DNA from: Carpediemonas membranifera BICM
Lineage: Eukaryota; Protista; Fornicata
Direction of reading: 5' to 3'
Length of the DNA: 64,000 nt
Assembly: GCA_019828565.1 (NCBI GenBank)
Contig: JAHDYR010000041.1
Coordinates: forward strand, 111,665 to 175,664
Each line of letters opens with the position of its first letter. Positions within the stretch are counted from its first letter, which is position 1. Under the pieces are notes generated by a model, which was not told the origin of the DNA, searched no databases, and saw nothing but the letters and a program-made list of their open reading frames with translations. Positions 1 through 64,000 of the stretch are shown here, piece after piece. The position numbers and the translations under genes were made by a program.

Positions 1-660
1 TTGGTACCAAAGCTCAGAAAAAGAGCTGACTTGGCTACCATCAAGCCTGATTCCCCCGTCAAGAAGCTTAATTTTGATGCGCAGATGCATGAGCCTGCTC
101 AGAAGCGATCGAGGCTCGAAGAGGCTGACTTGAAGGAGGTTGCCGCGATGGTGACGGCTTCACTCTCCACAACTGTCACTGATCTCCTCAAGCAGTCACC
201 CAAGGCCGTTGAAATGAACGATAAGGTCCCCGCCCTCAAGCAAGCGACGTTTCTGAAGCTATATCAGCGTAAGTTACTGTTCGCATGCGCTGTTTGTGCC
301 TCACCTGAATGGTACTTCAACCCAAACATGAAAAGAAACGAGTATGAAACGTGCTATCTCTGCCATCAGTTCATGCATCTTCAGTGTGTCAGAGAGAAGA
401 GGATTGATGGTAAGAACAGAAAGGTTTGCGCAGCTTGCAGTCTGGCAGGAAGGTCTAACAGATGTCACGCGTGTATCAAGGACGGAGACAAGTCGACAAA
501 GGACACTGGCGTCTGCCGGGCGTGCCTAAACTGGTTCTGCGAAGAGAAACACTTCAGCTATGCTGAGTTCCATCTCGACGGCCAGGACTATCGTGTCAGG
601 TTCTGCGACCAGTGTATGACTGTCTACCAGAAGGTGGCGGATATGAAGCCAATTGAGTAA
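1..660 (+). CDS. Cys-rich PHD-like zinc-finger protein, 5'-truncated by the window
   Basis: CAVC..CYLC...MHLQC..CAAC (C4HC3 pattern) plus a second Cys cluster; paralog of 14501-15859 and 61485-62720. Confidence 0.75.
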   Translation: MVPKLRKRADLATIKPDSPVKKLNFDAQMHEPAQKRSRLEEADLKEVAAMVTASLSTTVTDLLKQSPKAVEMNDKVPALKQATFLKLYQRKLLFACAVCASPEWYFNPNMKRNEYETCYLCHQFMHLQCVREKRIDGKNRKVCAACSLAGRSNRCHACIKDGDKSTKDTGVCRACLNWFCEEKHFSYAEFHLDGQDYRVRFCDQCMTVYQKVADMKPIE

Positions 661-683
661 GTTAAATAGGGAGATTTTGAACT

Positions 684-1925
684 TTAAGTGTCTTCCAGTG
701 CCGCTCTGTGCGCAACTGTCATCTCAGTAATGTAGCGCGAGGCCATAACATCCGCCGGAGATCTCTGCAGTGGTCTATATGCAAGTACCTCAGAAACAAG
801 GTCGACCATCTCGGGAAGAGGGATTGGCGTGCGGAACTGAGTGGCTGTGAGGATCTCAATCGCGCCCGGGGTTATGGACATTGATCCATTCGCGATAACC
901 CGTCTCCCTGCTGTGCCAGGTGCGAGCCCATAGCCGGAGAAGTAACGCGAGACGAAGTGGAGCGGGTTGTCCATGCATGTAGTGCGGTAGAGCCAAAAGC
1001 AGTCCTGCAGGACGAGTTCGTTGGCAAGCATTTTCTCCGGAGTGAGAATGATGCACGTATGCTCGTATGCCTGGGTCGAAATGGACTGCTTAAGCAGAGA
1101 GAACTCGCTATTGTCCGCTCCGGTACAGGTGGCGAAGTAGATGAGCCGAACCCGGCTGGTGGTGACGAGGGATGGCTCACGGAAAGCGAAGAGGATCATC
1201 TGTACGATATCGTGAAGGTACAGGAACTCGTTAGCGCTCGCATTAACGATCATTCTCGACGTTGTGGTCTCGCTGTGGCCAGAAACAACCCAGAATGTCT
1301 CGAAATTGGCGAATTCTGCAGCCAACTGTTGCAGTATGGAGCCGAGGTGGGTCGTCGAGACGAAACTGACGGCAACCGTGGTGAGCCACTCGTCGCTGAC
1401 GAGATCGAGGATGGCCTTCATGCGCTTGTGGTACCCCTCGGAGCCAGCAAGCCCGGTGACAGTGAAGACCGGGTTCGCACAAGTAGGTGCTTCGAAGCCA
1501 TGGACTGGCTCGAGCAGGATAACGATGCGGCGGTTCACAAGCTTGCTCAGGGTGAAGGGGCAGTCATGCGTGTACCTGATTCCGTCATATTCCTTCAGGC
1601 CCTGGTTGCGAAGGTCAGAACGCGGCCTAGTGATTCCACAGACGCATTCATACGTGAGAGGATGGTCGCTGATGCGTCTGGTACCGAATTTGCCAAATTT
1701 CCTCTCCATTTGGCAACTACCACTTTTTTTTTCCAACACTGGTAGTTGGCCGAACCAGCTATAGGGAAGGATATGGACCACAATAAGCAAGCATTCTGGT
1801 GTTACAGATAAGATATTGTATGTGTGTCCTTTACGGTGTGAGACGGCCCCATCAATCCCGAGAAATACCGCGTGTCCGTTTGCAAAAAAAAAATCAGATG
1901 GCGAGAAGAAAGGCGCTCCCACCAA
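684..1925 (-). CDS. Hypothetical protein with possible caspase/CHAT-like (clan CD) peptidase fold; true start uncertain
   Basis: Long ORF; hydrophobic strand + SGHS and hydrophobic strand + FATC resemble the His/Cys dyad motifs. Confidence 0.45.
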   Translation of the reverse strand: MVGAPFFSPSDFFFANGHAVFLGIDGAVSHRKGHTYNILSVTPECLLIVVHILPYSWFGQLPVLEKKSGSCQMERKFGKFGTRRISDHPLTYECVCGITRPRSDLRNQGLKEYDGIRYTHDCPFTLSKLVNRRIVILLEPVHGFEAPTCANPVFTVTGLAGSEGYHKRMKAILDLVSDEWLTTVAVSFVSTTHLGSILQQLAAEFANFETFWVVSGHSETTTSRMIVNASANEFLYLHDIVQMILFAFREPSLVTTSRVRLIYFATCTGADNSEFSLLKQSISTQAYEHTCIILTPEKMLANELVLQDCFWLYRTTCMDNPLHFVSRYFSGYGLAPGTAGRRVIANGSMSITPGAIEILTATQFRTPIPLPEMVDLVSEVLAYRPLQRSPADVMASRYITEMTVAHRAALEDT

Positions 1926-2709
1926 AGCCGCAGCCTGGGGGGTATCAGAATACCCATTACGTCCACTGCGGGCAAGACGCCGCCGTCTGCGCCTTCAAAT
2001 GATTCTCAGGAGGATTCCTCAAGCGAAGATTCCATCATTGAATCCGTTGTGCATACTCAGGCACTGCATCCGGATCTGGTCGCCGCGATCTACCCAAACA
2101 CTCCCGAGGAGTCGATCAGGGGAGCTTAAAGAGGCCGAGAAGGACCTTCCTCCCCTCGAACCCCCGAGTTGGTTATCCACCCGGCTGACCCACCCCTCCA
2201 TTGCCGTTGAGGTGCAGCCTTGTCTGGCTCCCCGACCACACGGACGTGGGTAGAGGCCTCATTGCAACTGCCGCAATTGAGCCCGGAAAGCTCCTCGGCA
2301 TTTACGCCGGTAGGATTGTGTCCGACGAGGACTACCACGCGAATAACAGCAACATGGTGTTTGTTCATTGTTCATTATGCCTTTACACAGCATTTCATTC
2401 GACGCTAGCAACATTCACGTCGACGCCGGCGAAGGTGAAGGCATTGGTGTACACCTCATCAACCACAGTGAGAGTGACACCAACTGCCAGTTCACCAACC
2501 GTTTGCTCAAGGACCTTCCAGTCCTTGCGGTTGAGTCGACGAACGTCATTCAGGCCGAAGAGTTTCTTCGTATCAGTTACGGCGAGATCTTCTTTGATGC
2601 GGGTGAGGTCTTAACCATTGCTAGGTTCCCGAGTCTGCCCATTTCTCATCCAAACTATCTCACAAGGTTCCTGGAGCAGTATCCGGCACTCAAGAAGCGG
2701 AAGAAATGA
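1898..2709 (+). CDS. SET-domain protein, spliced and/or frameshifted; probable 32-nt intron at 2359-2390
   Basis: GRGLIAT..IEPG..LGIYAG, LINHS...NC, EEFLRISYG. Removing GTTTG..ACAG (2359-2390) fuses the two ORFs in frame. The 5' structure is uncertain. Confidence 0.7.
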
Positions 2710-2735
2710 ATTAAAATGTCAAAACATCTCTTTTT

Positions 2736-4864
2736 TTACTCGGGAACTCCACGCTTAACGTCCTCGGCATCAACAACTCTCTTTTCGCGATCCTTATCGA
2801 CTGCCTTGCGCTTGATATAAGTCGTATGAGCCTTTCTCTTACCACCCTTTGAACGTTTGCGGACAAATAGCGTCGCATGCTCATCCTTGACGACCACAAT
2901 AGCTTGCGCCGCAGCCACATCTTCATCAGATCCACGCCGGACCATGCCGGACTCATAAACTTCCGTCAAATGCATCCGCACAATATACTTGTCATGGTAC
3001 GTCAACATCTTGACCCAGATAACGACTACAGTCTTGCTCTTCAGAGCTGACCAGGCCATGACACCAAGGTTGCTGTACCAATCAGTGGCATCGTCGAACA
3101 TCAGGGTGGGCACGAACACGTTAGACGTCTCAAGCCTCAGCCTCTCGCCAGCATCGGAGAATCCCCAGGCGCGCACCTCCTCCCTCACTGCTGCCACTTC
3201 CTCTGCCGCAAACTTCTTGTCGAACTCGCCATTCTCAACCTTCTGCAGGCAGTAGCCGATGCACAATCCATCCGGGTTGACTGCAATCTTCCGCCAACTC
3301 TTACGATCTTTGAGAACTCGCTCGCCTACCTTGTCGTACTCCACGTCGATGTACTTCTGCCTATCAACGTCGCTCCGTAAGTATATCTGCATAGGGGGAA
3401 CATTGGCAGGCGTCGGAGAGTGCTGTTTGATGATAGCCTTCATCTCTGGCGACAGACCGAGGTCGAGAGGTGGGACCGTTATGAACTTCTGGCCCCCGTA
3501 CCTCATCATGGTGCTATTGATCCGAGTCCATAAGGCTCCAGTCACATTGTTCCTCTGGAACAGTACCATCAAGGCAGCGAGAGGAACGTAGCGGTCAAGC
3601 TCCACTGTTGCCTCCTCGGCGCGCCTGACAAGCTCAGCCCAGTTGTCCTCGAGTTCATCGGCGAGCGCTTCAAGCCCAGCCTCACTCGCCCGTGCCAACT
3701 CTGCTTGAGTAAACTGATGGATCGCCTGATCCTCGGCCTTCTGCTGACCTAACTCAGCTTCAAGTCTCTTCTGGGACTCCTCAGACTCTCTGTTAGCCTG
3801 TTCAAGCGCCTCCCTCGCCTCCCTCTCCTCAGCAAGCCGTTTTTATCAAGGGCTCGTACTGCTCCAACAAGCGCACAGACTCAGGGACATCATCAAGGCC
3901 TGCAATGGTGTCGTCTAGCTGCTGAAGGAGAGAACCAACGGTGTCTGTGTCGTCCACATCAGACTCTACGTCGATGTCTTGATCAGTCTGGGGCAAAGGA
4001 ACGCCGTCACCCCTGCATGGCGGCCGGTTCAGAGTGGTCATCAGACTCGGACTCGTCAGTGTCGGAAAATTCATCGTGTGTCGTGGACTCTGCGTCGACA
4101 ACCGGAAGCGGCTGAGGGGCAGCAACGACGGCAGAAGGCTTGGTGGCTGCTGCTGAGTGGTCCTGGGCCCGGACTAACTCCTCTTGGACCTTCATCAGAG
4201 CAGCAGTCGATGAGGCGAGCTCCTTCTCAAGACGAGCGATCTTCCTCTTCAGAGGAGCTGACGGATCGAGCGAACCGATCTTAGCCAACTCCTCGGCCAG
4301 CTTCTCTGAGCCAGCGAAGGACAGCTTCTTGCTGAGCTGGGCGTGGGCGATAAACTGGCCAAATTGGCCTGCCGGAACACGAGAATCGAGTTTCTTCGAG
4401 TCCTTGTGGCGCAACACAAGGTGGAATGCGCGGTAAATCTCAACCTGCTTCTCAACAGGGAGCGAGTCGACGCCGACTAGAGCCTTATGAACAGATTTGG
4501 CGGTGAAGTGGTCACAAAACTTCCGTCGGAATGCCTCAATTGTGTCGGGAGAGTCAAAGTCGACCTCGCAGAGGTAGTTGCGGTTAGTTGCGTCACATAT
4601 CGCGCGTAGTTTGGCAACTCCATAGTCGTGAACGTGCTGGCTTAAAGTGCGCTTCAACGGGAACCCGAAAACAACGTTGATCGTACGAATGCTGATCAGA
4701 CGGACGCAAACGAAGAACAGAGGGTCATCAGAGACGATGCCGTGATCTTGCAGCCAGGTTATACGGCTCTTTGTGGACGAAAGGGCGTCGTATGCACGGA
4801 ATGAATCATCTGTGTAAATAGGACCGTGAAAATGAAAGTGACATACCAGAATCGTCAGGAGCAA
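2736..4864 (-). CDS. Large coiled-coil/acidic protein with C-terminal OTU-like cysteine protease domain (frame-broken; ORFs 4007-4864, 3829-4125, 2736-3698)
   Basis: VNPDGLCIGYCL ... DEHATLF; paralogous to the OTU-like proteins of A and C. Confidence 0.55.
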
Positions 4865-5667
4865 GCATTGTCTCCTTCAGTTTGCCGAGAGAGATGATGT
4901 CTTCGTTAACCATTGTCAATTTGGTCCTCAGAAGACTTTCTCGAAAAATGAAATACGTTTTATCTCAATAAATATTGCCAGCTGTCATGTAAATACCTCC
5001 GATCAGCCATAAAGACCCAAGAGCTACCCCTTGGCCGATTTTTCAGCTCATTCTGCACCTGCGCTGTTTTGGCCGTTTTTCGATGGGCATCTCATCGCTC
5101 CATTTTCGATTTTGTCAATTTGGTCCTCAGAGGACACAGATTAAATTTTTCAGTGTCCTCTGAGGACAACATTGACAGGATTGTAGCTTATCCAGAACTT
5201 GGAGGTGGCCAGAAACTGAAATCGCTGAAAAGCTCAGAGACGTCGTTATATCATCTATAACGGCATCTCTGAGCTTTTGGGCGCACGGTTTCATCCTGAC
5301 GTGGAGATCGATGGTGGTGAAAATGAAGAATTGACTAGGAGAGCTCTACGCTTGCATGCAGCCTTCTATTAGGTTGTTGATGTTGGTTATATGCTTCTTT
5401 TTCGTTCTCGATGCGTGTGGATGAGTATTCTGTTGCAAGATTCATTTTGATGGACTGATGTTGGTTATAGAGGATAAAGGCACCAGAATGGATCATATGC
5501 ATGCTATAAACCCGTTCTGTGCCGTTGGAATACCATAGCTGCGCAGCAATGTCGAGAGTCACAGTTCATTTCACATTTTCACACGCATTTTAAGGAAACA
5601 ACGATGGCAAGAAGTAAACAAGGCAATATACAGGCCACTGAAGCTCAAAAGGAGAGGAGAATGGCTC

Positions 5668-6366
5668 TTGGCAAGAAAGCGCAGCAAAAAGAGCCAGAGC
5701 AAGTCCAACAAGTCCACGAAAACAGCCCGAAAAGCTCACAAGACGCCCATCGAGATCGTTCAGACCTTTATCAGCAATTTCCTCCTTAATAATGACGATA
5801 TTACCCGCGCAAACGGATGGGTTGTCGACTTCAGCCAGAAGTTTGCCGCCGAGGTCCCTAAAATGAAAGTAGCCTCCTTGAAGAAGGACAAGCTCTACGG
5901 CAATCTCCAGTCGGTCGAAGAGATCAGCCGCAAGTGGCAGGGAGGCGGTGATGAGGACAAGTGTCACCGCTTCAAGGCTCTCCTCAGTCTTGACGCCCAG
6001 ACAGATGAGCTGGACACGGACGACCCACTCATCGCGACTGTCCGCGAGATGGATGATGCCTTTCACCGCATTCCCATCGCCTACCGGGCTAAGGTCCATG
6101 CCTTCGCTGCTTCATCGTGCGGTGTGACGGTCGATGACGTCAAGCTCGTCCTGAGCAAGCCTTGCCGTGACCGCGACGCGGATCTCATCTTCGCCAGACC
6201 CACCAGAGTTCTGAAGAAGGAGGCTAAGACACTCAGTCAGCTCACTTCTGTCATTGCCAAGCGGAATGCGGAACGTGCTGAGGCTGAATCGCGTGATGTG
6301 CTGCGTCGCAAGGTATACCAAGCCATCATGAATTACTACTTAGAGTGTTCGGCACAGGAGCTATAA
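5668..6366 (+). CDS. Hypothetical basic protein (~232 aa)
   Basis: ORF with coding-like codon usage; no recognised domain. Confidence 0.6.
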   Translation: MARKRSKKSQSKSNKSTKTARKAHKTPIEIVQTFISNFLLNNDDITRANGWVVDFSQKFAAEVPKMKVASLKKDKLYGNLQSVEEISRKWQGGGDEDKCHRFKALLSLDAQTDELDTDDPLIATVREMDDAFHRIPIAYRAKVHAFAASSCGVTVDDVKLVLSKPCRDRDADLIFARPTRVLKKEAKTLSQLTSVIAKRNAERAEAESRDVLRRKVYQAIMNYYLECSAQEL

Positions 6367-6427
6367 ATTCTTGTTTTATTTTCATTTCATTTACACTTCT
6401 TCGTCATCCTCAACGGAAATATTCCAT

Positions 6428-7317
6428 TCACTGTCCCAGAAGTTGGCTTTTCTTCTCCTTACGCATCTCGGTCCTCGTTTCCTTGATCTCTTTGACCAGC
6501 GTGAAAGAACGAAGGTTGTAATGGCGGATAATCATCAACTTCTGCCTGATGCGGGTGACGTTAGGCCGTTTTGCCGCACGTTCACGGCGCACGGACACAC
6601 GGGTGCGTTCCACGAACGAGTCAACACTCCTCTTGTCGGAGGCAGGCATCCCATGAGCGTGCTGATCAAGTCTATTACCATGGTTGGTCACGCGGATCAA
6701 CGTAGAGCCTTGCATTATCATCCCACAGCACTCTGTCAGGCTCTTGCCGAGGTTGGTCCACTTGTTGGGACCCATCGTGCCCTCCATCGTGACAATGGCA
6801 AGTGGGTTGCCCCCCGTGTCCACCAGCTGCTCGACCTGCGACGGGTCCGATGACTCCTTGAGGCCAAAGGACGCATACATGTCCTGGAGTCGCTTGTCGC
6901 ACTGCAGTCGGACGAGTTCTTCGGCAGATGCTATGCTAAGAAGCACCCTCGCGAACCCAAGACCTCTGCAGGAGACGGCTGTCCGTAAGCCGATGACAAA
7001 CCGCTCCTGGTGCAGTTGTCCGCTCAGGGTCTGCCCCTCCCTGTACGACTCGCGGAAGAGAAGGCATGCAGCCTTGATGTTGTCCATCTCAACCCCACGA
7101 ATTGCGATGAGACTGTGTTAACAAGAAGTGTAGTGGGTCTGACATACATGACGAATGAGTAGTTCAGACAGTCGAGGTTCGAAGTCGCCAGATCTCTGTT
7201 GAAGAAGGCCCTGACAGACGGCAAGAGCTCAGACTTGTCTGAAAGCTTGACATATTGAATATAGGCCTTGTGTTGCGATAAATTCATCGTCAGCCATGTC
7301 GGAAGTGGCGTTTCCAT
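6428..7317 (-). CDS. Hypothetical 284-aa protein downstream of the B transposase; 35-nt intron at 7113-7147
   Basis: Removing the GTATGT...ACAG intron joins ORF 7024-7317 in frame to ORF 6428-7087. Confidence 0.75.
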
Positions 7318-7436
7318 TGTTTTTCACCAAACAAGTGACGTAATGTGAAAATTGTGAAACTACCAATGTTGAAAAAAAATTGGTAGTTGGGGGAAACACA
7401 CCAAATGGGATGTACTGACCAATAAAACTCCTTTAC

Positions 7437-9979
7437 TCACTGCTCAGCGCGTGCATGACCGCAAATGCAGCAAACAAGCTCCTCACCCATGTCTGCCAAC
7501 TCGCAAACCATCACCCCAGACTCTTCGTCCCATGCCAAAGCCGTATAATCGTTGACGTACTGCCACATCTCGTCAACGAGCTCCTGGAAGAGGCGCACCA
7601 CCGCCGCCGTGGCATGGAATTGGTGCCTTGCCTCCATGTGGCTGCGAATGGCGAACCATGAGCGAGCTTGTCTGCAGCATTGGTGGACTCGGACACGACG
7701 AAGCCTGTTCAGCGGGGGGACTGAGTAGTCCTGGCGACCGAACGAGCGAATACCCGTTAAGAACGTGCAGATGAGGGTGGTCTGCTCGGTCAAACACAGC
7801 TTCTCGATCATGGCCGACCTGTGCAACTCGGCTCGGACCTCCTGGTTCTTGATGAACTCTCTCTCAAAGAACTCCTCGAGGAGGTAAAAAAAGAGGAATG
7901 CGGAGATGATCGTGAAGAAGAGGCTGGGCAGTGAGCCTGCTGTTGACATAGAGTGTCTGGGCACATGGCTTCTCCGCCTTGTCTGCTTGCCCAGGAGGGA
8001 GCAACGCCAGCTTTGTCTGGTGTGCCTGCAGACTGAGCATGACGTGGAACAGGTGGCACATGGACGCGGCCAAGAAGTGGAATGCGACTTTGCTGTCGGT
8101 GACAGGCTCGGTTGAGTAGTAAAGAGCCTGGAGATAGCCAATGAGTCGCACAATATCTTGGACGGACTCAGGAAGAGCCTCGTAATCCTCGTTCGTGGTG
8201 TTCGCCATGCGAACTCTGGCAGCAGACTGCTCGTTGCACCCGACAGTGCGGTCAATACTGCGGTTGGATGACATGCGCTGGAGCTTGCGCTTGTCTACGG
8301 CAGTTGCGTTCCGATCAGCGGGGAAGCTGGCGCATAGCCGTGCCACTTGCTCGAGCAGGCGGTGCGAGTTGTGCATGATCGGAGGACAAAAGACAACTCG
8401 CTCCGTGTGGATGACTCGGGGCTCTGGCCGGTTCTCGAAGATGGCCCTCTTGTCGGAGAAGTTGCCATACTCCTCTTTCGGGTCCTGCACACGGTCGGGG
8501 TCGGCCTGCACGGCGTGGAACGCTGCCTTCTGCTCGAGCAAATCATGCAAGGTGACCCGAGAGTGCGCCGGAATGGGGTGCAGCGCCTTGTGGTCTCGAC
8601 GGATGCTGTTGAAGGGCTGGGGATAGTGCCCTCCATTACCCTCGATGCCGGATGACAGCTTCCTGATGGCCGCGTGATCGCCCATGACGATGACTTGGTC
8701 GAAGGTGGTGACCTGGTCAGTTCCTCTGATCGGTATGAGGGCTTGATAGATCCGCTCGACTTCTTCCTCAACGAGTTGAAGGTTTCCCTCCTCCGTCAGC
8801 TCCTTCTCACCGGCAAGACACTCAACGAGTCGGAAGGGGGGGAGTGATGCGGTTAGGGAACGTGAAGCCTGACGGGTCGTAGATGCGGATCTTGAACGTT
8901 GCGGTATGTCCCTTCCATGCGTCGAGCCACAGGAGTAGTTTTAGTGGTTGGAACTCGACATGGCCTGGGTCCTGAAGGGCACGAGAGCAACGCTCGAAGT
9001 TCGTCTGGTCAGACTCGAGCCACTCCGGGTGAAGCACTGCCTGCTGCAGATAGTACACGCCATCAAACCACACCGTTTCCACCTTGTCCCAGGTCGAGCT
9101 GTTCAGTCGCTTGCCCAGATGGGCGATACCTACACTGCCTTTGAGGGACTGGTAGTGCTGGACAGCGTCGGATTCGCTGTCATAGTGGAGGGTGAGCGTC
9201 GGTCGCTCCCAAGTGTGGTCGGCGACGAGGTCGTGGTCGAAAAACGGAGTCGGCTCGGCTCCGTCGGCTACAGTCAAACGGTTCGTGAGCTCAAGTCGCG
9301 ACTGCGTGCCGGACATGGTACGCCGCCATGTTGTATTGCCTGAGACCGACCTGCACGGCACGAGATGCTTGACGAAGGCGCGCTCCTCCTCAGTGAGGGC
9401 CTCTGAGACACCAGATATTCTGGTCATGTCAATGCCAAGGTCCTTAATGAGCACCTCCGCGGTCTTGTTCTTCGAGATCGGCTTTCCAAGCCGGCGGGAG
9501 ATGTTGTTGATGAGCTTAAAGAGCTCTTGGGTCGAGTTGAAGCCATTGCGGACGTACATCAGGATCGATGTGAGATCCATGATCTCAGAAAAGTTGGCGG
9601 AGCGCTCCTCTGAGTCGTTGTAGTCCTGCACAGCACGCTCCTGGATGGCGTGGGTGCGGTAATCGTCCCGTACGAAGACAGGGGTGAGGAGGGTGTTGAT
9701 TTCCGTGTGCGGTTGCGGCACGTTGGAAGGGACGGGAGTCTGCTGGAGGGCGGAAGAACCTTGCGTCGTGAATGCGCTGGGAGATCAGGTCCGCCTCCTC
9801 CATCTCGCGGACGAGCTGGCAGAATTGCTCGCGCTGAGGTCTTGTTCTGGCGGAGTTGAGGCCAATTCCGACCATGGCGAAGTAGGTACAGCCAAGAAGG
9901 TAATTCATGCGCTCAACTGAGCGTGGCTGGTCATCATATATTGTACCGATGTGGCTCTCGAACACAATATGAGCAACCA
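7437..9979 (-). pseudogene. Element B copy 1 transposase, split by ~3 single-base indels (possibly sequencing errors)
   Basis: Near-identical to 40631-43171; indels at ~9680, ~8840 and ~7890, in or beside homopolymers. Confidence 0.8.
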
Positions 9980-10521
9980 TGATTTCTGTAGAGTTTAAAA
10001 AAACAAGATTTTTGTACAAAAACTAGGCAGGTACATGCGCAACGGTCTGTGAGATAAATCAGACAATTTGGCTGTTGCTATAGCTCTATAAGAGCAGCTA
10101 CAACTGCGCTGCCGGGGTTCCTTCTTCTTCTCTGGCCGTTTCAACACTATTTCACAATTTCACCAGTTTCACACAATTGGTGAAACAATGTTCAGAACTC
10201 CTTCAGTTTATGGACGTTGGCTCCGAAACTAAAGCAGTGTGTGTATGAGAGTGCCTGATTAAGATTCATCTGATTTTCATCTGCATTACTTGCGAATTTG
10301 CTGTTGTGCTCCTTGTGCACAAAAAAAGCAAATCTGGATTTGATCTCGAATATTGCCATGATGAAGGCGACACAAAATGCTCATTTGCCAACCAGTGCAG
10401 CTAGAAGAAAATGGTAAAAAGTTATGGATACTGCATGGGATGAGGCCCCCGTTGATGTGTTAAACGGCCATGATCGACCGCTCAACGTCAGCGCCTCTTT
10501 GGGCACCTTCTGCGGCGGTGG

Positions 10522-10590
10522 CATACTGTCTCCGGGGGGGGGTGAGGTACCCACCTCGAATGGGTACCTTACCCATGGGTAAGGTACCCA
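10522..10590 (+). repeat. Left TIR of element A, containing a perfect 30-bp palindrome (10561-10590)
   Basis: Reverse complement of 34894-34961 apart from G-run length (9 vs 8). Confidence 0.95.
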
Positions 10591-11749
10591 CCGTATCTCG
10601 AATCTTTTCTAGATACGGTCCCGAAAAACCACCAACCAAGGCCGCCAGTTTTTTTTCCTGCAAGAGCTCAAGTCCGGTCTATGACTGTTCTAGAGCTGCC
10701 CACGCGGTCCCCTACACTCACATAGCAACAGTAGAGTGAGTCCAGTGCAATTACGTTGATACATGCGGAGATATAACAACCGGACAAAAAAATACAAACA
10801 TGCTGCGTCATCGCTCTATGGTCTATGACAGGTCTACAAGCCGCTTCTGCCGCCCTGAAAACGTCCCTGACGCTTCATCGTCGAATCGTCAGATTTGACA
10901 CATTGATGTGATCAAAATGGATTTGATAGACATGGGTCCAGATCCTGCAGTTGGCCATCCTGAAGCGCTAGGGCGGCCTGCAGACCGCAGCAATGCCTCT
11001 GCTGAATGCCCTTCATGCCTGACGGACAGGACGCGCGTTGACTCAAAAGGACTGCATGTTTCGGCATCAGAAGAAGGCTTGAAATACAACGGAGTCATCG
11101 CCGAACCGCTCCGACCAAGTCGGTTATTAGGACATCGCGTTCAAACGCCCTCTGCAATTACCAAGTCAATAGATGGGAGTCGACCTGATGAGCACGTCAT
11201 TTTGGGCCCCATGTGACCCTATAGCTGAGCTTGGCTGGGCGCTGCTGCGGCCATGGGCCGCTAGTGCCCTTACTGGCTCGTTTCTCCTCGTATAGCGGCC
11301 GTAGAGGTCTGGTCTGAGCCTCGTTATAATAGTCTGCCCGAGTAGAGTCCAGCCATACCATAAATGCCCCCCATTCCCCCCCTCCCGGTCGCTCATACCT
11401 CCAAAATGGCCTATATTCCCTGTAGGGAGATTAATAAGGGCGGATTTCCCATAAGTCGTGGCATAGAGGGAAGAGACTTTGTACACAGCCTCCTGATCGT
11501 GGGTTCAATTTTCACCGGGAGCAATATGCTCTTTTTGGCAGACAACGCCGCTCCGAGCTCTATCGCGCCCAGCGGTGCCTGCAGCGGCCAGAACAGAGCT
11601 AGAATTCGGGTGATTTTTAATCTCGATCGAAATGCTGCTGAAGCGGGGATGCAGAGTCTGAAAAGACCCATCTCCCTGTCCGATCTGGATACCCCTGACG
11701 ACAGATGGAATGACTGAAGCTGTAAACATATCCATTGACTCTGAATCTT

Positions 11750-22420: not shown

Positions 22421-24273
22421 TCACTCGCTCGCCGTCTCCAGTTTGCTCACACCGGAGTATACTGCGGCGTGCTCACCCTCAATCAGAATAACGCCATCGA
22501 AGTCCGACTCATGACAGGCCTTGACGACAGCAGCGCGGCTTCTCAGTGTCATCTTCTTGATGCGGCCACTCGCCATGTGTAGAACCGCATCGCTTATCCA
22601 ATGGCCTTGCTTTTTTGCGTTGTCAATGACGAGCACGGTCTTCTTGTTGGCGTGTGCCCATGTCCGTATGGCTTCTGTCGTGAGGTACAGGCTCTTCTTA
22701 TCGAAAAGCTCGTCGGGCTCGAACCAAGTGCCGTGGAATACGACTGACTTCTTCGCCCACGCGGTCAGTCTCGCTCTGAAACCGGCAATGGCGTTATCGT
22801 CCAAGTCCGTGTTGTGAACAAGGTAGTGAAGGGCGTGTGCGATGCAACTCCCATCTGGAGGCACGTTGTGTACATCACAGAAGCGCTTGATGTCTGCCAT
22901 TGCACGAAGGTTGTCATAGCCTCTCTCAGGCTCAGGCTCAGCTGGCTCGCTGACGCTAAGATCTATGATATCAGCACACGGCACACACTCTTTGTTGTTG
23001 GCCTTCTCGGGCTCCGTCTGGGTGTTGGCTTCGCATGTCTTCACTGTCTTCACCTCCGACTCGCCCTTCTTCTCATTTGCCTCACCCTCGTCCTCCTTCT
23101 CCTCAGGCTCATCATGCACCTCTGTCACCTCCTCTACCTCGCCCTCCTCCTCCTCGTCTGACTCCTCTGAGTTGCTATCGACATCAGCGATCTTCTGAGG
23201 GATTGTCATGAGGGCCTTGCGCTTCATGTGGATTGTGTCGCTCTTCCCCGTACGGCGGGGGGTACTCGTTCGTGCTTGGTGTGTGCCCGACTGGGGTAGG
23301 TCGCGGCGAAACGGCGCGGGTGTCGGGCTGGCACCGATGGAGATGTCAGCTGCGTATCCCACGTCTTGCAGCAGCCTCGTGACGGTCTCCTCCAGCTCGA
23401 GTACTCTCTTCTGCGCCTTGTGATGGAGCACTCGTGCCTCCATCGGAAGAGATGGGAGGTCTTTGTGAATCCAGTCCTTCATTTCGAGCAGCTTGGATAC
23501 GCGAAGGTATCTGTCGAACTGGACGTCGACGTGGTTGTCCCCAGCAACCGCAGCTGACTCTCGAGAGGCGCGAATGCGAAGCTCGCCGTGCACCTCCTTC
23601 TGGACTCTATGCCACAGGACGTAGTTGCGAGCGTTATTGTCCTCCCACTCCTTGAGCTTCTGGGCGATCTTTCTCTCGCGCCGGCGCTTGATCGCGCGTT
23701 CTCTAATCTCATCGTCGGACTCGTTGTCAAAGTCCACCTCACTCTCACTGTCGCACAACTCAGAATCGTCGACGCCGCTCTCTTCACCACTGTCCACGCC
23801 ACTCTCATCGTCGACGGGTTCTTTCTTAGCGCTCTCGGCCTTGCCCTTGCCCTTGTCCTTCTCCTCGGCGTCAATGGCCTCAATAATGGCCTTACGCGCC
23901 TTGCGCTTCTCCCTGGCTATACACGATATCAGCCTGGTTGTCGTCAACCCACTTCGCCAGCGCGCCGAGCTTCTTGGAACTTCTTGGTCCGGCGAGTGCC
24001 ATAAACTGCTTCTTCAACTTATCCTGGAGCTCTTCCTTCTCGTCCTTCGTGAGGCGGAATTTCGTAGTGATATGGTTCAGGTTGATTCCTATATAAGCAT
24101 TGCTATGACTACAAACGCTTCCTGATCACTAGATCGAGCAGTTTCCGTTCATCCAGCAAAACCGCGCGAAGGACAGCACATTTGGCATGATTGGTGGTTG
24201 CCTTGGTGTATGCAGCCAATATCGCATCGTACTGTTCCTTGCTAGCGCTCTCAATCCACTTTAGCAAGTCCAT
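22421..24273 (-). CDS. Acidic/coiled-coil protein with C-terminal OTU-like cysteine protease domain; 5' exon structure uncertain
   Basis: NVPPDGSCIAHAL ... GEHAAVY; main ORF 22421-23947, with upstream coding-like segments. Confidence 0.65.
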
Positions 24274-25464
24274 TTTCGGCACTATCAGCAAGAGAGCATA
24301 AAAAAATGGACATAGAGTGCCAAAAGTAATAAACTGAAACCATCCACACGGCAACTATGTACCTAGGCGGCCTCAGTACCTCCAATACCTTCCGTATGTG
24401 CTTTTTTGTCCGTCCCTACTTCGTCCCACGAACCAGAAAAAAGCGCAAAGAGAGGGCCCTTTGAATAATTCTATAACGGCAGCAGAGCATAAAACACGGT
24501 TCGAAAGGGCTGATTTTATGCTCTCTTGCCGTTAGTTCAAGCCGAGGCACGCTTCGGGCGAGCTCCGGCCAAGGGGTCCAGGAGTCAGCTTTTGGGGGAA
24601 GGTCTGTGGTGCTATAACGTACCTCGGGACGCACTGTGGAGGCCCCTAGAGTACTCGGTCATGACATGTCAGATCAAGGGTCCCTCAAATCTGGCCCCAT
24701 TCAGGATGCACCCCCTAAATGTTCCGTTGCAAGCGTCTGACGGGCGTTCTCTGGATACCGACCAAGATGGAGGTCACATGGATCAACGGACGAGTATTGC
24801 GGTATTCTGGCCATGCCTGGTACTCTCAAATCATCTATACTGCTCAGTGCTCCATTTATAGTTCATATCGTTTCGTCCTGATGGACTTATGGTACTTGAT
24901 GTTGTTTAGGGATTATTGTTGCTTTAATGATGCTCTGCGCCCGAATACTGATGTTTCTTAGTGTTGCGTACATGCCTACTACGTTAAAGCCGCCAGTATT
25001 CTTCCTATTCGTCAGTTCGTAATTTCAGTCTCGTTGCGAGCATAAAATGCACATTGTGAAAGGAAAGTGGGTGGTTATCTAATGGATACAGGGCAGGACA
25101 AGGTACACGAATGCCGTCCTGAGGTTTGGCATGGGATACTGATCTCATACGTCAAAAATGGGCGGTGGTATTCGAATTTCAGAATTTCGGCATGTCCGAA
25201 TTCCGAGGCAAGCGGGTAGGGTGTACAAAACCTGGCCTGGGTACCTATTAGAGCGAATAGAGAATGGCAGCACCATGGATTCGGTTTTCAGAATAATAAT
25301 TGCATTTGGATCGCCATTTCAGAATTACTTCCAGCACCGGAGATTATCATTAAATCTGGGAGTGTAACAACACTTTTAAAAAATGAAAGGTCCCCATTCA
25401 CCCACTCAGGCCCTAGATCACGTATCTGAGCTCAGTTTGGGTCAATTCCCAATACTTTAGAGTT

Positions 25465-26883
25465 TTGTATGGTCGAAATTCTGAAATAGCAATCCAAACT
25501 GAAGCAGCAAAAACTCATCCCATGGAGGCTGTAGCGGCAATAGACGAAGATATCATGAAGCGTTGGTTGAAGAATGTTCCAACCAAATCGCGTACGAACT
25601 ACAACAAGCTTCTGAAAGACGTTTTGGCCAGAATTTGTCAGGAAACCGCCACAGATATCCAGAAGGGCATCGAGATTGTCCGTAGTGACGAGCTGGTAAC
25701 CCATTTGCGCCGGTACCTCGCTGAGAAGCCTCTGGGGACGCAGAAGAAGATCGTTTCGGCTGTTCAGTCTTTCCGGAACTTCGACTTGCCACACCCCGCG
25801 AAGCCGTTGTCCTGGAAAGAGGAGAAAGAGGTGTCGCCTGCATCAGTTGAGAGTCTCCCCAGCCCGTATGGCGCCATTGCCATTCTGCTCAACCAGACGG
25901 GCTGGGAGTATTCGTATCTCCAAGGTAATCTCCCCGATGCGATAGACCTTACCTCGTGCCCGAGCTGGATGGGCTTTGGCACGCTCAAATCGGGATTCCC
26001 GCAGGCCAGTGCTGTATCGGAGGCGCTCAAGGTTCAGGGGTTGACGGTTCGCATGCTTCGCTTTGCGCAGCGGATCGACGTGTCCACCGATAGGATGCAG
26101 TCTATCGGCACGCTAGAGCGCCGCGGCAGACCGCAGGAGAAGCCTCAGAAGGTCATTAAGGACAAGCGCATCAGCCTGACCGATGAGCAGTTCAGGCACC
26201 AGTTGGCGTCCAGTCACTTAACGACCACGCGGCGCCCAACGATCCTCGATCTCAACCCGGAGATCCGAAGCTCTGCCGACCTGGTGCCGCCGACGCTCGA
26301 TGACTGGCTTTACAAAAAGCTCAGGATGAGGATGGTCCAGCTCCACGACCAGCGTAAGCCCGAGGGGGGCGACACGGGAGAGGGCGAGTCTGACGATGAG
26401 GCGCTGTTTGACGAGACAGCTGGCGAGGCAGAGATGCCGGAGACCGTGGTGGAGGGCGAGTTTGACGAGACAGCCGGGTTGGAGATGCTGGAAGGAGAGT
26501 GGGAGGATGAGGAGAGTTCAGACAGCGATGCCGAGGATAGCCTCGTCGATAACCTGTCATTTGTTCTGTCACAACAGGTTGAGTGTGACATGTCTGAGAG
26601 AGATACCGATGAGGGTGTCCGTAGCGGGGCCAATGGAAGTGGGCTCGCTCCGCTCTATGACTCTATGAAGACCAGGGTGCCCAGCAGACGCATTCGCCTT
26701 CGCCGCTATCACGAGAGCGAGTCAGACTTGGGTAGCAGCAGCGACAGCGAGGACGGGATGCCGAAGCTGCCCGATGAGGCCTTTCAGCACATCCGTGATG
26801 CCGGAATGACAACTGTGAGGCTGACGAGGGCCGAGTATGACGACGTGATGGAGAAGAGAGAGCAGGAAAAGCATCAGAAGTAA
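25465..26883 (+). CDS. Hypothetical protein with degenerate tyrosine-recombinase-like N-terminal half and acidic tail (likely ATG 25521)
   Basis: SRTNY..L / TQKKIVSAVQSF (core-binding-like), AILLNQTGWE (Box I-like, no Arg), TVRMLR (HxxR-like); homolog at 55706-56938. Confidence 0.5.
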   Translation: MYGRNSEIAIQTEAAKTHPMEAVAAIDEDIMKRWLKNVPTKSRTNYNKLLKDVLARICQETATDIQKGIEIVRSDELVTHLRRYLAEKPLGTQKKIVSAVQSFRNFDLPHPAKPLSWKEEKEVSPASVESLPSPYGAIAILLNQTGWEYSYLQGNLPDAIDLTSCPSWMGFGTLKSGFPQASAVSEALKVQGLTVRMLRFAQRIDVSTDRMQSIGTLERRGRPQEKPQKVIKDKRISLTDEQFRHQLASSHLTTTRRPTILDLNPEIRSSADLVPPTLDDWLYKKLRMRMVQLHDQRKPEGGDTGEGESDDEALFDETAGEAEMPETVVEGEFDETAGLEMLEGEWEDEESSDSDAEDSLVDNLSFVLSQQVECDMSERDTDEGVRSGANGSGLAPLYDSMKTRVPSRRIRLRRYHESESDLGSSSDSEDGMPKLPDEAFQHIRDAGMTTVRLTRAEYDDVMEKREQEKHQK

Positions 26884-27460
26884 ATGAACGAAGTAAATAG
26901 GTCGTGGGAATGACTCAAACACTGACTAAGCCATCGAATTGGCGCAGCTGACCCCATATTGTTGTTAAATGACCACAAAGCATTCGCTTATGCACAATTA
27001 GCTGCCAGAAAGAACACTACCGTTACTTTGGATCATTCCAGTTCGCCGGAGATGACGCAGGTCCAGAACGCTGCCTTGGAGGGCTGGTGAAGCGGTAGTG
27101 TAGCGCTTACTCACCAAGCGGGCGATGGTCTCGACGGGACGGTTGACGGTCTCAAGGTGGCCCTGCTCTTCGACGTACCAGGCGGACATGCCGATGACGG
27201 AGCGGCGCTGACCCTGGCGGACGTTATCCTCGCCCTGGGTGAAGCTGTTCTTGCCGAAGTACACGTGGATACCGATGGTGAGGCAGGGCTGTAGCATGGA
27301 GGCCGAGAAACCATAAACTGCACGGATCCACAAACGTGGATTGGCCTGAACGACAGCGCTGATGCCCAGACAGGCATATATACATTCATTTATTCATCTG
27401 TGAGGTAGACAGAGACGCCCCTATCCTTTCGAGTCGATACCTTCCCAGGCAGTCGGCCGT

Positions 27461-29510
27461 AAAGTGCACAATTTTGCGATCGCTGTCGCAAACGAAATCC
27501 GTGGAATGATCAGTTACAGTAATATTCAGGGGATTGTTGTTCTATGCGTGCTGCACATTTAACGTTGTCTGCTCTAGAGCCACTACCAGCTTCTCCCTCC
27601 TTTGTAATCAACATCATTATTCATGCTCAGCCATATGGACGATAATACCGGGAATACAAGACGATTTAGTACTACGTGAAGCTTATAATGACATTAGCAA
27701 GCTTGTGTACACAGAAACAATTAATATCAACATCAGGAAGGCAAGAAGAAGATTGCCTATGAGAACGCCAGGGAGAGAACGCCGTGGAAGAATAGTGGTC
27801 CAGACGTAGTGATCAGGGGTGGCGCACGGGGGAGAGTGCCATGGAGAGAGCGGCGGGGGCAGACCGATCCCCTCACTCTTTCACCGTCACGATAACAACG
27901 TCGCCCGCAACCAGTTCGACGTGACTCAGTGCAAATTCCCCCTTGACCACATCCTGGCGCCGTTGTAGGGAGTGGTGACGTCGCCTCATTCGCGTACAAC
28001 AAGGAGCGTTTATAAACCGAGCACATTGTCAACGACATCCTCCATCTCTTCACGGCCAGTCGTTGCATGCATAGCAGCAAGTGAATACGCGACGTTTTCG
28101 TGCATGCAGACGATTCTCTGTTGTCAGCCGTAAAGTGCACAATTTTGCGATCGCTGTCGCAAACGAAATCCGTGGAATGATCAGTTACAGTAATATTCAG
28201 GGGATTGTTGTTCTATGCGTGCTGCACATTGAACGTTGTCTGCTCTAGAGCCACTACCAGCTTCTCCCTCCTTTGTAATCAACATCATTATTCATGCTCA
28301 GCCATATGGACGATAATACCGGGAATACAAGACGATTTAGTACTACGTGAAGCTTATAATGACATTAGCAAGCTTGTGTACACAGAAACAATTAATATCA
28401 ACATCAGGAAGGCAAGAAGAAGATTGCCTATGAGAACGCCAGGGAGAGAACGCCGTGGAAGAATAGTGGTCCAGACGTAGTGATCAGGGGTGGCGCACGG
28501 GGGAGAGTGCCATGGAGAGAGCGGCGGGGGCAGACCGATCCCCTCACTCTTTCACCGTCACGATAACAACGTCGCCCGCAACCAGTTCGACGTGACTCAG
28601 TGCAAATTCCCCCTTGACCACATCCTGGCGCCGTTGTAGGGAGTGGTGACGTCGCCTCATTCGCGTACAACAAGGAGCGTTTATAAACCGAGCACATTGT
28701 CAACGACAGCCTCCATCTCTTCACGGCCAGTCGTTGCATGCATAGCAGCAAGTGAATACGCGACGTTTTCGTGCATGCAGACGATTCTCTGTTGTCAGCC
28801 GTAAAGTGCACAATTTTGCGATCGCTGTCGCAAACGAAATCCGTGGAATGATCAGTTACAGTAATATTCAGGGGATTGTTGTTCTATGCGTGCTGCACAT
28901 TGAACGTTGTCTGCTCTAGAGCCACTACCAGCTTCTCCCTCCTTTGTAATCAACATCATTATTCATGCTCAGCCATATGGACGATAATACCGGGAATACA
29001 AGACGATTTAGTACTACGTGAAGCTTATAATGACATTAGCAAGCTTGTGTACACAGAAACAATTAATATCAACATCAGGAAGGCAAGAAGAAGATTGCCT
29101 ATGAGAACGCCAGGGAGAGAACGCCGTGGAAGAATAGTGGTCCACACGTAGTGATCAGGGGTGGCGCACGGGGAGAGTGCCATGGAGAGAGCGGCGGGGG
29201 CAGACCGATCCCCTCACTCTTTCACCGTCACGATAACAACGTCGCCCGCAACCAGTTCGACGTGACTCAGTGCAAATTCCCCCTTGACCACATCCTGGCG
29301 CCGTTGTAGGGAGTGGTGACGTCGCCTCATTCGCGTACAACAAGGAGCGTTTATAAACCGAGCACATTGTCAACGACAGCCTCCATCTCTTCACGGCCAG
29401 TCGTTGCATGCATAGCAGCAAGTGAATACGCGACGTTTTCGTGCATGCAGACGATTCTCTGTTGTCAGCCGTAAAGTGCACAATTTTGCGATCGCTGTCG
29501 CAAACGAAAT
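27461..29510 (-). repeat. 671-bp repeat family, three tandem units in inverted orientation
   Basis: The same ORF recurs at 27534, 28205 and 28876 (period 671). Confidence 0.93.
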
Positions 29511-31104
29511 GAGCAGCGCTAGTTCATATGAGTACACCAAGGACCTATTTATAGCGTCTTTCCGGCTCTGTTTCCATAGAACACTGACAATCCCCGGGGA
29601 TATACCCTCAATCCTCAAACTCGCCTTTTTCAACCACTTCGACGAAGAAATGCCCTCGAGTGTGGCTTTTGAGATCCCCAACAGAGCAAGTGTTGATGTT
29701 GTCCAAATTAGCTTTGCAGAGCGCCAAATGATGGAAGCCATACTGTCAATGATTCCCCCTCTCAAACCATCCGCGCAAGCCCTCCTCGACTGCGCCCGCT
29801 CCATCCTCACAGACGGCCCCCCGCTTTCCATGAACATCCCATTGGCTCCAGGTCAGGAGCTCCCCGTTGCCCTTCACACGCTCAACCAGGGCACGTTGTG
29901 GGCGTGTCTGATGGGTGCTGGGGCCAACCCAGACCTCGAGGACATGGTTCTGAGGCGGTGTCAGAGCCAAGGCCCAGGCGAAATCGAGATGCACAGCAAG
30001 ATCCGCCGCATTTTCACTCCAGACGACAAGTGCCTCTGGTTCCTCTGCCGCAAGTTCCACTTCTCGCTGAACGTCGCCGAGAAGGACGGTGAGAGCTTTC
30101 AGTGCAATGCGTACGATAGATGCTACCACCACCGCATGTACATGGGCCGACTCTTCATGCTCGACACTGAGCACCACGCCGCCCTCACCAGGGCCAGAAT
30201 GCCCAGGGCCCTCAAGGTTTTCAGCGATGATTCCACCCAGATCGCCAAGACGCCCAAGGGCCTGTGGGCCTGGGGCAAATGCCATCGGAATGACAAATCC
30301 AGGTTCTCTGCCCCGTTCCGCCTCACCTTCCCCGAATGCCCCAGAGTATCCCACCTCGAGGCCAGCCTGCCCCCCTGGGAGAAGCACAGGATGGTGGTCG
30401 ATGTATCACTATGGGCAATAGAGGCCTTTATACTCACCCCTGTCGGCACTATCGAATCAAGAGGGCCTGGGAACGTCTTCAAAGAGGTCGCTTTGCCGAC
30501 AGGATTTGTTCCTGATCACATCCTACATGGATTTAAGACAACTATCCTCTCCATGGGCGATCGTCAAATGATAAGCGGTTGGAACGGCTGTGGACGGTTG
30601 GGTCTTGGGCACAAGAAGAAGCTTTCTGGCTTCATTGACCTTCCCCATCCGGTGGAACAGATCATATTTTGCGATTATAACAACTTTAGCATCTTCGAGA
30701 GTGACAACCGATTGCTATTTGCTGGCAGAGTTCCTGAATACCTTGAATCGTTTGTTGATTTGTATGAGGGCGAGAAATGCGTCACACCAACCCATATAGA
30801 GCTGCCATATCTGCGGACGAAAGGATTCTTCGCCGGGGAGGCGTGGGTCATCTGGGTCACTGAAGGCAAGAGTTATGTCTCGTGCAATTTTGGTGGCTTA
30901 GACAAGTTTTATGTCCCCTTTGAGGCCAGATATGCTTCCATAGATGGCGATCTAGTCGAGAAACCTGCTGATGGCTGCAAATTCTGCAATTCAGCCGGTC
31001 AATGGCTCGAAGTAGTGCGCGTGGCTTCCTTCGTGGCCGAGATGCGTGAGTGTGAGTCGCCCAGAGGTGTTGAAGTTGACACGATCGATAATGTAAAGAC
31101 GTAA
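29509..31104 (+). CDS. RCC1/BLIP-II-like beta-repeat protein (~531 aa)
   Basis: GLWAWG and ISGWNGCGRLGLG motifs; paralog at 46737-48270. Confidence 0.65.
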   Translation: MSSASSYEYTKDLFIASFRLCFHRTLTIPGDIPSILKLAFFNHFDEEMPSSVAFEIPNRASVDVVQISFAERQMMEAILSMIPPLKPSAQALLDCARSILTDGPPLSMNIPLAPGQELPVALHTLNQGTLWACLMGAGANPDLEDMVLRRCQSQGPGEIEMHSKIRRIFTPDDKCLWFLCRKFHFSLNVAEKDGESFQCNAYDRCYHHRMYMGRLFMLDTEHHAALTRARMPRALKVFSDDSTQIAKTPKGLWAWGKCHRNDKSRFSAPFRLTFPECPRVSHLEASLPPWEKHRMVVDVSLWAIEAFILTPVGTIESRGPGNVFKEVALPTGFVPDHILHGFKTTILSMGDRQMISGWNGCGRLGLGHKKKLSGFIDLPHPVEQIIFCDYNNFSIFESDNRLLFAGRVPEYLESFVDLYEGEKCVTPTHIELPYLRTKGFFAGEAWVIWVTEGKSYVSCNFGGLDKFYVPFEARYASIDGDLVEKPADGCKFCNSAGQWLEVVRVASFVAEMRECESPRGVEVDTIDNVKT

Positions 31105-31121
31105 AGCTAAGTATTTCTGTG

Positions 31122-33860
31122 ATGACGAATTCTCTGATAACGTGGGTTCTCGGGAATCTTGTCGTCTCATTCCCGCCTGATACGACCGGTGACCACATAT
31201 GTTGCGCCATATACTCGCATCTCTTCTCCTCTCGTCTCCCAGGCTTCAATAAGAGAAAGATACACGAAGAAAACGTATTCCAGCACGCCATCCGGGAATT
31301 GGGCAGCATGAGGAACGATATAAGCCAATGTTTCACCAGCAACGTGAAGAACGATTGGAAGCGTGCAGTCCAAAGGATGACTTCTTCCAACCTTGTCACA
31401 GTTCATCCAGTCAACGACGAAGTTGAACGTTTGCGTGCCCGCGTTCAGGAGCTAGAGAAGCAATTGCGTGACACGACCTGCTTGCTGGACATGATGAGCT
31501 CGCTGAACGCCATTCTGTCCGGCAAGAACAACGACACGGCATTCCACTCGATGTTCAACAGCTTTGCGAGTCGGCTGGGACTAGACACGATAGGAAGGAC
31601 TCAGAAGCGCCGGGAGCCGATTGCCGGGCTGGACATGAGCATACTCAATATCCCAGGCCTTCGCGAGGCACTGTCGGAGGAGGAGGTGGCCGATCTGTCT
31701 TGCTTCATTCCCGTGGAGTATGCCATCCAAGAGGCTGGCGTCACAGTCACAGCTGACAGCTCCAGGCTGACTGTCCCTATCGGTCAGACCGTCAATTTCA
31801 TTGGTTCGCAGGAGCTCATTGACGCAACCGTGGAACGTCTGCAGCTCACCCCGACTGACGCTGTCCGCTTTGGCCAGACAACCAAGCTACTATATGCAGA
31901 CGCGATAGATGCGAAACAGGCACGTGATACTGTCCGGGCCGACAGGATTCATAGACGGCAGGGACTTCGCTCTACAATTATTTCCCCCAACCCCTGGGAT
32001 TTTGTTAGTTCGGTTTTCTTTGACTGTGAGGCCATATGCACCTCGGTCCTTCTTCGTCCGATGGCATTTGTTGCCGATAAGCCTGCTCGGAAGACATGTC
32101 TGGAGGTATGCGCAAAGGACGACGAAGTTGAGGCTGGCAGGGTCTTCAACCTTGAGTTGTGCCTGTGGGTTGACGGCTGGAAGCATGGAACTACTGCAGT
32201 TAAGTTCAGGCTTGGTGACAAGGAGGGCATTGCCATTCCTGGGAAGTTGACCCGGGTCTTCACACTCTTGGAGTTCATCGGCCACGAGGACCAAATTCCA
32301 TCTTTGTACCCCCGTATTGCTGCGGAGATCAGTAACTTGGTTAACCTCCACTTCTGTGTCCGGCAGACTGGCGCTATTGCCCAAATTTGCCGCGTCCATA
32401 CCCTGGCCGACAACAAGGCTCTCCAAGTTCTGCTCGGAACCATGCGCGGCGGCAAGAACAGGTGTGTGTTTTCTGTTCTCAGTGATTCAGAGTTCATTTC
32501 CAACCCGTATGGATTCAGTACCATACGCGATCGTATCGCCGCTGCCAACCCACAGTACAAGGTCATCTCTGTGCAGTTATCCGACCTACTCCTCCGCCGA
32601 CAGATGTACTACGCGGCACAAAAGCAAGAGATTGATCATCTGAGCAGTACACTGGGCCCAGGCAGACGAGTGAGGATCAAAGAGAAGGATCGGATCACCT
32701 TGGATCTTCAACACCGGTACGGTAAGTACAAGTGGGATGAGAATCAGTTCATCCCTCTGTTCCAGGACAGCCCTGCTCTTGCCGAGTTGACAACAGTCGC
32801 CCCGCCGCTGATGCACACCAGCCATGAGCTCCTTGAGCAAGTCGCGTGTCTGGTTAAGATGTTTCCACAACCACCACGCAACCCAGAACTCTCTTTCTGG
32901 CGTCAGCAGAGCGGCAATACTGAGTTCGTCAGAACAGTTGGCTGCAACGAGCAAGAGAGAGCTCGTGCAAGACTGGCAGTCCTGGCTACCTCACATATCA
33001 CGTGTGTGCCAGAGTGTGTGAGAGAGCTTTTCCGTGTCATCGCTCACCTCCAGCATCTTTACTACTCGATGGAGGACCCGACCCCTGAGCTGATCCGCTG
33101 GCATTGGGTCGCCGCCGCAGTCATACACGCGTTCCACACCGCAATGAGCATCTGCCCTGATGGCTCATACCGCACCAAGACCAAGAGTGCGGAAATGAAG
33201 AAGCCTTGTGTCATAACCCTTAAGATGCACGCTGCCGTTGCAGTCATTCCGTTGATCCATCAGGAGACTATGCTCCCTCTGACGTTCATGCTGGAGGAAC
33301 ATTTTGAGCGATCATTCCTGCCCAACATGGAGATGAAGCAACGCGCTCAGAGAGCTCGAATTCTGCATCTCGTCAGTCTGATGTCCCAGGCGAAGTACAT
33401 CAAGCGTGCGTTGCTGAGGACTGAGTCCGCTGGCAGGAGACAGCACAGCATTCCGGCGCTGGGAACACTTGTTGCCATGCATGTACATGAGTGCGTGAAG
33501 AGTGCCCAGATGTGGAAGAAGGTGCGCGGAATGAGTGTGGATCCATTGGAGAACGCAGGTCTAGACCAGCTGAAACGTGATCTCACCACGTTCTGGCGAA
33601 CATTCGACTCGAGAATGGCACAGGATGTGATGACATGCCAGGTAGTCTGGGACGATGGTATGCTGCACTGCCAGTTACCAAAGCGCACGGAACCGCGTAA
33701 TCCCGTGGAAATCACGGTATGTATATGCGAACATTTGGGAGCTGGTCACGATTCGTCTGATGACGAGGCTTATCGCCCAGGGAAGTCGAGGAAGAGTGCC
33801 AAGAAACGGAAACAGCCTACTATTCCGTCATTTGGTGGGTTCCAGCCAGACAATGAGTAA
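31122..33860 (+). CDS. Putative DDE transposase of element A (~912 aa; Transib/RAG1/CMC-like)
   Basis: WVDGWK, LADNKA..GTMRGG..C, PPLMH, RTVGCNEQ.RAR, MH..VIPLI..LPL..LEEHFER, HEC..CIC; all shared with the two paralogs; lies inside a TIR/TSD-bounded unit. Confidence 0.75.
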   Translation: MTNSLITWVLGNLVVSFPPDTTGDHICCAIYSHLFSSRLPGFNKRKIHEENVFQHAIRELGSMRNDISQCFTSNVKNDWKRAVQRMTSSNLVTVHPVNDEVERLRARVQELEKQLRDTTCLLDMMSSLNAILSGKNNDTAFHSMFNSFASRLGLDTIGRTQKRREPIAGLDMSILNIPGLREALSEEEVADLSCFIPVEYAIQEAGVTVTADSSRLTVPIGQTVNFIGSQELIDATVERLQLTPTDAVRFGQTTKLLYADAIDAKQARDTVRADRIHRRQGLRSTIISPNPWDFVSSVFFDCEAICTSVLLRPMAFVADKPARKTCLEVCAKDDEVEAGRVFNLELCLWVDGWKHGTTAVKFRLGDKEGIAIPGKLTRVFTLLEFIGHEDQIPSLYPRIAAEISNLVNLHFCVRQTGAIAQICRVHTLADNKALQVLLGTMRGGKNRCVFSVLSDSEFISNPYGFSTIRDRIAAANPQYKVISVQLSDLLLRRQMYYAAQKQEIDHLSSTLGPGRRVRIKEKDRITLDLQHRYGKYKWDENQFIPLFQDSPALAELTTVAPPLMHTSHELLEQVACLVKMFPQPPRNPELSFWRQQSGNTEFVRTVGCNEQERARARLAVLATSHITCVPECVRELFRVIAHLQHLYYSMEDPTPELIRWHWVAAAVIHAFHTAMSICPDGSYRTKTKSAEMKKPCVITLKMHAAVAVIPLIHQETMLPLTFMLEEHFERSFLPNMEMKQRAQRARILHLVSLMSQAKYIKRALLRTESAGRRQHSIPALGTLVAMHVHECVKSAQMWKKVRGMSVDPLENAGLDQLKRDLTTFWRTFDSRMAQDVMTCQVVWDDGMLHCQLPKRTEPRNPVEITVCICEHLGAGHDSSDDEAYRPGKSRKSAKKRKQPTIPSFGGFQPDNE

Positions 33861-34290
33861 GTTTGAAGAATATAAAGAAGGATTTATGGCGAGACACCCG
33901 TTTATGAATTTACTCGATTGTATGTAATATGATACAGTTCCACGCTTCAGCCGACGGAAGGCTCCTTTATCGGGACCTTTCGTAAATCCGAAGAAAGAAG
34001 TGCGCAATTCGGACAAGATGGATCAATATGAAGAAAGAAGTGATAGCTCAAAGCTGATCAGCCACAAACTGGCGTTTAACGTTTGTGATCGCGAGATTTC
34101 GGCCTGCATGCGCGTTGTTTCCAAGTGTTTGTCCATTCAAGATGTCGCTGCCGAGGTTAACCACATTAATGAGAATCTTTACCTCGATTCACGCATACCG
34201 AAAGAGCTGAACGCAATTGTGCGTTCTTCTCGCATCATTGAAGAAGCTGTGATTGCATTCGCCACAAACAGCATAGTTCGCGGTCAGTAA
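33853..34290 (+). CDS. Possible small spliced gene downstream of transposase A
   Basis: ATG 33853 and ORF 34000-34290 share a frame; a 27-nt GT..AG (33924-33950) would remove the stop. Confidence 0.3.
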
Positions 34291-34893
34291 CCACTGATGG
34301 CGCGAATCTTGATGCACATTGGCTTCTTAGTGCCTGCGTGGATGTTTGATGTTGTTTTCGTTTCTTTTCGCGAGGTTCGAAGACTCTTTGTATTCATTTT
34401 CATCGTCTTTGGAAATAAATCGACTGAATCTTTCTCGAGTCATTCATTGAATTGCTTGGAATAGGTTTAATTTAAATGGAAATGGATGTGCTAGTCCTCC
34501 TCTACGCCTGAATGCGGACACGGCGCATACTGTCTTTTTCGAAATATCCAAAGTGAGTGCAAATAAAAATAAATAAAGTTGTACCCTCAGGATACTTCTA
34601 TAGTTAGGTACTACTCATGGGAGAAGTTTCCTCTCTTTCTGAACTTCCTACAGAGCAGCAGCCTCAATTCTCGCAAAAACCAGTGAATCTTTTTAATATC
34701 TCGCGATTGTACGTTGGAATATTCCCATAGATCTAGCTCGTGTCCTTATTTGCCTTGAACTAACCTTTACTAGATCTATAGAAATATTCCTACGCTCAAT
34801 CTTGAGATTGGAAGAAGATTTGGTCGAAAAATGGGCAAAAATGGGTACCATACCCACCTCTTGACCGAATTTTAATGAATTTTTTAAAGATAC

Positions 34894-34961
34894 TGGGTAC
34901 CTTACCCATGGGTAAGGTACCCATTCGAGGTGGGTACCTCACCCCCCCCGGAGACAGTATG
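34894..34961 (-). repeat. Right TIR of element A
   Basis: Ends ...GAGACAGTATG, followed by TSD GG (34962-34963). Confidence 0.95.
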
Positions 34962-35503
34962 GGATCATGCCAATTGCCGATCTCAGCTCTATGGAGCTAA
35001 GTGCACTTGAGCTCTGAGCCAAGTCTTCTGATTCCATCTTATCGCCGATAAAAAATTGCAAATTTTGAGATACAGAAGATTGAATCTGTCCCCCAGAAAA
35101 CCGAACATACTCCGATGATGTATACTGACTATATACCGTAGTATGGCCTGCTTTCTGGGGGACAGCTTCATTCTTTTGATTGGTTGATTCAGTCATTAGT
35201 TCCCGGCGACTGAGAAGGAGTTGACGCATAAAAACAACAGAGGATACTCTTTAGAACACACAGACTTTGCTGACAAGGCCACTTGGTCGTACGACCACTT
35301 TTGCCTTCGACCTTAAAATGCGAGAGGCAATTTGCTCGACCACCAATCTCGCACATGTTACATCAAGCATGGATATGTCATTAATGCACTCGCATCTATC
35401 ATTTCAGCTGCTTCTTAGGACTTCGAACGCCCTGAAGCACGAATAAGGAATTTGCGTTTATCCTCCGTATATCCCCGGATTAACTGGCCATTCTAACAGT
35501 ATG
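34962..35503 (-). mobile_element. Terminal ~540 bp of element B copy 1, separated from its body by element A
   Basis: Reverse complement of 39546-40090 (one 3-bp indel, few SNPs); ends ...TTCTAACAGTATG. Confidence 0.9.
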
Positions 35504-37557
35504 CGCGAGACACAAGCCAGAAGCCTTCGCCCTTGCCCTGAAGCCACTACTTGTCGATGTGGCCGAAGGCGTCCCGTACACAAACGTTCTGGCCCACTCC
35601 CGCCTCGTCCCACTGCCCAAGCCTGGCAAACCCGACGAGGTCCGGCCCATCGCCATGGGAGAGGCCCTTCGTCGAGTAGCAGCCAAGCTACTAGCCAAGG
35701 CGGTTACCGCGTCCCTCGCGGATGACCCTCTCCTCGATGACCAGTACGGGCGGGGTGAGTCGTGCGGCACAGAAGTTATGGGTCTGCGCCTGCAAGAAGC
35801 GTATTCCCGTGGCCAAAGCATCTGCGCCGTTGATCTCAGCAATGCGTACGGCACCATGCCCCGCAAATTGTTGAGGTCCACAGCCGCCGCGGCCTGCCCT
35901 GTTGCGATCCCGTACTTTGACGCCGTATATGGCAATGGAAGGCTGGTTCTGCCGTCCGGCCGCGTCGTCGAGTCCCTAGAGGGCATCGCTCAAGGAGACC
36001 CACTGTCCCCCATTCTGTTCACGCTGGCCATGCGGCCAATCATCGACACGCTGAAGACGAAATGGGGCGGCGAGTGGGTTGCCTACCAGGACGACGTCAC
36101 ATGGATTGCCCCCCGGGGACGACTAGCGGCGCCATCCAGGGCTTTTTCGATGGAGCTTGTGAAGCTTTCCGACAAATTGGCGTAACAATGAAACCGGCTA
36201 AATGCCAGTGGATTTGTGCATCCGCGCCGCAGAATGCACGTACTGTTCGCGTTACGTGCTCGCCAACTGGAGTAATCGTGGGAATTCCCATTGGCGGCAT
36301 CGAAGCGGAACGGATGCAGCTCATGACGAAGCTAGACGAGCAGAAACAGATGTTGCTTAGTGTGGTGTCGATGGTTGAAGACATTGGAACGGATGGGACG
36401 TCCGTTGCTCTGAATCTTATCCGTTCGTGTATTCTGCCGAAGCTTTCATTTTTGATGAGATCTGTCGATCCAGCCCAACACCGTGAGACCATACGAAACT
36501 TCGAGTCCAACGTCCTGACGCCGGCGATTGCGAGAATTCTTCTCCTAGACCCTGAGAAGTACAACTCACTCCGGCTCGGCCTCGATTTCTCCGATAACGG
36601 CCTCCGCCTGCCCACCCCGAGCATGACCTGGGACGCAGCTTACCTAGCCGCAACCGCCCAACTGCACGATGTGGGCTGGGACAGAACCCCCGACGAATCA
36701 ACCTTCGCCGCCAACGACACCTCCATCGACTGGCCTCGTGGGATGGACCAGCTCTACGGCAAGCCAGTGACTGGCCTTCAGCGCACCCTAACAAAAATCT
36801 CTCGCGCCCATGCAGCAGCCGTCGCCCCGATCGTGGAGTCGACCCCGGTGACCCCGATTCTCGCGGCCGAAGCCGCCCTGTCCCCCTCTCCTATGCGACG
36901 CCGATCCGTGGCGACCTTTTCACCACCATGGTGAGGTCACACCTCGGCGCACCACCGTTCGAGACGGACTCAACCGTCCGCTGCCCGCTCTGCGGTAACT
37001 CGAATGTGTCGTGGCAGCACACGTTGTCCTGTCCTAAGCTCCTGGAGGGTGCCAGGACCATGCGTCATGACCTAGTTCGTGACTGCGTGCGCTCCTTCCT
37101 GTGGAGTAACGACGTGCTTGCCCGCAAGGAGTTCGCCTTGAACAGTCGCACCCGCGGCTACTCGGCCGACCCAGCCTACCAGAGTAACGCTCGCGCCGAC
37201 GTCTATGTCCCGCTGCGTCGCTCTCCCACGGGCAGGGTCGCCAACGAGCCCATCATCATCGACGTGGTGATCTCGAAGGATCAGGCCAACGCCGAGTCAG
37301 ACAAGTCCGCGCAGTACCACAACTGGTCAGCCGAGCTACTGACGGCCGCCTGCGAGATCACTGGCGAAGCGTGCAGTGATGACCAGGGCGAGTCCTGGTG
37401 TGTGAGATTGTGTAAGATGGTCGGCCTGAGTGTGGGGGCCGGCCGCTTCCTGGAGCAGGAAGTGATGCGCTGCATCTGGAACGGCAACGTCCAGATCTAC
37501 TCGGATTACGTCACGCAGTTCGAGCGGGCCACAGCGCAGGACTGGCTGCGGGAATAA
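35504..37557 (+). pseudogene. 3' half of retrotransposon ORF: RT core, CCHC finger, restriction-like endonuclease (two frameshifts, ~36110 and ~36880)
   Basis: Motifs LVPLPKPG..VRPIAMGE.LRR, VDLSNAY, GIAQGDPLSP, YQDD, IVGIPIG; CPLC..H.LSC, RHD, ADV..IIIDV..K. Confidence 0.9.
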
Positions 37558-37746
37558 TTTGTGCTGGAATCTCATCTCGCGTGTGGAAAGGCCGAGGGGG
37601 CCGGCGACGAGGCTGCGGGAGCAGCCGGAGGAGCCGAACAAGGGATGCCCACAGGTGACACATCTAAGTCGACACAGGCGCGGGAATACAGGCGCGAACG
37701 TCTCTGGACGCAGCGTGAAAGGAGGTTTTCGACCTATTAAACGGCG

Positions 37747-39545
37747 ATGGTAGTCTCAGTCTTTGTCAGCAAAGAAGTCGTGGAGCGGCTTCTGAGCGGG
37801 ACTGAAGGAACTATCCAGCTCGAAGATCCTGTTTCCCAGATCTTCGACGCCGTGCGCATTCTGTTTGGTAAGCATGTACCAAAATCTCTCTTTGCCGAAC
37901 ACTGGTCCTCGTACCAGAAAGTCCGCCGCCTCTTTAACGATGTAGAGCTTGTGAAAAAGCTGTTCATTCAAGATAGAGGACGTCCCGAGCGCTTCACCAA
38001 GAGAGTCTCCGAAGAACTCATTGCCACTGTGAGTCCGCTCTTCCCAGTGATCCAGAGGCCCTCAAACCGAGACTTCAAGCAGAGATTACACCAAGTACTA
38101 AGCTCAATCCAGTTGATCAGGAACCTACCGCCGCATCCCGTCCAATTCCTGATGCACCGAATGGACTCGCGAATCCGTATAGACACAGAGGGCCGTGACC
38201 ATACGCTATCCCTAGGCCGCCGCAGGGCTCTACTAGAGCAACTACGGGCGGCGGGATGCCCACGGCTCTCCACCATCGATGAGATTGACAACGGACCCGT
38301 TGCGTCAGCCCACCAAACATCAGGAACGCAAATCGAGAGGGAGGAGATGATGATCGCGGAGCTTATACCCCCGATAAGTCCACCTCTCGGCTCAGGACCA
38401 CCCACCCCCGCCCAGTCACAGGAGACAGGCATCGTGCCTAGACCTAACGACAGCGAGGAGACCAGTCGGCCCACGAATGTCCAGCCTAGACATAACGGGG
38501 CACCCGCTCCCATGCCTGGCGGCCAAAGCGTGGCTGACACCAACCACCGGGGGATGGACGTACCAACGGTCCGAGTGAACCAGGCTATCGCAGCCTTCGC
38601 TCGTGACCTACGGGACGCCATCCACCCGGACCTGCGGGAAGAGCTCTGGCGTGATGCCGACACAGTCCGCCAGACGCTTCTCTCGCCCCCCGCGCTCGAG
38701 CGAGCCATGGGGACGGAGCGCAGGAGGCACCTCACGAAGGCGCAAGCCATCGAGATTGAGACGTGTCTCCTGCGTGCCGCAGGCGGCCTAACCCTGCCCC
38801 CCCACTTCTCGCGCCGGTTCCCGTCGAACGGGATTGTGGCCAAACATGGCTCACGCCGTGTTGCGGCCGCAGCGCACATCGCTCTGGGGCTGCCGCTCCC
38901 TGCTATATTGGCGCACCCTGCAACACAGGCCACCAACAATAGGCAGACCCGAGCGCCTACAAGACCTCTTGGGTTCCTTCCAGACCCCGCCGACGTGGCT
39001 CGCATCGGCCGCAGCCGACCGACGCGGAGGGGAACCAAGGGTTATGTCCGTGCCCTCATCGGAAAGGTCACCGCCTGCGCGGCAGCCAGAGATGAGGACA
39101 AGCGCGATCGTCTCATCGACGTGATGCTGCACCCACAAACAGCACTTCGCCCCCGGAGGACCCGCCATAATCAGGTGGGAAGCACGTCGAGAAGCCGACT
39201 CGCCTACCAGCACGCCAGACGAGGGTACTACAGCAAGTCCATGAGTGCCCTGGTCTCGGAAGAACTGCAGATGACCCCAGCCGAAGCAGAGGAGAAGATG
39301 GTTCGGATGCAAGCTGACCCCTTCCAAGGCAGTCTTGATGACCTCCCAATCCGCCATCCCCTCGCCCCGCTCACCTCGGTAGAGTTCGAAACTCGGGACA
39401 TCATCGATGTCCTGAGCAGTCTTCCGGCCGACTCGGCTCCCGGTCCGTCGGGCATGAGCTTCCTCCACTTGAAGCTCGCCGCGAGACACAAGCCAGAAGC
39501 CTTCGCCCTTGCCCTGAAGCCACTACTTGTCGATGTGGCCGAAGG
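37747..39545 (+). pseudogene. 5' half of retrotransposon ORF, truncated by element B copy 2
   Basis: Open for ~600 codons and contains the pre-RT motif SAPGPSG. Its last codons overlap the sequence that opens the 3' half at 35504. Confidence 0.85.
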
Positions 39546-40630
39546 CATACTGTTAGAATGGCCAGTTAATCCGGGGATATACGGAGGATAAACGCAAATT
39601 CCTTATTCGTGCTTCAGGGCGTTCGAAGTCCTAAGAAGCAGCTGAAATGATAGATGCGAGTGCATTAATGACATATCCATGCTTGATGTAACATGTGCGA
39701 GATTGGTGGTCGAGCAAATTGCCTCTCGCATTTTAAGGTCGAAGGCAAAAGTGGTCGTACGACCAAGTGGCCTTGTCAGCAAAGTCTGTGTGTTCTAAAG
39801 AGTATCCTCTGTTGTTTTTATGCGTCAACTCCTTCTCAGTCGCCGGGAACTAATGACTGAATCAACCAATCAAAAGAATGAAGCTGTCCCCCAGAAAGCA
39901 GGCCATACTACGGTGGTATATAGTCAGTATACATCATCGGAGTATGTTCGGTTTTCTGGGGGACAGATTCAATCTTCTGTATCTCAAAATTTGCATTTTT
40001 TTATCGGCGATAAGATGGAATCAGAAGACTTGGCTCAGAGCTCAAGTGCACTTAGCTCCATAGAGCTGAGATCGGCAATTGGCATGATCCACCGCCGCAG
40101 AAGGTGCCCAAAGAGGCGCTGACGTTGAGCGGTCGATCATGGCCGTTTAACACATCAACGGGGGCCTCATCCCATGCAGTATCCATAACTTTTTACCATT
40201 TTCTTCTAGCTGCACTGGTTGGCAAATGAGCATTTTGTGTCGCCTTCATCATGGCAATATTCGAGATCAAATCCAGATTTGCTTTTTTTGTGCACAAGGA
40301 GCACAACAGCAAATTCGCAAGTAATGCAGATGAAAATCAGATGAATCTTAATCAGGCACTCTCATACACACACTGCTTTAGTTTCGGAGCCAACGTCCAT
40401 AAACTGAAGGAGTTCTGAACATTGTTTCACCAATTGTGTGAAACTGGTGAAATTGTGAAATAGTGTTGAAACGGCCAGAGAAGAAGAAGGAACCCCGGCA
40501 GCGCAGTTGTAGCTGCTCTTATAGAGCTATAGCAACAGCCAAATTGTCTGATTTATCTCACAGACCGTTGCGCATGTACCTGCCTAGTTTTTGTACAAAA
40601 ATCTTGCTTTTTTTAAACTCTACAGAAATC

Positions 40631-43171
40631 ATGGTTGCTCATATTGTGTTCGAGAGCCACATCGGTACAATATATGATGACCAGCCACGCTCAGTTGAGC
40701 GCATGAATTACCTTCTTGGCTGTACCTACTTCGCCATGGTCGGAATTGGCCTCAACTCCGCCAGAACAAGACCTCAGCGCGAGCAATTCTGCCAGCTCGT
40801 CCGCGAGATGGAGGAGGCGGACCTGATCTCCCAGCGCATTCACGACGCAAGGTTCTTCCGCCCTCCAGCAGACTCCCGTCCCTTCCAACGTGCCGCAACC
40901 GCACACGGAAATCAACACCCTCCTCACCCTGTCTTCGTACGGGACGATTACCGCACCCACGCCATCCAGGAGCGTGCTGTGCAGGACTACAACGACTCAG
41001 AGGAGCGCTCCGCCAACTTTTCTGAGATCATGGAGCTCACATCGATCCTGATGTACGTCCGCAATGGCTTCAACTCGACCCAAGAGCTCTTTAAGCTCAT
41101 CAACAACATCTCCCGCCGGCTTGGAAAGCCGATCTCGAAGAACAAGACCGCGGAGGTGCTCATTAAGGACCTTGGCATTGACATGACCAGAATATCTGGT
41201 GTCTCAGAGGCCCTCACTGAGGAGGAGCGCGCCTTCGTCAAGCATCTCGTGCCGTGCAGGTCGGTCTCAGGCAATACAACATGGCGGCGTACCATGTCCG
41301 GCACGCAGTCGCGACTTGAGCTCACGAACCGTTTGACTGTAGCCGACGGAGCCGAGCCGACTCCGTTTTTCGACCACGACCTCGTCGCCGACCACACTTG
41401 GGAGCGACCGACGCTCACCCTCCACTATGACAGCGAATCCGACGCTGTCCAGCACTACCAGTCCCTCAAAGGCAGTGTAGGTATCGCCCATCTGGGCAAG
41501 CGACTGAACAGCTCGACCTGGGACAAGGTGGAAACGGTGTGGTTTGATGGCGTGTACTATCTGCAGCAGGCAGTGCTTCACCCGGAGTGGCTCGAGTCTG
41601 ACCAGACGAACTTCGAGCGTTGCTCTCGTGCCCTTCAGGACCCAGGCCATGTCGAGTTCCAACCACTAAAACTACTCCTGTGGCTCGACGCATGGAAGGG
41701 ACATACCGCAACGTTCAAGATCCGCATCTACGACCCGTCAGGCTTCACGTTCCCTAACCGCATCACTCCCCCCTTCCGACCCGTTGAGTGTCTTGCCGGT
41801 GAGAAGGAGCTGACGGAGGAGGGAAACCTTCAACTCGTTGAGGAAGAAGTCGAGCGGATCTATCAAGCCCTCATACCGATCAGAGGAACTGACCAGGTCA
41901 CCACCTTCGACCAAGTCATCGTCATGGGCGATCACGCGGCCATCAGGAAGCTGTCATCCGGCATCGAGGGTAATGGAGGGCACTATCCCCAGCCCTTCAA
42001 CAGCATCCGTCGAGACCACAAGGCGCTGCACCCCATTCCGGCGCACTCTCGGGTCACCTTGCATGATTTGCTCGAGCAGAAGGCAGCGTTCCACGCCGTG
42101 CAGGCCGACCCCGACCGTGTGCAGGACCCGAAAGAGGAGTATGGCAACTTCTCCGACAAGAGGGCCATCTTCGAGAACCGGCCAGAGCCCCGAGTCATCC
42201 ACACGGAGCGAGTTGTCTTTTGTCCTCCGATCATGCACAACTCGCACCGCCTGCTCGAGCAAGTGGCACGGCTATGCGCCAGCTTCCCCGCTGATCGGAA
42301 CGCAACTGCCGTAGACAAGCGCAAGCTCCAGCGCATGTCATCCAACCGCAGTATTGACCGCACTGTCGGGTGCAACGAGCAGTCTGCTGCCAGAGTTCGC
42401 ATGGCGAACACCACGAACGAGGATTACGAGGCTCTTCCTGAGTCCGTCCAAGATATTGTGCGACTCATTGGCTATCTCCAGGCTCTTTACTACTCAACCG
42501 AGCCTGTCACCGACAGCAAAGTCGCATTCCACTTCTTGGCCGCGTCCATGTGCCACCTGTTCCACGTCATGCTCAGTCTGCAGGCACACCAGACAAAGCT
42601 GGCGTTGCTCCCTCCTGGGCAAGCAGACAAGGCGGAGAAGCCATGTGCCCAGACACTCTATGTCAACAGCAGGCTCACTGCCCAGCCTCTTCTTCACGAT
42701 CATCTCCGAATTCCTCTTTTTTACCTCCTCGAGGAGTTCTTTGAGAGAGAGTTCATCAAGAACCAGGAGGTCCGAGCCGAGTTGCACAGGTCGGCCATGA
42801 TCGAGAAGCTGTGTTTGACCGAGCAGACCACCCTCATCTGCACGTTCTTAACGGGTATTCGCTCGTTCGGTCGCCAGGACTACTCAGTCCCCCCGCTGAA
42901 CAGGCTTCGTCGTGTCCGAGTCCACCAATGCTGCAGACAAGCTCGCTCATGGTTCGCCATTCGCAGCCACATGGAGGCAAGGCACCAATTCCATGCCACG
43001 GCGGCGGTGGTGCGCCTCTTCCAGGAGCTCGTTGACGAGATGTGGCAGTACGTCAACGATTATACGGCTTTGGCATGGGACGAAGAGTCTGGGGTGATGG
43101 TTTGCGAGTTGGCAGACATGGGTGAGGAGCTTGTTTGCTGCATTTGCGGTCATGCACGCGCTGAGCAGTGA
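40631..43171 (+). CDS. Putative DDE transposase of element B (~846 aa from ATG 40631; frame open from 40463)
   Basis: WLDAWK, MGDHAA, PPIMH, RTVGCNEQ, LEEFFER, HQCC..CIC; intact ORF. Confidence 0.75.
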   Translation: MVAHIVFESHIGTIYDDQPRSVERMNYLLGCTYFAMVGIGLNSARTRPQREQFCQLVREMEEADLISQRIHDARFFRPPADSRPFQRAATAHGNQHPPHPVFVRDDYRTHAIQERAVQDYNDSEERSANFSEIMELTSILMYVRNGFNSTQELFKLINNISRRLGKPISKNKTAEVLIKDLGIDMTRISGVSEALTEEERAFVKHLVPCRSVSGNTTWRRTMSGTQSRLELTNRLTVADGAEPTPFFDHDLVADHTWERPTLTLHYDSESDAVQHYQSLKGSVGIAHLGKRLNSSTWDKVETVWFDGVYYLQQAVLHPEWLESDQTNFERCSRALQDPGHVEFQPLKLLLWLDAWKGHTATFKIRIYDPSGFTFPNRITPPFRPVECLAGEKELTEEGNLQLVEEEVERIYQALIPIRGTDQVTTFDQVIVMGDHAAIRKLSSGIEGNGGHYPQPFNSIRRDHKALHPIPAHSRVTLHDLLEQKAAFHAVQADPDRVQDPKEEYGNFSDKRAIFENRPEPRVIHTERVVFCPPIMHNSHRLLEQVARLCASFPADRNATAVDKRKLQRMSSNRSIDRTVGCNEQSAARVRMANTTNEDYEALPESVQDIVRLIGYLQALYYSTEPVTDSKVAFHFLAASMCHLFHVMLSLQAHQTKLALLPPGQADKAEKPCAQTLYVNSRLTAQPLLHDHLRIPLFYLLEEFFEREFIKNQEVRAELHRSAMIEKLCLTEQTTLICTFLTGIRSFGRQDYSVPPLNRLRRVRVHQCCRQARSWFAIRSHMEARHQFHATAAVVRLFQELVDEMWQYVNDYTALAWDEESGVMVCELADMGEELVCCICGHARAEQ

Positions 43172-43292
43172 GTAAAGGAGTTTTATTGGTCAGTACATCC
43201 CATTTGGTGTGTTTCCCCCAACTACCAATTTTTTTTTTCAACATTGGTAGTTTCACAATTTTCACATTACGTCACTTGTTTGGTGAAAAACA

Positions 43293-44060
43293 ATGGAAAC
43301 GCCACTTCCGACATGGCTGACGATGAATTTATCGCAACACAAGGCCTATATTCAATATGTCAAGCTTTCAGACAAGTCTGAGCTCTTGCCGTCTGTCAGG
43401 GCCTTCTTCAACAGAGATCTGGCGACTTCGAACCTCGACTGTCTGAACTACTCATTCGTCATGTATGTCAGACCCACTACACTTCTTGTTAACACAGTCT
43501 CATCGCAATTCGTGGGGTTGAGATGGACAACATCAAGGCTGCATGCCTTCTCTTCCGCGAGTCGTACAGGGAGGGGCAGACCATGAGCGGACAACTGCAC
43601 CAGGAGCGGTTTGTCATCGGCTTACGGACAGCCGTCTCCTGCAGAGGTCTTGGGTTCGCGAGGGTGCTTCTTAGCATAGCATCTGCCGAAGAACTCGTCC
43701 GACTGCAGTGCGACAAGCGACTCCAGGACATGTATGCGTCCTTTGGCCTCAAGGAGTCATCGGACCCGTCGCAGGTCGAGCAGCTGGTGGACACGGGGGG
43801 CAACCCACTTGCCATTGTCACGATGGAGGGCACGATGGGTCCCAACAAGTGGACCAACCTCGGCAAGAGCCTGACAGAGTGCTGTGGGATGATAATGCAA
43901 GGCTCTACGTTGATCCGCGTGACCAACCATGGTAATAGACTTGATCAGCACGCTCATGGGATGCCTGCTTCCGACAAGAGGAGTGTTGACTCGTTCGTGG
44001 AACGCACCCGTGTGTCCGTGCGCCGTGAACGTGCGGCAAAACGGCCTAACGTCACCCGAA
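43293..44060 (+). pseudogene. Second copy of the 284-aa gene (intron 43463-43497), disrupted by element C; remainder resumes at 63942
   Basis: Matches 6428-7317 up to ...NVTR, then TIR C; 63942-64000 continues the same coding sequence. Confidence 0.9.
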
Positions 44061-44135
44061 CATACTGTCAACATCCCTAGATTATCTTTGCTAAACCCTA
44101 GATTATCTTCGACCTCAAAAAGCTAGATAATCTAC
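44061..44135 (+). repeat. Left TIR of element C, with three CTAGAT[TA]ATCT motifs
   Basis: CATACTGTCAACATCCCTAGATTATCTTTGCTAAACCCTAGATTATCTTCGACCTCAAAAAGCTAGATAATCTAC. Confidence 0.95.
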
Positions 44136-44766
44136 GGTTGCAAGAAAAAATGAACTCGACGATGAGCCGGAGCTGGATCTTCAAAGTGGTATGGTAGTAC
44201 TTGGCTATACCTAAGCAATACGCATGCGCAGTATCAAACTTTAAATCCTGCTAGAAAAAAGTAACATAGGGACAAATTGGAATTGAGAGTTGAGACTCAA
44301 AAAACGGGCAGGGGGGAGGAAATGGTCCATAAGTACGCCTTATGGGTCGCTTCCTCCCCTCTGCCCCTTTTTTTATCGCAAAATCGATTTGCCGGATTTG
44401 ACACATGTTTGATGTGATCAAAATGGATTTGATAGACATGAGTCCAGATCATGCAGTTGGCCATCCTGAAGCGCTAGGGCGGTCTGCAGACCGCAGCAAT
44501 GCCTCTGCTGAATGCCCTTCGCCTGACGGACAGGACGCGCGTTGACTCTAAAGGACTGCATGTTTCGGCATTAAAAGAAGGTGTGGAATACAACGGAGTC
44601 ATCGCCGAACCGCTCCGACCAAGTCGGTTATTAGGACATCGCGTTCAGACGCCCTCTGCAATTACCAAGTCAATAGATGGGAGTCGACCTGATCAGCACG
44701 TCATTCGGGGTCTCAGGTGACCCTATAGCTGAGCTTGGCTGGGCTCTGCTGCGGCCATGGGCCGCT

Positions 44767-46700
44767 AGTATATGTCTCTTATCAGCGTGGTGAAGATCAG
44801 GAACACGATGTAGGATCGCTTGCAAAAGCATAGCCGGATCCATCTCGCCACCGTCACCACGGTACCTCGCGATGTACTCCTGCAGCTTCGGAATCATCCT
44901 CAGTAGCGCTTCAAACATCATGCTGGCGTATCCTGCTGAATCCTTCACCCCAGAGCTCATATCGGTTTCTTCAGAACGAAATTCTAAAGAAATGTTCGGT
45001 GGTAAGTGAGATCACTGCGCATCTAGAGACAGCAGAAACGTAACCTACAGCCCATATTGATGTGGGCTGGTCTTATCCGGATGTCCAAGGACCTTGATTC
45101 GCTCTGGGGTAGTCCCCCCATGACCGTCAGGCACGCGAACCGCATCCTGCACGAAGCGGGGATGCAGAGTCTGAAAAGACCCATCTCTCTGTCCGATCTG
45201 GATACCCCTGACGATAGATGGAATGAATGAAGCTGTAAACATATCCATTGACTCTGAATCTTTTATTTCTCCATCTGCGAGTTAAGCCAGGCCACTGCCT
45301 TTCCCGTCAGATATACCTTACGTGTGTCGTGCACCTTCTTTGTTGCTCTTGCGGCTGAAGCATCAACAGTGGCCTGCTTCAACAAATCTCGGCAGCTAGA
45401 CTTCGGCGTCTTGGTGCCACGCCGCGTGCAGGCCCACTCTCTATCGTCCACGGACTCACCACACACAACGCATGACCCTGCGAATACGGTCGGTGGCTTT
45501 CTCCTTCAGCTTCTGTCGAAGCAGATCGCACATCGCGGTCTTGACGACGCGTCGAGACAATTCATGCGTGCGCAGGGTACTAACAGGCTCAACCAACAGC
45601 TCTGTCTGAGTAGACGCCTCCTCTAGGTCTCGCACAGTCTGAGTCTCTGCATGCTCACCCTGTGGCGAAAACTGCTGGCATTTTCCCACCATCCTCGGCT
45701 TATCAGGATCAGGACCCAGCGCAGTCATGTAAACAGGTACCTCAACCCGCTTCTCGACTATCCTGACAGGCTGGGAGTCCCTGCGGGAAGGGGCTTGCGG
45801 GTGAACTCGCGTCCTGGTCGGCCCCCCGTTCGCCTCGTTGTGCAGAGCCTCCATGAAGGCATTGAAGCCGTCATCACGGCCCACCTTCTGCGTCACAAAC
45901 GACATGACGCATGTGACCGACATCTCAAAGGATGCAAAATCGTCAGCACTGGAAACATCGCGATTGTGGCAGATTGAGTTTCGAGCTGCCAACAGCTCGC
46001 GTATATGTCTCTTATCAGCGTGGTGAAGATCAGGAACACGATGTAGGATCGCTTGCAAAAGCATAGCCGGATCCATCTCGCCACCGTCACCACGGTACCT
46101 CGCGATGTACTCCTGCAGCTTCGGAATCATCCTCAGTAGCGCTTCAAACATCATGCTGGCGTATCCTGCTGAATCCTTCACCCCAGAGCTCATATCGGTT
46201 TCTTCAGAACGAAATTCTAAAGAAATGTTCGGTGGTAAGTGAGATCACTGCGCATCTAGAGACAGCAGAAACGTAACCTACAGCCCATATTGATGTGGGC
46301 TGGTCTTATCCGGATGTCCAAGGACCTTGATTCGCTCTGGGGTAGTCCCCCCATGACCGTCAGGCACGCGAACCGCATCCTGCACGAAGCGGGGATGCAG
46401 AGTCTGAAAAGACCCATCTCTCTGTCCGATCTGGATACCCCTGACGATAGATGGAATGAATGAAGCTGTAAACATATCCATTGACTCTGAATCTTTTATT
46501 TCTCCATCTGCGAGTTAAGCCAGGCCACTGCCTTTCCCGTCAGATATACCTTACGTGTGTCGTGCACCTTCTTTGTTGCTCTTGCGGCTGAAGCATCAAC
46601 AGTGGCCTGCTTCAACAAATCTCGGCAGCTAGACTTCGGCGTCTTGGTGCCACGCCGCGTGCAGGCCCACTCTCTATCGTCCACGGACCCACCGCACACG
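44767..46700. repeat. 1233-bp tandem duplication of the HEPN-like module (~1.6 units)
   Basis: 44960 recurs at 46193, and 45045 at 46278. Confidence 0.9.
45263..46193 (-). CDS. HEPN-like protein of element C (one frameshift in a T-run at ~45500)
   Basis: Near-identical to 11750-12679. Confidence 0.55.
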
Positions 46701-46736
46701 GCATTCATGATTCCAAGGTCTAATTATTTACTCGAT

Positions 46737-48270
46737 TTATTCCGGCACCTCGTTGAGCAGGAAATAGTGCACTTTCAGGCGAGCATATCTCACTCTAGAC
46801 ACGCTGCACTTGACCACCTTAGCCACGCCATCGCAGTCACCCACAACATCATACCACTGCCCTTCTGTGTCGCATAATGCGTACACACGCTCATATGTCT
46901 GATAGACAGCTGTTGCCTCAAAGGGCATATCTAGCGTACAATCGTCCTCGCAAATATGGGTGCAACCAGGAGACACCCAAATCAGCCGCCAGGGGAGAAA
47001 AAACAACACCGCCTTTACATTCAAAGGGAATGCAATCGGCGTTGCTGTGAGGCATTTCTCGCGCTGCTGGTATTCAGGCAGTAGGCCAGACTGGGCGATA
47101 TGTTGGGGAACCACACCGGCGAACAGGAGTTGACTGCCGCTGAGGAAGACGTTGCAGCGACAGTCTGCCATGAGCTGGTCGACCCTGAACGGCAGCTTTT
47201 CGAAGCCCCGTATACATCTATCGCGTCCAAGTCCCAGCTTATAGTGGCGGTTGAAATCGCTGATTACCTGCTGATCGCCCGCGGAGAGGATAACTGTCCC
47301 CCCTCCATACATGATCCGATCAGGGATGAAGCCAGTGGGCACAGCGACTGGGTGGAAGACGTATCTTCTCAGATCGTCATGAACTGTGAAGCATGCACCG
47401 TTTCCAGCCATGACAGTACCGACTGGGGTGAGGATGAACCTGCGACAAGCCTGCTCCGACACATCGATCACCATCCTGTTCTTCTCCCAGGGGGGCAGAC
47501 TGGCCTCGAGCTCGGCGATATTAGGGCAGCTGGTGAAGGTGAGGCGGGTCGCATTCCAGTGCCAGTCCAAGCTCCATGCCCACAGACCCTTAGGTGTCCT
47601 GGTAAGATGGCTGAAATTGCAACTGTAGACCTCGAGGGCCCTGGGCATCCTGGCTCTAATGAAGATGGCGAGGTTGTCTGGACGAAGCATGAATAGACGG
47701 CCCATGTACATGCGGTGATGGTAGTGTGTGTTGCCATTTGAGAATTGGTAGTACTCGCCGTCCTTCTCGGCGACGTTCAGTGTGAAGAAGAACTTGCGGC
47801 AGAGGAACCAGAGACACTTGCCCTCGGGGGGCGAGAGCATTTCGGATGAGGTCCTGGAGGTCTGGGTTGGCCCCTCCACCCATAAGACACGCCCACACCG
47901 CGCCCTGGTTCAGTGTGTGCATGGCTGCCGGGAGCTCATCGCCAGGCGAGAGCTCGACGTTCATGGACAGCGGGGGTCCGTCTGCGAGGATCGAGCGGGC
48001 GTGATCTAGGAGGACTTGTGCGGTTGGTTCAAGCGGGGGGATCTTGGAGAGCGTGGCGAGGAGGGATTCGAGAGAAGGGGCGCTCGCTGGTGCAGTAGTG
48101 CTCTCTGCGTTGTGGAACGAGGGCATCTCCTCGCCAAAATGCCTGGTGTAGGCGCATTGGAGCAAGGATGGTACGTCCCCGGAGATACGGGCTGCTACAA
48201 CTAGCGAGGCGCGGAATACGGAGATAAGGGCTTCTTTGATGGCTGATGGGGAGGAACTAGCACTGCTCAT
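46737..48270 (-). CDS. RCC1/BLIP-II-like protein, frameshifted near 47830-47880
   Basis: The two ORFs together align along the whole of 29509-31104 (MSSASS.., CLWFLCRKF, HHRMYMGRLF, LPPWEK, LGLG). Confidence 0.65.
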
Positions 48271-48650
48271 CGATTCCAGCGCTCAGTTCGGTGGCGACTT
48301 GTTCTCGTTCTTAAACTGCTCAATGAGAAAGGATGACAGCAGAAACGACGTCCTGGAGGACGTCCTGGTGTTGGGAGGGGGTGTTCTTGAGCACGTGATA
48401 GTGGACGGCCTTGTTGGTGGGCGCGGCCCATGAGAAGCACCAGCGCAAGTAAAGCATTTTGCAATATATTACTTGCGTTTGCGCTGTCGTTCTCCGGGCG
48501 CACTTCCCCGGCCGCTCTTTGACACGGACATTGCCGTGGGGCCTCCTCCTCGTAGCTGTTTCCTCCCCGGGTTCTGTAAATGGTGTGTTTTGATTCATCT
48601 GTCCCTTTGTTTGTCTCGGCGTTGAACTTTGAAAGCAATAAATGGCTACG

Positions 48651-48890
48651 ATCAAGATATTATTGTCCAATGAGGCTCTTTACATCGCCTTCTAGCTCGA
48701 TATTGATGTTGTTAGTGATTTTCTAGAGTACAGCACCAGTTTCGGTAATAGGGGGACAGACGAGCGCAAACAACTACATGGCTCCGAACTACACGCGTCT
48801 TGGCGTTGATATTGGTTATTAAATGGACTGTTCGTAACATATTGAGGGATTTCGTCACTGTACTCGAATGCACAAGTGTGCAGTTTATGC
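48651..48890. repeat. ~240-bp dispersed repeat of element C (direct copy 51921-52160, inverted partial copy ~58602-58790)
   Basis: Direct sequence comparison; intergenic in all three positions. Confidence 0.88.
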
Positions 48891-48971
48891 ATCTGCCGGA
48901 ATCTCATTTAAGGGAGATAACAGCGTCCTAAACAACAGGGATCTGTCAGTCATTATCAAACTTTACTTCTC

Positions 48972-50174
48972 TCACTCAGCCTCGTTGTCCCGCTTCTCCG
49001 GAGTAACCAATTGAGCCTTCCTTGTGCCGGGACGGGTGACACCAAAGACTCGGAAGAGTAAGTCGCTCGTCTGCTCCAAACCCTGGCTTTCCTCAAGCCT
49101 CAGAATGTTGTGCCGGATCTTATCTCGGTCCTGGTCTTGAAGATGCCCGAGCTCAGCGTTCAGCCTGTTATCAAAGGCTTGGCTGAAGATGAGCACGGAA
49201 TGGGCCAGGGTTAGGGGCACAGCTTGGTGACTGGCGAGCTCGCGGAACTCCTTTGGCCAGAGAATGGCGTACTTGATCATTTTGGCGTACTTACGCCGCA
49301 CATTGTGGGTCTTGATGGAACTCATCTCGTGGATGCGCTTGTAGATGCCATCACAGTAGGTGTTCTTGCCAACGCGCCCAGCCAGTACATCGGCACGTAA
49401 ACGTTCGGCTGCGGCGTCAAGACGGGCGACCCTACCCTCATCGTCGACGGGCATCGCTCCACGCTTCCCTGCGATCGTGTACAGCTCCAGCTGCCAAGCA
49501 ATCATGATCCGCAGCATCATCTCGCGTGTTGCACCAGACGTCATTGTCTCTAGCATGAGTTCCAGGCGGTGTTCATCCATGTAGCCAGACTGAATGACAG
49601 TAAGCGTCGTCATAGCACTGGATACTGGCGCGATAATGCCGCCATACCAAGGCTCCTCCTTGAGCACCGCGGTAACATCGAATGTCTCAAGGGTGAGATC
49701 AATCTTGGGCTTCTTCTTCTTGTCCTTCTTGCTCGCCGAAGGCTGCCCCTCACCCTCACCTGATGCTTCTTCGCCAGCCTTGCCCACACCCTCGGCCGAT
49801 GCCTGTCCCTCCCTGGTGATAGAACCATCTACTTGGCAGCTCCGACGTGCGAAGCGCCTCGTAGACGGGATTGCTGCTTCTTGTACGTTCTCTGCAGCCA
49901 CCACAACATCGCTTGTGCTCTCAAGAGGCTTTTGCTTGCGCTCTGTCAGCATCTCGACGACGTTCTCGTGAACACGGTGCTTCAGAACATCAACAACGCC
50001 TTCAGTGCGATACTTAGGCTCAATGCTGAAGTAACAAATCAATGCATGCACGATCTGGCGCTTTGATCCTTCCATCTCTTCGTCTCTTTCGTTCATTCGG
50101 AAACCGTTAAATAAACCATGGAATGGGTGGAACATGCGAGTGATCCAGACCTCAAGCGTGTCTACACACGGCAT
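48972..50174 (-). CDS. Hypothetical protein (~375-400 aa), head-to-head with the SET gene
   Basis: Homolog and positional equivalent of 15929-17035. Confidence 0.75.
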   Translation of the reverse strand: MPCVDTLEVWITRMFHPFHGLFNGFRMNERDEEMEGSKRQIVHALICYFSIEPKYRTEGVVDVLKHRVHENVVEMLTERKQKPLESTSDVVVAAENVQEAAIPSTRRFARRSCQVDGSITREGQASAEGVGKAGEEASGEGEGQPSASKKDKKKKPKIDLTLETFDVTAVLKEEPWYGGIIAPVSSAMTTLTVIQSGYMDEHRLELMLETMTSGATREMMLRIMIAWQLELYTIAGKRGAMPVDDEGRVARLDAAAERLRADVLAGRVGKNTYCDGIYKRIHEMSSIKTHNVRRKYAKMIKYAILWPKEFRELASHQAVPLTLAHSVLIFSQAFDNRLNAELGHLQDQDRDKIRHNILRLEESQGLEQTSDLLFRVFGVTRPGTRKAQLVTPEKRDNEAE

Positions 50175-50241
50175 CTTGCTTCATAAATGACTGTTTATTG
50201 CCCAAATTTTGTGTTGCGGCGTGACCGAATCGAACGAGAAC

Positions 50242-50901
50242 ATGAAGCTCACCAACAAGGCAGATACTGTGATTACGGCGGAGGAATACCAGCAATACTA
50301 CTCCTCTGATGACTTTGAGTCATTTGTTGCGGCCTGTGATGAAGCAGGCATTCGTTCTGCCCACAGCACCACGTTCTCCGTCACAGTGGACAAGAATGGC
50401 TTCAACAGCGAGCTAGATCTGGCCATGGTGCCTCAGCATGCGCTTATGGGGCCGACAGTGGGCGATGGTATCCTTACCAACAAGAGCATCCCCAACGACG
50501 CAGTCATTGGCATATACTGCGGCAAGATCATCCCCGAGCCCGAACCTGGTGCAGTCACGACCTACGTGACGAGGCTCAAGAAGCCTAACAACTTTGCTGT
50601 TGACTCGGCCGGCCTCACGTTCGGCTGTCACAAGATCAACGATGGTGCCGCTTTCTACAACGTCGTACCGGGGACGGCCTACGTTAATGTGCAGGTGGGG
50701 GACCAGAAGAAGCGTCTTCCCGTCATTCTTTACTTGGCGGATCGCGCTATTGCCAAGTTCGAGTACCTCTCGATCGAGTATGGCGAGCAGTACTGGCGTG
50801 GACGCAAGCCCATGGCCCTCTACCCCTTCTGTCTGGAGAAGATGCTTGCTGAGGCTGAGTATGAGGAGATCAACGATGTCTTAGACGCCGTTCTCTCCTA
50901 A
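50242..50901 (+). CDS. SET-domain protein (~219 aa)
   Basis: GDGILT..IP..AVIGIYCG, HKINDG, FEYLSIEYGEQYW; clear homolog of 17065-17733. Confidence 0.85.
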   Translation: MKLTNKADTVITAEEYQQYYSSDDFESFVAACDEAGIRSAHSTTFSVTVDKNGFNSELDLAMVPQHALMGPTVGDGILTNKSIPNDAVIGIYCGKIIPEPEPGAVTTYVTRLKKPNNFAVDSAGLTFGCHKINDGAAFYNVVPGTAYVNVQVGDQKKRLPVILYLADRAIAKFEYLSIEYGEQYWRGRKPMALYPFCLEKMLAEAEYEEINDVLDAVLS

Positions 50902-51074
50902 CCTAAATTGAGATCCCAACAATTCATTGCTTTCAAAAGTTCAAGGGTCCTTCTACCTGGCCCATCATCACTGGGATCCTCGTGCTTGGCGCCCACATCC
51001 CCGATGTCACCCAAAAAGATCTAGAATTTTCCGAAAATCGGCTTCCGACAATTTTCATTGATCCCTGACGCTCG

Positions 51075-51920
51075 ATGGAACTGGATATTGCGTATCAACT
51101 GGTTGCTCTGAAGGAGATGAAGTCTATTGAGTCTCTTAAGATCAATTCCATCACGATTCAGAAGGAAAAGGTCCGGAAAGCTGTCATTCTTGCTTTCGCG
51201 CAGTCTCCCGCGGGTAAGAAGTGGGTAACGAGCACACTGAGGCTCTGTGCTGACCGCTACAGCGCTTCGATCCAGTACAACGTGCAGAGCATGTTGTTTG
51301 GCATGAACTCCAACGCCACATTCAACGAGGAGGCAGCAATAGCGACTCTGCGCGTTCATGAGAGGCTCGTGACCCCGCTACACCAGTCAGTCTTCGCTAA
51401 CATGGTCAGGGCCAAGCACAAGACACCGACTCTAGACGATTTCCTCGATACCGCGTGTGTCTTCCCGACTTTTACTGAGTTGGATCGCCTTGCCGCATGG
51501 GTGGGTGAGCGCAACCCCAGTGTCTGGGTCATCATGACGGAGGCTCGTATTACTGGCGTTTTAGATGGTGAGATCTATGAGCCGCTGCTTCGGGCCGTTG
51601 CTGACGACGTTGATAGATTCACGTTCGGCAGCCCTGAAAAGTTCCTCCAGTTAACCGACACGAGCCTTGACTATGCCGTCGAGAGTGTCCAGATCAAGGA
51701 CTATGCCAATCGTCGCTGCCTTGTCAAGTGGATCGGGTATCCTGTGCCTGTCACCGTTCCGCTGACCGATACGTTGCGTGAGCTGGAGGCTGGGGAAACC
51801 TCGGGGTTTGTGGGCGTGCGACGGGAGATAACCTTCTCTGGGCGGGGTCGTACAACCGGGGAAATTCAGAACAATCTTTTCAGGCGTCGGGAACCCGAGC
51901 GTGACGTTTCTGAGGAGTAA
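51075..51920 (+). CDS. Protein with C-terminal chromodomain-like module (281 aa)
   Basis: YAVESV....CLVKWIGYP; homolog of 18309-19097. Confidence 0.65.
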   Translation: MELDIAYQLVALKEMKSIESLKINSITIQKEKVRKAVILAFAQSPAGKKWVTSTLRLCADRYSASIQYNVQSMLFGMNSNATFNEEAAIATLRVHERLVTPLHQSVFANMVRAKHKTPTLDDFLDTACVFPTFTELDRLAAWVGERNPSVWVIMTEARITGVLDGEIYEPLLRAVADDVDRFTFGSPEKFLQLTDTSLDYAVESVQIKDYANRRCLVKWIGYPVPVTVPLTDTLRELEAGETSGFVGVRREITFSGRGRTTGEIQNNLFRRREPERDVSEE

Positions 51921-52330
51921 ATCAAGATAATATTGTCCAATGAGGCTCTTTACATCGCCTTCTAGCTCGATATTGATGTTGTTAGTGATTTTCTAGAGTA
52001 CAGCACCAGTTTCGGTAATAGGGGGACAGACGAGCGCAAACAACTACATGGCTCCGAACTACACGCGTCTCGGCGTTGATATTGGTTATTAAATGCACTG
52101 CTGGTAGCATATTGAGGGATTTCGTCATTGTACTCGAATGCACAAGTGTGCAGTTTATGCTTTCTCGGCCAGCCGACGATATTTACCACCACAGACAGCT
52201 GCATACAGGCTGTAGACTAGACATATACAGCAGGCTGAGTAATATAGCACCATACCCCCCTACAAACCGCGAATCAACCTCAAAGTCACATAAACATAAG
52301 CGATACGGTCGGTATATCAATCCTTTACTC

Positions 52331-54507
52331 TTACTTCTTCACTGACCATCTCCTCCTCTTCAGCCCGGGAGGAACCTTGCGCAGAGTGGCGTGTCCCCTT
52401 GTCACTTCGACCGCATACTCGATTTCCCACTCGCGACACTGTTGGGCAAAACACGCCAGGGCGCTCTGGCCGTTTTCGTTGGGCTTAAACGCGACATGTG
52501 TCACCTTGCCCTCCTCAGACTTGCTAAAAACGTACATGCCGACGACTGGATCGATCTTTGGGTCAAAAATCCCGGACAACATGGAGGTATGCAACGGACT
52601 TTCCAGTCATTGAGCACCAGGCTTCAACAGCCCACTGAGTTAACCACTTCTCCTGCATGATTGGCTTACCGATGTTGCTCCTCCTCCGTGACAGTGTGTA
52701 CACTGCACACTTCATGGAAAAGTTCGTCCCGGAGACCCTCCTCGGGCCGCCTGTACCCCGGAGTGGCCCGCCGGTTCATCTCTATCGCTTCCTTGTATAT
52801 CTGCTCGCGGTAGTTGTCCGCCTTCGTCTCCGCTGCACACTGCTCTTCATTCGTCATCGTCTCCCAGCTCTTGAACGCATGAGGCTCCGTGACGCCCTCG
52901 ATCATCATGAGGCAGTGTGTTATACAGTTGCCGTGGGGCAGGGTTTTGTATCTGACCCACTGCTTGCTCTTCTCCAGCTGATTGGCGACGTCAACTCTAA
53001 ACTTGACTTCCCTGCTCCTCATCTGCTCGGAAGCTGGGTCGACGTGGTCGACCTGGACATATTCAACGTCCGACTCAGCCTCGAATGCCACCTCGTTGTC
53101 TGCCTCTTGCTCCTTATCTGCCTCACGCTTCTCCTCTGACTCTGCATTCACCTCTGACTCAGCCATCTCGTCCTCCTGCTCCTCCTCCTCTGCCTCACCC
53201 TCCTCCACTGGCTCCTCTTCCTCCTCTGACTCCTCCTCCGAGTCCTCTGGCCTGGCCTTCTCGGGCTCAGCCTGGATGCAGGCGTCGCATTTGGTCACGT
53301 CCTCCTCATGTGACTCACCCTTCCTCTCCTCTGTCACCAGCTCCTCGTGTGCCTCGCGCTTCTTCTCCTCTGTCACCATCTCCTCCTCGTCTGACTCCTC
53401 TGAGTTGTTATCGACATCAGCGATCTTCTGAGGGATTGTCATGAGGGCCTTGCGCTTCATGTGGATTGTGTCGCTCTTCCCCGTACGGCGGGGGGTACTC
53501 GTTCGTGCTTGGTGTGTGCCCGACTGGGGTAGGTCGCGGCGAAACGGCGCGGGTGTCGGGCTGGCACCCATGGAGATGTCAGCTGCGTACCCCACGTCTT
53601 GCAGCAGCCTCGTGACGGTCTCCTCCAGCTCGAGTACTCTCTTCTGCGCCTTGTGATGGAGCACTCGTGCCTCCATCGGAAGAGATGGGAGGTCTTTGTG
53701 AATCCAGTCCTTCATTTCGAGCAGCTTGGATACGCGAAGGTATCTGTCGAACTGGACGTCGACGTGGTTGTCCCCAGCAACCGCAGCTGACTCTCGAGAG
53801 GCGCGAATGCGAAGCTCGCCGTGCACCTCCTTCTGGACTCTATGCCACAGGACGTAGTTGCGAGCGTTATTGTCCTCCCACTCCTTGAGCTTCTGGGCGA
53901 TCTTTTCTCTCGCGCCGGCGCTTGATCGCGCGTTCTCTAATCTCATCGTCGGACTCGTTGTCAAAGTCCACCTCACTCTCACTGTCGCACAACTCAGAAT
54001 CGTCGACGCCGCTCTCTTCACCACTGTCCACGCCACTCTCATCGTCGACGGGTTCTTTCTTAGCGCTCTCGGCCTTGCCCTTGCCCTTGTCCTTCTCCTC
54101 GGCGTCAATGGCCTCAATAATGGCCTTACGCGCCTTGCGCTTCTCCCTGGCTATACACGATATCAGCCTGGTTGTCGTCAACCCACTTCGCCAGCGCGCC
54201 GGGCTTCTTGGAACTTCTTGGTCCGGCGAGTGCCATAAACTGCTTCTTCAACTTATCCTGGAGCTCCTCCTTCTCGTCCTTCGTGAGGCGGAATTTCGTG
54301 GTGATATGGTTCAGGTTGATTCCTATATAAGCATTGCTATGACTACAAACGCTTCCTGATCACTAGATCGAGCAGTTTCCGTTCATCCAGCAAAACCGCG
54401 CGAAGAACAGCACATTTGGCATGATTGGTGGTTGCCTTGGTGTATGCAGCCAATATCGCATCGTACTGTTCCTTGCTAGCGCTCTCAATCCACTTTAGCA
54501 AGTCCAT
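52331..54507 (-). CDS. Acidic protein with divergent OTU-like C-terminus (frame-broken)
   Basis: 5' part near-identical to the element A gene; different 3' part with LPHGNCITHCL ... RGHATL. Confidence 0.55.
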
Positions 54508-55705
54508 TTTCGGCACTATCAGCAAGAGAGCATAAAAAAATGGACATAGAGTGCCAAAAGTAATAAACTGAAACCATCCTCACGGCAACTATGTACCTAG
54601 GCGGCCTCAGTACCTCCAATACCTTCCGTATGTGCTTTTTTTGTCCGTCCCTACTTCGTCCCACGAACCAGAAAAAAAGCGCAAAGAGAGGGCCCTTTGA
54701 ATATTTCTATAACGGCAGCAGAGCATAAAACACGGTTCGAAAGGGCTGATTTTATGCTCTCTTGCCGTTAGTTCAAGCCGAGGCACGCTTCGGGCGAGCT
54801 CCGGCCAAGGGGTCCAGGAGTCAGCTTTTGGGGGAAGGTCTGTGGTGCTATAACGTACCTCGGGACGCACTGTGGAGGCCCCTAGAGTACTCGGTCATGA
54901 CATGTCAGACCAAGGGTCCCTCAAATCTGGCCCCATTCAGGATGCTCCCCCTAAATGTTCCGTTGCAAGCGTCTGACGGGCGTTCTCTGGATACCGACCA
55001 AGATGGAGGTCACGTGGATCAACGGACGATAATTACGGTATTCTGGCCATGCCTGGTACTCTCAAATCATCTATACTGATCAGTGCTCCATTTATAGTTC
55101 ATATTGTTTGGTCCTGATGGACTTATAGTTGTTGATGTTGTTTAGGGATAATTGTTGCTTTAATGATGCTCTGCGCTCGCTTACTGATGTTTCTTAGTGA
55201 TATGTGCATGCCTACTACGTTAAAGCTGCCAGTATTCTTTCTATTCTTAAGTTCGCCATTTCAGTCTCGTTGCGAGCATAAAGTGCACATTGTGAAAGGA
55301 AATTGGGTGGTTATATAATGGATACAGGGCAGGAAAAGGTACACGAATGCCGTCCTGAGGTTTGGCATGGGATACTGATCTCATACGTCAAAAATGGGCG
55401 GTGGTATTCGAATTTCAGAATTTCGGCATGTCCGAATTCCGAGGCAAGCGGGTAGGGTGTACAAAACCTGGCCTGGGTCCCTACTGGAGCTAATAGATAA
55501 CAGTATCACCGTGTATTCGGTTTTCAGAAATATAACTTGTGTTGGTATTGCTATTTCAGAATTACTTCCAGTACCGGAGATTGTCTTAGAATTTGGATGT
55601 TCATGACTACTTTAAAATTTTAAAAAGTTCCCATGAACCCACTCCAGCTCAGGATTGCGGATCTGAGCCAAGTTTAGGTCGAATCCAAGTATTTGATAAT
55701 TTTGT

Positions 55706-56938
55706 ATGTACGAAATTCTGAAATTGCAATACCAACAGAAAACTCGTGTTATGGAGGTTCTAGCTGCAAATAACGACGATATTGTTAAGCGCTGGTCTGA
55801 TAGAGGTTCAGTGAAGACGCGTAGTGTGTACAAGAAGCACCTGGAGGACGTTTTGGCCAGCATTTGCCAGGAAACAGGCGCTGAAATGCAGAAGGGCATC
55901 GAGATTGTCCGAAGCGACAACGTTACGACTTATTTGGCGCATTATTTCGCTACAAAGACGCCTGCTATGGCTAAGAGGATCGTTTCGGCTGTTCAGTCTT
56001 TCCGGAACTTCGACTTGCCACATCCCGCGAAGCCGTTGTCCTGGAAAGAGGAGGAAGAGGTGTCGCCTGCATCAGTTGAGAGTCTCCCCAGCCCGTATGG
56101 CGCCATTGCCATTCTGCTCAACCAGACGGGCTGGGAGTATTCGTATCTCCAAGGTAATCTCCCCGATGCGATAGACCTTACCTCGTGCCCGAGCTGGATG
56201 GGCTTTGGCACGCTCAAATCGGGATTCCCGCAGGCCAGTGCTGTATCGGAGGCGCTCAAGGTTCAGGGGTTGACGGTTCGCATGCTTCGCTTTGCGCAGC
56301 GGATCGACGTGTCCACCGATAGGATGCAGTCTATCGGCACGCTAGAGCGCCGCGGCAGACCGCAGGAGAAGCCTCAGAAGGTCATTAAGGACAAGCGCAT
56401 CAGCCTGACCGATGAGCAGTTCAGGCACCAGTTGGCGTCCAGTCACTTAACGACCACGCGGCGCCCAACGATCCTCGATCTCAACCCGGAGATCCGAAGC
56501 TCTGCCGACCTGGTGCCGCCGATGCTCGATGACTGGCTTTACAACAGGCTCAAGGCCAGAATGATCGAGCTTCACGATACTAAGAAGAAAGAGAGGCAAA
56601 GCGAGGCTGACAAGGAGGCGGAGTTCGGCTCGCCGACTCGCGAGACAGAGATGCCAGAGGGCGAGAGAGAGGGCGATACTGACGAGGAGGCGGTGTCCGA
56701 CGAGCCAGCTTACCAGGCAGAGTGGATGCACTACGAGGTGCCAGCTCGCGAGGAGAGCGCCTTTGGTGAGGAGGTGGACTTATGCAAGAGTGCCGATGAG
56801 GAACCAAAGATCGACCACGACGAGCATGGCGGGGAGGTGGCGGGCAGAGATGGTGATGGGGAGATTCAAGAGAACGTGATTGATGAGGAGCGCTCAGAGA
56901 GCGATACTGCCGACAGTATCGTCTTTTCCTTCATCTGA
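55706..56938 (+). CDS. Degenerate tyrosine-recombinase-like protein with acidic tail (410 aa)
   Basis: Core almost identical to 25465-26883; ends differ. Confidence 0.5.
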   Translation: MYEILKLQYQQKTRVMEVLAANNDDIVKRWSDRGSVKTRSVYKKHLEDVLASICQETGAEMQKGIEIVRSDNVTTYLAHYFATKTPAMAKRIVSAVQSFRNFDLPHPAKPLSWKEEEEVSPASVESLPSPYGAIAILLNQTGWEYSYLQGNLPDAIDLTSCPSWMGFGTLKSGFPQASAVSEALKVQGLTVRMLRFAQRIDVSTDRMQSIGTLERRGRPQEKPQKVIKDKRISLTDEQFRHQLASSHLTTTRRPTILDLNPEIRSSADLVPPMLDDWLYNRLKARMIELHDTKKKERQSEADKEAEFGSPTRETEMPEGEREGDTDEEAVSDEPAYQAEWMHYEVPAREESAFGEEVDLCKSADEEPKIDHDEHGGEVAGRDGDGEIQENVIDEERSESDTADSIVFSFI

Positions 56939-57102
56939 CATTGTAAAGAGGAAGAGTTTATGATTGGAGCATAGCTGATGTCCATAAACACCATTCATAA
57001 GCCAGTCCTGTCTTGTTTTCCACTGCTACTTCTCTCGTTGCGACGCACAGCTAGCTGTCGCGAAATGCACTTTAAGACCAATTTTCACACAGCTACCTGT
57101 GC

Positions 57103-58398
57103 ATGGTGTTCGAGCTAGATAGCGACAAGCTGGAGCGACTTACTTCCTTACCTGGTAATAGTAGACAATATCTGCACGACTTTGAACCTGAAAAGCTGCA
57201 GGTCGTGATCAAAGTTGATGAGCATTATGATATGGAGGTTCCCACCCTGCTAGCGCTCAAGGACAGTCCGCATGTCCTCCCTGTCGTCGATACAGGTTTT
57301 GTCGACCGTGATCCAGCCTTCATGGCTCCTTTGGTCAACTGTACCCCCTTCGCTGACATCTGCCAGGCTCACTCCAGCGTGCAGTTCCGCTATGTTTCGC
57401 ATCTGCTGCAGGCAGTATGCTACATGCATGACCACGGGGTTGTCCATTGCGATATTAAGCCAGACAACTTCCTCTTCAGCAAGACTCAGAAGGGATACCT
57501 CATTGATTTTGGGTCTGCAATGAGGAAGCCGGCTAATGGCGACGACAGGTGGGCCATACAACTGAGATTTGTATCCGAGTATCGCGGCACCCATGGATAT
57601 TTGCCCCCAGAGCTGTTCTACGAGTACCTTGTCTCGCGCTCAGTGATTACTGCTGCACGCGACACCTCCAAGCTCGCGCGCATGACGGCAGGGGCTCTTT
57701 CCGTCACTTCTTATGTCGTGACACCTGCATCGGACATTTACTCTTGCGGTGTAGTCATTTTGATGCTCTTTTACGGTCTCCCCAAGTCCCCCTTTGCCGC
57801 GAAGGTGACTGACATGGGTGCAAACATGGCGCAGATCGACAACAAGAAGAAGAAGAAGATGCTGAAGCTTGGTAGCTTGCTGAACTGGTGCCAATTCTAT
57901 GGTGGGCAGTTGCAGTTGTCACCTCAGGCACAGACACATTTCAAAGATTGCCTCGAGTGTGTCAACGTGAACTCTGAGCTCCCGATTCGCGGCACCACGC
58001 CACCTACTTGTCTCAGCCTGTACGACCTGGCAATGCAGATGCTCCACTTCGACCCAACAAAGCGTCCCACTGCTGCCGAATGTCTTGACAAGCTCAAGGT
58101 CATCATGCGCGTGCATGAATGCGTCGCCAAGCCGAGTCCGCTTCTGTTAGATGATACAGAAGAGGTCACCCTGTCTGCAGCTCAGCGAAAGAGACTGACC
58201 GACTGCTGTCAGCGAGGGTTTGAGGGTCAAGTCTTCTATCGGCGCTGCATAGTGTGTGGTAGAGACCTTCATGGACGCGAGAACGTCAGCTGTGACACAT
58301 GCCACAAGGGATACAGGCAGGTGAGCACCAATAAGTGCGCAAAAGGTGTGCGCGGAAGACTGCACAGGCAGTTTATTGCGATGATTGAGCGGACGTAA
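57103..58398 (+). CDS. Ser/Thr protein kinase with C-terminal Cys cluster (431 aa)
   Basis: VVIK, HCDIKPDN, DFG, GTHGYLPPE, DIYSCG, KRPTA; no clear Gly-rich loop. Confidence 0.92.
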   Translation: MVFELDSDKLERLTSLPGNSRQYLHDFEPEKLQVVIKVDEHYDMEVPTLLALKDSPHVLPVVDTGFVDRDPAFMAPLVNCTPFADICQAHSSVQFRYVSHLLQAVCYMHDHGVVHCDIKPDNFLFSKTQKGYLIDFGSAMRKPANGDDRWAIQLRFVSEYRGTHGYLPPELFYEYLVSRSVITAARDTSKLARMTAGALSVTSYVVTPASDIYSCGVVILMLFYGLPKSPFAAKVTDMGANMAQIDNKKKKKMLKLGSLLNWCQFYGGQLQLSPQAQTHFKDCLECVNVNSELPIRGTTPPTCLSLYDLAMQMLHFDPTKRPTAAECLDKLKVIMRVHECVAKPSPLLLDDTEEVTLSAAQRKRLTDCCQRGFEGQVFYRRCIVCGRDLHGRENVSCDTCHKGYRQVSTNKCAKGVRGRLHRQFIAMIERT

Positions 58399-58862
58399 AG
58401 AGATTGATACTTTCTGTGATGCAGGAATGAGATCAATGCTGCTGACAGGTCTCGAGATGGCAGAGGTGCTGGAGAAGAGAGAGCAGAAAAGGCATCAGAA
58501 GTAAATGAACGAGGTAAATTCCAGTTCGCCGGAGATGATATCCTTCCTCGTACGCGGCATGTGTCTTGGGTCTTAAGTTCGCCATTTTAATCTCGTTGCG
58601 AGCATAAAATGCACACTTGTGCATTCGAGTACAATGACGAAATCCCTCAATATGCTACCAGCAGTGCATTTAATAACCAATATCAACGCCGAAACGCGTG
58701 TAGTTCGGAGCCATGTAGTTGTTTGCGCTCGTTTGTCCCCCCTATTACCGAAACTGGTGCTGTACTCTAGAAAATCACTAACAACATCAACTCCTTTTCT
58801 CCGCAATGCAGATGAGAATGCCTATTCTCGCGATCTATAACTACCAATCATGTTTTCATTCT

Positions 58863-61419
58863 TTACTCATACTTGCCACAGATGCACACATCCAGTGAGA
58901 TCTCTCCTTCCTCATGGACATCGATGTCTAACCATTGCCCGTCAAACACGAGCCCTACCTGCCTCAACACCTTCTTCCATAGACCATCCACTTGACCTTC
59001 AAACAGAGGTAACAGTTTCTGACAGTCTCCCTCGTCCAATGTTCCAGTGCCCTCGCTCCGAATACGGATCCAGTGTTTGGCGTCCTTGCAGCAGCGATGA
59101 ACGCGCATTGTCTTCAGACGTATTTGGTGGGGAACGTCTGTTGACTGTCGCCCATACGAGACGACGCCACGGAGGAATCGGTAAAACAACTCGACCTGCT
59201 CCTTCAATATCGTTCTCTCAAGGACCATCTGGTTGCGCCTTAAGTGTACTCTACTTTCCTGATTGCCAATAAAGTCGCGCTCGAATGACTCCTCAATAAT
59301 CCGGCCAAGTGGGACTCGGATTTTTGACTGAATCTCCGGCAACACAGCAACTCGCGCTAAGCCATGAAGTGTGTCGATGGAGGGAGCCTTCTTGGCTACC
59401 TTAGACGGCGGCCGGATTGGAATAGACTCCGACACGGTGCTGGTCGTGCTCAGACACATTGTCAGTGAAAAGAGGTGAACAAGCAACGCTGTCAGTCGAT
59501 GCCAGGTGATAATGTCATCTGTGGCCTCCTCGTGAGAGTAATAATGCTCTTGCAGGTAGGCAACGAGTCTGAAAAGTGGCTGAACGGGGGGAGGGAATGC
59601 CATGTAGAGACCGTTTCCAATTGACGCGATCATCTTCCTCCCCTTCACTTGCTCATTACAGCCAGTCGTGCGACTGGGAGGTTCAAACTTAGCCAGCCTG
59701 GCGAGGTCAGCGTTTCTGGCCTTCTTGGTCTTGATTTCCTCCGGGGTAGAGTCTGGGTCGACCTCAATTGGCTTGAACATCCGACAAATGTTGTGTATCA
59801 AGGAGACGAAGTCATGACTGAGGTGCATGATCGGCGGGACAAGGAAGATTTTGCCCCTATCGAGAGTTGGGTCATCCGAGTTCTCGAATAGGCTGGGCAT
59901 GATGCACTTATTCTTCTTGTTGTAGAACGACCCCCACTTCTTCTCTCTATCCAGGACTGTCTTGTCCTCAACAGACATCTTCTTCGCATACATCACGTCT
60001 GCAATCGTGTTTCGTGGGGTGAGACCGAATGGGCTCCAGGCCTTGTTGTCAGCATGTACCGAGCTGAATGGAGAGGGATAGCTGCCGCCAATCAAGGTTC
60101 CACAGACTTTTGACATCGCTGGGTGGTCTGCGATGAACATAACGCGAGTGACACGGCACAGGAGACCGGTATTTCTCACCTCAAGTGACTCGCGATGGGT
60201 ACTCTCGACTGAGCGCTCGATGAAGTCGAAGAATTCTCCAATGCGCTTCTCTGGTCCGTTGTACTCGAGTATGCGGAAGGGTGGTGTTCCGCCTGACGGG
60301 AAGACTTTGCCGGAGACATCGATAAACCGAACCTTCACAGATGTAGTCAACCCTCGCCATCCATCGACCCAGACGAGAAGATCAAGCGGCACTGTCTGAG
60401 TCTCTTCAGCTTGAGTCTGCGCTGTCAACTGCTTGCCCACGTTCTTACGAGCAGCCCTTGACCTCTCGAGATCGATAGGCGAAGCCACCGCCTGGCGATA
60501 GTACCGCATGAGGTCAAACTCAGCGTGTTGCACATGGGAATACCTGCCGCTAGACTGGAGACGCGGGTTGAGACCGGCTCTCTTCATCACGTCATTATGT
60601 GCAGTTCGCTTCATTGCCGATTCGTAGAAGATGCACACCGTCGTACCTCTGAGCACTTCAGTGTTATAGTCGTCGCCGTCGAATGTAGCGTTGACTTGTT
60701 CGAGGTCTGCGTCGACGTGGGTAATCAGGTCGAGGTCATACTCGCGGTGATCCTTGTCCGTCCTCTTTGCTCGTGTCTCTTGAGTGATCGCCATGGGTAT
60801 GTAGCCCTTTAGGGCCTTTTTCAAGTTCCTATGCGACTTGACAATGGTCTCAACGTCTGCGATGTTCCGAATGCTGCACTGAAGCGACTTGACTTGGTTT
60901 GTGACCTGATTGATGTTGATAATGTCAAGGTTGAGTCTCTGTGCAAGGGCTTGCATGATGTGAATCTCGTCATTGACTGCATTCACGCCGATCGTGATGG
61001 CCCTGAGCTCGTTGGACACCTGCAGAAGACGTTCAGTGTCAGCAATACGCTTACGTAGACGAGCATTCTCTGCCTCGAGGCCGAAGCTATCAGAATGCAG
61101 AACATATGCACCAACGTAAAGGTGACTGGGACCAGAGCGGTGTGCCTTCTTCTCCCTTTGAGATGCTAGTGGATGATGGCGCTGGGTAGAGATTGCTAGA
61201 AATAGCCTCACGCGATACAGCGCCGATATTGATTAGTTCCTGCGCGATGCGGGCTAGCTCGAGCCTTTGCTGGTGTTTGGAGGTATCAAATCCGTTAATA
61301 CGGCGATCCACTGCGTCAATCGAGAGCCAGACGCTGCAAAGGATGGTATTGATGTCATCAGTGCCCTCCGGAGCATAGATAGATCCGTTAGACAGTTTCC
61401 ACTTCAGTTGAAGCGCCAT
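58863..61419 (-). CDS. Putative DDE transposase of element C (~850 aa; one frameshift near 61150-61200 joins ORF 61090-61419 to ORF 58863-61211)
   Basis: WVDGWR, IADHPA, PPIMH, RTTGCNEQ, IEESFER, HRCC..CIC. The upstream ORF (RINGFD) resembles the element A N-terminus (RLPGFN). Confidence 0.72.
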
Positions 61420-61484
61420 CTGTCAGTCGCTCTTTCAAGAATTCTAAAGATCCTAAAAATGCGTGACTTCGAGAAGATCATCTA

Positions 61485-62720
61485 ATGCCAGCCACGGAAC
61501 TAGAGATGAAGCGTGGAAATGAAGGAACTACTCCGGACACCCGAGAGACGAACTCTCAGAAACGCAAGCCGATGGTCAGGTGGAATGACGCCGCAAAGAG
61601 CGAATGCAGGTCGGCTCTCATGATTGGTATGCTCAAGGCATTCTTTTGCATCACCGTTGATGTGTTTGGAACGGATATGACTGGTCTATCTGTCCGTAAG
61701 GTGGCGAATGCCTACAATCACATCATCTCGGTGTACTTGCAGCCCTGCCACCCTGATCCGACATTCTTTGATGGTATCAAGTCCCTCACGGCTGTATCGC
61801 AGGGTAGGCTTGTCATTGGGCATGTTAAGGAGTGGGCAACCCAGTCTTGCCACTGCAACATCGGCATTTCTGATCAGGCTCCTTCGAGAGTGTTTCATAA
61901 CCTTTCTCGGGCCCCCAACCCGGTGCGATCGGAGCTTCTGACCGCGATGAAGAAGATTTTCACGAGAGTTGGCCTGGACGTCCCCCAGAATTTTGATTCG
62001 CGTCCTCTGTCCCTTAATCTGGTGGACCTTTCGGCACCCGACATATTTACTGGTCGGACGAAGACGTTTTTCAAGACAGCAGAAATCCCCCATTCCGTGC
62101 CGCAAGTGAAGCAGGAGGTGAAGGTTGACCCCGTTCGACCCTCTGAGTCTATCTCTAAGCGTAACGTCATGCTACTCGATGACGTCCATCGCATGACACA
62201 GCGCATGTCGGAAGATCTCTCTCAGCTCAAAGAACGGCCGGTAACCGCTGATTCAGACTCTGACGATGATGGAGAGAACCTCCTTGACTTGCAGAAGAGG
62301 ATGCTTGCCTTCTGTTGCGGCCATTGCCACAGCTTGGACTGGGTTGGCAATCTCAACACGTCAAAGTTTGTCTCGTGTGGAGAGTGCGGCAGGAACTTTC
62401 ATGACAATTCCGTTTGCGTGCCTGCTCGTCCGGAGAAATGTTCAAAGACTGCCAACTGGACGAAAGAAGCCAACAGAAAGAAGTCCTCGTGGAAGTTCAC
62501 ATGCCAGGCTTGTGTCCAGGAGAAGACTTGTTTCGCATGCCAGAAGAACGCCTCGGTATATCATTGTCGGATGTGTGGGCACTGGTTCTGTGGTAACAAG
62601 GGCTGTATGGGCACCACTGCCGTGAAGGTCGTCATTGACGGCGTGAATATTCCCAAGATCCGTCTTTGTGACGATTGCCTTGAGAACTTCAAGTCGGTGG
62701 TTCAACAGTCGGAGCAGTAA
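61485..62720 (+). CDS. PHD-like zinc-finger protein (411 aa), head-to-head with transposase C
   Basis: CGHCHSLDW..SCGECGRNFH...C..FTCQAC plus a second Cys cluster; CHSLDW is shared with 14501-15859. Confidence 0.8.
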   Translation: MPATELEMKRGNEGTTPDTRETNSQKRKPMVRWNDAAKSECRSALMIGMLKAFFCITVDVFGTDMTGLSVRKVANAYNHIISVYLQPCHPDPTFFDGIKSLTAVSQGRLVIGHVKEWATQSCHCNIGISDQAPSRVFHNLSRAPNPVRSELLTAMKKIFTRVGLDVPQNFDSRPLSLNLVDLSAPDIFTGRTKTFFKTAEIPHSVPQVKQEVKVDPVRPSESISKRNVMLLDDVHRMTQRMSEDLSQLKERPVTADSDSDDDGENLLDLQKRMLAFCCGHCHSLDWVGNLNTSKFVSCGECGRNFHDNSVCVPARPEKCSKTANWTKEANRKKSSWKFTCQACVQEKTCFACQKNASVYHCRMCGHWFCGNKGCMGTTAVKVVIDGVNIPKIRLCDDCLENFKSVVQQSEQ

Positions 62721-63864
62721 AGATACAATTGAATCTTTTCAAACATATTTTCATGAAGATAGATCCAATGAAACTATGTACCATGAGCCCGATTGCTCAG
62801 TGATTATGTGATAATCCTGTGTGACCCAGGACAGCGTGCTCCTGGAATCAACAGGGCACAAAACACCCTGCGTATTCCGGTAGCACACCGTTCTGACTCA
62901 TACGTCCGTCTCTGGTTGTCGTATACAGGTCTATTTACGTGTTTGGCGATGGCGCTCCCTTAAATCTGCTTGAACGGCGTGTCGTGGCTGTCAGTATGCT
63001 GCAAATGTCGCAGCGAGAAAGGAGTCACCAATCGCGTTCAGCTTTTCTTGTTTCTCGCCTGATACTGCTCGTAATATCGTTCAAGCGTGAATCTATGAAG
63101 TAATGGGACTGAATGGCCTCTATTGCGTCAATTTCTTGCGTAATCGTTGTTGAATGGCCTAGAATAGATGTTGCAGCTGCTTCCAGCTCCTGTTGCATGC
63201 TAAATGCTGTGTTTTGGACAATTGGTCGTGTTCAGGCAGATTTTTTTCGTGCAAAGTGCAGGCTAATACGCGCCCTTAAACTGTGGGATCAGCCGCTGGG
63301 TAAATATACTGAGAAAAAACCATATAGCTGAGTTCACTGTCTTGTGCTGAATACGGTGGCGCCATTTATTTCTCTGAATCGCTAAGTTTTGTCAGCGTTG
63401 ACCGCGCACGACCGGTCGTCCTTACGCGATGACACCCAGCCCATCTTGTAGGTCGGGTGGCCATACCTCGCGGCCTTGCTTGCTTTTCTTTGACGAGCAA
63501 TATTCCCTGAGTAATAGCCTCTCCTTTTCTTCAATTCGACTCTAGCCAAGTCAAAAAACAAGAAATCGACCATATCTCAAAATCTAACAGGTAGATTCAC
63601 TCTGAAAGTGATTATGCGCATATGTACCTCCTTTCAACTACTCACATAATCACTATCGTAGTGAATCTACCTGTTAGATTTTCTGTTATTGTCCATTTTA
63701 TCGTTTCGTCTTAACCTGCACGGCGAAATGCTCAAACCAGGCAAGGAGTCAGAGCCAGAGCTTCTTTCCATGCTCTAAGTACATCATATGGACTCTCAAG
63801 AAGACCTTCGTTTATCTCTAAATAGCTTAAATTTAATGAATACTTCATTTCTGAGCAAGAAATT

Positions 63865-63939
63865 GTAGATTATCTAGCGTTTTGAGGTCGAAGATAATCT
63901 AGGGTTTAGCAAAGATAATCTAGGGATGTTGACAGCATG
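63865..63939 (-). repeat. Right TIR of element C (terminus reads CATGCTGT, one substitution)
   Basis: Reverse complement matches 44061-44135 at 73/75; followed by TSD AA (63940-63941). Confidence 0.95.
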
Positions 63940-64000
63940 AATCAGGCAGAAGTTGATGATTATCCGCCATTACAACCTTTCGTTCTTCACGCTGGTCAAA

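Follow-up and report, generated by a model that had tools for sequence, protein, structure and literature searches.

The window, by which we mean the whole 64,000-nt stretch of Carpediemonas membranifera DNA analysed here, consists almost entirely of nested terminal-inverted-repeat elements, as seen from comparison of the window with itself and from the junction sequences. The elements, of 12-24 kb with 6-11 genes each, belong to a previously undescribed lineage of giant transposons that was active recently and has a predicted RAG1-type transposase fold. The ORFs A, B and C are very probably the autonomous DDE transposases of these cut-and-paste elements. A search of titles and abstracts, mostly in the open-access literature and excluding Repbase, found no paper describing them, and the string 'transpos' has 0 occurrences in the Carpediemonas genome paper (PMC8516963).

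The transposase gene is a single intronless ORF. In element A it lies on the plus strand at 31122-33860 and encodes 912 residues, numbered from the ATG at 31122. The intact frame of element B is in copy 2 (40574-43171, plus strand), and that of element C is on the minus strand (58863-61211). A fourth transposase copy in the window, frameshifted, is that of B copy 1 (7437-9784, minus strand). BLASTP comparisons showed 26% identity over 803 residues between A and B (E 5e-66), 26% over 793 residues between A and C (E 1e-63) and 30% between B and C (E 3e-92), a similarity beyond chance by sequence comparison. The earlier note on this DNA had listed ordered motifs shared by the three proteins despite low overall identity; all were found in that order in A, B and C, at 26-30% identity over about 750-800 residues. 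The RT[VT]GCNEQ motif holds within the Carpediemonas-type clade, but the alignment shows no conservation of it in distant relatives. The three 'paralogs' of the note are indeed related, but they are the transposases of three separate nested elements rather than a host gene family; the note does not mention the elements with their TIRs, target site duplications and cargo. The two B copies (7379-10003 and 40607-43230) differ at 11 positions, 6 of which are single-base gaps, and long-read errors, not decay, may account for the broken frames of many genomic B copies. No sign of expression of ORF A was seen: the one possible RNA run covers only 33998-34418, outside the ORF, with a 424-nt minus-strand contig directly downstream of the transposase gene.

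Element A (10522-34961, plus strand, 24,440 bp) is inserted in a minus-strand copy of B and flanked by a 2-bp target site duplication (TSD), GG; the empty site is present at 40089-40090 in the second B copy. Its left TIR (10522-10598, plus strand) starts with CATACTG, is about 70-77 nt long and contains internal GGTACC palindromes, and its right TIR is at 34888-34961 (minus strand). The interrupted B copy 1 lies on the minus strand, with its 3' part at 1-10521 and its 5' end, cut off by the insertion, at 34962-35503; the full B of about 12.13 kb ends 1,083 bp before the window. B copy 2 starts with CATACTG at 39546 on the plus strand, runs to 44060 and continues at 63940 beyond element C. Element C (44061-63939, minus strand, 19,879 bp), which splits B copy 2, has TIRs of about 75 nt and a 2-bp TSD, AA, and its empty site is found in the uninterrupted B copies L005, L013, L016 and L020. 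L003, a derivative of A reduced by deletion to 4.3 kb, is flanked by its own TSD, TC, and an 11.6-kb relative in GCA_002919055.1 (L031), with CATACTG ends and the TSD GC, is inserted in a gypsy pol gene. Thus, 2-bp TSDs are present in four elements, two of them verified by empty sites. One end of C reads CATACTG and its right end CATGCTG, and a second GCA_002919055.1 family (L037/L040) apparently has CATGCTG ends; the terminal consensus is therefore CATRCTG.

Other repeats were also observed in the window. Between the two head-to-head B 5' ends, 35504-39545 holds one circularly permuted non-LTR retrotransposon unit with a reverse transcriptase match (Pfam E 6e-12) and a restriction-like endonuclease-type C-terminus, bordered by a direct repeat of 66-67 bp; the arrangement looks like two B insertions in neighbouring units of a tandem array. 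Element A contains about 8 copies of a 671-bp unit in both orientations at 99% identity (13141-14356, 17676-22364 and 27339-29510), which could give double-stranded RNA. The noncoding regions of each element contain imperfect palindromes of 65-230 nt, in many cases separating genes that diverge (5113-5177, 35073-35178, 39871-39979 and 63563-63698; also in L031, L033 and L036).

A search of the Carpediemonas membranifera assembly (24.2 Mb, 69 contigs) showed 91 exact ends of the B/C type and 7 of the A type, and 0 matches to reversed control patterns. Facing B ends form nine pairs 11.8-12.1 kb apart, facing C-type ends are 15-21 kb apart, and A measures 21.1 and 24.4 kb. At 13 further loci the B body recurs with 99-100% identity over 7.5 kb, and the flanks vary from copy to copy. 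Such near-identical dispersed copies with different flanks indicate recent, repeated transposition. The transposase profile gave at least 84 genomic matches, a few of which are fragments of one gene, and the genome holds at least eight transposase families of 25-57% mutual identity. We considered whether the ORFs could instead be host paralogs, domesticated or inactive, that segmental duplication had spread, with the loss of zinc ligands described below representing decay. A motif common to all CMCT lineages is lost, many copies carry frameshifts, and at least one nested arrangement is also duplicated, on contig C7. However, the TIR ends are base-exact with different flanks at each copy, 2-bp TSDs are present, the DDE triad is intact across families of only 25-30% identity, and the A deletion derivative has a TSD of its own. 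The empty-site comparisons contradict host paralogs, which we therefore reject as very improbable. Two local arrangements were observed elsewhere in the assembly. On contig C67 (749167-793906), five B ends point the same way at intervals of 11.1-11.25 kb, forming a tandem array of B units with one exact end per unit. A 743-bp MITE with CATACTG ends (L010:2987-3729) lies within a transposase gene; where a TSD would be expected after it, its left flank is repeated in inverted orientation, suggesting alternative-end transposition or misassembly.

When 1.84 billion proteins were searched exhaustively with an HMM, 52 relatives were detected, namely other Carpediemonas families, proteins from GCA_002919055.1 and from two contigs of ENA metagenomes, and distant metagenomic proteins, about 33 in number. 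Close homologues from Carpediemonas membranifera bear the annotation 'hypothetical protein', a locus search with closer alignment led to contigs of GCA_002919055.1 only, and a word-indexed protein search returned only the query itself. Neither individual proteins nor profiles of 9 and 49 rows gave anything relevant in Pfam or among PDB sequences (E≤10 each), and similarity to the RAG1 core or HzTransib was not detected by the 49-sequence profile among PDB sequences at E≤10. Pfam matches to Transposase_21, DUF4218, DUF1258, DUF1280 or Plavaka were absent from the 9 + 33 members scanned; the 33 distant relatives have no informative Pfam domain, and the names of the 20 relatives looked up include none of these families. 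The family thus has no sequence-level link to named superfamilies, and its placement therefore depends on the predicted fold. The contigs carrying distant relatives are too short to span both element ends, and the tree was built from members of this family alone. Some distant relatives (P0020, P0025, P0030 and P0035) are long, up to 1,379 residues; the first three have an additional tesmin/CXC-like Cys-rich region, and P0035 adjoins an LRR gene (L044).

The AlphaFold2 model of A (residues 270-875), built from the 49-row homologue alignment, has a pLDDT of 90 and a pTM of 0.91, as against a pLDDT of 38 for a prediction from three sequences alone. DSSP analysis showed that the secondary structure of the model follows the RNase H order: D351 (codon 32172) is in strand 1, D430 (32409) directly follows strand 4, and the fifth strand stops at PPxMH and is followed by a helical insertion and then by the EExFE helix with E729 (33306). 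These three residues occupy the expected RNase H positions in the secondary structure of the model and are the predicted catalytic triad. E729 is taken to be catalytic from its position as the last Glu of the EE-x-x-E helix, as in Transib and RAG1. Nearly invariant positions in the alignment are W349, D351 (46/47 rows), D366, E389, D430 (47/47), H565 (41/42), E725 and E729 (33/35). The first and second Asp are 76-86 residues apart, and the second Asp and the Glu 261-299. In a Foldseek search against solved structures, the top 45 rows were all RAG1, HzTransib or BbRAG1L (best E 1.2e-8), and a wide structure search independent of Foldseek gave identical top matches. VIA-align superimposed the model on RAG1 with Z 15.0 (r.m.s.d. 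5.7, 412 residues aligned), on HzTransib with Z 13.8 (371 aligned, extending into the C-terminal part) and on BbRAG1L with Z 13.1; the P element transposase scored Z 12.4-12.8, fairly close to RAG1. The earlier note had called these proteins DDE transposases of a RAG1/Transib-like kind, and the predicted fold agrees with it. Foldseek against viral structures gave no match at E≤0.001, and a viral origin is therefore without any sign.

Since transposases of the CACTA, Mirage, Chapaev and Plavaka types are absent from the solved-structure matches, their ranking is unable to split Transib from CMC. Among predicted models, clusters with Transposase_21, DUF1258 and DUF1280 reached TM 0.48-0.56 and RAG1 clusters 0.50-0.53, and the best match (TM 0.59) was an unnamed cnidarian cluster. 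The predicted models of CACTA, Mirage and RAG1 are thus about equally close, making 'Transib' too specific a label. The placement near Transib/CMC as a new branch in a unicellular eukaryote, as proposed in the earlier note, is supported, whereas a specific Transib/RAG1 affinity is not: CMC models score equally, and the 2-bp TSD suits CMC and not the canonical 5-bp Transib. In comparison with the published description of the CMCT group (PMC12730594), the predicted model has the RNase H-fold DDE domain related to RAG1 and Transib, and CATRCTG ends with a 2-bp TSD agree with 5'-CA..TG-3' termini and TSDs of 2-5 bp. H565 would correspond to the third conserved His between the second Asp and the Glu in that work. 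Because the ends and TSD fit and both zinc motifs do not, we provisionally file the elements as a CMCT-related lineage that functions as those elements do, rather than as a member of a named superfamily.

A true element of the Transib/RAG1L branch, whose RCC1 propeller and PHD genes would be an independently recruited RAG2 analogue, is improbable in our estimate. RAG1 and Transib are the top solved-structure matches, but this ranking does not discriminate, with no CMC structure among the PDB matches. Language-model features also place RAG1 clusters first (0.92-0.93, 166-170 shared), but no HMM match to RAG1 or Transib sequences was obtained. The EExFE spacing, which is that of the SEEAQE helix of Transib, and the identity of CATACTG to the Transib/RSS heptamers CACAATG/CACAGTG at 5/7 positions point in the same direction. 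Neither asymmetric TIRs nor a 5-bp TSD was seen, all four elements having 2 bp, although TSD length is reported to be labile in some Transib (bioRxiv 10.64898/2026.08.26.747230). A RAG2-like kelch(-PHD) gene linked to the transposase was not seen either: the neighbour is RCC1-like, and the PHD fingers are separate genes. The RCC1 gene is missing from B and L031 and distant from the transposase in C, and it was rejected as a RAG2 homologue since RCC1 is no kelch propeller.

A very divergent branch nested in a named CMC superfamily (EnSpm/CACTA, Mirage, Chapaev or PlavakaB) is less remote, but still unlikely. It would accommodate the xMH and FER motifs, which resemble CACTA, and the predicted-model clusters with CMC domains. 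The 2-bp TSD and CA..TG ends fit CMC and also PlavakaB, which has CATCA ends and TSDs of 2-3 bp (PMC12730594), and Chondrus has EnSpm families of 16-20 kb with 4-5 ORFs (PMC6431247). However, the Pfam scan of 9 + 33 members gave 0 matches to CMC or Plavaka domains, the 52 HMM relatives include no CMC domain (33 scanned) and no CMC name (20 looked up), and the CATRCTG ends differ from the CACT[AG] termini of EnSpm/CACTA, which were not seen.

The zinc ligands of this group are progressively missing. Of the C(2)C motif after the second Asp and the H(3-4)H motif before the Glu (PMC12730594), A retains only C448 and H703, and B and C have neither Cys and neither His, in keeping with the eroded CxxC/HxxxH ligands of the earlier note. 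C(2)C is present in P0021, P0023, P0024, P0032, P0037, P0038 and P0039 and H(3-4)H in P0023, P0024 and P0032, so that all four ligands are kept in the last three, distant metagenomic proteins. The GCA_002919055.1 proteins mostly retain the same two ligands as A, and the close families of B and C have none. The series ties the family to the CMCT group and shows that the zinc site was lost stepwise while the enzymes continued to move. The earlier note suggested the C-terminal Cys/His cluster (H789, C791, C867 and C869 in A) as a possible replacement. Its cysteines are conserved (C791 in 28/30, C867 in 22/25 and C869 in 24/27 rows), and the model places the cluster in a C-terminal domain of its own that is rich in beta structure. 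However, P0023, P0024 and P0032 carry C-terminal cysteines together with the full zinc set, and the cluster therefore predates the loss. A newly evolved replacement was thus rejected on this co-occurrence and on the separate domain. A second zinc site at the cluster is plausible by analogy, and it may have rendered the first site dispensable. RAG1L also has a Cys/His DNA-binding tail (PMC10462144), with a spacing that differs from that of the Carpediemonas cluster.

Each element carries several additional intronless ORFs. In A, an RCC1-like beta-propeller gene (29509-31104, plus strand) ends 17 nt upstream of the transposase gene, has a feature score of 0.97 to a Fornicata RCC1 cluster and has homologues in C and L032. 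A SET-domain gene (17065-17733, plus strand) matches Pfam SET over the cut-off (E 2e-5), and its family profile matches EHMT2 (E 1.4e-6). A PHD-finger gene (14501-15859, minus strand; Pfam PHD E 0.01, under the cut-off) has homologues in B, C, L031, L032 and L036. An OTU-like cysteine protease gene (22421-23947, minus strand) is assigned by motif only, with an invariant DGxC and His in 4 homologues, and Pfam and PDB gave no match. A HEPN-like gene (12116-12679, minus strand; Pfam HEPN_Swt1 E 0.004, under the cut-off) has 97% DNA identity to its copy in C. In the minus-strand part of B copy 1 at 1-10521, GNAT-like (6428-7087), OTU-like (2736-3698), caspase-like (684-1925) and PHD (1-660) genes are present. 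The caspase-like assignment is by motif only (invariant GH and AxC), the database search giving no match, and GNAT has Pfam matches in L033 and L036, with no more than a resemblance in B. The cargo of C comprises HEPN-like, RCC1-like, SET, OTU-like, PHD-like and kinase genes (kinase Pfam E 5e-24). ORFs 18309-19097 and 51075-51920 adjoin the SET genes and have a chromodomain-like end (KVKWxGYP type) with no Pfam match. The cargo gene at 25465-26883 and 55706-56938 is common to A and C (78% identical) and to dozens of other loci, and a gene of this type is the target of another A insertion (L002). The cargo families adjoin homologous transposases in GCA_002919055.1 and in an ENA metagenome at 22-30% identity, and the cargo is therefore old. 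A and C have common blocks at 91% and 97% DNA identity whereas their transposases are 26% identical, indicating that cargo was swapped between elements. The nearest published parallel is the movement of TET/JBP cargo among fungal transposons (PMC12730594).

We propose that a transposase dimer would bind the palindromic repeats within the ~75-nt TIRs, cut both ends using two metals held by D351, D430 and E729, probably by forming a hairpin on the flank, as in RAG and Transib, and insert with a 2-nt stagger. The Carpediemonas branch would have lost the CxxC/HxxxH zinc site stepwise and kept the C-terminal Cys/His site, which is older and probably serves as a tail that contacts DNA and is stabilised by zinc. 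The SET, PHD, GNAT, OTU-like, kinase and caspase-like cargo, which is conserved and swapped, might keep the element's own chromatin active; this is the weakest step, for which we see even chances, and an anti-silencing or self-activating role of the cargo is suggested by analogy. More tentatively, and at less than even odds, the elements could represent a new superfamily-level RAG1-fold branch with an active enzyme lacking a zinc site thought universal in its clade, in which giant elements exchange a self-contained chromatin writer/reader/eraser kit, possibly with a propeller/PHD partner steering the transposase to chromatin like RAG2. The full-to-half-to-none CxxC/HxxxH series in recently moving transposases is a natural one, in which the function of the zinc site of RAG1/Transib can be tested directly. 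With this lineage, the clade that gave rise to V(D)J recombination gains a deep protist branch, and the elements show that multi-gene cut-and-paste elements with conserved histone-modifier-type cargo exist beyond fungi. As the 24-Mb genome has 80 or more transposase loci and was described without mention of transposons (PMC8516963), many of the 'hypothetical' and chromatin genes in the Carpediemonas annotation may be transposon cargo.

Comparison with known systems showed that the elements share with RAG1/RAG1L (ProtoRAG) the predicted fold (Z 13-15 across some 400 residues), the D-D-E order with a helical insertion between the second Asp and the Glu, and CA..TG ends matching the RSS heptamer at 5/7 bases. 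However, identity is 12% with no HMM match, the zinc ligands are lost, no kelch RAG2L is present, and the elements have 2-bp instead of 5-bp TSDs, symmetric TIRs and 12-24 kb with 6-11 genes. Transib (HzTransib) is alike in its fold (Z 13.8), its single intronless transposase ORF and its EE-x-x-E helix, but the spacings of its D125, D224 and E435 are 99 and 211 residues compared with 76-86 and 261-299 here, and the Carpediemonas elements differ in lacking CxxC/HxxxH, in the 2-bp TSD and in the large cargo. EnSpm/CACTA and Mirage of CMC share the 2-bp TSD, CA..TG ends, repeats within the termini, DxxA, MH and FER-type motifs and predicted models at TM 0.48-0.56, and EnSpm also has enlarged multi-ORF elements in Chondrus crispus (PMC6431247). 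In contrast to these, the Carpediemonas elements have no Transposase_21, DUF4218 or DUF1258 Pfam match, CATRCTG rather than CACT[AG] ends, a lost zinc motif and conserved chromatin-type cargo. Fungal Plavaka, ESTA and KDZ (Kojima 2025, PMC12730594) differ in cargo (TET/JBP vs. SET, PHD, GNAT, OTU-like and kinase), Plavaka has no Pfam match here, and Plavaka and ESTA retain the C(2)C and H(3-4)H motifs that A-C do not. They are nevertheless similar as large DDE elements whose epigenetic-enzyme cargo moves between transposon lineages, and PlavakaB also has ends starting with CAT and TSDs of 2-3 bp (PMC12730594).
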